Source of the DNA: Squalus acanthias
Lineage: Eukaryota
Direction: 5' to 3'
DNA: 64,000 nt
Assembly (NCBI GenBank): GCA_030390025.1
Contig: CM059431.1
Location: forward strand, 126,668,001 to 126,732,000
Below, piece after piece: positions 1-64,000 of the stretch (within the stretch, counting starts at the first letter, position 1; each line of letters starts with the position of its first letter). The notes below the pieces were generated by a model. That model saw only the letters and a list, made by a program, of their open reading frames with translations. It was not told the DNA's origin and did not search any database. The position numbers and the translations under genes were made by a program.

Positions 1-759
1 ACATTGATGGCAAGGGAATAAATAGAGTTATAGAACAGGAGTCGAAAAAGATGGTTAAACATAAAGTGAGAGGAAATCCTATTAATAATGAGTTAAACTG
101 CCTGTACAGCAATGCACACAGTGTCCGTAATAAAACAGGGGAGCTGGAGGCAATCATGCGTTGCGAGGAACCAGACATAATAGGGATCACTGAGACATGG
201 CTACAGAAAAATCAGGACTGGGAATTAAACATTGCAGGGTATAATATATTTTAAAAAGATAGAAAGGGAAAATTGGGAGGTGGAGTAGCTGTACTTATTA
301 GTGATAACATAATGGCAGTAGAAAAAAGTGACGCATTTATCAGCGAGACAGAAATAGAATCCATATGGATAGGGATAATAGAAAAGAAAGGATCAATCAC
401 ACTAATAGGCATAGTCTACAGACCACCAAATAATGGAAGGGAGGTGGAGGAAGAAATATGCAGATAAATTAGGGAAATGAGTAAAAAACATAGAATAATA
501 ATCATGGTGGATTTCAACCACCCGATATTAATTGGACAGAAGAGGTAGGTAAAGGGGATAAGGGAATGGAGTTCCTACAATGTGTACAGAACTCCTTTCT
601 AATACAATATATAAAAAGCCCAACAAGGGAGGATTTGCTATTAGATCTAGCAATGGGGAATGAACCAGAGCAGATAAGAGAAGTAAAAGTAGGGGAACAT
701 CTAGGCAATAGTGACCATAATATAATACGCTTTAAGATGATAATTGAGAAGGACATAAG
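1..759 (+). mobile_element. CR1 LINE, 5' part of ORF2 (AP endonuclease), decayed; continues at 6883
   Basis: ORF fragments with APE motifs LYSNAHSVRNK, IGITETWL, GIVYRPP, LGNSDHNII; interrupted at 760 by an inverted CR1. Confidence 0.9.
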
Positions 760-1024
760 AGCATAAAAACATAAGAAATAGGAGCAGGAGTCGGCCATTT
801 GGCCCTTCGAGCCTGCTCCACCATTCAATCAGATCATGGCCGATCTTCTTCCTCATCTCCACTTTCCTGCACTATCCTCATATCCCTTGATTCCCTTAAT
901 ATTCAAAAATCTATCGATCTCTGTCTTGAATATACTCAACGACTGAGCCTCCACAGCCCTGTGGGGTAAAGAATTCCAAAGATTCACCACCCTCTGACTG
1001 AAGAAATTTCTCCTCATCTCAGTC

Positions 1025-1137
1025 CCACATTACAACAGTGACTACACTTCAAAAGTACTTCATTGGCTGTAAAGCGCTTTGAGACGTCCGGTGGTCGTGA
1101 AAGGCGCTATATAAATGCAAGTCTTTCTTTCTTTCTT
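1025..1137 (+). mobile_element. 3' tail of a Deu-type SINE with L2-like end
   Basis: GAAAGGCGCTATATAAATGCAAGTC followed by (TTTC)n; same family as 62950-63377. Confidence 0.75.
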
Positions 1138-2119
1138 TAAATGGCTGACCCCTTATTCTGAGACTGTGACCCTTCGTTCTAGACTCCCCAGCCAGGGGAA
1201 TCACCCTCCTTGCATCTACCCTGTCAAGCCCTGTAAGAATTCTGTATGTTACAATGAGATCACCTCTCATTCTTCTAAACTCTAGAGAATATAGGCCTAG
1301 TCTACTCAATATCTCCTCATAGGACAATCCCCCCATCCCAGGAACAAGTCTGGTGAACCTTCGTTGTACTCCCTCTATGGCTAGTATATCCTTCCTTAGG
1401 TAAGGAGACCAAAACTGTACACAATACTCCAGGTGTGGTCTCACCAGGACCCTATATAATTGCAGTAAGTTGTCTTTACTCTTGTACTCAAATCCTCTTG
1501 TAATAAAGGCCAACATACCATTTGCTTTCCTAATTGCTTGCTGTACCTGCATGGTAACTTTCAGTGATTCATGTACAAGGACACCCAGGTCCCTCTGAAC
1601 ACCAACATTTCCCAGTCTCTCATCATTTAAAAAATACTCTGCTTTTCTATTTTTCCGACCAAAGTGGATAACTTCACATTTCTCCACATTATATTTAATT
1701 TCCCATGTTCTTGTCCATTCACTTAGCCTGTCTATAACCCCTTGAACCTCCTTGCATCCTCCTCACAACAGCATTCCCACCCAGCTTTGAATCATCAGCA
1801 AACTTGGATATATTATATTTGGTCCCCTCATCCAAATCACTGAGGCAGATTGTGAATAGCTAAGGCCCAAGCACTGATCCTTGCGGTACCCCACTACTTA
1901 CAGCCTGCCAACCCGAAAATGACCCGTTTATTCCTACACTCTGTTCTCTGTCCGTTAACCAATCCTCAATCCATGCTAGTATATTACCCCCAATCCCATG
2001 AGCCCTAATTTTGTTTAATAACCTCTTGTGTGGCACCTTATTGAATGCCTTCTGAAAATCCAAATGCACCACATCCACTGGTTCCACCTTATGTATTCTG
2101 CTAGTTACAACCTCAAAAA

Positions 2120-2970
2120 ACAGGTTGGGTGATTGGGCAGAATCATGGCAGATGCATTATAATGTGGATAAATGCGAGGTTATCCACTTTGATGTCAAAA
2201 ACAGGAAGGCAGATTATTATCTGAATGGCAATAGATTGGGAGAAGGGGAAGTGCAATGAGACCTGGGTGTCCTTGTGCACCAGTCGCTGAAGGTAACCAT
2301 GCAGGTGCAGCAGGCGGTTAAGAAGGTATGTTGGCCTCCATAGCGAAAGGGTTCGAGTACAGGAACAAGGATGTCTTGCTGCAGTTGTACAGGGCTTTGG
2401 TGAGACCACACCTTGAGTATTGTGTGCAGTTTTGGTCGCCTTATCTGAGGAAGGATGTTCTTGCCATGGAGGGAGTGCAGCGAAGATTCACCAGGCTGAT
2501 ACCTGGGATGGCAGGAATGACGTATGAGGAGAGATTGGGTCGATTGGGCTTATACTCGCTGGAGTTTAGAAGAATGAGAGGGGATCTCATTGAAACTTAT
2601 AACATTCTAACAGGACTAGACAGACTAGATGCAGGAAGGATGTTCCCGATGGTCGGGGAGTCCAGAACCAGGGGTCACAGTCTAAGGATAAGGGGTAAGC
2701 CATTTAGGACAGAGATGAGGAGGAATTTCTTCACCCAGAGAGTGGTGAACCTGTGGAATTCTCTACCACAGAAGGCAGTGGAGGCCAATTCATTAAATAT
2801 ATTCAAGAAGGAGTTAAATATATTTCTTAAGGCTAAAGGGATCAAGGGATATGGGGAAAAGGCAGGGACAGGGTACTGAATTTGGATGATCAGCCATGAT
2901 CTCATTGAATGGCGGAGCAGGCTCGAGGGGCCGAATGGCCTACTCCTGCTCCTATCTTCTATGTTTCTAT
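2120..2970 (+). mobile_element. 5'-truncated CR1 3' fragment inserted into the inverted CR1
   Basis: ORF 2328-2879 is the CR1 RT C-terminus, followed by 3'UTR and TTCTATGT-type tail. Confidence 0.9.
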
Positions 2971-3450
2971 AAAACTCTAACAGGTTTGTCAAACATGATT
3001 TCCCTTTCATAAATCTGTGTTGACTCTGCCCAATCCTATTGTTATTTCCTAAGTGCCTTATTACCACATCCTTAATAATAGATTCTAGCATTTTCCTACT
3101 ACTGTTGTTAGGCTAACTGGTCTGTAGTTGTCCTTTTTCTCTCACCCTCCTTTTTTAAATAGTGGCGTTATATTTTCTACTTTCCAATCCGCGAGAGCCA
3201 TTCTAGAATCTATGGAATTTGGGGAAATGACAACTAATGCATCCACTATCTCTATAGCCACCTCTTTCATAACCCTCGGATGTAGGCTATCAGGTCATGG
3301 GGATTTATTGGCTTTCAGTCCCATTAATTTCTCAAGTACTATTTTTTTACTATTACTAATTTCTTTCAGTTCCTCATTCTCGCTAGACCCTTGGTTCTCC
3401 ACTATTTCCAGGAAGTTTTTTGCATCTTCTTCCATGAAGACAGACACAAA

Positions 3451-4277
3451 GGCTGTGATTTTTCCTATCGATGTGACTTGGGGGCGGGACAGCTGCCTTC
3501 CGGGTTCCAGTCCCACTCCCAATGACCTCAGGCGCAAAAATGATTTTGCGTCAATTGGCCTGGTTAAGCCCGCCCTGCCGGCCAATTAAGAGGAAGCCGG
3601 TGTCAGATGGCATCAGTTGATGATGCGTCATCTGCTGGTTTTCTTAAAGGGGCCACACAATTTTTTTGTCAGCTGATGTTTCAGTGTTTGACAACATTGA
3701 GCTTCTGCAAACACTGACAATCACTGTACAAAGGTGAGCCCTTGCACCCAGGCTCTCCAGTGACTCCCTCCTTAGGCTAGAACAGATGGCAGCTGCAGGT
3801 GAGGTTACAGAAGTGATCTGTCACTGGTGAGAGAGGTTCTCCCAATGAGGTGGGACTACACACACAATCCAAAACTTGTCACCTACAGAAAAGTGTAAAT
3901 GCATTAAAAATAATTTCCCCAACATTTTCTTACCTCTGAAACTCACCAGTGTGCCATTGGATCCTTCACACCACTTCTGCAGCTGTCATCAATGCAGAAA
4001 CATTACAGCAGACCCACAGCACGCCACGATTACCTGGCGTGGTGTCCGGACGTCGGACCTGTCAAAATTGCAAAAAGCCTCTTAACTGCCGGTTAACAAC
4101 CTGTTAACAAGCAGTTAAGTGCCTATAATCCTCTTCCTGCCGCTAGGTGTCAGGGTCCTTGCACAAGTCAGGGACCCAACACCTGGGAAGATTGTTTGGA
4201 GGCGGCTTGACAGCAGGTTTCCGACCCGCTGCCAATCTTTGTGATTTTGCCGGATGTCCCGCCTCCAAATTCCGGCC
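3451..4277. mobile_element. Non-autonomous Harbinger-like MITE
   Basis: Imperfect termini GGCTGTGATTT...AAATTCCGGCC; AAA on both sides; removal restores CR1 ACAGACACAAAGTATTTG; homologous to 46857-47711 and, inverted, to 27169-27984. Confidence 0.75.
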
Positions 4278-5649
4278 AAAGTATTTGTTTAATTTCACTG
4301 CCATTTCCTTATTTCCCATTTAAATTTCTCCTGTCTCAGCCTGTAAGGGACCCACATTTACTTTTGCTAATCTTTTCCTTTTTACATACCTATAGAAGCT
4401 TTTACAGTCTGTTTCTATGTCTCTCGCAAGTTTACTCTCATTTTTTTCTCCTTTCTTTATCAATTTATTTGTCCTCCTTTACTGAATTCTTAAAATCCTC
4501 CCAATCCTCAGGCTTACTGTTGTTTTTGGCAACATTATAAGCCTCTTTCTTTGATCTAATACTGTCTTTAACTTCTCTTGTTAGCCACAGTAGGACCACT
4601 TTTCCTGTGGATTTTTTGTGGCTTAAAGGAATGCATATTTGTTGTAAATTATGTATTAATTCTTTAAATGCTAGCCATTGCTTGTCTGCTGTCATACCTT
4701 TTAATATAGTTTCCCAATCTACCTTAGCCAACTTGCCCCCTCATACCGATGTAGTTTGCTGTGTTTAGATTTAAGAACCCTAGTTTCGGATTTAACTAAA
4801 TCACTTTCAAACTCAATATAAAATTCTATCATATTATGGTCACTCTTCCCTAAAGGCTCCTTTACTACAAGGTTATTAATTAACCCTTTCTCATTGCACA
4901 ATTCTAGATCTAAAATAGTCTGTTCCCTAGTTGGTTCCTCAACATATTGATCTAGAGAACTATCTTGCATACATTCCATGAATTCGTCCTCCACACTATT
5001 ATTGCAAATTTGGTTTGCCCAGTCTATATGTAGATTCAAGTCCCCCATGATTACTGTATTACCCTTGATACATGTGCCTCTAATTTCCTGATTTATACTC
5101 TGCCCTACATTACAACTACTGTTTGGGGGCCTATAAACAAATCCCACCAATGTTTTCTGCCCCTTGCTGTTTCTTAGCTCCACCCAAACTGATTCTACTG
5201 GATTTTCTAAGCTAAGATCCTTTCTCTCTACTGTATTTATCCCATCCTTTATTATCAGGGCTACCACTCCTTCTTTTCGATTTTGCCTATCTCTTCTAAA
5301 AGTTAAGTATCCTGGAATATTTAGCTCACAACCTTGGTCACTCTGCAACCACGTCTCCGTTATGGCTATTAGATCAAACCTGTTAATTTCTATCTGCGCT
5401 ATTAATTCATCTATTTTGTTGCGAATGCTTCGCGCATTCAGATATAGAGCCTTTAGCTTTGACTTATTTCTATTTTTCCCTGATGTCACCTTAGTCACTG
5501 ATGTCTTATTACCTTTGTTACTCTCTCTGTCCCTTCCTGACCCACTCTGCTTATTTTTATCCCAGAGTCTACTCTGCTCTAGAGCCTTGCATTGCTCTCA
5601 CTGCTTTTAAATTTACTCTTTCCTGAATCCTCCCACCACCCCCCCTTCA

Positions 5650-6609
5650 TTAGTTTTAAGCCCTGTCTACTGTCCTAGTTATTTGGTTCACCAGGACACT
5701 GGTCCCAGCCCGGTTTAAGTGTAGCCCGTCCCAACGGAACAGCTCCCTCTTTCCCCAGTATTGGTGTCAGTGCCCCATGAACTGAAACCCCTTCCTCCCA
5801 CATCACTCTTTGAGCCACACATTTAAACCTCTAATCTGTTTGTCCCTATGCCAATTTTCACATTGCTCAGGTAACAATCCAGAGATTATTACCTTTGAGG
5901 TTCTGCTTTTTAATTTGGATCCTAGCTCCTCAAGCTCCCTCAGCAGAACCTCATGCCTAGTTCTACCTATGTCGTTGGTTCCTATGTCGATCACGACAAC
6001 TGGATCCTCCCTCTCCCACTCCAAGTTCTTCTCCAGCTGCGAGGAGATGTCTTTAACCTTGGCACCAGGCAGGCAACACAACCTTCGGAACTCTCGGTCG
6101 CGGCTGCAGAGAACAGTATCTATCCCCCTGACTATACTGTCTCCTACCACAACTACATTCCCTTTCACTCCTCCCACCTGAATGGCCTCCTGCACCATGG
6201 TGCCATGGTCAGCTTGCTCATCCATCCTGCAGGCTTTTCCCTCATCCACACAGGCAGCATGAACCTCATATCTGTTGGACAAGGGCAAAGGCTGAGGCTC
6301 CTCCAGCAATGCACCTTGGGTTCCCTTACCTGCCTGAGTTGCAGTCACACCCTCCTGTCCCTGACCACTAAGCAGACCTGTACCACTACCTAACCTAAGG
6401 GGTGTGACTGCCTCCTGGATCAAAGTGTCCAGATAACTCTCCCCATCCCTGATGCCCCGCAATGTCTGCACCTCAGAATCCAGCTCAAAAACTCTGAGCT
6501 GAAATTCCTCAAGATGCAGGCACTTACTGCAAACGTGGTTGTCCGGGATCATAATGCTCTCCACAAACTCCCACAAGCTGCAGTTGCAGCACACCACCTG
6601 CACTGCCAT
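5650..6609 (-). pseudogene. CR1 ORF1: N-terminal Cys zinc-finger, coiled coil and SGNH esterase domain
   Basis: CCNC...CSKC, VVGDSIVRG, IGTNDIG and downstream WDGLHLN; in-frame stop at 5803. Confidence 0.85.
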
Positions 6610-6882
6610 CCTTATATGACCTTGTTTTATTTAATTAAAAGTAATGAAATTTGTAATTAGGTAACTTAGTTTACAGTGTTGTTTCTTGACTACTTACTTG
6701 ATCTAGATTAAGCTAAGGGTACTGAAATTAAATATCTACCTATAACACAAAGCACTACAAGTAGTGTAGGCAAAAAGCCGCAACTCCTTCCCCCTCTTCT
6801 CTGAATTCCCACTCTTTCCAAATTCCCAAATAAAACACTCTGTTCAAGTCCACTTCCTTTAATCCTGCTCTGTGCAGAATGC

Positions 6883-9112
6883 CATAAGTATGACGAAAAC
6901 CAGGTTAATAGATTAGAGAAAAGCTGATTTTGAGGGGCTGAGAATAAAACTTGGGAAAATAAAATGGGCAACAGTATTGGCAAATAACGATGGAAAACAG
7001 CAATGGGAAACATTTAAAACGATATTCAACAGAGTGCAGGAAAAATATATTCCACTTAAAGGAAAGAACAAGCTAAACACTAATGAGACTCCATGGATGA
7101 ATAAAACCATAAGGGAACAATTGAGGGTAAGGAAAGAGGCATACATTAAGTACATGGACAGCAGGGGAGTGCATGATAAGGTAGAATATGAAGAGATTAT
7201 GAGAGAAGTCAAAAAAAAACAATTAGGAAGGCAAAGAGGAACTATGAAATTAAATTATCAAGGAACATAAAACAAAATAGTAAAATATTTTACAGGCACA
7301 TCAATAAAAAAAGGAAGTTTGGGATGGTAATAGGGCCATTAAGGGATAGACAGGATAATACCACAGGTAATGAGAGAGAGATGGCAGAAATATGAAATCA
7401 TTATTTTGCTTTAGTATTTACCAGGGAGCTAGAACAGGTGGACATGACATTGGATGATGAGATTAGTAATGAGATAAGTGCATTTAAAATAAAAAGAGGA
7501 GATATATTAAATAAACTAATCAAACTCAAAGAGGATAAAACCCTGGTCCGGATGGATTGCATCCACACATTTTAAAAGAATCTAGGGAAGAGATAGCAGA
7601 CGCATTACTAAACATATTTAATAATTTGTTAGAAAAGGGTGTAGTGCCAGAAGTCTGGCGGATAGCTAACATAATACCTATATTCAAAAAGGGGGATAAA
7701 ACATGTCCAGGAACTATAGACCAGTCAGCTTAACATCGGTGGTAGGTAAAATAATGGAATCCCTACTAAAGCAGAAAATAGAAGAACATCTAGAAACCAA
7801 AAATATAATAAGGAATAGTCAACATGGATTTCAAAAGGGAAAGTCTTGCTTGACCAACCTCATTGAATTTTTTGAAGAGGTAACAAAGAGATTAGACAAT
7901 GGTAATGCAGTAGATGTAATTTATCTAGATTTTCAAAAGGCCTTCGATAAGGTACCCCATAATAGACTGATGAACAAGGTCAGAAAATGCAGAGTCAGGG
8001 GACAAGTAGCAGAATGGATAGCTAGCTGGCTTCCAGACAAAAAGCAGAGAGTAGGGGTAAAGGGTAGCTATTCATAGTGGCAGAAGGTGGGTAGTGGTGT
8101 CCCACAAGGATCAGTGCTGGGACCACTATTGTTCACAACTTACATTAATGATTTAGACTTTGGAATCAAAAACACAATTTCTTAATTTGTGAATGACACC
8201 AAATTGGGGGGATAGTCAATACATGGGAGGACTGCAACAAATTTACAGGATGACATTAATAAAATTGCAGAATGGACATGTAATTGGCAAATGAAGTTGA
8301 ACACAGACAAATGTGAGGTATTACATTTTGGTAGGAAGAATGGGGATGTCAATTATTACTTGGAGGGTGCAAGTCTGGGTGGGGTAGAGGAACAAAGGGA
8401 TCTCGGAGTACAAATACACAAATCACTAAAAGTTGCGACACAGATTAACAAGGCCATAAAAAAAGCAAACCAAGCACTAGGGTTTATTTCTAGAGGGATA
8501 GAATTGAAAAGTAGTGAAGTTATGCTAAACCTGTATCAAACCTTGGTTAGACCACACTTCGAATACTGTGTACAATTCTGGGCACCATGTTACAAAAAGG
8601 ATATAGAGGCACTGGAGAGGCTGCGGAAAAGATTTACAAGGATGATACCAGAAACGCGAGGGTATACCTATCAGGAAAGGATGAACAGGCTGTGTCTCTT
8701 TTCTCTTGAAAAAAGAAGGCTGAGGGGTGACCTAATAGAGCTCTTTAAAATTATGAAAGGTTTTGATAGAGTGGATACAGAGAGAATGTTTCCACTTGTG
8801 GGGAAGAGCATAACTAGAGGCCATCAATATAAGATAGTCACCAAAATATCCAATAGGGAATTCAGAAGAAACTTCTTTACTAACAGAGTGGTGAGAATGT
8901 GAAACTCACTACCACGGAGTAGTTGAACCAAATAGTATAGATGCATTTAAGGGGAGGCTAGACAAGCATATGAGGGAGAAGGGCATAGAGGGTTATGCTG
9001 ATAGAGTTAGATGAGGAAAGACGGGAGGAGGCTCGTGTGGAGCATAAATGCCGGCATCGACTGGTTGGGCCGAATGGCCTGTTTCTGTGTCATATATCCT
9101 ATGTAATCCTAT
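6883..9112 (+). mobile_element. CR1 LINE, remainder of the copy starting at 1 (RT and 3'UTR)
   Basis: NYRPVSLTS, QHGFQKGKSCLTNL, YLDFQKAFDKVPH, RPHFEYCVQFW; ATCCTATGT-type tail. Confidence 0.92.
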
Positions 9113-10449
9113 ATAACTAATGTGACTATTTAAATTGAAAATTAAAATGGTGTACAATTGTACCACAAGAATCAAAATGTTGCCTATGGTTTGCATACTG
9201 CTGAATTGAATTTGGTCTGCACTTCATGGCATTCAAGAAAAATAGTGATGTAAAAACTTTACAAAGTTCGTGAAATGAATTCTCAGGAGAACGCCACTTT
9301 TGTAGAGCAGTATGTATCAGTATGCCGATATTTAATTATGTTTTGCTGGATTTATATTGGATGGTTTATCAGCTCCTCGACTTTTACGTGGATTTTCATT
9401 TTTTTTTAAGTGGGTCTTCTCATCTCAGCATGTATGTGCCAATTAAATCATCAAGTTTGGCATTACGTATAACACTCTTACTCGATAGCAGTGGGATGTC
9501 TCGAGCGGGAAAGCCTTAAGGGAGAAAAACAGGGGACGGCACTGCTTTTAGAGACTGAATTTTTGAGAAGAGCATATCTGGGACACGGAATGCAGGAAGT
9601 GGAAACCTAATGATGTAATCATCCAAGAAGCTCACTAATAAACTAGCTTGCTCAGCAAGTTTAATTATGGCAAAATAATGAAAATAAAATGAGATATTAA
9701 AAAATTGCAAACTTGTCCTGCGCCAGTTAATCAGTTCTGATTCAGAATAACTGATGCAAGCTAGAAAACTAAATGGCAAAATGACACCACAGCAGTTACA
9801 GCAGTCGTACATAACATCTGCTGCACCACAAATCTTTCCCCGCAGCTGATATAAGCTGAATTTGTGCTGACGTTTTGGAGCAGTTCCTGAGCCAACACAA
9901 CAAACCCCATTGGGGCATTAACATTTTTTTCCTGCTCTTGCCTGCTGTATGTGTGCAAAATAGTTGTGTGTGGATATAAATAATTCAGAACTGTCTGCTC
10001 ACCTTCTGAGCTTGAGTCTGTTCCCCCTAGTTTCAAATTTGTGGTAATGTCAAACAATTTATTACGGTTCCATTTATTTATACCCCTTAGAAACTTCACA
10101 AAAGTGTCACCTGAGCATTTTTTCCCAGTGTAAACATTCTCAGCTGCCCTAGTTTCTGCTTGTAGCTTAGGCTCTTCCCAATGTATTTGCTGGGGTGCAT
10201 TTGCCTGCGGCTGCTGCCACTAACCCAGCTGAAGTTCATGGAGGTAGGTGGTGGGGCCATAAAAAGGCGGGCCTTTGAAGCCTGGGTCAGGGGAGTGGGG
10301 GAGGGGGGGGGTGGTCACATCTGAAGAGTACCACAACAGAAGAGGCCACATGCAGCAGTGTACGTGACCAGCTCGGGGGGTGGGGATGTGGGGGGCTGCA
10401 GAGTGGGAATGTCAGCCCCCCAGCTACAATTATATATTATGCCATCAGA

Positions 10450-11822
10450 AGGTTCTCTTTGTAAGTTCGACTTTTCTGTCTCCATCACTGGGGATAGGCT
10501 ATTGACAAACATTCACTAAAAGCCCACTGACTCCCACAGCTACCTGGACTACACTTCCTCCCACCCCGCTTCCGGTAAGGACTCGATTCTATTCTCCCAG
10601 TTTCTCCATCTCCGCCGCATCTGCTCTGACAATGCCACCTTCCATACTAGTGCTTCCAACATGTTTCCTTTTTCTTCAACCGAGGATTCCCCTCTGCTGT
10701 GGTTGACACGGCCCTTGACCGTGTCTGTTCTATTTCCTGCACTTCTGCTCTCAACCCTTCCCCTTCCTCCCGGAACCACTATAGGGTTCCCCTTGTCCTC
10801 ACCTTTCACCCCACCAGCCTCCACATTCAACGGATCATCCTCCGCCATTTCCGCCACCTCCAGCATGATCCCACTACCAAACACATCTTCCCCTCACCTC
10901 CCCTTTCAGCATTCCGAAGGGACCGCTCACTCTGCGACACCCTGGTCCACTCCTCTATCACCCCCAACACACCTTTCCCTTCGCCCGGCACCTTCACGTG
11001 CAAGCACAGGAGATGCAACACCTGCCCTTTTACCTCCACCCTTCCCACTGTCCAGGGCCCGAAACACTCCTTCCAGGTGAAACAGCGATTTACTTGTACT
11101 TCTTGCAATTTAGTATACTGTATTCGCTGCTCACGATGAGCTCTCCTCTACATTGAGGAGACCAAACACAGATAGGGTGACCGCTTTGCGGAACACCTCC
11201 GTTCAGTCCGTAAGGGTGACCCTGAGCTTCTGGTCACCTGTCACTTTAATGCTCCGCTCCACTCCCACTCTGACCTCTTGGTCCTCGGCCTCTTACACTG
11301 TTCCAATGAAGCTCAACGTAAGCTCGAGGAACAGCACCTCGTCTTTCGATTAGGCACTTTACAGCCTTCTGGACTCAACATCGAGTTCAATAATTTCAGA
11401 TCATAACCTCTGCCCCTATCTTTTTTTTTCTTTTTTTTTCTCTCTTTCTCACATGGCAGCTGTCAATCATTCTGCCATTGCCATTTACACTTCATCTAGA
11501 GTCATCTGTTGTTTCTTAACTTGTCCCATTACCATCTCCTTTTGCCTTGCACCATCAGCCCTTTTGTCTCTTAATCTCTCCTGCCTTCCATCCTATCACA
11601 GACCTCCCCTTTTGTTCTTTCCTCCCCTCCTCCCTTTCCCTGCCCCTACACTTGCTTAAAAACCTGTTCCTTCTCCAACTTTTTTCCATTTCTGATGAAG
11701 GGTCATCGACCTGAAATGTTAACTCTGTTTCTCTTGCCACAGATGCTGCCTGACCTGCTGAGTATTTCCAGCATTTTCTGTTTTTATTTCAGTTTTCCAG
11801 CATCTGCAGTATTTTGCTTTTG
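10450..11822 (+). mobile_element. Penelope-like retroelement, 3' part (RT thumb, GIY-YIG endonuclease, terminal repeat)
   Basis: HSYLDYTSSHP, C..RCNTC, LVYCIRC, RKLEEQHLVFRLGTLQPSGLN; terminal repeat with hammerhead motif at 11688-11724. Confidence 0.88.
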
Positions 11823-12669
11823 TAGAAGATCCTGGTGTCTGAGGCCTGACATGCAGCTCCAGGAAATGCTGAAGCTGAGCAGGAGCAGCACAGTGCGCTG
11901 CCCCTGTCTAGTGCTGCATGGAGAGGTCAGGAAAATCTGCCCTTATATTTATAAAAAGGAAGAGTTCGAACAAAGGTTAAGAGTTAAATTAGAGTATGGA
12001 GAAAAACAAGAAGAACCGGCCATAATGCATACAGAATCAGCATTCACAGTAGTTATCTCAAAAATTCACTACCTGAGCATAAACTGAAATTGAGACACCT
12101 CTGTGATTATGGAAAACAGTTTGATGTCTATGAGACTTAGAGTAAACAACCAAGGGCTGGAATTCTGTTCCCGTGTGCTGGTGGCACAGTCACACACTGG
12201 GCGCAGAGGGAAGGGAAATCTGGGTTTACAGTCAGTCAGACAGATTTGCGTTTGTCCTGGGTTTCTCAATGCATAAGCCCTGGGGCTTCCTCTGACATTC
12301 TTAGAGATAGTTCCAGAGCAGTAACCTCCTGTAGCTAAGGGAGAAATGCATTAGCATCTGGCTGAGAGAGGAAGGATTGCAATTTATACTAAATGCCCTC
12401 AGGCACCTTCTGACTGCTAATGAGTGCATGACAAACACAACTCACCCCAGGCTTCATGTCTGACATTCATGTGTGCACTTGCGCTCCCATTGTTTTCAGC
12501 AGCAGAATAAGCAACTGAGAACACAGATTCCTTGACAGACTGATTTCCTAATCTCAAAATTACAAAATATAATGAACTAAGCTGAACTATAGGAAAAGCA
12601 AAGAAGATATTCTAAAATACTCATTGTATAAAATGGAATATTGTAAGCTGAGGTGAATCATTGAAGAAT

Positions 12670-12892
12670 ACAACAACAACAACAACTTGCATTTATAGAG
12701 CACCTTTAACGTAGTAAAACGTCCCAAGGCGCTTCACAGGAGTATTAAAAGACAAAAAATTTGACACCGAGCCACATAAGGAGAAATTAGGGCACGAAAG
12801 TGGTAGGTTTTAAGGAGCATCTTAAAGGAGGAAAGAGAGCGAGAGAGGCAGAGAGGTTTAGGGCCTAGGCAACAGAAGGCACAGCCACCAAT
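12670..12892 (-). mobile_element. L2 LINE 3' end fragment
   Basis: Matches the 3' end of the L2 at 30745-31010; (CAA)n tail. Confidence 0.75.
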
Positions 12893-13774
12893 ATGAGTGC
12901 AGTTGATCATCAGTCTGTGACGTAATTAAGAAAAATGGCCATTCTAAACCACACTCTGGGGATTCTGGGAAATCTAAAAGGGTTAATTCTTGCATTCTGA
13001 AAAATTCTTGTCAGACAAAGTACACCTACATCCTCGAATTATCAGATGATTCCAATTAATGCTGAGTCCCATCTTCAACTAGGGCTTAAGCAAAAAGATG
13101 TATAACACTTAATTGGAATCCCATTCTTTATCAAACTAATTAAAATTAAGCAATTATGGTTTCAGACACTCGTCAATCCATTTGAAAGGGTCCTTGGAAA
13201 AGATCCATGTTACAGAATTGATCATCTTGGTTGATCACTAATGGTTAGTTTGTTTAGGTGGGATACCTTTAGTAAAGGTACATAAGGCCATACTTTGTTG
13301 TCCCAAATATGAAGATTTCAAGACAATTTTGAAAGGTTAGAAGATGAAAAGGAAGCAATGAGAAATTTCAATTTCCTGATTGGCCGGAAAGGAGCAGCAG
13401 TTAAAATGTGATCGCCAATCTACGAATTTAGCTCTGCTGGTTTTGGCAACAGTTAAATGCAAATCGGTATCTTCTGACATACAGTTCTCGTGCATGGCAG
13501 TTAAGCATAGAACGTGTGATCAAGTCAATGGATGCTGCAACTGGGCTCTTCCTGCAGTAGTCACTGGCACTTACAATAACATCTCTCAGGGATGCTCATA
13601 CTCAGGCCGTACAGGCTCTGGACTCAGCCATCAACTTTGCATCAACAGGCTGGGAGAGTGAATGGATAGGGATGATACAGTCTGCTCTTCCATAGGTCAG
13701 TGGAAGTGCTGAACTGCAGCACAACAGTAGGAGCAGTCATGCAATGAGAATGGAACATGTTTCCCTTCTGAGGA

Positions 13775-14478
13775 AGGGAGGGCGGTAATTAGCAGGAGGT
13801 ATCCGTACCCATGTCATGAGACTTCATGGGGTCGGAGTCAATGTTGAGGACTCTCTGGGCTACTCCCTCCCGACTATATACCACTGTGCCGCCACCTCCG
13901 GTGAGTCTTTGCTGCTAGTGGGAGAGGACATACCCAGGGATGATGATGGAGAAGTCTTGGACACTGATAGTATGATTCTGTGGATATGATTATGTCAGGC
14001 TGCTTGACTAGTCTGTGGGACAGCTCTCCCAATTTTGCCACAAGTCCTCAGATTGCAAGGAGGACTTTGTAGGGTTAACTGGGCTGGGTTTGATGTGTCC
14101 GAATCTGATGCCTAAGTCAAAGCCCAGTGTTCTACCTGGTTTTATTCTTATTGTACTTTTTTGTCGCAGTTTGATACAACTGAGGGCAGTTAAGAGTCAA
14201 CCACATTGTTGTGGGTCTGGAGTCACATATAGGCCAGACTGGGTAAGAAGGGCAGGTTTCCTTCCCTAAAGGATATTAGTGAACCAGTTGTTTTTTTTAC
14301 AACAATCCAATAGTTTCATGGTCACCATTACTGATACTAGCTTTTTAATTCCAGATTTTATTTAATTAACTGAATTCAAATTCACAAACTGCCATGTTGG
14401 TATTTGAACTCACGTGTCTGCATTATTAGTCCAGGCCTTTGGATTACTAGTCTAGTAACATAACCATTATGCTACTGT
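13775..14478 (-). mobile_element. LINE endonuclease fragment joined to a tRNA-headed SINE-like 5' region
   Basis: Reverse strand has A/B-box-like TAGCATAATGG...GAGTTCAAATACC; downstream IPGYVLSH/GGGTVVY APE-like peptides; the same head recurs at 29040-29105. Confidence 0.55.
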
Positions 14479-14984
14479 ACGTGATACTGTACATCTCATA
14501 AACCTTTACTGAGCCACAGCAACCTTCCACCTTCGATGCTGTAACCACTGGAGGGCCATTAGTAGAATCACCAGAGTTAGTAAGGGAGCACTTATGACAG
14601 GCACTAGGGGCTCATACCAGGGTGATAATTAATGTGTAGACATTCGCATAAGCCAGCAAAATGCTAATTCTTTTTTAAAATCTTTCAGCGGGAATTGCTC
14701 AGTGGTTCTTCTGATCAGCTGCCATAACTTCGATGGAAGATCGGGGAATGAATAGATATACAAATGTGTCTACTAAGGTTACATTGGCCAATCAAGAGCC
14801 CAAGGAACGTCCCAGCACTTGTGTGTACAGAGTGTTCCTGTACTAGCTGGTGATCTGGCAATATTGACAGGAATATTAATGTTGGGCTTTGGGCAGAAGC
14901 AATTTATTTGAGGAGCGAAGGACTGGGAGAAATGTTGGACATGACTGTTAGTGCAGGGGAGGAGGAATTGTTTCACTGAAGTGC

Positions 14985-17040
14985 TCTTTAATGAGATCTG
15001 ACTGCAGGAAACTGTTGGAGCTCTTCTTCCTCTATATCATCATTGTCACCTCCATCATGCTGAAGGTCCTTGTCCAGTGGTGGCTCTATGTGTCGTCCCC
15101 ACTGCAGAGCAAACTTATGCAGCATACAGCAAACCACTATCATACAGGACACTCTTCTTTGGGTGTATTGGTGGAAGTCACCAGATCTGTCCAGGTATTG
15201 GAATTGTTGCTTGAAGACTCCAATGGTTTGGTCGATGAGGGCTCTCCTCGAGCCATGGATCTGATTATTCAGCTACCGAGAATACAATCCTGAGATGAAT
15301 CATAAAGCGAGTATGGAGGGGACATCCTTTGATGCCAAGTATCCAGCCTCTCACTTTTTGAGCAGGGCAAAGATTGGAGGTTGGAGGACTGCTGCAATAT
15401 AAAAGCATCATGGCAGTTGCCAGGAAAGCTGACAAAGACCTGCATGATGCGCTGCTGGTGATTTCACGTTAATGGAATCGAAGCCCTTGCAAGTCATGAA
15501 GGCAGCTGGGTGGTGTGAAGACACTCGCAGGGTGATATGGGTATAGTCAGTGACCCACTGCGCTTCAGTCTGCGCTCACTGGCGGTCGAACTCCAAACCA
15601 TTGTCAACACCTTCACCGAAGCATACGAGAGCATGGGCCTCACACTAAACATCCGTAAGACAAAGGTCCTCTACCAACCTGCCCCCGCCACACAGTACTG
15701 CCCCCCGATTATCAAAGTCCACGACAAGGCCTTGGACAACGTGGACCACTTTCCATACCTCGGGAGCCTACTGTCAACAAGGGCAGACGTCGATGACGAA
15801 GCCCAACACTGCCTTCAGTGTGTCAGTGCAGCCTTTGGTCGCCTGAGGAAGAGAGTGTTTGAAGACCAGGACCTCAAATCTGGCACTAAGCTCATGGTCT
15901 ACAGAGCAGCAGTGATACCTGACCTGCTGGATGCCTCAGAGACATGGACCATGTACAGCAGGCACCTCAAAGCACTGGAGAGGTACCACCAACACTGCTG
16001 CCGCAAGATCCTGCAAATCCATTGGCAGGATAGGCGCACCAACGTCAGTGTTCTCGCTCAGGCCAACATCCCCAGCATCGAAGCTTTGACCACGCTCGAT
16101 CAGCTCCGATGGATGGGTCACATCGTCCGCATGCCCGATACGAGACTCCCAAAACAAGCGCTCTACTCGGAGCTCCGGCACGGCAAGAGAGCCCCAGGTG
16201 GGCAGAGGAAACGCTTCAAGGACACCCTCAAAGCCTCCTTGAAAAAGTGTAACATCCCCACCGACACCTGGGAATCCCTGGCCCAAGACCGCACAAAGTG
16301 GAGGAGAAGCATCCGGGAAGGCGCCAAACACCTCGAGTCTCTTCGCCGGGAGCAAGCGGAAGCCAAGCGCAGGCAGCGCAAGGAGCGCACGTCAACCCAA
16401 GCACCCCACCCACCCGCCCCTTCAACCACCGTCTGCCCCACCTGTGACAGAGACTGTAGGTCCCGCATTGGACTCATCAGTCACCTTCGAACTCATTTTT
16501 AACGTGGAAGCAAGTCATCCTCGGCTCCGAGGGACTGCCTAAGAAAGGGAGAAGAGTGTTTGAGGAAAGCTGAAATCTGTGCAAATCCCAGACTTGTTGC
16601 TTTCAGTTCTCCATGTGAAAAGTGATGAAAATGTTTGTTCTGGTAAACATGGCATCAGTCACCTGCTAGATGCAACCATGAACTGCAGACTAACTGATGT
16701 TGCTGGCATCCCCTGTCGCACTCTAGAAGGAGCCAAACAAACTGATGGCTGCAGTGACTTTGACTGCAAGAGGCAATACTGTGCTAATTGCAGCAGTGGG
16801 TTGCAGGTCTTGTTGCAGGAGGCAACACAACTCTGTGACAGCCTCCCGTGAGAAGCGCAGTCTCCTTATGCACTGCTCCTCAGAGAACCCTAGGTACGTT
16901 GTCCTGGGCCCAAAAACTCTGTTGAGGGGAAGGATTTCTGCAGGTGCAGCTTATTTTATTTGCTTTCCCTGTAGCTGCAGCTCTGTTTGATCCTTCCTCC
17001 TGGTGTTGCTCCTCTTCCTCCAACTCTTGCCAGAGTGGAA
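14985..17040 (-). pseudogene. Degenerate PIF/Harbinger (HARBI1-like DDE) transposase split by an RTE insertion
   Basis: Manual reverse translation: RFSREAVTELCCLLQQDL, VKVTAAI (16860-16650); KGFDSINV, HDAFILQQS, GWILGIKGCPL, IDQTIGVFKQQFQYLDRSG, VVCCMLHKFALQ (15490-15100). These align with the transposase at 56572-57066. Probable terminal inverted repeat (TIR) ends at 17498. Confidence 0.8.
15580..16545 (+). mobile_element. RTE-clade (BovB-like) LINE 3' fragment
   Basis: GLTLNIRKTKV, FPYLGS, QLRWMGHIVRM, C-terminal CPTC...HLRTH zinc finger; short 3'UTR. Confidence 0.9.
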
Positions 17041-17774
17041 TTGCCAGAAGGCCCTCCATGAAGAATGTTGTCAGAAGCTCCTTAAAAGTTCAGAACATTC
17101 AACAGCTACAGCAAGCACTTTGAAATTGTTTCAGTCGGAAAAAGTCGACGAGCAAAATGTCTCCCAAAATGTTCCCGTATTTTACTGGAGCAGCTGAGGA
17201 TCCCTTTAAACATCACTGGCAATGATCCACTCCCGACTTGTACTACCCAGCGTTTCTGAGTGGGATCATTAACTGGTGGTAGCAATATGGGCAGCAACAA
17301 AAATGGCATTGGGTGTCCCAATTCTGTCATCTGACCCCAATTAGCATATATTCATTCGGTCCCTGCTTGTTTCCGGTGGGAGCTCTGGCCATCTAAGTTG
17401 AGGTTCACCCAAAAATCAGAACGGGCAGTCAACCAGTGGTAAGTTGGCGGTTCTGTTTCCCATGCAAACAGGGTAGCAGCAAGATGAATATCGACCCCAA
17501 GGATTTGAAGGCTTAAAAGTAGGTGGTCAGTTGGGTTGATGTGTTACAACAAATGGACTTATCGGGCTTATTTTGTTCCTAAGAATTCTTACATATGCTA
17601 CAAATTCTGTGTGGTTGCATTCTGGACATGCTGCTTGGTGCATTGTTTTATGTTTTCCTCCAAAGTGCAATTTACACGGATGCCTGTCAACTGTGTATGA
17701 CATTTAAATAGGATTGTAATATATGTTAATGAACTGATACAGTAAACATGTGGAGTCAGCTCTGAAGCCCTCAG

Positions 17775-18690
17775 AAAAGAAAGAATGACTGCATTTGTAT
17801 AGCGCCTTTCACGACCACTGGATGTCCCAAAGTGCTTTACAGCCAATTAAGTACTTTTTGAAGTGTCTCTCTTCTCTTAGGCAGTCCCTCGGAACCGAGG
17901 ATGACTTGCTTCCACATTAAAAATGAGTTCGAAGGTGACTGATGAGTCCAATGCGGGACCTACAGTCTCTGTCACAGGTGGGGCAGACGGTGGTTGAAGG
18001 GGCGGGTGGGTGGGGTGCTTGGGTTGACGTGCGCTCCTTGCGCTGCCTGCGCTTGGCTTCCGCTTGCTCCCGGCGAAGAGACTCGAGGTGTTTGGCGCCT
18101 TCCCGGATGCTTCTCCTCCACTTTGTGCGGTCTTGGGCCAGGGATTCCCAGGAGTCGGTGGAGATGTTACACTTTTTCAAGGAGGCTTTGAGGGTGTCCT
18201 TGAAGCGTTTCCTCTGCCCACCTGGGGCTCTCTTGCCGTGCCGGAGCTCCAAGTAGAGCGCTTGTTTTGGGAGACTCGTATCGGGCATGCAGACAATGTG
18301 ACCCGTCCATCGGAGCTGATCGAGCGTGGTCAAAGCTTCGATGCTGGGGATGTTGGCCTGAGCAAGAACACTGACGTTGGTGCTGTTGTAATGTAGGAAA
18401 CGCGGCAGCCAATCTGCACATAGCAAGCTCCCACAAACAGCAATGTGATAATGACCAGGTAAACTGTTTTTTTGTTATGTTGATTGAGGGATAATATTGA
18501 CCAGGACACGGGGATAACTTCCCCTGCTCTTCTTCAAAATAGTGCCATGGGATCTTTTACGTCCACCTGAGAGAGCAGACGGGGACTCGGTTTAATGTCT
18601 CATCCGAAAGACGGCACCTCCAACGGTGCAGCACTCCCGCAGTACTGCACTGGAGCGTCAGCTTAGATTCTTGTGCTCAAGTCTCTGGAT
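17775..18690 (-). mobile_element. Deu-domain SINE interrupted by the RTE at 17868-18382
   Basis: Deu-like core GGAGGTGCCGTCTTTCGGATGAGAC and L2-like tail on the reverse strand. Confidence 0.75.
17868..18382 (-). mobile_element. RTE LINE 3' fragment, inverted near-identical copy of ~16035-16545
   Basis: Near-identical C-terminal translation (...RIGLISHLRTHF) and 3'UTR. Confidence 0.9.
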
Positions 18691-19364
18691 ACAATTTGGT
18701 GCCAAAAATGTCCATTTCAAACAAACACGAGCATGCTTCAATGCTTCTGAACTGGATTTCTTTTGCGAGTAAGCTTCTCAAAAAGCAAACTAATTGGCAC
18801 AACAGTTTGATGGCTTTAAGCCAGTGACACCTCAAACCAGTGCTACTTCAAATTTTGGCACATGGTGACCATTAATTTAAATGCCAGTTATTTGGATTAA
18901 CAGAATAAATTGACACTCATGAAAAAAAAGGTGAAATGAAGTGAGGCCAAAGAAAAACGGCCGCAGCAGTAAAAACTGGTCAGACTGATGGGGGGCACAT
19001 CCCCTCATCTGATTAACCTTGCATTTGGAGCACAATGTCTCTATTTTGATTCAACAGCCGATTTAGAAAGTTGGGGGCCATGAAATGTCAACAATGTTGG
19101 CCTCTGCTCCCTAACAATAACTATGTGGAGTCCTGTTTATATTTTGCTAATGCTACAGCCATAATAGCATGAATTGAGTAGTCTACAAAGGGTGTTCACA
19201 GGTAAACAGCACATGATGTTCCAATCATCGCTACAGAGTGTTCCAAACACAGTGATGGATGCCAATTTACCCATGCAAATTGTTAAATTGAAAGTGCTGT
19301 ATGAACATTTACACCAGTAACATCACGTTCATACAGCACTTTCAATTTAACAATTTATACTGCA

Positions 19365-19695
19365 ACTTTTATGACCTCAGGATGTCCCAAAATGCTTTAC
19401 AGCCAATGAAGTACTTTTGAAGTTTAGTCATGTGGTAATGTAGAGAAACGCAGCAGCCAATTTGTGCACAGCAAGGTCCCACAAACTGCAATGAGATAAA
19501 GGACCAGATAATCTGTTGTCGTGCTGTTGGTTGAGGGATAAATATTAGCCAGGACACTGGGAAAACCCAGCCTGGTCGTCTTCAAATAGTGTTGTGGAAT
19601 CTTTAACGTCCACCTGAGAGGGCAGACGAGATCTCAGTTTGAAGTCTCAACCGAAAGGCGGCACCTCCAACAGAGGAGGCGGCACCTCCAACTCC
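19365..19695 (-). mobile_element. Deu-domain SINE fragment
   Basis: Homologous to 17775-18690 and 62950-63377. Confidence 0.7.
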
Positions 19696-20128
19696 CAGAG
19701 AAATGGAGTAAATGGCTGATACGCCATTTCTCCAGGGTTTCCGCCAACGTTACATTGGACAATCGGAAGAACCCCCACGGAAAGTACGAGCGGATATTTT
19801 TATTCATATAATAATATTTAATACCAGCACACAAATATGATGTAAATATAGAATATGGTGGATGTGAAGCACCAGATCAGTATAAACCATAATTGCAATA
19901 TACAAAGCAAGACCAAAATACTACAGACTGGAAATTCCAGATACCTACCAAAATTGGAAGAGGCTGATCTCATCTGCTTTCGATTTGTCTATATTTAGTC
20001 AATTGTTAACATCAACAGATAAGTCTTTATTCAACCAATCACTTATTTTCACCCAGCAGAAATATGATACCCTAAAGTGCGATATTTTAAGGTCTGATAT
20101 AAAGGATGCAAACAAGGTACAAGATTTT

Positions 20129-20222
20129 CGACGAAGGGTTTCGACCTGAAACGTTAACTCTGTTTCTCTCTCCACGGATGTTGCCTGGCCTGCTGAGTTT
20201 TTCCAGCGTTTTCTGTTGTTGT
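20129..20222 (+). mobile_element. Isolated Penelope terminal-repeat fragment with 11-bp TSD
   Basis: TACAAGATTTT at 20118-20128 and 20223-20233 flanks GACCTGAAACGTTAACTCTG... Confidence 0.75.
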
Positions 20223-20374
20223 TACAAGATTTTTAAATGTAGGTAGTACAACAATGGGATGGAGGGAGCAAGCGACAAATGTAAAAAGGCAAATGTCTGA
20301 CAAAATTGACTGGTGATTGCTAGGAGTACAAGAAACGATGACAAAGTTATACTCAGCACGGGCAGATCACAGAC

Positions 20375-22748
20375 TTCCCCTATTTACCTCCCTCTGAACT
20401 TGCAGCACTCCATTCTCTCAGATCCAACCCCGACATTGTCATTAAACCTGCTGACAAGGGTGGTGCTGTTGTTGTTTGGCGAACCGACCTCTACCTAGCG
20501 GAAGTTGAACGCCAACTCTCCGACACCTCCTCCTACCTCTGCCTGGACCATGACCCCACTACCGAACATCAAGCCACCGTTTCCAAGACTGTCACTAACC
20601 TCATCTCCTCTGGAGATCTTCCCCCCACGGCCACCAACCTCATAGTTTCCCAACCCCGCACAGCCCGCTTCTACCTCCTTCCCAAGATCCACAAACAGGA
20701 CTGCCCCGGTAGACCCATCGTTTCAGCCTGTTCCTGCCCCACAGAACTTATCTCTTCCTATCTCGACTCTATTTTTTCTCCCCTTGTCCAGTCTCTTCCC
20801 ACCTACATCCGCGACTCTTCCGACGCCCTCCGTCACTTTAACAGTTTTCAGTTTCCTGGCCCCAACCGCCTCCTTTTCACTATGGACGTATAATCCCTCT
20901 ACACCTCCATCCCCCACCAGGATGGCCTGAGGGCACTCCGCTTCTTCCTTGAACAGAGGCCCAACCAGTCCCCATCCACCACCACCCTCCTCCGCCTGGC
21001 TGAACTTGTTCTCACATTGAACAACTTCTCCTTTGACTCCACTCACATTCCTCCAAATAAAAGGTGTTGCTATGGGAACCCGCATGGGTCCTAGCTATGC
21101 CTGCCTTTTCGTGGGATATGTGGAACACTCTTTGTTCCAGTCCTACTCGGGTCCCTTCACTCACCTCTTTTTCCGGTACATTGATGACTGTATCGGTGCC
21201 GTTTCCTGCTCTTGGCCTGAACTAGATAATTTCATTCACTTTGCTTCCAATTTCAACCCTTCCCTCACCTTCACATGGTCCATCTCCGACTCTTCCCTTC
21301 CCTTCCTCGACTTCTCCGTCTCCATCTCTGGGGATAGGTTATTGACAAACATTCACTACAAGCCCACTGACTCCCACAGCTATCTGGACTACACTTCCTC
21401 CCACCCCCGCCTCCTGTAAGGACTCTATTCCATTCTCCCAGTTTCTCCGTCCCCACCGCATCTGGTCTGACGATGCCACCTTCCATACCAGTGCTTCTGA
21501 CATGTCTTCCTTTTTCCTCAACCGAGGATTCCCCTCTACAGTGGTTGACACGGCCCTTGACCGTGTCCGTTCTATCTCCCGCACTTCTGCCCTCACACCT
21601 GTCCCTCTCTCCCGGAACCACGATAGAGTTCCCCTTGACCTCACCTTTCACCCCACCAGCCTCCACATTCAACGATCATCCTCCGCCATTTCCGCCACCT
21701 CCAGCGTGATCCCACCACCAAACGCATCTTCCCCTCACCTCCCCTTTCAGCATTCCGTAGGGACCGCTCCCTCCGCGACACCCTAGTCCACTCCTCTATC
21801 ACCCCCAACACCCCTTCCACTTCACCCGGCACCTTCCCGTGCAAGCGCAGGAGATGCAACACCCGCCATACCTCTGCCCTTCCCACTGTCCAGGGCCCCA
21901 AACACCCCTTCCAGGTGAAACAGTGATTTACTTGTACTTCTTGCAATTTAGTATACTGTATACGCTGCTCACGATGTGGTCTCCTCTACTCTGGGGAGAC
22001 CAAACGCAGATTGGGTGACCGCGTTGTGGAACACCTCCATTCAGGCCATAAGGGGAACCCCGAGCTTCCAGTCGCCTGTCACATTAATTCACCACTCCAT
22101 TCCCACTCAGACCTCACCGTCCTCGGCCTCCTGCATTTTTCCACGGAAGCTCAGCGTAAGCTCGAGGAACAGCACCTCATCTTTCGATTAGGCACTTTAT
22201 AGCCTTCTGGACTTAACATAGAATTCAACAATTTCAGATCATAACCTGGCCCCTATCATATATTTCACAGATGCTGCCTGACCTGTTGAGTATCTCCAGC
22301 ATTTTCTGTTTTTATTCCCTATCATATATATATATTTTTTATCCACACTTTTTGTTTGTGCCTTCTGTTCTTCTCTCCCACACGGCAGCTGTCCTTCATT
22401 CTGCCAGCACAATTTACACTTCCTCTAGAGCCATCCTTTGTTTCTTAACCTGTCCCATTACCATCTTCTTTTGCCTTGAATATCTCTTAATGTCTCTTAA
22501 CTTCTCCTGCCTTCTATCCTATCACAGACCTTCCCTTTTTTCATTCATCCCCTCCCCCATTTCCCAGCCCCTACCCTTGCTTAAAAATCTGTTCCATTTC
22601 ATACTTTTTTCCAGTTGTGACGAAAGGTCATCGACCTGAAACGTTAACTCTGTTTCTCTCTTCACAGATGCTGCCTGACCTGCTGAGTATCTCCAGCATT
22701 TTCTGTTTTTATTTCAGATTTCCAGCATCTGCAGTATTTTCTTTTTGT
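20375..22748 (+). mobile_element. Penelope-like retroelement, RT plus GIY-YIG, decayed, with partially tandem terminal repeats
   Basis: KPADKGGAVV, FYLLPKIHK, GRPIVS, GVAMGTRMGPSYA, FFRYIDD, FLD motifs; terminal repeats at 22265-22315 and 22611-22748. Confidence 0.92.
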
Positions 22749-22997
22749 GTTCCCCTATTTAATGTTCATTCCACAACAAATGATTAGCACAAACTAAAGT
22801 CTTGTTTAATGATTTACTCTTCCCTTGAGAAGGTGGTGGTGAGCCGTCTTATTGAATCACTGCAGTCCGTGTGGTGAAGCTACTCCCACAGTGCTGTTAG
22901 GGAGGAATTTGCAGGATTTTGACCCAGTGACCATGAAGGAACGGCAATATATTTCCAAGTCAGGATGGTGTGTGACTTGGAGGGGAACTTGAAGGTG

Positions 22998-24167
22998 AAC
23001 TAGTGGTGTTCCGCAGGGGTCAGTGCTGGGTCCCCAACTCTTCACAATCTATATTAACGATTTGGAGGAGGTGACCGAGTGTAACATATCAAAGTTTGCA
23101 GATGATACTAAGATGGGAGGGAAAGTAGTGAGTGAGGAGGACATAAAAAATCTGCAAGGGGACATAAACAGGCTAAGTAAGTGGGCAGAGATTTGGCAGA
23201 TGGAATACAATACTGGAAAGTGCGAGGTTATGCACTTTGGCAGGAAAAATAGTAGAGCAAGTTATTATCTAAATGGCAAGAAACTGGAAAGTACTGAAGT
23301 ACAAAGGGATCTGGGGGTCCTGGTGCACAAAACTCAAAAGGTTAGTATGCAGGTGCAGCAAGTGATTAAGAAGGCCAATGGAATGTTGGCTTTCATTGAT
23401 AAGGGGATAGAATATAAAAATAGGGAGGTATTGCTTCAGTTGTGCAAGGTATTGGTGAGACCACACCTGGAATACTGCATACAGTTTTGGTGTCCATACT
23501 TAAGAAAAGACATACTTGCTCTCGAGTCAGTACAAAGAAGGTTCACTCGGTTAATCCCGGGGATGAGGGGATGGACATACGAGGAGAGATTGGGTAGATT
23601 GGGACTCTACTCATTGGAGTTCAGAAGAATGAGAGGCGATCTTATTGAAACATATAAGATTGTGAAAGGGTTGGATCGGGTGGATGCGGGGAGGATGTTC
23701 CTGATGATGGGTGAAACTAGAACTAGGGGGCATAGTCTTAGAATAAGGGGCTGCTCTTTCAAAACTGAGATGAGAAGGAACTACTTCACTCAGAGGGTGG
23801 TAGGTCCATGGAATATTATGCCCCAAAAAGCTGTAGAAGCTACATCATTACATAAATTTAAAACAGAAATAGACAGTTTCCTAGAAGTAAAGGGAATTAA
23901 GGGTTACGGGGAGCGGGCAGGAATTTTGGACATGAGTCTAGGTTCGGATCGGTCATGGCCCTGTGGGTAGCATAGCGGGCCCAGGGGCCATGTAGCCTGA
24001 TCCTGCTCCTATTTCGTGTGTCCAATTCTGTTAGGTTCAGGAGATGGTTCTGTGATAGTAGATTGGCGGTTAGGATCAGATCAGCCATGATCTTATTGAA
24101 TGGCGGAGCAGGCTCGAGGGGCCGATTGGCCTACTCCTGCTCTTATTTCTTATGTTCTTATGTTCTT
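22998..24167 (+). mobile_element. 5'-truncated CR1 (RT C-terminal ORF 23023-23970 open)
   Basis: KFADDTK, RPHLEYCIQFW; (TTCTTATG)n tail. Confidence 0.92.
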
Positions 24168-24612
24168 ATGATGGTGTTTCCATGCACCTGTTGCCCTTGT
24201 CCTTCTAGGTGGTAGAGGTCGCGGGTTTGGGAGGTGGTGTCAAAGAAGCCTTGGCGAGTTGCTACAGTGCATCTTGTAGATGGTACACACTGCAGCCACG
24301 TTGCGTTGGGTTGGAAGGAGTGAATGTTTAAGGTGGTGGATGGGGTGCCAATCAAGCGGGCTGCTTTATCTTGGCTGGTGATGAGCTTCTTGAGTGTTGC
24401 TAGAGCTGCACTCATCCAGGCAAGTGGAGAGTATTCCATCACACTCCTTACTTGTGCCTTGTAGATGGTGGAAAGGCTTTGGGGAATCAGGAGGTGAAAC
24501 ACTCGCCACAGAATACCCAGCATCTGACCTGCTCTTGTAGCCACAGTATTTATGTGGCTGATCCAGTTAAGTTTCTTGTCAATGGTAACCCTCAGGATGT
24601 TGATGGTGGGGG

Positions 24613-25745
24613 TGCAAAGGAATAAGCCATATAACCTATTCAGAAAAATACACTATCTTATGAAAGAATTTTGGCCTTATTAAACCATGACAAACTGGGT
24701 TTGGGAATTTAGAAACCTAACTATAAAAAAGCTGTGAAAGCATTCTGGCTATTGAGATAAGGTAGTTGTTGACCCTGAATAAATAACCTTATTGAAACAG
24801 AAGGCTAAAGGCTCCGACAGACTGAACTTTTTGGAACAAAACAATGGTTCACCATGGATAAGGTGTTCTAATTTACACCTCGTAAAGAAGCACAAACATC
24901 TACCTTCGTAAAAATGACATCAAGTAAAAAACACACCTGCCGTCACACCATTTTTTATGGTAAACTTAGAACACCTAGAGAGGAGACATGATTCTGTAAT
25001 GCTACCAGCTGATCTGGCAGTAAGAATTGCAGAGGTCAGCAGAAAAATGACTAGAGATAATTAGCTTGCATCAGCAGAAAACTTTAAAGGAAATACCACT
25101 GGAAAAGGGTATAAATATTGAACTCAAATGGGATAGTAGACTCGCTTTAATCGGGCAAAGCGATTCACGGCTTCAGAGGTGGCTCTGTAAGTCTCCAACT
25201 CTTTGTACCTCAGGGATCAAAGGTATTTGATTTTGGTGGATATCCTGTAGAACACTAAGAAATGTAAAACTGTAGCAAAGTTAAGATTTGAGAGTAAGGT
25301 TCTCTGATAATAAGATTGTAAAGCTTTCTCTTTTTGGAATTGTTAATGTTGCTATTGACTCACCAACTGTAAATTACATGTCGGTTCTTTAATAAATCTA
25401 TATATTTTTAGAATTGTCTCACATAAGACTTCTTTATCAAAAACTCGCAAACTCAATCTCTGTACACTCTTTGGTGAGGAGTTGCAGAATTCTGGGAGAG
25501 TTTTCCGGACCCTCATAATATCCGGAATGTTACAGTCTAGCTAAACTTATTAAAAGTGCTATCTAGAGGACGGTAACATTTTCAGGTTGTTCCTTTCCTT
25601 TAGGGAGAGATAGTCCGGACCTTTAGACCCAATTAAGCGTCTTTAGGATTCGGCTACCTCAAACTTTAGTTGAAAGTGAACGTCTGCGAAATACGCCTAA
25701 TCCGGGGTAGCCCTAAAGGGGCTAAGACTAGTAATTATCCCTTCA
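24613..25745 (+). mobile_element. Solo LTR of a foamy-like endogenous retrovirus (1133 bp), related to but distinct from the provirus LTRs
   Basis: TG...GTAATTATCCCTTCA end identical to the provirus LTR end; GGGG TSD (24609-24612, 25746-25749); TATAAA 25110, GTAAGT 25187, AATAAA 25391. Confidence 0.92.
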
Positions 25746-27168
25746 GGGGATTCGGTCATGGTAATGCCTTTGAATGTCAAGGGGCAGTGGTTAGACTCTC
25801 TCCTGTTGGAGACAGTCATTGACTGGCACTTGTGTGGCGCAAATGATACCTGCCACTTATCAGCCCAAGCCTGAATATCGTCCAGATCTTGCTGCATGCG
25901 GGCATGGGCTGCTTCATTGTCTGAGGAGTTGCAAATGGAAGTTAACACTGTGCAATCATCAGCGATCATCCCCACTTCTGATCCTATGATGGAGGGAAGG
26001 TCATTGATGAAGCAGCTGAAGATGGTTGGGCCTAGAACACTGCCTTGAGGAACTTCTGCAGCGATGTCCTGGGGCTGAGATGACTGGCTTCCAACAACCA
26101 CAACCATCTTCCTTTGTGCTAGGTATGACTCCAGCCAGTGGAGAGTTTTCCCCGTTATTCTCATTGACTTCAATTTTACTAGGGCTCTTTGATGTCACAT
26201 TCGGTCAAATGCTGCCTTGATGTCAAGGGCAGTCACTCTCACCTCACCTCTGGAATTCAGCTCTTTCGTCCATGTTTGGACCAAGGCTGTAATGAGGTCT
26301 GGAGCCAAGTGGTCCTGGCGGAACACAAACAGAGCATCAGTGAGCAGGTTATTGGTGAGTAAGTGCTGCTTGATAGCACTGTCAACAAAACCTTCCATCA
26401 CTTTGTTGATGATTGAGAATAGACTGATGGGGCGGTAATTGGTCGGTTTGGATCTGTCCTGCTTTTTGTGGACAGGACACACCTGGGTAGTTTTCCACAT
26501 TGTCGGGTAGATGCCAGTGTTGTATCTGTACTGGAACATCTGGCTAGAGGCATGGCGCATTCTGGAGCACAAGTCTTCAGTGCAACAGCCGGGATGTTGT
26601 TGGGGCCCATAGCCTTTTCGTATCCAGTATCCTCAGCCGTTTCTTGATATCACGTGGAGTGAATCGAATTGGCTGAAGACTGGCTTCTGTGATGGTGGGG
26701 ACCTCAGGAGGAGGTCGATATGGATCATCCACTCAGCACTTCTGGCTAAAGGTGTTTGCAAACACTTCAGCCTTGTCTTTTGCACTCGTGCTGGGCTTCA
26801 CCATCATTGAGGATGGGGATGTTCATGGAGCCTCCTCCTCCTGTTAGTTGTTTAATTGTCCACCACCATTCATGACTGGATGTGGCAGAATGGCAGAGCT
26901 TTGACCTGATCCGTTGCCTGTGGGATCGCTTGGCTCTTTCTACAGCATGTATATCGTCCTGTGTTGCAGCTTCACCAGGTTGGCACTTCATTTCTCAGTA
27001 TGCTTGGTGCTGCTCCTGGCATGCTCTTCTACACTCCTCATTGAAGCAGGGTTAGTCCCCTGGCTTGATGGTAATGGTAGAGTCGAGGGATATGCCGACC
27101 ATGAGGTTACACATTGTGGTGGAATACAATTCTGCTGATTCTCATATGCCATTGCAGTCAATCACCAT

Positions 27169-27984
27169 GGGCGCGATCTTGCCAGCCCTGGGGAGGCAGG
27201 TATGGAGGTGGGACTGCCGGGAAAATGGCAGAATTTGGGGTTGGGTGCCCAACCCGCCATCTTGCCAGGAGGCGGGTAGCTGTCCCGCGCCGGGTCCCAT
27301 CTCCTTGGAGGCGGGAAGGGATTACAGCCACTTAACTGCATGTTAACAGGTAGTTAGCAGGCAGAAAATAGGCTTATCACCATTTTGCCCACACAAATGC
27401 GGGCTTCCCGAAGGCTCCGAACCCCGCCAGGGTCACCGAGACGAGTAGTGGGTCTGCGGGGGTCAGAGGGGTCCAAAAGTTTGCTGTGGAGGTAAGTGAT
27501 GGGTGCAAGTGTGGAGAGGTGAGTTTTTGAGGTAAGTGGAATGTGTTAGAAAAAGTGTACTTACCTTTGGTTCTTCCTGCAGGCTTCAGTCGGTGGGTAT
27601 GCGAAGAGTCTCGCACCTCCGCGGTAGAGATGACAGATGGCCGTTGCATTCACCAATGCAACAACCATCTCATTTCTGCAAAAGAAAGAGGTTTGATGAC
27701 AAGACCTCATCAAACTACAGAGAATGTCAGTGTTTGACAGCTTCACAGAGCTGTCAAACGATGACAATTCATCTGTCAAAAATTTTTGACAGATGAAACG
27801 TCATACGTTGACATTCTCTGCAACCGACTTTCCCTTAATTGGCCTGCTAAGCCCGCTGCGCGTGCTTAACAAGGTCAATTAAGGGAAAATAGCGTGGGTT
27901 GGCCAGAAGTTGATGGAGGCGGGACTAAAACCCGACAAGTGGGAGTCCCGCCTCTAAAAGCTCCCCATTGGCAAAATCACCCCC
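27169..27984. mobile_element. Harbinger-like MITE (inverted relative of 3451-4277)
   Basis: TIRs GGGCGCGATCTTGCC / GGCAAAATCACCCCC. Confidence 0.7.
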
Positions 27985-29037
27985 TAGGTGTCAATGAGAG
28001 GAATGAAACTCTATTATGTCACCAGCATCCTCTAGTGTGCCCGTCTCTCCATCACCCACTTCCAGGTCCTCGCCACCTCCAACAATTTTGTGTGCAGCCT
28101 CCTCAGCACTTGTCAACGTTGTTAAGATTGGTGTACCTCCTCCAGTCAGTGTTCTCTCCCTCTTATTGTGGGCTATCTTTTCCTGCAAGGAGGGACACAA
28201 GCGGAGTTTCAATCACAGTGATGGAGTGAGCGTGACAAATCCCTACCATAGAACCTTTGAGGGAGATGAAGAAGGGGTGAGGTGCCAAGAGGAAGCTAGC
28301 TCCCTGTGCGTTGTTAGTTGTTGTCACTGCATAACAGTGAGAGTGAGTCTAAGGGGTGCATAGGCAGGATGCTGAAGTGATTCAGCACAGAGACAGGGAT
28401 GGATAGGTAAGGGTGCAAGGGAAGTAAGGGTAAGGTGGTATGTGGAGGAGCAGGCTTACAATGCAATGTGCTGGTGATGAGAAGAGAAGGAAGCAGATTG
28501 AAGGTAAGTGTGATGTGATACTCACTTTTGATGTTCGCACAAGTTCATTAAACCATTTTCGGCACTGGATCCAGGAGCGTGAACAAATGGACCTTGTGCT
28601 GACCTCCTCAGCAATGCGCAGCCAGGCTGCCATGGTCTGCTGAGGAGGCTTCCTCCGGCCATCCAGAAGGAAGAAAATCTCCCTGCGCCCTCTTACAGCT
28701 TCAACAAGAGCTTGGAGGGACTCATCATTAAATCGAGCAGCTGCCTTGCCTCTGGAAGAAGTAATTGTGGATGGAGCAATCTCACTGAGTATCAGAATCC
28801 ACAAGAGAAAAGCTTAGGCTGAATGGGAGCTTTAAAACCAGCTGCTATGATGACGTCATCAGAGTTGGCCAGCCGACCTGATCGCACTCATTGGACCGGC
28901 CAGCGCGCCCCAATGAAATCAACAAGCTGATTAAATCAAAATCGGACATCAGCAGCTGATCCCGCCGGAAGCGGCTCCAGAACCCGCCCACCACGCAACC
29001 CGACTCCAAACCGCCTCGGCAATTAAAATCGAGCCCC
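27985..29037 (-). mobile_element. Harbinger-derived element fragment with a spliced Myb/SANT-like DNA-binding gene
   Basis: Exon ~28770-28526 RFNDESLQALV...AAWLRIAEEV...RSWIQCRKWFNEL, donor GTGAGT; acceptor TTGCAG, then exon 28182-~28024 EKIAHNKRERTLTGGG; TIR GGGGCTCGATTTT at 29037. Confidence 0.8.
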
Positions 29038-30744
29038 AAGTCTCCGGATCATTAGTCCAGGCCTCTGGATTACTAGTTCAGTAACATAACCACTATGCCA
29101 CCTTTCCCGAGTGCTTGGCATGGATGTACATGTGGAAAAGGCAACATTTTGCGCGAACAATTTTTGGGTCATCCATGAGATACAGGTGTCTTTGCCAGAA
29201 TCCTTTAACTGTGCCATCTTCGTCTCCAACTGGTCTCTGGTCCTGCAGGTCGTGTGCCCAGCATTGGGCCTGTTTACCACTTGCAGCCAGGAATGGTGCC
29301 TTGGTGTTTTCTGGAGTGTGTACCCGAAAGCGCCAAATTGGGCAGCTCTCTTCACACCCATCTCATGGAGCTACATCTCCATCAAGCCATTCCCGAAACA
29401 ACGGAGCAGCTGTTGCACCATTCATTCATGCCCACAAAATCCGTGTTTGGCCTCCACATTGGTTTTCTTTTCACTTCATTTCTTTCATTCCCAGTCTTCG
29501 CCAAGGCTCAATATCTGAAATTGGTTTTGAAGCTCGATAAAACTGAAATAAATATTTATCCCCATATACGGGCACTTATCTTTAAGTGCATCCCCTTAAT
29601 TTGGACTTGACAGCCAGAACATCCCATTGGGCTGGTTCCCTGCACAGTGGCAAAGTGCATTGACAACTATGTATAATTATTCAGGGCAGTCAGTGCACTG
29701 CTGCATTAAGACAGCTTGTGCCAGAAAACCCTCAATTTTGCAGGTAGTAGAATTTCAAGCACTAATATGGTTTACTATGGATCTGTTTGCATTGCCATTG
29801 TATTTTACTTATATATTATTTATGTATCCGTGGCATTTATTTTTATCGAAAAGATTTTATGATACATAAAGATGTTTTCCAATGTCTGTGGTGAGCTATA
29901 ACTCGTTGGCATTCATGTTACTTATGTGTTCATTTTTGTATTTCTACCTGTGTAATTATGAAATTATGCTATGCAGAGATGTAAGCAGCTGGGACTCATA
30001 AAATGCAGTGATGCAGAAATTTCACTGTTCTATAAAAAGCATAATTGTCATAGTAACAATGTCAATTATCTGCATACATCGTAACTCACACCTACAAAAT
30101 TATGCCAGAGTAAGCACTATAACAGTGTCAAGAAAGCAAGTTATGGTTAACAGTAGTTACCATCACTTGCTGAACCAGTGTTATTGCAACATTTATTAGT
30201 CTATAGAAATCTATGACTTGCCTAATGATATCTAATACAATTTCTACAGTCTCCCTGTGCTCTTAGCAACCACTAAGGTCAAATTCATGGCACATCTGTC
30301 CTTTCAATAGTTGTCTGCAACATAATTCTGTTGTCATAGATCTAATTTACAGGGGAAAAAAACAGTTTGCAATTTTTTTTAGGCCTAAACAGGTCACAAA
30401 GCACTGGTGTGAAGCACAGCAGTTTCAATGTGAGGGGCCAGAATGTCTAATTGTGGTCATGTTGTATTAAAAAATGACAAGTTGCACAGGCTACAGTAGG
30501 AAGGAAACTTGTTGAGACTGGATGCCTGAAAGTCCATTGCCTCCAGCTAGTTACAGAGACAATGATACATCTGCAGTGGATGACATGACTAAGTCGCTGG
30601 GTAAAGAGGAACATAGGGACAGGCATAGACCATTCAGCCCATCGAGCCTGCTTCAAAATTCAATTAGATCACAACTGATCTGTACATTAACTCCATTTAC
30701 CCACATTTGCGCCATACCCTTACCTAACATAAATCTATCGATCT

Positions 30745-32990
30745 CAACAACAACAACAAAAATAACTTGGATTTATATAGCGCCTTTAACTTAGTAAAAC
30801 ATCCCAAGGCGCTTCACAGGAGTATAATAAGACAAAAAAATTGACACTGAGCCACATAAGGAGAAATGAGGGCAGGTGACCAAAAGCTTGGCCAAAGAGA
30901 TAGGTTTTAAGGAGCGTCTTAAAGGAGGAAAGAGAGGTAGCGAGGCAGAGAGGTTTAGGGAGGGAATTCCAGAGCACAGGGCCTAGGCAACAGAAGGCAC
31001 GGCCACAATGGTTGAGCATTTATAATCAGGGATGCTCAAGAGGGCAGAATTAGAGGAGCGCAGATATCTCGGGGGGTTGTAGGGCTGGAGGAGATTACAG
31101 AGATAGGAAGGGGCGACGCCATGGAGGGATTTGAAAAAAAGGATGAGAATTTTGAAATTGAGGCTTTGCTTAACTGGGAGCCAATGTAACTCAGCGAGCA
31201 CAGGGGTGATGGGTGAACGGAACTTGGTGCGAGTTAGGACACGGGCAGCCAAGTTTTGGATGACCTCAAGTTTACGTAGGGTAGAATGTGGGAGGCCAGC
31301 CAGGAGTGCGTTGGAATAGTCAAGTCTAGAGGTAACAAAGGCATGGATGAGGGTTTCAGCAGCAGATGAGCTGAGGCAAGGGCGGAGACGGGCAATGTTA
31401 CGGAGGTGGAAATAGGCGGTCTTAGTTATGCTGCGGATATATGGTCGGAAACTCATTTCAGGGTCAAATATGACATCAAGGTTGTGAACAGTGCGGTTCA
31501 GCCTCAGACAGATGTTAGAGAGAGCAACGGAGTCAGTGGCTAGGGAACAGAGTTTGTGGCGGGGACCAAAAACAATGGCTTCGGGCGTCCCAATATTTAA
31601 CTGGAGAAAATTTCTGTTCATCCAGAACTGTGTGTCTGACAAGCAGTCTGACAAGTTAGAGACTGTGGAGGGGTAGAGAGACATGGTAGTGAGGTAGAGC
31701 TGGGTGTCGTCAGCGTACACGTGGAAACTGACGCTGTGTTTTTGGTTGATGTCACCAAGGGGCAGCATGTAGATGAGAAACAGGAGTGGGCCAAGGATAG
31801 ATCCTTGGGGGACACCAGAGGTAACGATGTGGGAGCCGGAAGAGAAGCCATTGCAGGTAATTCTCTGGCTACAATTAGATAGATAAGAATGGAACCAGGC
31901 GAGTGCAGTCCCACCAGCTAGATGACGGTGGAGAGGCGTTGGAGAACAATGGAGTGGTCAACCGTGTCACAGGCTGCAGACAAGTCAAGAAGGACGAAGA
32001 GGGATAGTTTACCTTTGTCACAGTCACAAAGGATGTCATTGTGACTTTGATGAGAGCTGTTTCGGTACTGTGGCAGGAGCAGAAGCCTGATTGGAGGGAT
32101 TCAAACATGGAGTTGCGCGAAAGATGAGCACAGATTTGGGAGTCGACAACATGTTCAAGGACTTTGGAGAGGAAAGGGAGGTTGGAGATGGGGTGGTAGT
32201 TTGCAAGGATGGAGGGGTCAAGGGTTTTTTTGGAGGTGAGGGGTGATGAAGGTAGATTTGAGGGAGAGGGGGTCAGTACCTGAGGAGAGAGAAACGTTAA
32301 CAAGTTCATCTCACATGGGAGATCTGTGTGGAGTTTGCACATTCTCCCCGTGTCTGCGTGGGTTTCCTCCGGGTGCTCCGGTTTCCTCCCACAGTCCAAA
32401 GATGTGCGGGTTAGGTTGATTTGGCTATGATAAATTGACCCTTAGTGTTAGGGGGGGATTAAATACGTGGGGTTACAGGGATAGGGTGGGATATGTGTCG
32501 GTGCAGGCTCGATGGGCCGAAATGGCCTCTATCTGCACTGTGGGGATTCTGTGATTCTGTGTGATTCTGGGAGCCAGAAAAGTAAGTTGGGTGGTCAGCA
32601 GTTTGGTGGGAATAGGGTCGAGGGAGCAGGAAGTGGGTCTCATGGACAAGATGAGTACAGAGAGGTCATGAGGGGAGGTCGGAGAGAAACTGGAGAAAGA
32701 TGTGAGTTCAGGGCTAGGGCAGGCAGGCACCTTATAGGAAGCTTGGCCTGGTGGGCTAGGGCAAGGAATGGAAGTGGCAGAGGCAGCTGAACGGATGGTC
32801 TCAATCTTAGAGACAAAAAAGTCCATGAGCTCCTCACACTTGTTGTCGGATGTGAGGGTGGAGGAGACAGGGGAGTAGGGTTTAAGGAGACGGTTAACAG
32901 TAGAGAATAAATGCTGGGGTTTATCTTTGCATTTCAAAATGATTCTGGAATAGTGAGCAATTTTGGCCGACGAGAGCAGGACCTGATAAT
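30745..32990 (-). mobile_element. L2 LINE (RT 3' half), decayed
   Basis: YADDTQLY, LIHAFVTSRLDYSN, LHWLPV, CSLDPIPT; GGCGCTATATAAAT and (TTG)n tail. Confidence 0.9.
32320..32567 (+). mobile_element. HE1-like V-SINE (5'-truncated) inserted in the L2
   Basis: V-domain TGTGTGGAGTTTGCACATTCTCCCCGTGTCTGCGTGGGTTTCCTCCGGGTGCTCCGGTTTCCTCCCACAGTCCAAAGATGTG; CR1-type tail. Confidence 0.85.
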
Positions 32991-32999
32991 TATATCAGT

Positions 33000-33462
33000 C
33001 TTGAAAGCTTCAATTGATCGAGCATCCACAGCCTTTTGGGGGTAAGAGTTCCAGATTTCCACTGCCCTCTATGTGAAGAAGTGATTCCTGATTTCACTCC
33101 TGAATACCCTAGATCTAATTTTAAGATTCCCCCACCAGAGGAAATAGTTTCTCTTTATCTACCCTAGTGAAACCTTTTATCATTTTAAACACCATAATTA
33201 GATCCCCCCTCAATCTTCTGTACTCAAGGGAATACAAGCTAAGTTTATGCAACCTGTCCTCATAATTTAACCCTTTAAGCCCTGGTATCATTCTGGTGCA
33301 TTTGCGCTACACCCTCTCCAAGGCCAATATACCCTTCCTGAGATGTGGTGTCCAGAACAAAGCAGTACTCGAGATGGGGTCTGTCCAAGGCTCTATAGAG
33401 CAGAAGCATAATTGCCTCTCATTTGTATTCCATCCCCCTTGGGATAAAGGCTAACATTCCAT
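33000..33462 (-). mobile_element. Old CR1 3' fragment
   Basis: Degenerate RT C-terminal homology (RPHLEY region). Confidence 0.7.
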
Positions 33463-33496
33463 TGAAAAGAGAGCTAATATTTTTAATGGGGCGGTC

Positions 33497-34120
33497 CCTA
33501 GGTGAACCGCGTGCACGCTAGATGCTGCGCGCACGCAGCACACTTAGATTTTTTTTCAGGTTTCTACGCGAGGGTAAGTATTAAAGATTCTACGCTAATA
33601 AAAAGGAGGTGTAAGACCCCTTTTGAACAAGGTAAGTGGTTAATTAAGTATAATTAAAAAAATTTTCAACAGGTTTATCTTTTTTAGATACTTTAAAGAA
33701 AGGTAAGTTTATTTTTATAACTTTTAAAAAGTATTTTAATTTTTTCTAAAATTTAAATTTTTGTTTAAAGTGGTTAATTTATTTAACTATAGTTATTTTA
33801 TAAATGTGATGTTTTTTTTTAATTTATTTTAAGTTTGGCTGTTCTTTTGGGGCCGATTTCAATTCACAGATTTGACAGATCTCCTGTCAAATCTATGAAT
33901 GAAAGATGGTCTGCTGCCATTGGCTCTCCATGGCCCACGTGATCCCAGGGGTCGCATCGCACTAACTGCGCCCTGGAACACGCAAGCACTGCGCGCCAGC
34001 TCTTGGGAGAGGCCCAGGACCCGAAGTTCCTGTGGGCCCAAAACACAACGGCAGGCGCGGTGGGTAAGAGCGCGCGCGATCCTTACCCCCGCGGCAAGCC
34101 GGCCACGCGAATTTCTAGGC
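33497..34120 (-). mobile_element. Harbinger-type MITE, truncated inverted copy of 34333-35096
   Basis: Reverse-complement similarity to 34340-34960; terminus AATTTCTAGGCC. Confidence 0.8.
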
Positions 34121-34332
34121 CATCGTATCTTTCAGCCTTTCCACAGATCGTTTGGGTAACAAACATACCTGTTAAAACCCACTGGCTGACACAATAAATG
34201 TAGAGGCAGGAAACCAAGTCTGTGGCCAAGAGATGGAGAAGTGAAATAATCAAACACCCACATGGAGATGAAATCGGATGATTAAATTAGTAACAAGATA
34301 ACTGCATTTAAAATTAAATTAAAAGATATATT

Positions 34333-35096
34333 GGCCCAGAAATTAGGCTCCCTGGCTTCCCGCGGGTGCAATGATCACACGCGCACCTACCTACTGCGCC
34401 TGCCGTTGACCTCTAGGCCCACGGGGACTTCAGCTCCTGGGCCTCCTGCAGCAGCCGGCGCGCAGTGCTTGTGTATCCCAGGGGTGTAGTTAGTGCGATG
34501 TGTCCCCTGGGATCATGTGGGCCATGGAGAGCCAATGGCAGCAGACCATCTTTCATTCATAGATTTGACAGACCTGTCAAATCTATGAATTGAAATCGGC
34601 CCCAAAACAACACCTAAACTTCAAATATTTTTTTTTTAAAAACCATCACATTTTTAAAATAACTATAAGTTAAATAAATTAACTACTTTAAACAAAAATT
34701 TTAATTTTTGTCAAAATTAAAATACTTTTTAACAGTGCTAAAAATAAACTTACCTTTCTTTAAAGTATCTAAAAAAGATAAACCTGTTGAAAAAGTTTTT
34801 AAATTGTAATTAATTAACCACTTACCTTGTAAAAAAACGGGTCTTGCACCTCCTTTTTAAAAGCGCAGCTTCTTCCATACTTACCTTCCCGGAGAAACCT
34901 GAAAAAAACCCTAAGTTCGCTGCATGCGCGCAGCCTCTCCCACGCACGCGGTTCATCTCTGAACCACTCCCTTCACGAAACCGGAAGTTCCGTTTTCCCG
35001 CGCATGCACAGTACATGCAGGAAACCGGCACTTCAGGAGGCCTTACGGGTGAGTACACAGCGCGTACTCACCCAGCAAGTGCCTAATTTCTGGCCC
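34333..35096 (+). mobile_element. Harbinger-type MITE inserted in CR1
   Basis: TIRs GGCCCAGAAATTAGGC / GCCTAATTTCTGGCCC; flanks ATT/AAT; subterminal sequence shared with the end of the element at 54578-57816. Confidence 0.85.
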
Positions 35097-35445
35097 AATA
35101 AATAAACTAATGAAACTTAAAGAGGATAAAACCCCTGGTCCGGATGGATTATATCCGTGCATTTTAAAAGAATCTAGGGAAGAGATTGTAGAGGCATTAC
35201 TACACATATTTAGAAATTTGTTAGAAAAAGGTGTAGTGCCATGTGGACTGGCGGACAGCTAACATAATATCTATATTTAAGAAGGGCGATAGAACATGTC
35301 CAGGGAACTATAGATCAGTCAGCTTAACATCGGTGGTAGGAAAAATAATGGAATCCCTACTAAAGGAGAAAATAGAAGAACATCTAAAAAGCAAAAATAT
35401 AATAATGAATAGTCAGCATGGATTTCAAAAGGGAAAGCTTTGTTT

Positions 35446-36930
35446 TGTAATAAGATAAACCATATTCCAAGAAATACATCATCCTATGCACAGATTTTGA
35501 TAATATTAATACATGACATACTGGGTTTAAAAGTCTGGAAAGCCTCGGCGACACAGGCTGCAAACACAATACATGCTTCTGAGATAAGATGGATTGTTAA
35601 CACAAAGCTGTGAAAACAAGCTTTGAAATGGGAATTGGTTTGTAAATACAGAGACAAAGCCCCTTTTGAAGCAAACCATTGGTGCTTCCAGAATGTCTAG
35701 AGTTTGGAACAAAACAATAGCAATGCCCAAGTAAAGTGTCAAAATCTAACACATCGAACAGGTGCACAGAACATTAAAAAAAACAAGTGCCTTTGAAATA
35801 ATGACATCAAGTAAAAGAAATACCTGCCGTAAAATAGTTTTATGTTAAACTTAGAAACAGGAAACACAATTAAATATGCAACCAATTGAAATAGCTAAGA
35901 AATACAAAAAACACCCTGGTTGAAGTGTTTTTGATTTACAAGTTGTAAAAGGTACAAATAGGAAGACTTTGAAAATATAATATCAATAGATGACAAGAAG
36001 CAATTACATTGTGTTTGTATTGAACTTGGAACACCATGGAGTCATGACGTCTGGCTTACAAGCAGTTAAGTGATATTAAGAATTCAATAGAAAGACTTCC
36101 TAAGAATAGCATCAAATAGATAAATCGACAATAATCATAAAAATGATAAGTTTTCGAAACACCGAAAGGTAGAGACAGAATTCTAAAAGTTGACAACTGA
36201 AATGACAGTAAGAATAGAAAAGAATTCAATAAAGAATCACTAGAGATAATTAGATTACATCAGCAGGAAACATCAAAGAAAATACCACTAAAAAAAGGTA
36301 TAAAAATAGAGCTTTTCAGATAGAGAGTCAGAAGTCACTGGAAGGGCAAGCGTTTCTCAACTTCACAGGCATACTCTGTAAGTTTTCAACTCTGAGTCTC
36401 GGAAAATCAAGGTATTTGATTTTGGTGGATATTCTGGATTAAGAAATAAGTAGAAGTGTGGAAATGTAACAAATTTAAGATTTGACAATAAGGATCTCTG
36501 ATAAGAAATGTAAACTATTTGTATTTTGAACGGTTAAAGTCGCGATTGACTTATCAGCTGTGAACTGAATGTCGGCTCTTAAATAAATCTATATATTTTT
36601 AGAATTGTATCAAGTTGTATTTCTGTATCAACCTCGCAAACTCAATTTCTGTAAACTCTTCAGAGAGGAGTTGCAGAATTCTGGAGGGTTTTCCAGACCC
36701 TCATAATATCCGGAAGGTTACAGTCTAGTTAAACTTATTAAAAGTGCTATCCGGAGGACGGTAACATCTTCAGGCCGTTTCTTTCCTTTAGGGAGAGATA
36801 GTCTGAACTTTAGACCCAATTAAACGTCTTTAGGATTCGGCTACCGCTAACTTTAGTTGAAAGTGAATGTCTGGGCTTACGCCTGATCTGGGGTAGTCCG
36901 AAAGGGCTAGGACTTGTAATTATCCCTTCA
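35446..36930 (+). repeat. 5' LTR (1485 bp)
   Basis: TGTAA...CCTTCA; direct repeat of 41938-43423; TATAAAA 36299-36305, splice donor GTAAGT 36378, AATAAA 36582-36587. Confidence 0.97.
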
Positions 36931-36932
36931 GT

Positions 36933-36950
36933 TGGTGCCCAACGTGTGTG
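36933..36950 (+). promoter_or_regulatory. Primer-binding site, tRNA-Lys1,2-like
   Basis: TGGTGCCCAACGTGTGTG versus canonical TGGCGCCCAACGTGGGGC; begins 2 nt after the LTR end. Confidence 0.9.
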
Positions 36951-37193
36951 TTGACGAGTTGATACAGAACCTATACTTATATTTATATCTATATATATCC
37001 TGTAGATTGTTAAGTATAGAAGGAGTGTTTGACTGACAGTGGTACTAAGACCCAGATTTTAGTTTCTAGAGATGACAAGTCCCTGATCAGGCCTTGTAGA
37101 ACTTAAATCGGAACTCCCTCAACATACCATTAAGGTCTAGAAGCTTCTTATAAAGTTCATATTAAACCCTAACTGAGGTTAGGTCCTGACGAA

Positions 37194-37718
37194 ATGGCAA
37201 ACCCTGTCGGAATTGACCAAGTCTTTTTATTAGGAAATTCAAATGATTGTTTTATTAGGGGAAATAATCCTATCCCTGTACCTCCACAAAACCAAGTGAT
37301 AATTTTTGTAATAGAAGGCTTTGAAGCCGAAGAAGCTGTTAGAACTCAAGGCATGATTAATGTTGATCCCCAGAACCAGGGGATACAGAATATCCAGTGA
37401 GATAATCCAAAAAATACTCCAAATCCACTAAATTCCTTAATGATAAGGTGCACACCTGCACAATTGGGAGGCCTAATGAAAGGTGCTCAACAAGGTGATG
37501 ACAACCATGGGCGAATAGCAGGACCCGGAGCAGCCTATGCTCCTGGGGGCCATGGATTCCGGTTAACGTGGCAAGCTCATGATGAAATAAATGACCAGAA
37601 TCTTCGAGAAAACTATGGACAGCTTAGAATCCATATAATAAACGGTCTGACAAACCCCCTAAGGGATCTGGAAAACATAATACCCTCAAGAGGGAGGAAC
37701 AAAAATCAGTTAAAATAA
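37194..37718 (+). pseudogene. gag: gag N-terminal domain remnant (foamy-type); internal TGA, C-terminal part missing
   Basis: ORFs 37194-37400 and 37440-37718 share one frame; first gene after the PBS; distant resemblance by eye to the prototype foamy virus (PFV) Gag N-terminus (NPIPVPPQNQVIIFVIEG, NPLNSLMI, LRIHIING). Confidence 0.65.
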
Positions 37719-37719
37719 T

Positions 37720-40700
37720 TAAAGACAATGCAGCAAATGAAGCTCAGGATCCTGAGGATGAGCAATCCCAGGATTGGAGGCCTGGCACCCAGCCAGGGCC
37801 TCTTGAATTCCCCTTTGCATTGACAAACTTGTCCACAAATACACAAGTGAAGGCCCTGTTTGATACGGGGGCTGATTACACTGTAATAGATCCTGCAATT
37901 ATAAAAACTAAGTGGACAGGTTTGGGAAGTCCAATTTGTAAAAAACCATTAGGGGGATTCACACAAGACGAAAGCAAAATAATAATTTTTTACAAAATAA
38001 CTATTACTATATATGGAATAACGGTGACCCTAGATGTAGGACTGGTACCACAATTGTCCTGTACCCTCATTATAGGACAACCAGACATGCAACATTACCT
38101 TAAAATTTCAACCAAACCTGTAGAAGCATCCACAGACCAGGATGACAGGGAAAATCATGTTCGAACACAGCTTGATCGAACTTGCCTAGAGGGGGGAGGT
38201 AAAGACCTCCTCGAGAAACTAATAAATAAATACTACCCGTATCTACAACGCCATCCAAATCAATGTGGAAAGATAGACATCAAACCCCACCCCCTTGATG
38301 CTGGCTGGCACAAGCCTAAAAAACAGTGACCTATTCAAGACCACAAAGGAAAAATAGATCTCCTAACAACGCTCAAAGAACTAACAGAACAAGGTGCCTT
38401 AATCAAAATGGCATCTAGAACTAATTCACCATTGTTTGGTGTTGCTAAACCAGATGGGAGGTGGAGATTAGTGGTCGATTATACAGCCTTAAATAAGGTA
38501 ACAGCCCCACATACTGCACAACAGCAAAATTCCACAGCCCTTCTCTCTGGAGTCACGAGGGAAAAATATAAATCTTGTATTGATCTAGCAAACGGCTTCT
38601 GGTCACATCCAATCGAAAAAGCTGATTGGCCAAAAACAGCGATGACCGGACCCGATGGTCATCAGCACTGCTGGACCAGATTGCCCCAGGGATTTCAAAA
38701 CAGCCCCGTTCTCTTTTCAGCCCACATCATTGACCTTTTAAAAGACCTACCTAACGTCAATTCTTATGTGGACGATATATATCTGTCACATGACAATCTC
38801 CAAGAGCACTTGAAAGCCATTGATAGTGTTTTATCCAGACTTACAACTGCTGGGTACTTAATCAACATAAAAAAGAGTCAACTAGTTCAGGAAGAGGTAG
38901 ATTTTCTGGGCCTGCGAATAACTGGAAACAGTAGAGGATTAACTCAATCCTATAAAGAAAAATTAGCCACCATTCAATATCCTAAAACTCTGAAAAATCT
39001 GCAAGCCAGTTTAGGACTTCTGAATTTTGCTCGATCCTTCACGCCAACCTTTGCCGAGCTCTCAGCCCCCCTGTATGCTAGAGTGGGCGATGCAGCAAAA
39101 GGACCATTCATATTTTCACCAGACGATTACTCAAAATTGCAACAATTATGCCGAGAGGTACAAAAAGCCATAGACCTGGAACAGAGAGACCTACAAGTTC
39201 CCCTCAATATTCATCTCAGGTCATCACCTAAAGTAGCAGTTGCAGTTTTTTACAATGAAAAGAGCATAGTGCCCATTCAGTTCCATTCTTATAACTTTTC
39301 CAATGTCGAAAGGAGGTACATTAAAAAAGAAAGGGTCATGACTATGGTAATCCAATGCCTCATCAAGGCACGAACCCTTCCAGGGAAATACCGCATTACC
39401 ATTTATACTGAGATTCCCGATTTAAGATCAGTATTGAGGATGGCTTCTGATGAAAAAAGAGCCACCCAGATCTGATATGATAAATGGGCATCATTCTTGA
39501 ATGATCCTGCACTCATTTTTAAATTCCTCTCCCCGGAAATGGACTTAGAGCATCTCCCCATAATGGAGGATGATGATACTGAGGAGGGAATCAGACAAAT
39601 ACCTATGAGACCGCTTACAGAATACGATCAAGTTATTTACTGTGATGGATCGTCAATGACGATTAAGAAAGAGACATCCCAACAATCGTCAGCTGGGATG
39701 GGGATAGTAGTAGGGACTTTTCAAGATTCCTATTCTTTTTATCCAGAAGAATTACTGTCTATACCCCTTGGCCATAAGACAGCACAATATGCTGAAGCCG
39801 CAGCATTACAATATGCTTTAGAAAAGCTAGACCCTATTAAACCCATACTAATCTGCACGGATTAGTAAACGATTACTACTGTAAAAGAGGATATAACCAA
39901 GATCTAGTTTTCTGGGAACAAACAAATTTTACCAATCATAAGGGTAAACCCATAAAACATAAGTCATTGTGGGAAGATATTCTCCGTTCCAGAATGGAGA
40001 AAAATAATTGTCAGGTGTTTCATGTAAACGGGCATACCACTGGGACAGTACACTCAAAAGGAAACAGCCTTGCAGACGAACAAGCGAAACATTCGGTCTG
40101 CATGACACCCCCTCGAGAGGGGCCTGCCAATGTTAGTGTAATCACTAGGGCAGAATGGGCAGCTAATCAGGATGACAAACTGATTCAGCTATTAGACCCA
40201 ACACAAGAGAATCCACCAGGATATCCACCAAAGTACTCTTACTCGGAAACCCCTATGGGTATTGTACTAGTTAAGTTGCCCAAGGGAAATCGAGAAGTAA
40301 CCCGAGCCACAAACGAGAACAGCTTGTAAAAGAACCTCACGAGGGCATAAGTTAAGCACATTGTGGTGCCAGAAGAACATTCTGCAAATTGACCCCCTTA
40401 TATTGGTGGCCAGGCATGCTTAAAGCCTGTAAAACATACGTGGCAAATTGTGAGCCATGCTATTTGACCAATAAGTCATCACTAATTAAGCCACCACCAT
40501 TGGCTCCTGTGAAAGCTGAAGAGCCAATGGGAAAATTCGTTTGTGTGGATGGATGCACTTCCTTTTGCTGGTTGATCCCCACAAAAACTGTTTCGGAAAA
40601 CGCACTTGCCAGGGCTATTTCTGATATAATTACTGTAGCTGGTGCACCCAAAATCTTACACTCCGATCAAGGTGGAGCCTTTGTATCCAAGGTCTTCAAA

Positions 40701-41300
40701 GACTACTGCGAACAAAGGGGGATTGGCTTAGAGCACAGCACGCCACGTCATCTGCAATCAGCGGGGCTGGTGGAACGTAAAAACCAGGAAGTAAAAAAGC
40801 TATTGGTCAAACTGTTGAGAATCAGGGGGAATAAGTGGACCACCATCATTCTGGAGGTGTAGCTATCACTCAATAATGTGCCCACATCTGCATCAGGGAC
40901 AGTGTCCCCTAAAACTCCATATTATCTAATGTATGGGGTTGAGATGCATACACCGCTTACCCATAGTTCTTTTATTGCCTCTACAGACTCTGAGTCCTTG
41001 ACCCGACAGCGACAGTTAGATTTTAAAAAAGAAGTAACAGAGGAGATTCATCGAATTGATCAGAGGATAAGGGAGGCGAATAGGCAGAAAAAATTGACAA
41101 ATAAAGCATGGCAACCCATAGTAGGAGAATGGGTACAGGAAAAGAAGTTCAAGCAGAAACCTGGTTTAAGACCGCAGTGGAAAAAACCTGTTCAAATACA
41201 TTCTGTTATTAATGAAAGAATAGTTCAAATACATGTTAACCAGCCGAATGGCAAGCATATTCTTAAAACTGTCTCCATAGACAATATCAAGAGATGTCCT
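37720..41300 (+). pseudogene. pol: pol (protease, RT, RNase H, integrase) of foamy type, with stops, two frameshifts and an in-frame deletion
   Basis: PR LFDTGA; RT KPDGRWRLVVDY, DLANGFWSHPI, WTRLPQGFQNSP, YVDDIYLSHD; RH YCDGS, AQYAE, GNSLAD; IN GYPPKYSY, YWWPGM...CEPC, HSDQG, VERKN, LRPQWKKP, TVSIDNIK. Confidence 0.95.
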
Positions 41301-41927
41301 GCAGGATACCGAAAAGGAGGAATACAAGGTGCAGTTGTACACTGTCTTTTAAGACCCAGCTTGGAGCACGACACAGGAAATGGATGCGATCGAATTACTG
41401 ACGATGGAAAGTCAGAAGGTGTCGTCGGCTCTTCTACACGTTGCTTGGCAACGCATCAGGAATTGGATTTGCGAAAAGCAACAGCCGAAACAAGGAAAGA
41501 TCAACGAGTTACTTTAACGAAGGAGGAAGACATCGCGGATAAAGAAGGAATCAACTGAGTGCCCCGCAAGGCCTTTACGAATACAAGCATCTGTACACAC
41601 ACCGGATCGAAAGAACAGCGTGTCGAGCTTCAACTAGTTTCAAATGACGTCTCCTTGACTCGTATGAAGAACTCACCTCTACGGAACGTACATCTGCCGA
41701 TTGGACATTCTAAGTACATGTTGTTTCGCTCATTACATGACTATGTACTTATCATCCTTTTAAATTGTGTACAATTTAAAATAAGGCAAAACATTGTCCC
41801 AGGATGATTTAAAAGGAATTTTCATGTCGCACATGATTGTGCATATAGTGAACTTAATATGCTATTGTAACCTTATGAGTACCATTGACCAAACTCTGCC
41901 CTGATTTTATAAGCTCATCTTTTGGTC

Positions 41928-41937
41928 AAGAGCGGGG
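41928..41937 (+). promoter_or_regulatory. 3' polypurine tract
   Basis: AAGAGCGGGG directly abutting the TG of the 3' LTR. Confidence 0.8.
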
Positions 41938-43423
41938 TGTAATGGAATAAACCATATTCTAAGAAATACATCATCCTATGAACAGATTTTGATAATATTA
42001 ATACATGATATACTGGGTTTAAAAGTCTGGAAAGCCTCGGTGACACAGGCTGCAAACACAATACAGGCTTCTGAGATAAGATGGTTTGTTAACACAAAGC
42101 TGTGAAAACAAGCTTTGAAATGGGAATTGGTTTGTAAATACAGAGACAAAGCCCCTTTTGAAGCAAACCATTGGTTCTTCCAGAATGTCTAGAGTTTGGA
42201 ACAAAACAATAGCAATGCCCAAGTAAAGTGTCAAAATCTAACACGTCGAACAGGTGCACAGAACATTAAAAAAAACATGTGCCTTTGAAATAATGACATC
42301 AAGTAAAAGAAATACCTGCCATAAAATAGTTTTATGTTAAACTTAGAAACAGGAAACACAATTAAATATGCAACCAATTGAAATAGCTAAGAAATGCAAA
42401 AAACACCCTGGTTGAAGTGTTTTTGATTTACAAGTTGTAAAAGGTACAAATAGGAAGGCTTTGAAAATATAATATCAATAGATGACACCAAGCAATTACA
42501 TTGTGTTTGTATTGAACGTGGAACACCACGGAGTCAAGACGTCTGGCTTACAAGCAGTTAAGTGATATTAAGAATTCAATAGAAAGACTTCCTAAGAATA
42601 GCATCAAATAGATAAATCGACAATAATCATAAAAATGATAAGTTTTTGAAACACCTAAAGGTAGAGACAGAATTCTAAAAGTTGGCAGCTGAAATGACAG
42701 TAAGAATAGAAAATAATTCAATAAAGAATCACTAGAGATAATTAGCTTACATCAGCAAGAAACTTCAAAGAAAATACCACTAAAAAAAGGTATAAAAATA
42801 GAGCTTTTCAGATAGAGAGTCAGAAGTCGCTGGAAGGGCAAGCGTTTCTCAACTTCACAGGCACGCTCTGTAAGTTTTCAACTCTGAGTCTCGGGTAATC
42901 AAGGTATTTGATTTCGGTTGATATTCTGGATTAAGCAATAAGTAGAAGTGTGGAAATGTAATGAAATTAAGATTTGAGAATAAGGATCTCTGATAAGAAA
43001 TGTAAGCTATTTGTATTTTGAACGGTTAAAGTCGCAATTGACTTATCAGCTGTTAACTGAATGTCGGCTCTTAAATAAATCTATATATTTTTAGAATTGT
43101 CTCATGTAGTATTTCTTTATCAACCTTGCAAACTCAATTTCTGTACACACTTCAGAGAGGAGTTGCAGAATTCTGGGGGGTTTTCCGGACCCTCATAATA
43201 TCCAGAAGGTTACAGTCTAGTTAAACTTATTAGAAGTGCTATCCGGAGGACGGTAACATCTTCAGGCTGTTTCTTTCCTTTAGGGAGAGGTAGTCTGAAC
43301 TTTAGTCCCAATTAAGCATCTCTAGGATTTGGCTACCGCTAACTTTAGTTGAAGATGAACATCTGGGGAATACGCCTGATCTGGGGTAGTCCAAAAGGGC
43401 TAGGACTTGTAATTATCCCTTCA
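41938..43423 (+). repeat. 3' LTR (1486 bp)
   Basis: TGTAA...CCTTCA followed by GTTT; TATAAAA 42791-42797; AATAAA 43074-43079. Confidence 0.97.
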
Positions 43424-45499
43424 GTTTGACCAACCTAAATTAATTTTTTGAAGAGGTAACAGAGAGAATAGACAAGGGTAATGTAGTAGATGTAATTTAT
43501 CTCGATTTTCAAAAGACCTTTGATAAGGTACCACATAATAGACTAATGAATAAGGTCAGGGAATGTGGAGCCGGGGACAAGTATCAGAATGGATAGCTAG
43601 CTGGCTTCAAGACAGAAAGCAGAGAGTAGGCGTAAAGGGTAGCTATTCAGAGTGGCAGAAGTTGGGAAGTGGCGTTCTGCAAGGATCAGTGCTGGGACCA
43701 CTGTTGTTCACAATTTATATTAACAATTTAGACTTTGGAATCAAAAACACAATTCCTAAATTTGCGGACGACATCAAATTGGGGGGGATAACAATACTGA
43801 GGAGGACTGCAACAAATTACAAGAAGACATTAATAAACTTGCACAATGGGCATATAATTGACAAATGAAATTCAACACAGATAAATGTGAGGTATTACAT
43901 TTTGGTAAAGAAAAATAGGGAGGTCACATATTACTTGGAAAATAAGAATCTAAAAGAGGTAGAGGAGCAAAGGGATCTCGGAGTACAAATACACAAATTA
44001 CTAAAAGTATTGACACAGGTTAACAAGGCCATATAAAAAAAGCAAACCAAGCACTCGGGTTTATTTCTGGAAGGATAGAATTGAAAAGTAGTGAAGTTAT
44101 GCTAAACTTGTATCAAACCGTGGTTAGACCATACTTGGAGTACTGCATACAATTCTGGTCGCCATATTATAAAAAGGATATAGAGGCACTGGAGAAGGTG
44201 CAGAGAAGATTTACAAGGATGGTACCAGAAATGCGAGGGTGTACTTATCAGGAAAGGATGAACGGGCTGGGTCTCTTTTTTCACTTCAAAAGAGAAGACT
44301 GAGGGGCGACCTAATAGAGGTCTTTAAAATCATGAAAGGATTTGATAGAGTAGATACAGAGAGAGTGTTTCCACCGGGGAAGAGCAAAACTAGAAGCCAT
44401 CAATATAAGATAGTCACCAAGAAATCAAATAGGGAATTCAGAAGAAATTTCTTACCCAGAGAGTGGTGAGAATGTGGAGCTCGCTACCACATGGAGTGGT
44501 TGAAGCGAATAGTATAGATGCATTTAAGGGGTGGTTAGATGAGCATATGAGGGAGAAGGGAATAGAGCGTTATGCTGATAGAGTTATATGAGGAAAGACG
44601 GGAGGAGGCTCGAGTGGAGCATAAATGCCGGCATGGACTGGTTAGGCTGAATGGCCTGTTTCTGTGCTGTATATCCTATGTAATCCTATGCAACTTACCA
44701 CTTCAGGACACCCACCTCATAATTGCAACATGCCTGAAAGAAATCAGATGAAGAGACACTGAGGGCACAGTTAACCATTACTGCCTCTGACAGCGCCAGC
44801 CCTTTAGTGCATGTTCACTCCAAGTATTTTCTATCAGCATATGCTATGTGGCTGTCTGCTGATTCAGAGCTTGTGCAACCAGTTCCGCATAACCACTGCC
44901 AGTTACACACACCTCTACTTGTGACTGGGGATGGGAGGGCACTGGCAGATGGGTGTAGGTTGCCTCAGGTATAGTTTGACATTGCCTGACATTGCTCCTG
45001 CTATTACTTCAAAAAACATAAGTAAAGGGGTATTCCAATTGGAAAACCCATTGTCCAAATATCATGGACAAACACAAAAATGGCAGTACCAGAACACAGC
45101 ATAAAGCCTCCTGACCAACTAAGCGGAACAAAAAATAATTTTAAAAAGCAAAACCGATGCAGAAATAGCTTTAAAATGCTGCATATAATATTAATCTTTA
45201 ACTGGACTCCCATAAACTTTACACCCTTGCAGCCCTGGATGGCCATTTTATAAGGATGAGTGGATGACTGAACACAATGCGCTGGTGTAAGACTTGAAAT
45301 TGTGTGGGCATCTAAATAGCATAATTGGTGTCTAATTTTACTATAATTAACTGCAATCTGGTGGGTGTTTCTGGCTCCAGTACAAAATGCGACCAATTAC
45401 ATAGAATATATAGCACAGAAACTATCACAGACCATCCTTTTGTTCTTCCCTCTCCTCTCCCCTTTCCCTGACTCTGTACTTGCTTAAAAACTGTTACAT

Positions 45500-46822
45500 C
45501 ATAGAATCATAGAAATTTACAGCACAGAAGGAGGCCATTCAGCCCATCTTGTCCGTACCGGCCGACAAAGAGCTATCCACCCTCACCCACTTTCCAGCAC
45601 TTGCTCTGTAGCCTTGTAGGTTATGGCACTTCAAGTGCATATCCAAGTACTTTTTAAAATATGATGAGGGTCTCTGCCTCTACCACCCTTTCAGGCAGTG
45701 AGTTCCAAACCCCCACCACCCTCTGGGTGAAAAAGTTTCTCCTCAAATCCCCTCTAAACCTCCGACCAATTACTTTAAATCTATGCCACCTGGCTTTTGA
45801 CCCTTCTGCAAGGGAGATAGGTCCTTCCTATCCATTCTATCTAGAACCCTCATAACGTTATACATCTCAATTAGGTCCCCCCTCAGCCTCCTCTGTTCCA
45901 AAGAAAACAACCCCAGTCTATCCAATCTTTCCTCATAGCTAAAATTCCCCAGCCCAGGCAACATCCTCGTAAATCTCCTCTGCACTCCCTCTAGTGCAAT
46001 CACATCCTTCCTGTAATGTGGTGAACTGCATGCAGTATTCTAGCTGCAACCTAACTAGTGTTTTATACAGTTCAAGCATAACCTCCCTGCTCTTATGGTC
46101 TATGCCTCGGCAAATAAAGGAAAGTATCCCGTATGCTTTCTTAACCACCTTATCTACCTGTCCTGCTAACTTCAGGAATCTGTGGACATGCACTCCAAAG
46201 TCCCTCTGATATTCTGCACTTCCCAGTGTCCTGCCATTTATAGTGTATTCCCTTGCCTTGTTAGCCCTCCCCAAATGCATTACCTCACACTTCTCCAGAT
46301 TGAATTCCATTTGCCACTGTTCTGCCCACCTGACCAGTCCATTGATATCTTCCTGCAGTCTGCAGTTTTCTTCTTCATTATCAACCACACGGCCAATTTG
46401 TGCATCATCTGCAAACTTCTTAATCATACTTCCTACATTCAAGTCCAAATCATTAATATATGCCAAAAAAAGCAAAGGACCCAGTACTGAGCCCTGCGGA
46501 ACCCCACTGGAAACAGCCTTCCAGTCACAAAAACACCCTTCGACCATTACCCTTTGTTTCCTGCCTCTGAGCCAATTTTGGATCCAACTTGCCACTTTGC
46601 CTTGGATCCCATGGGCTTTTACTTTCATGACCAGTCTGCCATGCAGGACCTTATCAAAAGCCTTGCTAAAATCCATATAGACTACGTCAAATGCACTACC
46701 CTCATCGACCCTCCTTGTTACCTCCTCAAAAAATTCAATCAAGTTAGTCAGACATGACCTTCCCTTAACAAATCCATGCTGACTGTCCCTGATTAATCCG
46801 TGTCTTTCTAAATGAAGACTAT
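45500..46822 (-). mobile_element. 5'-truncated CR1
   Basis: RT motifs QHGFVKGRSCLTNL, KFADD; (ATAGAATC)n tail. Confidence 0.9.
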
Positions 46823-46856
46823 CTCTAACTATTTCCAGTTCTCGACCTGACACGTT

Positions 46857-47711
46857 GGCTGGGATCTTACCTGAAGAGGCACGTTGGGGGCGGGACTGCT
46901 GCCACGACGTCCAACGCACAGACGCTATTTTGCATCAATTGGCCTTGTTAAGCCTGCCCTGCGGGCTTGCTGGCCAATTAAGAGAAAGCCGGTGTCAGAT
47001 GACGTCAGTTGATGACGCGTCATCTGCCAGTTTTCTTAAAGGGGCCACGACCATTTCTTTTTGACAGATTATTTTTTCAGTGTTTGACAGCATTGAGGTG
47101 CTGCAAACACTGACAATCACTGTACAAAGCTGAGCACTTGCACCCAGGCTCTCCAGTGACTCTCTCAATAGGTTAAAAGAGATGGCATCTGCAGGTGAGG
47201 TTACAGAAGTGATCTGTCACTGGTGAGAGAGGTTCTCCCAATGAGATGGGATTACACAAACACTTCAAAGCTTGTCACATACAGAAAATTCTAAACACAT
47301 TAAAAATGACTTTCCCAACATTTTCTTACCTCTGCAACTCACCAGTGTCCCATTGGATCCTTCACACCACTTCTGCAGCTGTCATCTATACACAAACATT
47401 ACAGTAGACCCACAGCATGCCACACTTACCCTGGAGGGGTTTCCCGACGTTGGGAAGCCCACAGTAGAAGTGTCAAAATTGGAAAAAGCCTCTTAACTGC
47501 CTGTTAACTGCCTGTTAACAAGCAGTTAAGTGGCTATAATCCTCTTCCCACGGCTAGGAGTCGGGTCCCGGTGCAAATCGGGGACCCGACTCCCGGGAAG
47601 ATTGATTGGAGGCGGGTTGGAAGCGGGTTTGGGACCCGCTGCCAATCTTTTTGATTTTGCCAGCAGTCCCGCCTCCAAACCCGACCCCTGAGCGCCGGCA
47701 AAATCGCCCCT
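46857..47711. mobile_element. Harbinger-like MITE inserted in a Penelope terminal repeat
   Basis: GTT on both sides; removal restores CGACCTGACACGTTAACTCTG; homologous to 3451-4277. Confidence 0.75.
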
Positions 47712-50700
47712 GTTAACTCTGTTTCTCTCTCCACAGATGCTGCCTGAGCATTTCCAGAATTTTCTCTTTTTAGTTCAGATTTCCAGCATCCGCAGTATTT
47801 TGCTTTCATATTAGTTTTTAAGTCACTGCCATTTCTCTTCCAGGAATGCCCATTTGCTCTTCTCTCCAACGGGATTTCTGTTTATCACTTTTACCATATT
47901 CACCTTCATTGCTATTCCGTTTCCCTTCTTGTGTTTGATAAACTATCTGCTAAAACTCGGTTTCACAGCCACATCTCGTTCCTCAGCAACTGTCTCCGGC
48001 ACCCTTTCTGTTGTCTTCCAAATTCCCGTTCCACCTTGACCACACCATCTGGTCACTTACCCTCTCTAGATTTTTTCATTGAGAAAGGCTAGAATGACAT
48101 TGGCTGTCTCAATTTCTATACTCACCTCTCACTCTAACCTACCTCCTTCTGAACTTACAGCGTTCTGTTCTCTCCAGTCCAACCCTAACAATGTGATTAC
48201 ACCCGCTGGCAAGTGTGGCGCTGTTATTGTTTTGCGAACGGAGCTCTACCTTGTGGAGGTTGAATGTCAACTCTCCGACACCTCCTCCTACCTCCCCCTA
48301 AACCATGACTCCACCACCGAACATCAAGCCATCATTTCCCATGCCGTCACTGACCTCATCTCCTCTGGAGATATTCCCCACATGGCCTCCAACCTCATAA
48401 TCCCCCAACTCTACACAACCCATTTCTTCCACCTTCCCAAGATCCACAAACAGGACGACCCTAGTAGACCGATCTTTCCAGCCTGTTCTTGACCCACAGA
48501 ACCTACTTATTTCACTCTCAACTCAATTTTTTTCTCCCCTTGTCCACTCTCTTCCCACCTATATCCACGACACTTCCAACAGTTTCCATATTCCTGGCCC
48601 TAACTGTCTTCTTTTCGTCATGGATGTCCAGTCCCTCTACAACTCCATCCCCCACTAGAATGGCCTCTGGGCCCTATGCTTCTTCCTTGAATGGAAGCCC
48701 AACCAGTCCCCATCCATTACCACCTTCCTGCACCTGGCTGAACTTGTTCTTACATTGAACAACTTCTCCTTTGACTCTATTCAATTCCTCCAAATAAAAG
48801 ATGTTGCTATGGGAAAACATATGAGTCCTAGCTATGCCTGCCTTTTTGTGGGATACGTGGAACATAGAGGAGTACAGAAAGTGCAGGGGTGCAATTCAAA
48901 ATGATATTAGGCAAGCAAAGAGAGAGAATGAAAAATTCTTGACAAGTAAAATCAAGGAAAACCCAAAAATGTTTTATAGATATATTATGAGGAAGAGGAT
49001 AACTAAAGAAAGGGTAGGGCCTATTAGAGATCATGAGGGTAATCTGTGTGTGGAGGCGGGAGACGTCAGTAGGGTTCTTAATGAATACTTTGCGTCTGTT
49101 TTCACAAAGGAGAGGGGCGAAGCAGACATTGCTATCGGGAGGGGGAGGAGTGTGAAATATTAGATGAAATAAACATAGTGAGAGAGGAAGTATTAAGGGG
49201 TTTAGCAGCTTTAAAAGTGGATAAATTCCCAGGCCCGGATGAAATGTATCCCAGGCTGTTAAGCGAAGCAAAGGAGGAAATAGCAGAGGTCCTGACGATC
49301 ATTTTTCAATCCTCTCTGGCTTCAGGTGTGGTGCTGGAGGACTGGAGGACTGCTAATGTGGTACCCTGGTTTAAAAAGGGAGAAAAGGATAGACCGAGTA
49401 ATTACAGGCCAGTCAGCCTAACCTCGGTGGTGGGAAAATTATTGGAAAGAATTCTGAAGGACAGGATAAATCTTCATTTAGAAAGACATGGATTAATCAA
49501 GGATAGTCAGCACGGATTTGTTAAGGGAAGGTCGTGTCTGACAAACTTGATTGAATTTTTTGAGGAGGTAACAAGGAGGGTAGATGAGGGTAGTGCATTT
49601 GATGTAGTGTATATGGACTTTAGCAAGGCTTTTGATAAGGTTCCACATGGCAGACTGGTCACGAAGTTAAAAGCCCATGGAATCCAAGGCAAAGTGTCAA
49701 GTTGGATTCAAAACTGGCTCGGAGGCAGGAAGCAGAGGTTAATGGTTGATGGGCGTTTTTGTGACTGGAAGGCTGCTTCCAGTGGGCTTCCGCAGGGCTC
49801 AGTACTATGTCCCTTGCTTTTTGTGGTATATATCAATGATCTAGACTTGAATATAGGGGGTATGATTAAGAAATTTGCAGGTGATACTAAAATCAGCTGT
49901 GTGGTTGATACTGAAGAAGGAAGCTGTAGACTGCAGGAAGATATCAATAAATTGGTTAGGTGGGCAGAACAGTGGCAATTGGAATTCAATTCGGAGAAGT
50001 GTGAGGTAATACATTTGGGGAGGGCTAACAAGGAATGGGAATACACATTAAATGGTAGGACACTGAGTAGTGTAGAGGAACAAAGGGACCTTGGAGTGCA
50101 TGTCCACAGATCCCTGAAGGTAGCAGGCCAAGTAGATAAGGTGTTTAAGAAGGCATACGGAATACTTGCCTTTATTAGCCGTGGCATAGAATACAAGAGC
50201 AGGGGGGTTATGCTTCAACTGTATAAAACACTAGTTAGGCCTCAGCTAGAGTACTGTGTGCAGTTCTGGTCATCACATTACAGGAAAGATGAGATTGCAC
50301 CAGAGAGGGAACAGTGGAGATTTACAAGGATGTTGCCGGGAGTAGAGAAGCTTAGCTATGAGGAAAGACTGGATAGGCTGGGTCTGTTTTCCTTGGAACA
50401 GAGGAGGTTGTGGGGAAACCTTATTGAGGCGCATAAAATTATGAGGGGCATAGATAAAGTGGATAGAAAGGACCTATTTCACTTCACAGAGGGGTCAAAA
50501 ACCAGCGGGCACAGTTTTAAAGTAATTGGGGGAAGGTTTAGAGGGGATTTGAGGGGACCCAGAGGGTTGTGTGGCTCTGGAACTCACTGCCTGAAAGGGG
50601 GTAGAGGCAGGAACCCTAACCACATTTAAAAAGTACTTGGATGTGCACTTGGGATGCTCTAACCTGCAGGGCTACGGACCAAGAGCTGGGAAGTGGGATT

Positions 50701-52090
50701 AGGCTGATAGCTCTTTGTTGGCCGGTGCTGACACAATGGGCCGAAATGGCCTCCTTCCGTGCTGTAACTTTCTATGATTCTATGATTCTTTGTTCCAGTC
50801 TTACACAGGTCGCCTCTCTCACTTTTTGTTCGGTACATTGATGACTGTATTGGTGCCACTTCCTGATCTCGCCCCGAACTGCAAAATGTCATCAACTTTG
50901 CTTTCTATTTCCTCCCTTCCTTCGCCTTCACATGGTCCATCTCCGACTCTTCCCTTCCTCGACTTTTCTATCTCCATTTCTGGGGATAGGCTGTCGACCA
51001 AATCTTCTATAAGCCCAATCTGCCACCTTCCACACCAGTGCTTCCGATATGTCTTCCTTTTTCCTCAACCAAGGATTCCCCTCCACCCTGATTGACAAGG
51101 CCCTCGACTGTGTCCATCCCATTTCCCGCACTTCTGCCCTCACTGCTTCCCCTCCCTCCCAGAACCACGATATGGTTCCCCTTGTCCTCACCTTCATACC
51201 ACCAACTTTCACATTCAACAGATCATCCTTTTTTCCATTTCCACCACCTCCAGCACAATGCCACCACCAAATACTTCTTCCCCTCCCCTCTCCTTTCAAC
51301 ATTCTGAAGGAACTGTTCCCTCTGCGACATGCTGCTCCACTCTTCCATAACCCCCAACACTCCCACGCCTGCCCTTTCACCTCCTCCCTTCCCACTGTCC
51401 AGGGCCACAAGCGCTGCTTCCAGGTGAAACAGTGATTTACTTGTACGTCTTTCAATTTAGTATACTGAATTCGCTGCTCACGATGCGATCTCCTCTACAT
51501 TTTGAAGACCAAATGCAGATTGGGTGATTGCTTTGTTCAAAACCTACAGTTGGTCCGCAAGCATGACCCTGAGCATCCGGTCACTTGCCATTTTAATTCT
51601 CCATCCCACTCCAACTCTCTGCCCTTGGCCTCATACACTGTTCCAATGAAGCTTAACGGAAGCTCGAGGAACAGCACTTCATCTTTCTATTAGACTATTT
51701 ACAACCTTACAAACTCAACACTGTGTTCAAAAATTTCAGATCATATCCACGGCTCCCATTTTTTCAGACAGCAGATCTTTTGTCACCATCTGCAGCTCCT
51801 TTGGACCCATCTTTTGTTTCTTTGCTTGTCCCAGTACCATCCCCTTTTGCCTTGCACCATCATCCCTTTTGTCACTTAATCTCTCCAGCCTTCCACCCTA
51901 TCACAGCCCTTCCCTTTTGTTCTTTCCTCCCCTCCCCCCATTCCCTGCCTCTGTACTTGCTTAAAATCTGTTACCTCTCTAACTTTTTCCAGTTCTAACG
52001 AAAGGTCATCGACCTGACATGTTAACTCTGTTTCTCTCTCCACAGATGTTTCCTGGCCTGTTGAGTATTTCCAGCATTTTCTCTTTTTAT
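47712..52090 (+). mobile_element. Penelope-like element, decayed, interrupted by CR1 48866-50790
   Basis: Homologous to 20375-22748; terminal repeats at both ends. Confidence 0.85.
48866..50790 (+). mobile_element. 5'-truncated CR1 with a long open RT frame (49178-50629)
   Basis: 483-aa CR1 RT; catalytic FADD mutated to FAGD; TTCTATGA tail. Confidence 0.93.
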
Positions 52091-52091
52091 T

Positions 52092-53025
52092 ACCGAAACA
52101 GGCCATTTGGCCCAACCATTCTGTGCTGGTGTTTATACTCCACATGAGTCTCCTCCCATTATATCTGCCTCATTTCAGCCTTTCAGCATATCTTTCTACT
52201 CCTTTTTCCCTCATGTACTCGACTATTTTCCTTTTGAAAGCATCAAAGCTATTTGCCTTAACCACTTCCTGTGGTGGCAAGTTCCACATTCTAACCACTC
52301 TCTTTTGGATTTATTAGTAACTATCTTGTATTTATGGTCCCTAGTTTTAGATTCTCCCACAAGTACAGGTGGATACGTTCTCTCCACATCTACCCTGTCC
52401 AACCCATTCATTATTTTAAAGACCTCAATTAGGTCACTTCTAAGTCTTCTGTTTTCTAAAGAAAAAAACCTAACCTGTTCAATCTTTCCCGATAGCTGGA
52501 ATCTTTCAGTTCTGGTATCATCCTTGTAAATATCTTTTGCACTTTCTCCAGTGCTTCTATGTCCTTTTTATAGTATGGAGACCAGAGCTGTGCACAGTAC
52601 TCTAAGTGCAGCCTAACCAGGCTCCTATACAAGTTTAACATAACTTCACTACTTTTGAATTCAATACCCCTAGATATAAATCTCAGTGCTTTGTTAGCAT
52701 TTTTAATTGATTACTGACCTGTGATGCTGCTTTTAATGATTTGCTCACTTGTATCCCTGGATCCCTTTGCTCATCTACCCCATTCAGTTTCTTATTTTCT
52801 AAGGTGTAAGTGAAGTTTCTATTTTTCCTACTAAAGTGCATCACCTCCCATTCATCTATGTTAAAGTTCATTTGCCACTTAACTGCCCAATGTGCACATT
52901 TTCTAATGTCTTCTTGTATTATGTTGCATTCTTCAGTGTTAGTTTGGTATCATCTGCAAATTTTGATATAGAGTTACTTGTTCCTACGTTCATATCATTA
53001 ATGTAAATTATGAACAACAATGGTG
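52092..53025 (-). mobile_element. Old CR1 3' fragment
   Basis: LNLYRSLVRLHLEYCAQLWSP and related peptides. Confidence 0.8.
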
Positions 53026-53842
53026 AGTTCTAATAGGCAGAAATCTCACACAACAGATGTCCACCCATTTTTATGATCTTTATGCCCTCTTTATGCATGT
53101 TAACTTGGTATAACCGATTGGAAAATATACCCTAAAAAGTAGTGAAACTAATAGTTAATAGGTAGTATCCCAAAATGTCACCCTCACAACTAAATTACAA
53201 ATGAGCAAAGTTTACAAACCTTTACTGGCTGAAATTCCATTCAGCACACTATAGAAAATCCAGCTTAATCGTTCATGAAATTAATCAACTATAATGTTCC
53301 AGAATAAAGCTCTAAAAAGGTCATTCATTGCAATTTTCTTATTTATAACATTACCTTTTAAAACAAAATGATGCCATATTATTTTTTTCAAGAGGCATAC
53401 CATCATGAAAAAGTGTATGGCAACCTTTAGTTCTGTCTTCACACATTTACCTTGTGATACCCTGTTATGTTTTGATGTAACATGTCACACCGTGGTGCGT
53501 TTCTGAGCAAATCCAAAAAGATTTACTTATGAATTTTTTCCATGAAAGCAGTGATCTTTTGGGCAAACGCAGATCAGGATTCATGTTTATGTCTAAGTTC
53601 TATATGTACTTTCAAATTTGATTTTTGAATGGTCGTACATAAATGAGTAAGACATCACAGATTAAGCCTTGAGCAAGAATTCAGTAGGATATTGGTTACC
53701 AAGCAAATTCTTAATTAGTTCTTAGCTCACCTCAGCGATATCAAGAACTGAATATGACACAATTTGATATGTTAGTAACAACTATGTTATTTTGTTATTT
53801 TGCTATTGCTACGCAGGCAAGAATAATGCAATTGTCAAAATA

Positions 53843-54092
53843 CAGTAAACTCTTGTTTAAACGGCACTTAATCATCCGGAATTCTTTAATAACCGGCAAA
53901 ATAGATAACCGGTAATCTTGCCGAATCCATCCAGCACTCGTTTTGCCGAGTCCGAGTCTCCCGCGGTGGCCGAGTTAGTCATTGGTTTTTATTTTTGTTT
54001 GTGTTAAAAATAGCCTACCTCTGTTATCCAGAATTGTTCATCAACCGGCACCATCCTGGTCCCGTAGGTGCAGGATAAGAAAGAGTTTACTG
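53843..54092. mobile_element. Tc1/pogo (Tigger-like) MITE, 250 bp
   Basis: TIR CAGTAAACTC / GAGTTTACTG, extendable imperfectly to about 25 bp; flanks TA and CA. Confidence 0.7.
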
Positions 54093-55048
54093 CAATTATT
54101 GCAAACTGTGCACAAACTTAGTTTCAGAATTATAACACACATTAGCTGGGTTCAACTTCATATAGCATAACTCAGTTCAGAATTACAGTAGCAAAGCCTT
54201 AATTGGCTTGAAATTAACGGAGCATGACATTAATATTTAATTTTGAGGGTTGCAGTATGTGCTTAGCAAAGACAGCCCTTTGCAGTTTGTGTAGCAACGT
54301 AACAGATGATAAACATAAGCCATCTGCTGAAGGCTGTAAACTTGGATGACAGTCGTACAAAGACATACAGCTCTAGACTTTCCTCCTGTTTACTGCCCGT
54401 TTTGCTTTGTGGTGGATTTGGGGTGGATGGTGGAGGAAAATGGGCCGCGTAGGCCTAACACTAATTTCCCGCCAATTCAAAGCTCCATTGCAATTATTCT
54501 TTTTAATGTAGGCAGTACTTAGCGCTGTAGAATTCGCAAAATTATCGCGATTTTATAAAATAAGAAGGAGACATATAGGGCCAGAAATTGATCTGGCTCT
54601 GTTCCCGCGGGTGTAAGGAGCAGACGCGGTAATACATACCGCGTCTGCCGTTTCGTCTTTTCCACGGAGAAAATTCATCTTCTGGCTGATTGAGTGCAGG
54701 GCAGCGTATGACGTCACACTGCCCTGCAGTGCAGCGTGCGCGTTGCATCGCGTGCGATGTGGAGTGAAGACACGCCCATTAAGGTCTCTTTTCCATAGGC
54801 CACGCCCCCGATTTTTTTCTCCACTGAAACCATTGTACAGCTGCTGAAGACACAGTTTTCTCACTGTTTTAGGTGGAATTTGCAGTAAGTAGGATTTAAA
54901 TGCATGGTTTTGTAAACTTTTAAAGATTTTTAGTATAATTTGAGTAATGTTAAACATTTGCAAAGAGATTTAAAGTAATTTAAATAGTTTTAAAAGCACA
55001 GAAATCATTTTTTTCAGAGATTTAACTGTTTATAATCAGCAAACGAAA

Positions 55049-55705
55049 ATGGCTGCTATCAGCACTATCCAATTTATCAAAAGAACACAGAATTTCAGTG
55101 ATGATGATCTCCGTACACTTCTTGACGAGGTAGAATCGAAACCTTCACGGATAATTGGAACTCAGAAGTCCAAGCCGCCGCGAAAAGGCCAAATGGCAGC
55201 GTGGAAAGAGGTTGCTCAAAGTGTGAGCGCAACCTCGACCATTCCACGTACAGCTGAGCAATGTCGCAAAAAATTCAGCGATTTATATCGAACGCTGAAG
55301 GTTTGTATAGTTATAACAAAAGTCAATGTTAAAATGTCTTAACATTTAAAATGAAAAGCCTTGAAAAAGTGTTTGTTTGCTAAGCTGAGTTAACTGAAGT
55401 CACAAGATGCTCCCATAAATTTTTATGGCTTTTGTAGCCAGGCAAGTCTCATAAAATGCTAATGTCATCTTGATTGAAATGCTTTGAGTTGCTTACTGAG
55501 TCCTCTTGAAGGACTGTTGCAGAAACCCAATGTGGAAGTGCAGCTTAGTAAAATAAATGAGTCTCTTGAAGGACTCATGCGAATAATTTCTGCTGCAATT
55601 ACTGTGACTCCATCAGAACCAACCTTACCTGCTCCCAGCGCAGAATCAGTGCAGGTCCAAGAGCCACCAACGATGATGCAATCAAGAAAGCGCAAGAGAC
55701 GTTAG
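55049..55705 (+). pseudogene. Harbinger Myb/SANT-like DNA-binding protein (exon 55049-55300 plus C-terminal piece ending SRKRKRR)
   Basis: NFSDDDLRTLL...AAWKEVA...RTAEQCRKKFSDL, then AAG|GTTTGT donor. Confidence 0.8.
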
Positions 55706-56210
55706 GGTGTTGCATGTTCCACAATGCACATCCATTGACCCTCAGGAATAGTTTATTTGTGGTTAAATTTTTCAAGTGTTTAATTTTTAGTTTTATTTAA
55801 AACTTACATGTTTACATTTTTCTTTATTTATATATATATTTGACACTGAAACTGAAAGTTAGCTTTTCATTGAAAAAGTACAGCCTTTAGTCACTTTATA
55901 AAAATTCAAATTGTTTATTTTCACAAAAAAATTGAACATTTAAACTTGTTTACATTTAGGAAAGAGTTATTTCCCATCTTGAATGTTTTTACTGCATTAA
56001 CGAAGCAAAAAAGTTACTGAGAACTGTTAACAAATTTTTAAAAAACCTATTTCTGTTTACGATTGTTTACAAAGTTGAAAAGTAGCTAGTTAACATTGAA
56101 AAGTTATAAACTATGTAAAGCAACAATGAACCTCAGAAGTCTGTAATGCTGCAATAAAAGAGCACTGTTTCACTTTAAATTGTGTCTGTACCTTTATTTG
56201 CCTTGCTGGT

Positions 56211-56555
56211 GGAGAGGGAGAGGGAGGGGGAGGGGGAGAGGGAGAGGGAGAGGGAGAGGGAGGGGCAGAGGGAGAGGGAGAGGGAGGGGGAGAGGGAGAG
56301 GGAGGGGGAGAGGGAGGGGGAGAGGGAGGGGGAGAGGGAGGGGGGAGAGGGAGAGGGAGAGGGAGAGGGAGGGGGAGAGGGAGGGGGAGAGGGAGGGGGA
56401 GAGGGAGAGGGAGAGGGAGAGGGAGGGGGAGAGGGAGGGGGAGAGGGAGGGGGAGAGGGAGAGGGAGGGGGAGAGGGAGGGGGAGAGGGAGGGGGAGGGG
56501 GGAGGGGGAGGGGGAGGGGGAGAGGGAGGAGGAGGGGGAGGGGGAGGGGGAGCGG
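56211..56555. repeat. Polypurine (GGGAGA/GAGGGG)n low-complexity repeat
   Basis: About 345 nt almost entirely G and A. Confidence 0.97.
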
Positions 56556-56571
56556 GAGGTACAAGGCGACA

Positions 56572-57000
56572 CTACCTCGTGAAGGTGTTGGCTACCAGCT
56601 GCTCCCGAGCAGCCTTACTTTGAGCAGCAGTTGGCTCTTCCCCATCATGCCTTCCCACAGGCACATTGGCATTGTCCACGTCCTCCATTTCTGCAGGTAG
56701 TTCATCTGCAGCGTTAAGGGTCAGTCCTTCCTGCAGGGCAAAGTTATGCAAAGCACAACAGGCCACCACAATCTTTGCCACTTTCTGAGGAGAATACTGC
56801 AAGGTCCCCCCTGACCTGTCCAGGCACCGGAAGCGTGATTTCAGAACTCCAATTGTCCTCTCCACCACTTGCCGTGTGGACACGTGTGCCTGGTTGTATC
56901 TCTCCTGAGCCTCATTATTGGTCTTGCGGTAGGGAGTCATCAGCCATGGTCTTAGCGGGTAGCCCTTGTCGCCCAATATCCATGCGGATCCTGGAGGCAA
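56572..57000 (-). pseudogene. Harbinger DDE transposase, C-terminal part only
   Basis: WILGDKGYPLRPWLMTP, YNQAH, VVERTIGVLKSRFRCL, CCALHN. Confidence 0.9.
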
Positions 57001-58017
57001 TGCGTTGAGGACGCCATATAAGTCAGAGTTACGGAGGACGATTGCAAAAGGGCATCTTTCTCTCACACAGGCTTCCTCCTCAAACTGAAAGTTGTAATGA
57101 AAAAATGGAAATAGTTGTTAAAGTAACTTTAGTTAAGTGAGTGGCTATAAAATCAGGTCAGGCTATGGTGGGATACGTGCGCTATCAGCTTGGGAACAAA
57201 TCTACCCGCCACACGGCCCTAGCTGATTTTCCAAAACTGTAACATTTTCATAAATTCATACATACATACATACATACTTACTTACTCATTTTCATCTTTA
57301 AAACTTTTTGAAACGTAAACAGTTCATTTTTAAACTTTCATTTTCACAGATAGATACCTAAATATGCCTTGTACACACCCACAGTTGCTATACTACTCCA
57401 AATGGTCAAAACCCGTTTAAAAAATTTTTTTTTTAAAACTCTTAACTTATATAAGACTTCATTTAAAACTTTTGTGTCTTTCAGATTTAAAAAACTCACC
57501 TCAGTAGCCACACTCCAAAAGGATTTCTTCCTCCTACTATCTCGGTAAATGTATAAATGGCTGCTGCTCCTGGTTTTAAAATGTGTAACTGCTAGGAGCT
57601 TACACACACTACTCTCATTCACAAAATACATGAATTTTCCGACGCACGCGCAGAATCACCAGCCCACGCGATTACTCGCATATCCATGAAACTGACCAGA
57701 CATGAAGTGCTGGTTTTCCGCGCATGCGCAGTGCATGCAGAAAACCGGCAATTGCAGAGGGAATACGCGAGTGTACGCAGTGCATACACTCGCGCACCAG
57801 GATGAATTTTTGGGCCATAGTTTCGTACAAACAGCTTTATTTCAGCAGAATGCTGTCAGGTTTTCAAAGTGGACACAAACAGCCTGTAAAAATGGCCGCC
57901 ACGCCTCGTGGCAGAACGTTCTAGACTTTCAATGAGCAGACAAGATGGCGTTCCAATAAACATTTGTGCGAGATCGTACAAGACTCAGCACATTTGAGAT
58001 AATTCACAAGACATAAT

Positions 58018-58910
58018 GGGGTAAAAATTCACTTGGTTGCGCCTCCCGTTAGCGCCTTAAGAGGGCGCTAATGGGGCGCAAAGCCGCTAACGCCCGGGCG
58101 CAGCGATGTTTGCGCCGCTCGAGAACTTAACTTGAGATTGTGCGGCGGCGCTAAAACTTACCGCTGCGACCACCTGCGCGCGCAGATTGTGACGTCATTC
58201 CATGGTGCAACGCCCTTGTGGCGCCCCGTAGCGGAAATTGAGTGGCGCCCCCTGCCTTACCGCCTGGCGCTTCCAACGACCAGAAGACTGGAACGCTATC
58301 AATCGCTGTGGGGCTGGGGGGGGCGCTATTTAAAGGGGGCCTCTTCCTGCCTTTTATTGTTGGTGGCATTTTTGAACTACGCATTCTGAGAGAGAGAGGG
58401 AGAGACTTCTGGAGAGATTCAACGTTGTGTGAAGGAGTTTTGGGTACTGAGCAGCACTTTGCAGGTTCATTTTGATTTGCCATTCCTTGTATCGATTTAG
58501 CAGAGACTGTGAGAGCTGCACTCAGGGCTCTTTGCCTGGTACTCTCCATTGTTCTTTCCAGCACATTTGATGTGTAAGTCTCTCCAGGCCGAGATTCAAG
58601 GCTGCAATGAACAGGATGTGGATGGAAAGCAAGATTAACCATCCCCTTTAAGAATTGGCCCGTGCCATTGTGTGTGTGTTCCATTGCTGACTGACATTAC
58701 ATGAGCTTCGCCAGCGCTCCGAGTTAGCGCCTCACTGCTCGGCCTTTGCGCCTTAAGAGAGGTGTGCAGTGCCTGCTTTAGCGCTCCACTCACCTCCCGG
58801 GGCGGTAAAAGTGAAGTTTCCTGTCAGTGCCGATAATTAGCGCCAGGCGCTAATATTTGCGTCCGGACGATATTTGCGCCCCAAATGGGGCGCGACCTAA
58901 TTTCTACCCC
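58018..58910. mobile_element. Harbinger-like MITE
   Basis: TIRs GGGGTAAAAATT / AATTTCTACCCC; AAT TSD; repeated TTAGCGCC/GGCGCTAA subterminal motifs. Confidence 0.85.
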
Positions 58911-58956
58911 AATGGGTTTGCATTTTACACATAAATACTGGAATCGGTCTCCCAGG

Positions 58957-60186
58957 TGCGAATAAGGGCTATTGTACCGAGCGATCAAGAACCCATCCAA
59001 AGACATTAATATGCAAAATCCCCACGACTCTACGATGAGAGAGCCGTTTGCGGGTAGTTACAGAAAACATTTGGAAGCCCCAAAACCCCTCCAGGGAGAA
59101 TACTGACCGGTTCCACAATGGGAGAAGTATTAACGGGTACTCAGACAGTTACAAGTATCACCGAAACCCATTAAACGGAGATCACCCTATACAAGAAGTT
59201 TGAGCGCCAAAACCCTGACAAAAGAAAGACATTAAGATTGGGCGGGAAAAGAGGAATTACAGCACTATAACTGTAAGGTACAACCGTCCATCTTTCTCTT
59301 GCCGTTTGCTCTTGCCTCTTGACTCTTGGATCTTGACTCTTGACTGCTGTCTCTGCCTCTTGCTGCTCGACTTGCTGGCAGACTATTGAACTTTCTGATC
59401 CGCCAGGATCAACCTCGTGGCTTGCCGCGAAGATCTGTGAAGAACTGGGCTGTGAAGCCTTGAAACGGGCACACCATCCCGAGAAGTCGGTAAATGGTGT
59501 TGGAACCGAAGGCCCGAGATGAGATGAGATGAGAAGCGAAGAAGACGACAATACGTATCGCCACGGTCAGTAAGCCCCGACCGCGCCTATAGGTCGAATA
59601 AACACTTTCCTTGCCCAGGAAGACCATTCTTTGAGTTTTACAAACTGGTGAGGGCACAGGAAGACTATATTTTGAGTCGTGTCGGAACTCCGAGGACAAC
59701 ACAGATCTTCATGACAGCAGACGGTCCAGCCTGCTAGCCGGAGCAGAGACGAGTAAACAAGTGGGGTACAGAGACCCCTGATCAACACGTGGGTGGTCAG
59801 GTGCTGCGGGAAAAACATCCGAGCAGAGTTTCGGAATTCTCCGAGTTATCACGAGTGGTGAGCATGAGTCTCAATCCTACAAAACTAGTTTAGGACAGGT
59901 ATTGATAGGGGAGGGTTTAAGTTTTAAGGATAATTGTAATGTGTGTCCCCTTTTACGATGTGTCGTGCGCTCCTCGTTTCCCTAAAATCAGTTACATAAC
60001 TGCGTGTAAGATTGTACTGTCATTAATCTGTGCTTATGACATGTATTTCGTAATCTTGAATAATATGCAATAAAGATTTTCCATTTCGCACTATTCAACC
60101 GGGTCTACCTGAGTTTTCTCTGCATTATTGCTCTCACACCTAAGTCCAGTGTCAGAACCGTAAGGGCGAGTGGGTCGAATCACTCA
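58957..60186 (+). mobile_element. Probable solo LTR of an unrelated ERV/LTR element (~1230 bp)
   Basis: TG...CA flanked by CAGG (58953-58956, 60187-60190); TATAA near 59266 followed by CTCTTG-type repeats; AATAAA near 60069; CpG-rich and non-coding. The right end could instead be 60202 (CCAGG duplication). Confidence 0.55.
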
Positions 60187-60414
60187 CAGGGGTCTAGTGT
60201 TACCAGGCTGGCTGGAGACCAGAACAGGCAACAAGGCCTAACCTCGCACTAGCACCCAGGCTAAGCACAGAGCCACAGGTCTCACCCCTTACAGCGCCAA
60301 CTGCCCAACACAAGTAAATTACTTCTAAATAATGTTCAACATTGCATTTCCCTCCCTTACTGTGTGTGGCCAGTTTACAAAAGACAGTGCCTGTGTAAAA
60401 AAAGAAAGACTTTC

Positions 60415-62945
60415 TTTTATAGAGATGCATGTAACAAGGGTACTACAGTAATCATGGGTGACTTTAATCTACATATAGACTGGCCAAACCAAATTAGCAA
60501 TAATACTGTGGAGGATGAATTCCTGGAGTGTGTACGAGATGGTTTTTTAGACCAGTACATTGAGGAGCCAACAAGGGAACAGGTTATCCTAGATTGGGTA
60601 TTGTGCAATGAGAAGGAGTTAATTAATAATCTTGTTGTGCGGGGTCCTTCAGGGAAGGGTGACCATAACATGATAGAATTCTTCATTAAGATGGAAAGTG
60701 AAGAAGTCCAATCCGAAAATAGGATCCTTAATCTAAACAAAGGAAACTACAAAGGTATGAGGAGTGAGTTGGCTACGATAGATTGGGGAGCTTCATTAAA
60801 AGGCATGATGGTGGATAGGCAATGGCTAACATTTAAGGAACGAATGCATGAATTGCAATAGTTATACATTCCTTTCTGGTGCAAAAACACAAAGGGAAAA
60901 GCGGCCCAACCATGGTTAACAAAAGAAATTAAGGACAGTGTTAGATCCAAAGAGGAGTCATATAAAGTTGCCAGAAAAAGTAGCAAGCCTGAGGATTGGG
61001 AGCAGTTTAGAATTCAGCAAAAAAGGACCAAGAGATTGATTAAGAGGGGAAAAATAGAGTATGAGAGTAAACTTGCAAAGAACATAAAAGCAGACTGTAA
61101 AAGCTTCTATAAGTATGTAAAAAGAAAAAGATTAGTGAAGACAAATGTAGGTCCCTTACAGTCAGAAACGAGAGAATTTATAATGGTGAACAAGGAAATA
61201 GCATGGCAATCAAACAAATACTTTGGTTCTGTCTTCAGAGAAGAGGACACAAATAACTTCCCAGAAATGCTAGGGAACCAAGGATCTCGTGAGAAGGAGG
61301 AATTAAAGGAACTTCGTATTAGTAAAAAAATAGTGCTGGAGAAATTAATGGGACTGAAAGCTGATAAATCCCCAGGGCCTGATAATCTGCATCCCAGAGT
61401 GCTAAAAGAGGTAGCCATGGAAATAATGGATGCATTGGTTGTCATCTTCCAAAATTCTGTAGATTATGAAACAGTTCCTGCAGATTGGAGGGTGGCAAAT
61501 GTAACCCCACTATTTAAAAAAGGAGGGAGAGAGAAAACAGGGAACTACAGCCTAACATCAGTAGTAGGGAAAATGCTAGAGTCTATTATAAAGGATGTGA
61601 TAACAGGACATGTAGAAAATATCAACGGGATTAGACAAAGTGAACATGGATTTATGAAAGGGAAATCGTGTTTGACAAACCTGCTGAAGGTTTTTGAGTA
61701 TGTAACTGGTAGAATAGATAAGGGAGAACCAGTGGATGTGGTGTATTTGGATTTTCAGAAGGCCTTTGATAAAGTCCCACATAAGAGGTTAGTATGCAAA
61801 ATTAAAGCTCATGGGATTGGGGGTAATATACTGGCATGAATTGAAAATTGGTTAACAGACAGGAAACAGAGAGTATGAATAAATGGGTCTTTTTCGGGGT
61901 GGCAGGCGTGGACTAGTGGGGTACCACAGGGATCAGTGCTTGGGCCCCAGCTATTCACAATATATATCAATGATTTGGATGAGGGAACTAAATGTAATAT
62001 TTCCAAGTTTGCTGATTTCATGAAACTAGGTGGGATTGTGAGTTGTGAGGAGGATGCAAAGTGGCTTCAAGGCGATTTAGACAAGTTGAGTGAGTGGGTA
62101 AATACATGGCAGATGCAGTATAAAGTGGATAAATGTGAAGTTATCCACTTCGGTAGGAAAAACAGAAAGGCAGAGTATTATTTAAATGGTGATAGATTGG
62201 GAAATGTTGATGTACAGAGGGACCTGGGTGTCCTTGTACACCAGTCACTGAAAGCAAACATGCAGGTGCAGCAAGCAGTTAGGAAGGCAAATGGTATATT
62301 GGCCTTCATTGCAAGAGGATTTGAGTACAGGAGCAAGGATGTCTTACTACAGTTATACAGGGCCTTGGTGAGACCACACCTGGAGTACTGTGTGCAGTTT
62401 TGGTCTCCTTACCTAAGAAAGGATGTACTTGCCATAGAGGGAGTGCAGCGAAGGTTCACCAGACTGATTCCTGGGATGGCAGGACTGTCGTATGAGGAGA
62501 GATTGGGTCGACTAGGCCTGTATTCACTAGAGTTTAGAAGAATGAGAGGGTATCTCATTGAAACGTATAAAATTCTGACAGGGCTAGACAGACTGGATGC
62601 AGGGAGGATGTTTCTCCTGGCTGGGGGGGTCTAGAACGAGGGGTCACAGTATCAGGATACGGGGTAGGACATTTAGGACTGAGATGAGGAGAAATTTCTT
62701 CCCTCAGAGGGTGGTGAACCTGTGGAATTCTCTACCACAGAAGGCTGTGGAGGCTAAGCCACTGAATATATTTAAGAAGGAGATACATAGTTTTCTGACA
62801 CAAGGGGCATCAAGGTTGTATGGGGAGAGAGCGGGAATATGGTATTGAGATAGAGGATCAGCCATCATCATATTGAATGGCGGAGCAGGCTCGAAGGGCC
62901 GAATGGCTTATTCATGCTTCTAGTTTTCTTTATTTCTATGTTTCT
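60415..62945 (+). mobile_element. CR1 LINE ORF2 (end of APE through RT and 3'UTR), decayed
   Basis: MGDFN, GDHN, KSPGPDNLHP, YLDFQKAFDKVPH, RPHLEYCVQFWSP. Confidence 0.93.
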
Positions 62946-62949
62946 ATCT

Positions 62950-63377
62950 ACTTTCATGACTACCGGATGTCCCAAAGTGCTTTACAGCCAACAAAGTACT
63001 TTTTTTTGGAGTGTAGTCACTGTTGTACTATAGGAAGCATGGCAGCCAATTTGCGCACAGCAAGTTGCCATAAACAGCAATGTGATAATGACCAGATAAT
63101 CTGTTTTAGCGATGTTGATTGAGGGATAAATATTGACGAGGGCACCGGGGATAACACCCCTGGTCTTCTTCGAAATAGTGCCATGGGATATTTTACGTCC
63201 ACCTGAAAGAGCAGACAGACCTCAGCTTAACGTCTCATCCAAAAGACAGCACCTCCAACAGTGCAGCACTGGAGTGTCAGCCTAGATTTTTGAGATCAAG
63301 GCTCATGGAGTGGGACTTGAACCCAAAACCTTCTGACTCAGAGGTGACTGGGCTATCCACTGAGCCACAGCTGACAC
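62950..63377 (-). mobile_element. Near full-length tRNA-derived Deu-domain SINE (SacSINE1-like)
   Basis: A box TGGCTCAGTGG, B box GGTTCAAGTCCC, Deu-like core, L2-like 3' part. Confidence 0.8.
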
Positions 63378-63519
63378 TGCTACTAAAGGATTTGGTTGCT
63401 GGTTGCTATGTGGCATTAGCCAGGTGGAAGTACTAGTAATGATCATTTATTCAGAAGAATTTTTTGTCTGTTCAATCTTTCTTAGTCAATTCCTATTTTT
63501 CGTCATACTTTTCACTTTA

Positions 63520-64000
63520 ACATAAAATTTACAGCACAGAAACAGGCCATCAGCCTAGCTGGTCTATGCACGTGTTTATGCTCCACTTGACCCTCTTCCC
63601 ACCCTACTTCATCAAACCCTATTAACATATCCTTTTATTCCTTTCTCCCTTATGTACTTACCTAGCTTCTCCTTAAATGCATCTTAGCTATTCACCTCAA
63701 CTATTGCATGTGGCAGCAAGTTCAACATTCTAACTATTCTCTGGGTAAAGATGTTTCTGGCTATTAGATCTAGGGGTTGTATTCCTTCATTGTTTTGTCT
63801 TTGCAACCAATCCCCCCCAACCCCCTGGAGACTATACTCTTGGAGTTCTTTGAGGAAGTAACATGTGCTGTGGATAAAGGGGAACCGGTGGATGTACTGT
63901 ACCTAGATTTCCAGAAGGCATTTGATAAGGTGCCACATCAAAGGTTATTGCGGAAAATAAAAGCTCATGGTGTAGGGGGTAACATATTGGCATGGATAGA
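63520..64000. mobile_element. Two CR1 fragments (3' end on the minus strand ~63520-63760; RT on the plus strand 63835-64000)
   Basis: YLDFQKAFDKVPH on plus; CR1 3'UTR on minus. Confidence 0.8.

Follow-up and report, generated by a model that had tools for sequence, protein, structure and literature searches.

How a solo long terminal repeat (LTR) of foamy type came to lie 9.7 kb upstream of the start of a foamy-like provirus, from whose LTRs it differs strongly, is the question raised by positions 24613-25745 of the window, the 64,000-nucleotide stretch of DNA analysed here. A sequence-only reading had assigned this LTR to a second foamy-like lineage and had proposed that at least two foamy-like subfamilies invaded the germline, with either a high copy number or a local integration preference.

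A solo LTR in a LINE and its foamy-like neighbour

The element at 24613-25745 is a genuine retroviral solo LTR, the remnant of an old foamy-virus-like retrovirus (Table 1). It stands without an attached primer-binding site, polypurine tract or internal gene, and the same LINE lies on both flanks. Its only matches in the window are the two LTRs of the neighbouring provirus (BLASTN against the window: 79% identity over 791 bp, E-value 1e-179, plus short upstream pieces). The distance from the TATA box to the GT of the splice donor is 77 nt in the solo LTR and 79 nt in both provirus LTRs, as had been proposed, and the TATA box precedes the poly(A) signal by 281 nt in the former and 283 nt in the latter. 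The likeness claimed for the poly(A) context extends to the full identity of the block around the signal. The claim of a common terminal 15-mer held for one end: the 3' 15-mers of the three LTRs are identical, whereas the 5' 15-mer of the solo LTR, compared by eye, agrees with those of the provirus LTRs at no more than 12 and 9 of 15 positions. An exact search for the 27-bp poly(A) block returned no matches in viral contigs and none in metagenome contigs, and an Rfam search of 24500-37100 returned no matches. A further donor-like site, also conserved in all three LTRs, is found in R at 25220-25232, about 35 nt past the first.

The insertion interrupted the reverse transcriptase (RT) frame of the LINE, which remains open over about 330 codons around it. 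Five G precede the solo LTR and four follow it, and insert-free copies of the LINE carry five. In contigs of the public runs X1, X3 and X6 (2, 3 and 4 contigs, respectively), the empty-site joint passes from 24608 to 25746 and skips 1137 bases, which are the 1133 bases of the LTR plus 4. Hence, the target-site duplication (TSD) is 4 bp long, and insert-free copies of the LINE bear out the GGGG duplication that had been proposed. In three public runs, 158, 122 and 135 contigs exit the stretch at 24612 into downstream LINE sequence. Within the 64-kb window, no second copy of this LINE stretch was found that could provide an empty site. The GGGG-TG at the left edge of the solo LTR merely mimics a foamy polypurine border.

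Table 1. Coordinates of the solo LTR, its target site and the neighbouring provirus in the window.
Feature	Position	Strand	Remarks
Left TSD copy (GGGG)	24609..24612	+	Empty-site joint skips 1137 bases
Solo LTR, short-U3 type	24613..25745	+	1133 bp; TG...CA; homology to both provirus LTRs; LINE sequence flanking both sides
U3 of solo LTR	24613..25137	+	End placed from the TATA box; K2P 0.43 vs provirus LTRs in distal part
U3 junction of solo LTR	24969..24970	+	Provirus LTRs hold 303 extra bases here, 6-bp direct repeat at borders
TATA box of solo LTR, predicted	25110..25116	+	Motif and place shared with both provirus LTRs
Splice-donor-like site in R of solo LTR, predicted	25185..25192	+	Precedes the poly(A) signal, as in foamy viruses; shared with both provirus LTRs
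Poly(A) signal block of solo LTR	25391..25417	+	27 bp, identical across all three LTRs
U5 of solo LTR	25419..25745	+	Start inferred; K2P 0.13-0.15 vs provirus LTRs; identical 3' 15-mer
Right TSD copy (GGGG)	25746..25749	+	Pairs with left GGGG copy
Host LINE RT frame, portion upstream of insertion	25746..26194	-	RVT_1 E 4.6e-14; frame open to insertion
Host LINE RT frame, portion downstream of insertion	24158..24612	-	Open frame; no Pfam match; contigs show continuity with other flank
Provirus 5' LTR, long-U3 type	35446..36930	+	1485 bp; 303-bp segment at about 35854-36156
Provirus primer-binding site	36933..36950	+	Presumed tRNA-Lys resemblance
Short broken frame, gag position	37194..37718	+	Identity inferred from position; no Pfam or significant PDB match
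Broken pro-pol, several frames	37628..41558	+	Spumavirus A9 protease, RT, RNase H, integrase with SH3 domain (Pfam)
Provirus polypurine tract, GGGTG border to 3' LTR	41928..41937	+	Motif as in the available text of PMC5210030
Provirus 3' LTR	41938..43423	+	1486 bp; inside a LINE; provirus TSD = 4-bp GTTT

The neighbouring provirus (35446-43423) is a foamy-like endogenous retrovirus (ERV). Pfam detects in it the spumavirus A9 protease (PF03539, E-value 2.3e-8) and the integrase SH3 domain (PF18103, E-value 1.1e-9), and the best matches of its RT are the Pol proteins of simian and equine foamy viruses (41-44% identity). In an RT tree of 24 rows, 23 of them picked from 81 database matches, it falls within a foamy/foamy-like clade of 11 rows (support 100/99) and outside the mammalian foamy clade. 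Its inside measures 5.0 kb, with a broken frame of about 0.5 kb at the gag position and about 0.6 kb between the integrase and the 3' LTR; so little sequence at the gag and env positions indicates that the provirus is internally deleted. None of the five short and broken pieces at these positions has a relevant Pfam match, and the search of PDB gave no meaningful match, the best row being a foamy Env at chance level (E-value 0.83). The LINE targeted by the provirus has an uninterrupted sibling copy at 7825-7875.

Some other features of the provirus and the window deserve mention. The deleted provirus (36931-41937) retains its primer site, which may be of the tRNA-Lys type, together with most of pol and the polypurine tract, and may be a form spread in trans. 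Its two LTRs differ unevenly (28 of 881 sites in U3, 16 of 284 in R and 24 of 320 in U5, p 0.004); CpG-type changes account for part only of this pattern, and a conversion or recombinant origin of these LTRs would skew LTR dating. A frame at 41905-42282, running from before the 3' LTR into U3, is interrupted by only two stops over its first 115 codons in U3 (shuffle p 0.015) and is perhaps the tail of an accessory gene; it has no Pfam match, no selection signal and no codon-position signal against the solo LTR. Just upstream of the provirus, nested inverted repeats (79-93%) at 33485-34973 form a palindrome of about 1.5 kb. The window also holds a G-rich tandem array with units of about 12 bp at 56172-56593 and a 509-bp inverted repeat, whose arms (16036-16544 and 17875-18383) are 98% complementary and separated by 1330 bp; this may be an inverted duplication or a young element that ends in long terminal inverted repeats.

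Divergence between the short and long LTR types

The sequence-only reading was right that the solo LTR differs from the provirus LTRs far more than these differ from each other: K2P is 0.26-0.32, depending on the aligner, against 0.047 between the two provirus LTRs (68 of 1485 sites). With the U3/R/U5 borders placed by inference, K2P reaches 0.43 in the distal and 0.22-0.29 in the proximal part of U3; the values for R and U5 are 0.27-0.28 and 0.13-0.15. Of the proposal that U3 is much more divergent while R and U5 are shared, the parts on distal U3 and U5 therefore stand, whereas R turned out to be as divergent as proximal U3. The solo LTR differs at 251 of the 1054 columns where both provirus LTRs agree, which by region amounts to 162 of 498 in U3, 60 of 259 in R and 29 of 297 in U5 (chi-square p 3e-12). 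The best single change point is at 25377, just before the poly(A) block, with 31% of differing columns to its left and 9% to its right; none of 500 permutations produced one as strong. The U5s of the two provirus LTRs are themselves separated by a K2P of 0.08.

Neutral decay would be even along the LTR and would wreck the frame of the host LINE, hence most of the distance between the solo and provirus LTRs predates the insertion. This distance is too large for decay after insertion. The provirus shows about 2.4% change per LTR, and the solo LTR carries roughly 3-4% private changes, the latter being a rough estimate. The differences in distal U3 were rejected as evidence of selection on a coding overlap: the three codon positions share them about equally (35/38/41), and none of the six frames stands out, all having dN/dS values below 1 (0.44-0.81).

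The solo LTR is 352-353 bp shorter than the provirus LTRs, in agreement with the figure of about 350 bp given before, and most of this lies in a single gap. Of the missing bases, 303 correspond to one gap at 24969/24970, and the others to gaps of about 50, 13 and 7. In both provirus LTRs, a 6-bp direct repeat, identified by eye, borders the 303-bp segment, a pattern that a template switch by the reverse transcriptase would leave. Most likely, about 300 bp of U3 were lost by such a switch between the direct repeats, the direction of the change being our inference, and the available text of PMC12669682 describes such deletions at direct repeats in the U3 of foamy viruses. The insertion of the segment into the long type, instead of its deletion from the short one, would also fit, and the direct repeat is compatible with it. 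For the segment as an inserted repeat, the window offers no support: beyond the second LTR it holds no further copy, and the G+C content of the segment is 0.30, compared with 0.33 in the remaining U3.

Relatives in public sequencing runs and the origin of the short type

Some of the 31-mers of the solo LTR are present in 20 of the 24 listed public runs, and half or more of them in 11, which bear 4 organism labels and stem from 4 studies; one run may come from the source of the window itself. No RNA run is on record as containing the LTR. Contigs or reads from 4 of the 24 runs were aligned to the solo LTR stretch with an identity cut-off of 80%, which favours solo-like U3; the contigs are short (the longest listed piece spans about 250 bp of the stretch), and the runs may be of species related to that of the window. 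Three runs provided 25,632, 19,704 and 29,412 aligned contigs, covering all 30 bins. In the raw-read run X22, only 10 of 10.1 million reads aligned and the LINE flanks were barely covered. Another letter reaches at least 15% of the depth at 107, 100 and 128 of 1271 places in the three runs, and such a small number of variable places shows that the solo LTR has close kin.

Three of the 24 listed pieces (record 11 of X3, records 18 and 19 of X6) bridge the U3 junction without the insert and extend 35 letters or more beyond it in both directions. They carry 13, 35 and 16 other letters relative to the solo LTR, and since they differ from it, the short U3 must have been copied. In run X6, 144 contigs leave the 5' end and 251 the 3' end of the LTR into flanks that disagree with one another (agreement of 0.41 and 0.33), which implies hundreds of insertion sites. 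The short LTR is thus a replicated type, which split from the provirus LTR before either was inserted, and the high copy number that had been suggested is supported.

Of 145 variable places listed in all, of which 40 were displayed, we examined 38 within the LTR. At 15 of these, another letter is nearly fixed, so that the letter of the solo LTR is private; the other 23 are mixed. In 11 mixed sites, the alternative letter is found in neither provirus LTR, which fits the existence of more subfamilies and also a partial continuum. Besides markers of the provirus type (a 7-bp gap at 24630 in 6, 8 and 8 contigs, a loose end at 25315), the same runs contain others that belong to neither type (a 2-letter insert at 25122 in 21, 26 and 32 contigs, a loose end at 25378). 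The count of at least two foamy-like subfamilies was correct and is probably an underestimate. The median contig depth of U5 is 5-7.5 times that of distal U3, which suggests that many LTRs have this U5 without this U3. Summed depth is not copy number, and the bounds that it gives for solo-like U3 (about 150-260 to 4,500-8,100) and for U5 (about 800-1,700 to 24,000-54,000) are to be read as "many" only. None of the 18 loose ends shown, out of 1,923, leads into a primer-site flank, and the contigs revealed no internal sequence next to a short LTR.

We consider it likely that the solo LTR represents a many-copy sister subfamily within one large foamy-like ERV family, which diversified while it replicated, and that its proximity to the provirus reflects copy number. 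A single large family would have colonised the germline, probably that of a cartilaginous fish as a resemblance of its SINE suggests, and split into several LTR subfamilies during its replication. The ancestor of the short type would have lost the 300 bp or so of U3. The short type then gave rise to many insertions, one of which entered the RT gene of the LINE via a 4-bp staggered cut. Recombination between the LTRs of this provirus would later have removed its interior, the standard route to solo LTRs. U3 and most of R drifted far between subfamilies, and the poly(A) block and U5 stayed close. Constraint on the signals and exchange at the 27-bp poly(A) block are about equally good candidates to explain the closeness of U5.

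The independent invasion of the germline by two distinct exogenous viruses of foamy-like type, which would each have had a pol lineage of their own, might account for the difference of 23-33% in U3 and R and for the similar apparent age of the provirus and the solo LTR. It also has precedents, since the available text of PMC5512871 lists six species of fish and amphibians whose genomes carry two foamy-like lineages (newt, fathead minnow, cod, Midas cichlid, Amazon molly and coelacanth), and the available part of PMC5210030 also reports two in fathead minnow. Yet, U5 and the poly(A) block are only 9% apart, much of which can be explained by decay considering the distance between the provirus U5s, and third LTR variants are present. 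Two such viruses are therefore an unlikely source of this pair, and the explanation grades into that of sister subfamilies. In the earlier proposal of a second, separate viral invasion, the part that survives is that the short LTR is a distinct replicated type; a separate lineage is not borne out by a U5 that differs by about 9% and by the variants of neither type. If the LTRs formed a continuum, with the solo LTR as an older and more decayed member carrying a private deletion, one would understand that 23 of the 38 examined sites are mixed among relatives and that contig identities, measured on short contigs, range from 80 to 100% with no visible gap. This is hard to reconcile with an uneven divergence that has a sharp step (0 of 500 permutations), with a junction that recurs in 3 listed contigs of two runs, all differing from the solo LTR, and with a host LINE frame whose opening over some 330 codons does not fit 25-30% of neutral decay. 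We find it improbable.

The proximity of the two elements could be given a cause of its own: a preference of the integrase for the region or for LINE RT sequence, or local re-insertion. Both insertions are in LINE sequence, and in a family as small as about 2,000 copies, a given provirus would have a chance of about 1% of a neighbour within 10 kb. However, this chance rises to 4-28% at 10,000-50,000 copies (assuming a genome of 3-5 Gb), LINE pieces occupy much of the window, and the window was chosen after the fact. Besides, the target sites (GGGG and GTTT) and the positions in the LINE differ, and local hopping would yield near-identical LTRs. Targeting is thus the least probable of these explanations, and the local integration preference raised by the sequence-only reading is unsupported, as one pair of neighbours is unremarkable in a family this large.

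The sister-subfamily explanation can be taken further, in a version that we find possible and hold tentatively. A foamy-type virus with a mammalian-style LTR layout would have reached thousands of copies in a shark germline via the amplification in trans of internally deleted elements. Recombination at the conserved poly(A) block would have combined several promoter modules, made of U3 and most of R, with one and the same poly(A)-U5 end. If true, this would constitute a large natural record of the evolution of foamy LTRs and of their exchangeable parts, in a group of viruses said, in the available text of PMC10581153, to endogenise with difficulty.

Known foamy-like elements and the place of this family

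Genomes with several foamy-like lineages, the existence of LTR subfamilies and the deletion of U3 sequence at direct repeats have all been published already. The window family may be one of the endogenous foamy viruses already described in sharks. One such virus of cartilaginous fish was reportedly presented by Wang et al. in 2023 (J Virol 97:e01816-22). Our literature search found no description of LTR subfamilies of shark foamy ERVs, a subject that repeat libraries and the 2023 shark paper may treat. In the available text of PMC5512871, shark FLERVs form two weakly supported clades, and that of PMC10699275 includes a shark spuma ERV, ERV-Spuma.0-Sca of catshark. A predicted protein of Scyliorhinus torazame (P0014) is 41% identical to the window RT and groups with it in the tree without strong support. 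In this protein, the foamy-like RT is joined to PR/SET-type domains, either by a fusion of gene models or in reality.

The FLERVs of fish, amphibians and elephant shark, as far as the available texts of PMC5512871 and PMC5210030 describe them, share with the window family a foamy-type pol, the 4-bp TSD and GGGTG polypurine border given as foamy features in the latter, LTRs of about 1.5 kb and solo LTRs. In these texts, lineages are defined by RT or Pol, whereas the difference reported here concerns the LTR only, with a U5 that is nearly shared. The RT of the window is 41-44% identical to mammalian foamy Pol, compared with 26-37% in the available table of teleost FLERVs, which used a different measure and stretch. 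The foamy layout, with the splice donor in R and 5' of the poly(A) signal (available text of PMC3694450), is found here as in prototype and simian foamy viruses (PFV/SFV), which also have U3 deletions at direct repeats (available text of PMC12669682), the A9 protease and the integrase SH3 domain. The window family differs from them in that its RT lies outside the mammalian foamy clade and in that its R is longer (about 280 nt from the TATA box to the poly(A) signal, against an R of 193 nt in PFV). Unlike in exogenous foamy viruses, the short U3 has here spread through a germline. The LTR7 of HERV-H offers a parallel, since in the available text of PMC8912925 one ERV family split into LTR subfamilies through point changes, duplications and the recombination of these subfamilies with each other. 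HERV-H is of another retroviral class and host, and the function of its subfamily LTRs was tested, whereas the window LTRs are known from their sequence alone. ERV-Spuma-Cbo of the oriental stork is also an endogenous foamy virus with solo LTRs of varied length (560-818 bp), but the available text of PMC6955096 counts thirteen elements, compared with the hundreds or more of the window family.

Taken alone, the solo LTR means little, because solo LTRs and subfamilies are the usual residue of any large ERV family. The new data point is that foamy-like ERVs are abundant in a probable shark, with several LTR types common to related species. Such LTR types could be used to date insertions and to ask which parts, such as the donor spacing, the poly(A) block and U5, persist across foamy-type viruses.

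Follow-up and report, generated by a model that had tools for sequence, protein, structure and literature searches.

A doubly deleted provirus, very probably of a multi-copy endogenous foamy-type virus family, in the genome of the shark Squalus acanthias

Foamy-like endogenous retroviruses (ERVs) of cartilaginous fishes have been reported from Callorhinchus milii, as CmiFLERVs (PMC5512871 and PMC4422223, in excerpt), and from Scyliorhinus canicula, for which 293 elements are counted (PMC10699275, in excerpt). The same text describes the foamy-like ERV-Spuma.0-Sca, whose annotated LTRs are 866 bp long and whose gag, pol and 'env' measure 2259, 2946 and 1326 nt; it groups this element with those of ray-finned fish and reports neither a Gag nor an Env domain in it. 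Among salamanders, NviFLERV is given a tRNA-Asn primer binding site (PBS) in the available part of its description (PMC5512871). In the 64,000 nucleotides of Squalus acanthias DNA analysed here (the window) lies an element that shares its host class with CmiFLERVs and ERV-Spuma.0-Sca and, like them, is foamy-like by Pol phylogeny. It is very probably a defective provirus of a multi-copy endogenous foamy-type family, carrying two internal deletions, with a history of spread that we propose below.

The element occupies positions 35446-43423 of the forward (+) strand, as do all features given here. Direct repeats, which a repeat search of the window places at 35446 and 41938, form a 5′ LTR of 1485 bp (35446-36930) and a 3′ LTR of 1486 bp (41938-43423), both TG...CA, so that the LTRs of about 1.49 kb and the span proposed in an earlier note on this sequence were correct. 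Aligned with each other, the LTRs mismatch at 68 of 1486 columns (40 transitions and 28 transversions, counted to one column beyond the 5′ LTR end), with one gap column and a K2P distance of 0.047. Two signals conserved in both LTRs lie in the 5′ LTR at 36299 (TATAAAA, TATA-like) and at 36582 (AATAAA); from these, the 5′ LTR would divide into a U3 of about 880 nt, an R of about 275 nt and a U5 of about 325 nt. The 5007 bp between the LTRs hold a gag stump and a broken pro-pol, but no env.

On either side stands the 4-bp target duplication GTTT (35442-35445 and 43424-43427), within the RT of a CR1-type non-LTR element. The upstream half of this RT (35276-35445), whose last 4 nt are the left duplication, corresponds to Pfam RVT_1 positions 2-50 at 27.7 bits, just below the cut-off of 29.6. 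The right duplication and the downstream half cover 43424-43865, of which 43554-43865 corresponds to RVT_1 positions 100-158, at 30.5 bits. As had been claimed, excision restores the frame: the flank translations ...SQHGFQKGKLC and LTNLN*FFEEVTERIDKGNVVDVIYLDFQKTFDKVPH (LTNLN*FFEEVT...) join in frame once one GTTT is removed. A foamy-type integrase would have inserted the provirus into the CR1-type element, producing the 4-bp duplication, and the insertion would have become fixed in the germline. A second CR1-type RT in the window is 65-67% identical to shark proteins and 43-52% identical to bird or turtle CR1 proteins, which agrees with the shark host that the earlier note thought probable.

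The PBS (36933-36950) begins 2 nt past the LTR and is of the type that pairs with tRNA-Lys(CTT), which is Lys1,2. Of its 18 positions, 14 agree with the complement of the 3′ end of the tRNA-Lys(CTT) found in the host itself, CCA included, bearing out the Lys1,2-like PBS recognised earlier; among seven siblings inspected, five match at all of the first 14 positions, and the window matches at 13 of them. The tRNA 3′-end pattern has 367 matches in the genome, and ARAGORN calls tRNA-Lys(ctt) at all four loci examined. At the other end, a putative polypurine tract (AAGAGCGGGG, 41928-41937), assigned by position, adjoins the 3′ LTR.

The gag remnant (37194-37642) starts with an ATG at 37194, meets an in-frame TGA at 37398 and continues as gag sequence until a deletion junction at 37635-37642, where about 985 bp are missing relative to siblings L011 and L012; the junction is out of frame and shows short microhomology. 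It is followed by the end of gag and the protease (37628-38329), with the active site DTGAD at 37862-37876, a Pfam Spuma_A9PTase match of 34.8 bits (cut-off 21) and an in-frame TGA at 38327 closing the frame. RT and connection domain (38330-39475) form a single open frame of 381 aa up to an in-frame TGA at 39473 (RVT_1, 97 bits). The RNase H region (39476-40120) is split by a frameshift at about 39841-39865, with Pfam RNase_H matched on both pieces. The integrase (40170-41558, terminal TGA at 41556; Pfam Integrase_H2C2, rve and SH3_11) comprises an N-terminal extension with GYPPKYSY, a zinc-binding domain, a catalytic core, and an SH3 domain with a tail at the C-terminus. Its reading frame is interrupted twice, by a frameshift at about 40329-40356 and by a TAG at 40860, and its core has lost about 15 residues, corresponding to residues 129-145 of the solved foamy integrase. 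Downstream, at 41587-41649, some 3.1-3.2 kb present in env-bearing siblings (the C20 copy, L022 and L023) are missing. No Gag central domain can be recognised in this copy, which also lacks env, and with its stops, frameshifts and integrase-core deletion it is inert at present. The span and the intact boundaries noted earlier hold; the interior is that of a double-deletion derivative, short of some 985 bp of gag and of about 3.1 kb with env, in which pol is broken.

In Pol, the motifs YVDDIYLSHD (38765), DLANGFWSHPI (38582), WTRLPQGF (38672), GYPPKYSY (40219), LRPQWKKP (41166) and TVSIDN (41268) had been said to track prototype foamy virus, and indeed all six are found in both the window and prototype foamy virus Pol (protein P0004), to which the window is 39.6% identical over 566 aa. 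Among named proteins, the best matches are the Pro-Pol of simian and bovine foamy viruses (E 1e-122) and the Pol of feline foamy virus. YxDD and LPQGF are widespread in RTs, and RVT_1 and rve are generic families, as would suit a non-foamy ERV class or a Ty3/gypsy element with convergent motifs. Against solved structures, however, the window RT matches foamy PR-RT at E 8e-96, as opposed to 4e-33 for Ty3, about 4e-29 for MLV/XMRV-type RT and about 1e-11 for HIV RT, so that foamy and non-foamy solved RTs lie about 60 orders of magnitude apart in E-value; the integrase matches that of prototype foamy virus at 3e-39 and HIV integrase at about 1e-6, and the RNase H matches that of foamy virus at 2e-11. 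An RT tree, a check that the earlier note had suggested, places the window within a foamy-like clade of 19 of the 38 rows (support 100/99), and within it in a 10-row subclade (97/92) with mammalian foamy viruses, which it adjoins, and a salamander element. Ty3/gypsy and five other retroviral genomes fall outside the foamy-like clade; these five, which stand in for named non-foamy retroviruses, are IMG/VR records recognised by domain content (one also by PDB matches), and the sampling stops short of the foamy-like elements published from fish, coelacanth, reptiles and birds. Spumavirus-specific Pfam families are matched by the protease and, in siblings, by Gag and Env, and convergence in a non-foamy element is accordingly extremely improbable. 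The identification as an endogenous foamy virus, already made in the earlier note, is supported by the agreement of these Pfam families, the solved foamy proteins (RT, RNase H, integrase and Env), the RT tree, the PBS, the 4-bp duplication and the long LTRs.

What the window copy lacks can be seen in its siblings. The genome search for copies with gag and env that had been proposed yielded siblings with a foamy-type Gag and about eight loci with a foamy-type Env. Sibling Gag scores 48.7 bits on Pfam Gag_FV_central (cut-off 30) and is detectably homologous to a salamander Gag (23% identity over 371 aa, E 4e-13), which carries the same domain at 101.6 bits. No CCHC motif (Cys-His box) was found in it, and 27% of its last 119 residues are Arg or Gly. 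In five of six gag-bearing copies gag and pro-pol share one continuous frame. Sibling Env reaches 87.8 bits on Pfam Foamy_virus_ENV (cut-off 27; six loci), 77.1 and 47.5 bits by hmmscan, and E 7e-13 against the solved foamy Env gp130; pol located 5′ of the env loci is 84-93% identical to that of the window. Among the Env matches listed, none spans the whole Env, the longest covering 363 of 982 model positions, and 6 of 11 have internal stops. Nothing resembling the accessory genes tas and bet was recognised in the family. The fuller family members are thus predicted from sequence to encode a foamy-type Gag, pro-pol in the gag frame and a foamy-type Env, traits taken from siblings 84-94% identical to the window in pol.

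Both deletions are shared by many copies. The gag junction is spanned by all 40 scored candidates (from 396 first-pass candidates, unverified as a copy number) and the env junction by all 40 scored (from 481, likewise unverified), and each is common to at least 39 copies besides the window; the gag-internal segment, in turn, is matched over its full length by all 40 candidates scored from a set of 200, while substantial env occurs at only about eight loci. Endogenous foamy viruses had been called rare, but in this genome foamy-type copies are abundant. Segmental duplication or assembly redundancy might inflate such numbers in a repeat-rich genome, and several matches do lie on small unplaced contigs; yet the copies are spread over many chromosome-scale contigs, and the three siblings examined at both ends stand in different flanking sequence, each with a target duplication of its own, exact over 4 bp in one and matching at 3 of 4 positions in two. 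Moreover, the LTR pairs of the five siblings that have them differ by 1.3-3.3%, whereas between copies the LTRs reach a similarity of only 78-95%. We regard duplication as a scarcely credible source of the copy number, in comparison with transposition.

Overall, the copies suggest a foamy virus that has propagated chiefly in an env-less form and in a form without gag and env. On how the copies were amplified, on complementation in trans and on ages, we propose the following from copy structure. The env-less form would have arisen once and then multiplied inside germline cells with its own Gag-Pol. The doubly deleted form, to which the window copy belongs, keeps the LTRs, the PBS, the leader together with some 440 nt from the start of gag, the whole of pro-pol, and the polypurine tract, and it may have been copied with the Gag, and possibly the Pol, of its siblings; stops, frameshifts and the integrase-core deletion would have followed as the window copy decayed. 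It could also be argued that the deleted forms spread by germline reinfection, packaged and enveloped by env-bearing helpers or an exogenous relative, as env-bearing copies of the same family are present in the genome. Those copies are few, though, and their pol is farther from that of the window (84-93% by piece) than is the pol of env-less copies (91-94%); their listed Env matches are incomplete, over half with internal stops. High copy number is reportedly a feature of the env-less lineages, which, according to Magiorkinis and colleagues in 2012, are said to be the ERVs that attain it. One publication (PMC3185757, in excerpt) describes foamy virus budding as strictly Env-dependent and foamy virus genomes as reintegrating in producer cells, and gives the sequences required in cis as the region from R to early gag and 3′ pol. 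By analogy, the deleted forms retain what vectors need in cis, as reinfection with helpers would demand, but reintegration in producer cells speaks for the intracellular route, and because of this biology both env-less intracellular copying and packaging in trans are plausible. On balance we consider reinfection rather unlikely, and favor intracellular retrotransposition.

The salamander elements (NviFLERV; Pleurodeles waltl P0019 and P0175) fall in the same 10-row RT clade as the window, and P0175 combines Gag and RT in one predicted product, as in the shared frame of the shark family; their RT, however, is only about 34-35% identical to that of the window, and their hosts belong to another class. 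With foamy-like ERVs in print for C. milii and S. canicula, the element might belong to one of those published lineages and represent nothing new. The RT of C. milii protein P0014, however, is 37% identical to that of the window and lies outside its 10-row clade, and ERV-Spuma.0-Sca differs by description, in LTR length, gene sizes and reported placement. The window motifs and PBS strings are absent from the supplementary text seen for the S. canicula report (PMC10699275), a weak indication, since the files may hold no protein sequence, and in our literature searches no report of an elasmobranch Gag or Env of foamy type came up. Membership in a published lineage thus appears improbable. Of the earlier suggestion of a possibly undescribed lineage, the distinction from the C. 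milii protein stands by the tree, and that from ERV-Spuma.0-Sca by description only; for the shark family an undescribed lineage is a plausible reading, though an unproven one, as the published cartilaginous-fish elements, save one C. milii protein, were compared by description.

Comparison with the mammalian foamy viruses (prototype/simian, bovine and feline; Spumaretrovirinae) shows that the family shares with them an A9-family protease, an integrase with N-terminal extension and C-terminal SH3 domain, a tRNA-Lys1,2 PBS, a 4-bp target duplication and LTRs longer than 1 kb. The window RT is 42-43% identical to theirs, with YVDDIYLSHD, WTRLPQGF and TVSIDN identical, and the siblings add a Gag central domain without Cys-His box, an Arg/Gly-rich tail and a foamy-type Env. 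In contrast to these exogenous viruses, the shark family is endogenous, multi-copy and defective, has a cartilaginous-fish host and no recognised tas/bet-like genes, and in five of six copies joins gag and pro-pol in one frame without a stop, whereas mammalian foamy Pol comes from its own spliced mRNA and no Gag-Pol fusion is made (PMC3185757, in excerpt). The form without gag and env resembles minimal foamy vectors in keeping R-U5, PBS, leader with ~440 nt of gag, pol, and polypurine tract with LTR, the kept regions being those in which the same excerpt locates CAS-I and CAS-II of prototype foamy virus vectors (PMC3185757). Unlike a vector, it arose by natural deletion, and it resembles one in position only, any packaging signal being putative. 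Env-less ERV 'superspreaders' and their non-autonomous derivatives, such as those of the IAP and ERV-L type, belong to beta-like or ERV-L-like families; in our literature searches, which were aimed at other points, no foamy-type family behaving in this way came up. The shark family is similar to the superspreaders in having few env-bearing copies and many env-less ones with a single deletion junction, and to their derivatives in the amplification of a further internally deleted form, but differs from both in being foamy-type.

Long direct repeats were sought across the window, and a single pair was returned, whose members begin at 35446 and 41938; full LTR-LTR alignment placed the 5′ LTR at 35446-36930 (1485 bp) and the 3′ LTR at 41938-43423 (1486 bp), both bounded by TG...CA, in agreement with the ~1.49 kb proposed in the earlier note. 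Among 1486 aligned columns, 68 show a mismatch between the two LTRs (40 transitions and 28 transversions; K2P 0.047) and one is a gap column; this count extends one column past the 5′ LTR. GTTT abuts the 5′ LTR upstream and the 3′ LTR downstream as a 4-bp target-site duplication (TSD), 4 bp being the target spacing of foamy integrase. Translation of the upstream flank ends in SQHGFQKGKLC, that of the downstream flank starts with LTNLN*FFEEVTERIDKGNVVDVIYLDFQKTFDKVPH, and removal of one GTTT joins the two frames exactly, which is the restoration of a CR1-type reverse transcriptase (RT) upon excision that had been claimed for this site. The flanks correspond to positions 2-50 (upstream, 27.7 bits, slightly below the cut-off of 29.6) and 100-158 (downstream, 30.5 bits) of Pfam RVT_1. 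A whole RT frame similar to the interrupted one, at 49085-50626, has shark proteins as its closest matches (Hemiscyllium, 67% identity; Chiloscyllium, 65%; Scyliorhinus, 65%), and also resembles bird and turtle CR1 proteins at 43-52%, so that the labels “CR1” for the target and “probable shark” for the host are reasonable.

The window is crowded with other non-LTR retrotransposon frames carrying AP-endonuclease and RVT_1 domains, at 4719-5594(-), 22999-23967(+), 30983-31954(-), 45939-46931(-), 49085-50626(+) and 60265-62631(+), the fifth of which is an open RT frame of 514 aa; the 20 longest window frames that were scanned included no recognisable host gene. The frame at 5803-6627(-), which adjoins an endonuclease frame, gave a sub-threshold match to GDSL lipases (24.6 bits, cut-off 32.9) and may represent an esterase-type ORF1 of a CR1-like element. 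Two proteins annotated as “reverse transcriptase family protein” of Klebsiella pneumoniae and Proteus mirabilis (P0236 and P0308), encoded on contigs of ~1.6 kb, share 65-69% identity with the shark CR1-type RT, which suggests that the bacterial assemblies contain contaminating fish DNA.

The cis-acting signals of the provirus are recognisable. An 18-nt primer binding site at 36933-36950, two bases past the 5′ LTR, is the complement of the 3′ end of host tRNA-Lys(CTT) with its CCA, matching at 14 of 18 positions in the window copy; in siblings, i.e. other copies of the family in the same genome, five of the seven examined show no mismatch in the first 14 positions, and agreement reaches 17 of 18 in one env-bearing copy. 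The complement of the family form of the site, taken from sibling copies, was used as a tRNA 3′-end pattern and found 367 matches across the host genome, with ARAGORN calling tRNA-Lys(ctt) at all four matching loci examined. The Lys1,2-like character assigned earlier to this site is thereby upheld, and a tRNA-Lys1,2 primer site is a feature of most mammalian foamy viruses. A polypurine tract at 41928-41937 adjoins the 3′ LTR, and TATAAAA and AATAAA are kept at equal positions in both LTRs, from which the U3, R and U5 limits can be inferred. The tRNA-Lys(CTT) 3′-end matches form clusters on two host contigs, C21 and C26, with a spacing of 1798 bp on C26 (~44311009-44336161), a pattern that suggests tandem arrays of the tRNA gene which this family would use as primer.

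Pol of the window copy spans 37628-41558 and is spread over three frames. Stops interrupt it at 38327 and 39473 (both in-frame TGA) and at 40860 (TAG), the frame shifts near 39841-39865 and again near 40329-40356, and ~15 residues are deleted from the integrase core, at residues 129-145 of the solved foamy integrase. Pfam nonetheless recognises Spuma_A9PTase, RVT_1, RNase_H, Integrase_H2C2, rve and SH3_11 in it, the spumavirus A9 protease (PF03539) reaching 34.8 bits here and 30.4 bits in one sibling (cut-off 21). Among solved structures, the RT frame (381 aa) matches foamy PR-RT with E 8e-96, as compared with 4e-33 for Ty3, ~4e-29 for MLV/XMRV-type and ~1e-11 for HIV enzymes, the integrase piece matches prototype foamy virus integrase with 3e-39 (HIV integrase, ~1e-6), and RNase H matches foamy RNase H with 2e-11. 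A word-indexed protein search yielded nine proteins at E<=1e-20. The best-matching named database proteins were Pro-Pol of simian and bovine foamy viruses (E 1e-122; 37% identity across 90% of the PR-RT-RNase H read-through) and Pol of feline foamy virus. Identity to the Pol of prototype foamy virus amounts to 39.6% over 566 aa, 29% over 129 aa and 35% over 360 aa, and all six motifs in which the window Pol had been said to track it are present in both. In the N-terminal extension of integrase, GYPPKYSY corresponds to GYPKQYTY of prototype foamy virus Pol, and for the C-terminal domain Pfam SH3_11 scores 38.8 bits; the extension alone yielded no significant match of its own.

Phylogenetic placement was examined in two trees of 38 rows, built on RT only and without coelacanth, reptile, bird or published fish elements or named gamma-, epsilon-, lenti- or ERV-L retroviruses. 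In the first (IQ-TREE, LG+C20 PMSF, rooted on 12 Ty3/gypsy rows), the window copy groups with a 1687-aa relative and a Scyliorhinus torazame fragment (96/90). The sister of this group consists of six mammalian foamy viruses (90/78); the next to join is a salamander element (98/92), followed by a Callorhinchus milii protein (81/47), while a second foamy-like clade, of teleost type, includes another S. torazame protein. The second tree included a non-foamy outgroup of five IMG/VR genomes which carry protease, RT, RNase H and integrase but are not foamy viruses, one of them having class-II-type matches among solved structures. Here the window copy remains inside a foamy-like clade of 19 rows (100/99), as the RT tree called for in the earlier note was to establish, and, within that, inside a smaller clade of 10 rows (97/92) which also contains the mammalian foamy viruses and the salamander element; the IMG/VR genomes form a separate clade with frog and turtle ERVs (97/94), and Ty3/gypsy rows also fall outside the foamy-like clade. 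The sister position to mammalian foamy viruses could not be kept as secure, as the AU test does not reject a tree uniting mammalian and salamander sequences (lnL difference 3.29, p 0.286), and we therefore dropped any claim of conflict with the host tree. One S. torazame gene model, “PR domain-containing protein 11” (P0016), carries a foamy-like RT fragment at its start, fused to PRDM and SET domains; either the annotation is chimeric or a fragment of an ERV has been captured.

The window LTRs are only 5007 bp apart, and the missing genes were sought in siblings. A 3071-nt pol query against the window’s own genome (3.71 Gb, 3882 contigs) gave 625 first-look candidates, and the 40 that were scored include at least 24 other loci in which 97% or more of the query is matched, with 91-94% identity, besides many partial matches. 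Structures were compared for nine sibling copies, together with the DNA upstream of five: four have the structure of the window copy, and five diverge from it exactly at 37635, where four of the five contain ~985 bp extra. This extra segment is gag; with it, the siblings encode a Gag of ~515 residues, which matches Pfam Gag_FV_central (PF20672; 48.7 and 37.3 bits, cut-off 30) and salamander Gag (E 4e-13), lacks a CCHC motif (Cys-His box), and has 27% Arg plus Gly in its last 119 aa. Its matches to solved structures are all weak, that to the foamy Gag domain having E 0.096. These foamy-type features, namely the central domain, the absence of a Cys-His box and the Arg/Gly-rich C-terminus, are seen in siblings only, since that part is deleted in the window copy, which retains the first ~440 nt of gag (ATG at 37194, TGA at 37398) joined out of frame to the gag end at a junction bearing short microhomology. 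Five of six distinct gag-bearing copies read from gag into pro-pol in the same frame and uninterrupted by stops, and the sixth has a single stop there; the relative P0012 is likewise one frame of 1687 aa, from Gag through integrase, and a predicted product of the salamander Pleurodeles waltl (P0175) combines the Gag central domain with RT.

None of the nine siblings carries env, as the 3′ LTR follows pol after ~0.4 kb. Pfam Foamy_virus_ENV (PF03408), however, matches at six loci of the host genome (best 87.8 bits, cut-off 27), every match being partial, split over frames or interrupted by stops. In hmmscan, two frames from a single env copy reach 77.1 and 47.5 bits, one of them matching the solved foamy Env gp130 with E 7e-13. 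Upstream of the env loci lies pol that belongs to the same family and shares 84-93% identity with window pol, and comparison with an env-bearing copy shows ~3.1-3.2 kb missing from the window between ~41587 and ~41649; the family therefore has members with gag, pro, pol and env, and the copy in the window represents a derivative with two deletions. Thus the genome search for gag- and env-bearing copies that had been recommended yielded a foamy-type Gag and a partial foamy-type Env. With regard to accessory genes of the tas/bet type, only ~560 bp separate the end of the Env match from the 3′ LTR in the env-bearing copy on contig C20 (L023), and a frame scan found no plus-strand frame of at least 80 aa inside either window LTR. 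Env query positions 939-1234 and 2392-2475, which derive from L023, match dozens of unrelated loci at 84-96%, and probably represent small interspersed repeats that were captured by L023 or became inserted in it. L023 also has ~1 kb extra ahead of its 3′ LTR (oriented positions ~3053-4064), including an out-of-order partial LTR match; the extra stretch may represent an LTR that is rearranged or in tandem, or else a U3 of another type in the older sublineage.

Each deletion junction proved to be shared by many copies. A 201-nt query across the gag deletion gave 396 first-look candidates, all 40 scored matching end to end at 91-98%, and a 261-nt query across the env deletion gave 481, again with all 40 scored matching end to end (93-97%); each deletion therefore arose once, after which the deleted forms multiplied. 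At least 39 other copies are thus verified per junction, and the unverified first-look counts suggest that those sharing each junction number in the hundreds. A 901-nt gag-internal segment gave 200 candidates (40 of 40 scored full-length, 94-97%), the 5′ LTR 5716 (40 of 40 scored match, 85-95%), and a 2501-nt env query 1684, of which 40 scored represent ~8 loci with substantial env and otherwise short repeats in the query.

Five of six sibling copies taken for dating yielded LTR pairs, with divergences of 1.3-3.3%: 35 differences in 1450 positions (L033), 45 in 1504 (L034), 12 in 372 (L035), 22 in 1043 (L037) and 17 in 1332 (L038). LTRs of different copies are only 78-95% alike, and three siblings with both ends available have 4-bp duplications of their own, one exact (AGGT/AGGT) and two matching at three of four positions. 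The copies are independent insertions spread over time. The window copy, with 4.7% LTR divergence, is the oldest of the six measured; at substitution rates in print for cartilaginous fish, 0.5e-9 (PMC10699275) and 2.2e-10 (PMC4422223), its insertion would date to ~47 or ~107 My, and at 1e-9 to ~24 My, figures that define a range only. U3 regions of different copies are 72-88% alike as opposed to 91-94% for pol, and the family LTRs may either have turned over much faster than pol or have been exchanged between sublineages.

Contigs of organisms B and C likewise carry the family, at 95% identity or more, and the eight organisms A-H hold 24-40% of sampled words. The orthologous site was sought over 34700-44100 in contigs of 85-430 nt from four runs (organisms A, B and C). 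Joints from ~35437 to ~43442 carry other letters between the two sides and derive from paralogous CR1 copies rather than from an empty site. A run presumed, by guess, to be RNA has low-depth contigs in 27 of 30 bins, inexact to the window copy (for example, 14 differences in 429 nt).

A foamy-type provirus integrated with formation of a 4-bp duplication, and in the family one env deletion and one further gag deletion were each followed by amplification. According to PMC3185757, foamy virus budding is strictly Env-dependent and genomes can reintegrate in the producer cell, and an env-less copy with working gag-pro-pol would for these reasons be expected to copy itself inside germline cells; the same source reports intracellular retrotransposition of prototype foamy virus in an in vitro system. 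The main rival explanation, less likely yet possible, is reinfection by the deleted forms with Env supplied by a helper, and env-bearing siblings do exist, but they are few (~8 loci among those scored), as against many copies with one env deletion junction in common. The preponderance of env-less copies and those lacking both genes, dozens to hundreds, would instead point to intracellular copying, i.e. to a natural foamy virus acting as an intracellular retrotransposon. The form deficient in both gag and env could in turn be packaged by sibling Gag, and possibly Pol, because it retains R-U5, the primer site, early gag, 3′ pol, the polypurine tract and the LTR, and it is in these regions that the cis-acting sequences of prototype foamy virus vectors reside (PMC3185757).

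Taken together, protease, RT, integrase, primer site and 4-bp duplication in the window, with Gag and Env in siblings, sustain the foamy-type identity assigned in the earlier note. For annotation of shark genomes, the family adds an LTR repeat of considerable size that has so far carried no label. Among retroviruses, the foamy lineage is considered the oldest, and its members are held to endogenise slowly. A wider reading seems to us possible, if rather doubtful: sharks would have a true foamy virus lineage of their own, with foamy Gag, A9 protease, foamy Env and tRNA-Lys1,2 priming, and an RT no more distant from mammalian foamy viruses than that of the salamander elements; Gag-Pro-Pol in one frame would make separate Pol a later tetrapod or mammalian invention; and the lineage would have become an env-less retrotransposon with vector-like derivatives lacking gag and env, colonised several related hosts, and stayed active until recently (LTR pairs down to 1.3%), so that exogenous relatives may still circulate in elasmobranchs. 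A shark foamy Gag, protease, Pol and Env with a tRNA-Lys1,2 site would date the whole foamy gene set, rather than a foamy-like RT alone, to the split between cartilaginous and bony vertebrates, the alternative being an old transfer between vertebrate classes.

Published foamy-like elements of cartilaginous fish are known mainly from Pol, and a literature search, mostly within non-subscription journals, found no foamy-type Gag or Env described in elasmobranchs. They comprise CmiFLERVs of the elephant shark (PMC5512871) and ERV-Spuma.0-Sca of the small-spotted catshark, with 293 elements, 866-bp LTRs, a reported grouping with ray-finned fish elements and no detected Gag or Env domain (PMC10699275). 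Going by that description, the present family differs from the latter in LTR length, gene sizes, grouping and Gag/Env domains, and strings from the window had no match in the annotation text of its supplement; from the Callorhinchus milii protein it is separate in the RT tree. The suggestion that the lineage is undescribed is plausible, the family being distinct from the catshark element by description and from C. milii by RT tree; foamy-like ERVs of cartilaginous fish as such were already in print.

The one-frame arrangement bears on the origin of the unusual foamy Pol expression. Mammalian foamy viruses express Pol from a separate spliced mRNA and produce no Gag-Pol fusion, although engineered in-frame fusions of the two stay infectious (PMC3185757). 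The shark family, as read from DNA, has gag and pro-pol in a single frame, in contrast to mammalian foamy viruses, in which Pol is expressed separately.

Follow-up and report, generated by a model that had tools for sequence, protein, structure and literature searches.

What lies between the end of integrase and the 3′ LTR of a foamy-like provirus that lacks the space for an env gene? In the window, the 64,000-nucleotide stretch of DNA analysed here, pol is followed by about 630 bp (41300-41937) that the initial annotation described as unknown, coding-like sequence and interpreted as what remains of a new accessory or transactivator gene that env loss had joined to pol. Comparison with env-bearing relatives in the same genome leaves little doubt that this segment is the scar of an env deletion in a foamy-like provirus and not a gene. 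Every part of it could be assigned to relatives of the provirus, and it thus no longer counts as unknown. The annotation correctly noted the insufficient space for a foamy env: as the 3′ LTR starts at 41938, no env of 3 kb can fit.

Layout of the provirus and its insertion site

The features of the provirus are compiled in Table 1. Alignment of the two LTRs yields 1427 matches and 69 mismatches (K2P 0.048), and a 4-bp target-site duplication, as found here, is typical of foamy viruses. The LINE that hosts the insertion, which we take to be of the CR1 type, picks up its RT frame again after 43427. The primer binding site is presumably tRNA-Lys-like, a name chosen after the foamy viruses; a tRNA scan of the window returned none. 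Pro-pol matches the Pfam families PF03539, PF00078, PF00075, PF17921, PF00665 and PF18103, with the A9 protease (PF03539) scoring 34.8 bits at a cut-off of 21. The top matches of the RT are foamy-virus Pol proteins with 40-44% identity; the top 12 of 15 matches have the foamy Pol domain set, 11 are named foamy virus, and one RT match is a catshark protein. Judging from the repeats, the host is probably a cartilaginous fish. In the protein tree the RT of the window sits on a long branch, the exact position of which is not firm.

Table 1. Positions of the proviral features in the window
Feature	Position	Strand	Remarks
Target-site duplication, 5′ copy	35442..35445	+	GTTT, 4 bp; within CR1-type LINE
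5′ LTR	35446..36930	+	1485 nt, TG...CA
Primer binding site	36933..36946	+	tRNA-Lys-like, from sequence
gag remnant	37194..37718	+	about 985 nt gone near 37638; same deletion in 14 copies
pro-pol	37799..41291	+	interrupted by stops and frameshifts; spumavirus A9 protease, RT, RNase H, integrase
Integrase SH3 domain, closing pro-pol	41106-41291	+	Pfam
Pol C-terminal tail, overlapping env	41292..41558	+	terminates at TGA 41556
env remnant 1, cytoplasmic N-terminus of Env leader peptide	41314..41587	+	start codon missing; stops 41350, 41515
env remnant 2	41586..41620	+	35 nt from just past the SU/TM furin-like site; in frame with remnant 1; frame stops at TAG 41635
Distal env-to-LTR (accessory) region	41617..41927	+	begins right behind the point where the Cys/His ORF of the relatives stops
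Polypurine tract	41928..41937	+	from sequence; kept in relatives
3′ LTR	41938..43423	+	1486 nt; LTR type amplified in this genome
Target-site duplication, 3′ copy	43424..43427	+	GTTT

The window additionally contains an incomplete LTR, the third of this family, at about 24970-25746 (about 75-90% identity in ungapped blocks). At 33485-34973 we observed a 1.5-kb element of long inverted arms, 77-94% complementary, which resembles a MITE or fold-back element.

Origin of the segment behind pol

A search of the genome with the Pfam model Foamy_virus_ENV (PF03408) yielded 11 matches at six loci, each locus scoring above the cut-off, and DNA searches added two env-bearing loci, giving a total of eight, as well as one locus with post-env DNA only. 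The env-bearing relatives are 84-94% identical to the window in pol and belong to the same family. They are colinear with the window up to 41587 and again from about 41617-41649, with 3.2-4.3 kb extra in between. The join that had been placed at 41300 thus lies within contiguous sequence, and the real join is located approximately 290 nt further on. By this comparison the segment consists of three joined provirus pieces, 41314-41587, 41586-41620 and 41617-41937.

In the relatives the env ORF is in the +1 frame and begins directly behind VSIDNLK. The first piece corresponds to approximately the first 91 codons of env, which encode the leader peptide and overlap the Pol C-terminal tail. The second reading frame described in the initial annotation, DTEKEEYKVQLY...RRRKTSRIKK, is indeed present, with TAA stops at 41350 and 41515 and an end at TAG 41635, and 64 of 103 residues are identical to the first 103 residues of the relatives' Env N-terminus. 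The statement that the segment bears no Env hallmarks is therefore wrong. This frame does lack a hydrophobic segment (best 19-residue Kyte-Doolittle mean 0.68, versus 2.18 in an env-bearing relative), and the basic cluster taken to be NLS-like belongs to the N-terminus of the Env leader peptide and is present in the intact-length env frames of the relatives. Moreover, the Env ORF of a relative runs on into a hydrophobic segment followed by the Foamy_virus_ENV match, and the relatives' N-terminal Env ORF matches Pfam foamy Env with an E value of 2.8e-6. A foamy-type Env with a long leader overlapping the end of pol is thus present in the relatives, and the window has remnants only. A Pfam search of the tail pieces of the window gave nothing significant, and a homologue search with a relative's Env N-terminus gave none at E 0.001, which is weak evidence.

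The 35-nt second piece matches the start of TM at four env-bearing loci with 77-81% identity (blastn against the six-locus database, E 4e-4 to 5e-3), and 41617-41927 is 73-78% identical to seven env-bearing loci. Hence, the scar represents two deletions of about 1.7 kb and 1.4-1.6 kb, with junctions at approximately 41587 and 41620. Junction 1 shows a 2-base overlap; that at junction 2 is longer but imperfect, and the donor side of neither begins with GT. Given these short microhomologies and the lack of GT donors, the junctions likely arose by template switching during reverse transcription. Splicing, raised by the initial annotation in its proposal to look for splice sites at the breakpoints, is not supported as their origin, GT being missing at either donor side, and an origin of the segment from host DNA is rejected because every part maps to the relatives.

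Of the accessory origin proposed for the segment, this much is right: its last approximately 320 nt stem from the env-to-LTR region, the location of accessory genes in foamy viruses; the one clear ORF that the relatives possess in this region, however, is deleted. This Cys/His-rich ORF of 144 codons (L071:2598-3029, minus strand) lies at the tas position. It has no Pfam match, and its closest atlas clusters (0.85-0.86) are labelled BED zinc finger, which is to be read as a lead only. In other relatives the ORF is broken by shared indels, and w is not significantly below 1.

Directly after the env stop of the env-bearing provirus L071 (2930-3030, minus strand) we observed approximately 100 nt belonging to a host repeat of very high abundance; the proviruses L075, L077 and L079 carry this piece as well. 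The repeat piece forms an acceptor-like site, a pyrimidine tract followed by CAG/ATG, before the post-env ORF. The captured piece is SINE-like, and the same motif is found in the window at 47711-47779 and 52020-52096.

An amplified env-less lineage

In the first search, the whole segment adjoined the 3′ LTR in 39 of 39 other scored copies. In a sample of 40 env-less copies, picked by likeness to the window, both junctions are identical in all 40 aligned copies, so the deletion is not private to one copy. An exact 18-mer across junction 1 has 49 matches in the genome (reversed control: 0) and is present in 27 of the 40 sampled copies, which translates into approximately 70 junction-bearing copies. 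The tree splits the 40 env-less from the eight env-bearing copies with a support of 100/100, and the RTs of the four RT-bearing env-less copies form one clade (96/97). The env-less lineage suspected in the initial annotation is therefore borne out by a deletion that is shared, monophyletic and amplified. Contigs carrying five different organism labels (A, B, D, E, F) bridge the junction, indicating that the deletion is older than, or extends across, several host species; for label C there was no bridging piece among the pieces listed.

The alignment of the copies also shows which of the reading frames persist. As described previously, the pol frame continues past TVSIDNIK with TGA stops at 41556 and 41805, the next stop being located at 41868 (about 192 codons). 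This openness, though real in the window, owes something to chance: of the 37 copies with a measurable length (three of the 40 were not measurable), just 17 read through the 95-96 residues between VSIDN and the stop at 41556. Of the env-less copies, 39 of 40 carry this stop, and five of eight env-bearing copies have it in the corresponding position. Beyond 41749 the frame changes in 21 of 40 copies due to a one-base length polymorphism, with the extra base in 19 of 40. In the env frame the start codon is present in all eight env-bearing copies and in two of the 40 env-less copies, and the stops at 41350 and 41515 occur in 34 and 26 of the 40 env-less copies, respectively, versus none of the eight env-bearing copies. 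The acceptor-like AG pointed out at 41304 is present at 41303-41304; shared by 25 of the 40 env-less copies but by none of the eight env-bearing ones, it is a derived, polymorphic site and not ancestral.

Thus, no frame is open with a start across the copies, which share stops and show a length polymorphism. Nor does any frame of the segment appear to be under purifying selection, although all of these counts are small: along the branch leading to the env-less group the three frames of the 3′ piece show w values of 2.9, 1.1 and 3.9, and in quartet counts on real copies w ranged from 0.75-1.05 for the overlap to 1.1-3.9 for the 3′ piece. The junction is also spanned by two contigs from what is only a presumed RNA run, and we do not take them as expression. 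Taken together, these comparisons do not support a novel gene at 41300-41937; the Pol tail up to 41556 is ancestral and plausibly the sole part of the segment that was still translated.

The situation is different for pol itself. Using one divergent env-bearing copy as the only outgroup, with small counts averaged over quartets, nearly all changes separating the two groups map to the env-less stem. On this stem, w is 0.35 for pol of the four RT-bearing copies (Sd 19.1, Nd 17.7, p 0.003) and 0.03 for RT (Sd 5.0, Nd 0.4, p 0.002); for pol of the RT-deleted copies it is 0.61 (p 0.15) and for gag 0.25, which is not significant (p 0.3). The pS values of the stem are uneven, 0.03-0.04 in gag and RT, 0.07-0.09 in IN and 0.13-0.16 in the scar, a rise that could reflect recurrent recombination with an env-bearing helper.

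Most of the surviving copies are defective. RT is kept in four of the 40 env-less copies, deleted in 26 and unresolved in 10. The middle of gag is missing in 14 copies, including the window, and kept in 10, and one copy keeps both the gag and the RT spans. Recurrent internal deletions delimit subfamilies, corresponding to window positions 38281-39546 (19 copies) and about 37860-39595 (six copies), and further subfamilies share a deletion of 120 nt in RNase H or the 985-nt gag deletion (loci L022-L058).

The copy number becomes apparent from the LTRs. A tag of the window-type LTR has 1,548 exact matches in the genome, compared with eight env-bearing loci found, and does not occur in the tested stretches of env-type LTR; a search with the env SU gave seven candidates at six loci. 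First-look candidate counts of 518, 3113 and 1930 are not copy numbers. All of the 20 top LTR matches are without internal sequence nearby, and 11 of them carry a perfect 4-bp target-site duplication, two a duplication with one mismatch, and seven were not measurable. The LTR type suggests that the solo LTRs all derive from env-less genomes. All 40 scored matches of the window-type LTR are at least 94% identical, whereas the env-type U3 yields only about 25-30 good matches and falls below 80% identity within about 30. The two LTR types are 69-82% identical in their alignable part.

Moreover, window-type LTRs are nested in two env-bearing proviruses, in pol (L071:8094-9533) and in the 3′ LTR (L075:1110-2337), and were consequently active after these proviruses had integrated; at the nested LTR in L071 no clean target duplication was seen. 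The distances between paired LTRs range from 0.015 to 0.051 in 17 env-less copies (median 0.029) and from 0.032 to 0.073 in five env-bearing copies, after three of 20 env-less and one of six env-bearing rows had been dropped owing to other repeats or a nested LTR. The ages of both groups overlap, and env-bearing helpers were therefore available. Applying the rate of 0.5e-9 assumed in the accessible text of PMC10699275 results in a loose estimate of roughly 15-50 million years.

Spread of the lineage and known systems

How did a lineage without env reach such numbers? We consider it fairly probable that two deletions in a foamy-like provirus eliminated about 3 kb of env together with the accessory ORF, that template switching during reverse transcription was the likely cause, and that the env-less genomes then multiplied within germ cells without Env, many defective copies using Gag and Pol of sister copies. 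Both the replication within cells and who supplied proteins to whom are inferred. Because most copies are non-autonomous, intracellular retrotransposition is no more than likely, but intracellular spread ranks first as the most likely route, with helper-driven spread as its main rival. A more far-reaching version, to which we would give slightly less than even chances, is that a foamy virus became a germ-line retrotransposon through one double deletion of Env, the internal-promoter region and the gene at the transactivator position, with a rebuilt LTR, Pol under selection, gag-only and pol-only genomes complementing each other, and at least 1,500 insertions in this genome and more in several related host species. 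If true, this would be the natural counterpart to an intracellular retrotransposition of foamy viruses that has to date been observed with laboratory vectors alone.

Alternatively, the same scar may mark defective genomes that were never self-sufficient but depended on an env-bearing helper virus for their packaging and spread, being complemented in trans whether or not reinfection took part. The accessible text of PMC5512871 puts forward such a helper mechanism for foamy-like ERVs of teleosts, and it would accommodate that 36 of 40 copies are without RT in the retrieved stretch, that the deletion took the 3′ region of env and the Cys/His ORF, where by position the internal promoter and the transactivator would lie, that the low stem divergence in gag and RT is compatible with recombination with a helper, and that the LTR ages of the two groups overlap. 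We nevertheless regard it as unlikely, since just eight env-bearing loci were found compared with about 1,500 LTRs, the env-less RTs form their own clade under purifying selection, the LTR types differ strongly, and the window-type LTRs nested in two env-bearing proviruses were active later.

The two remaining alternatives assign a function to the segment. Junction 1 preserves the env frame, and the fusion of leader peptide and TM could have been kept early as a small functional protein, either binding Gag or acting as a dominant-negative mini-Env. In line with this, the N-terminus of the PFV Env leader binds Gag (accessible text of PMC3185757), and in contigs of other organisms the stop at 41515 is absent from 82-99% of the depth in six of eight runs, while part of the depth retains the start codon. 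However, this depth mixes env-bearing and env-less copies, an in-frame join is expected by chance in one of three cases, and in this genome 38 of the 40 copies lack the start, one copy in 40 is free of both stops, none of the 40 retains the acceptor-like CAG upstream, and w of the env frame on the env-less stem is 0.8, which together render this option very improbable. Marginally less probable still is a new accessory or transactivator gene attached to the end of pol. It can draw on the origin of 41617-41927 from the accessory region, on the relatives' homologous frame, which is stop-free over 61-97 codons and extends into U3 like bel2, and on an 82-codon open run kept in the window. The frame featured in its favour is Env, though, which refutes the proposal for 41300-41620 by a match to env, an outcome the initial annotation itself had named as contrary to it; the 3′ piece has neither a start nor a known promoter and bears shared stops and the length polymorphism. 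Purifying selection is seen in no frame, neither in env-less copies nor between env-bearing strains, where w in the post-env region is 0.77, 1.64 and 1.33 and in no frame significantly below 1. We therefore retain the env-deletion scar with probable spread within germ cells.

Spread within cells agrees with the biology of exogenous foamy viruses, the capsids of which assemble within the cell, require Env for exit and reverse-transcribe without Env, as stated in the accessible texts of PMC3185757 and PMC3705263. With env-deficient PFV, reverse-transcribing capsids build up and retrotransposition occurs in cells, and the natural occurrence of foamy intracellular retrotransposition is left open in the accessible text of this review (PMC3185757). 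Among the routes by which ERVs spread, PMC8922424 names, in its accessible part, reinfection, retrotransposition in cis and complementation. The present family provides a natural experiment, with an env-bearing parent and env-less derivatives of foamy-like elements in one genome and a deletion mapped to the base, and it makes natural foamy intracellular retrotransposition testable by phylogenetics.

The window family shares with exogenous foamy viruses (simian, prototype and equine FV) the A9 protease, an RT of 40-44% identity, the SH3 end of integrase, the 4-bp target-site duplication, the long LTR and, in its env-bearing relatives, the Pfam foamy Env. Likewise, five of 12 FV Pol matches have a Q-N/D-G run behind VSIDNLK, as do the env-bearing relatives. 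It differs from them in a Pol tail of about 96 residues from VSIDN compared with 21-44 in FV, in the lack of an intact gene in the window, in the deletion of env and the accessory ORF, and in the long branch in the RT tree. Among endogenous elements, CFEFV (J Virol 2023) is reportedly a foamy-like element of fish. In the papers covered by a literature search, this env-less clade was not found described; the supplements of PMC10699275 may hold a related shark element. Endogenous foamy viruses are called rare in the accessible text of PMC10581153. CmiFLERV, ERV-Spuma.0-Sca and the teleost FLERVs are likewise endogenous foamy-like elements of fishes (PMC5512871, PMC5210030, PMC10699275); compared by description and not by sequence, none is described in the accessible parts of these texts as an env-deleted, amplified clade beside env-bearing parents.

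Loss of env followed by amplification is already known in other ERVs, and the surprise is accordingly limited. Magiorkinis and colleagues (2012) are said to have termed env-less ERVs ‘genomic superspreaders’. MuERV-L likewise combines a shared env loss with an excess in copy number (accessible text of PMC5930517). In contrast to MuERV-L and these ‘superspreaders’, the present family stems from a virus with a true foamy-type protease and Env, and most of its surviving copies are non-autonomous. The closest parallel in behaviour is offered by env-deficient PFV vectors, in which an env-less foamy genome re-integrates (accessible texts of PMC3185757 and PMC3705263); these are laboratory constructs, whereas the family described here is a natural one.
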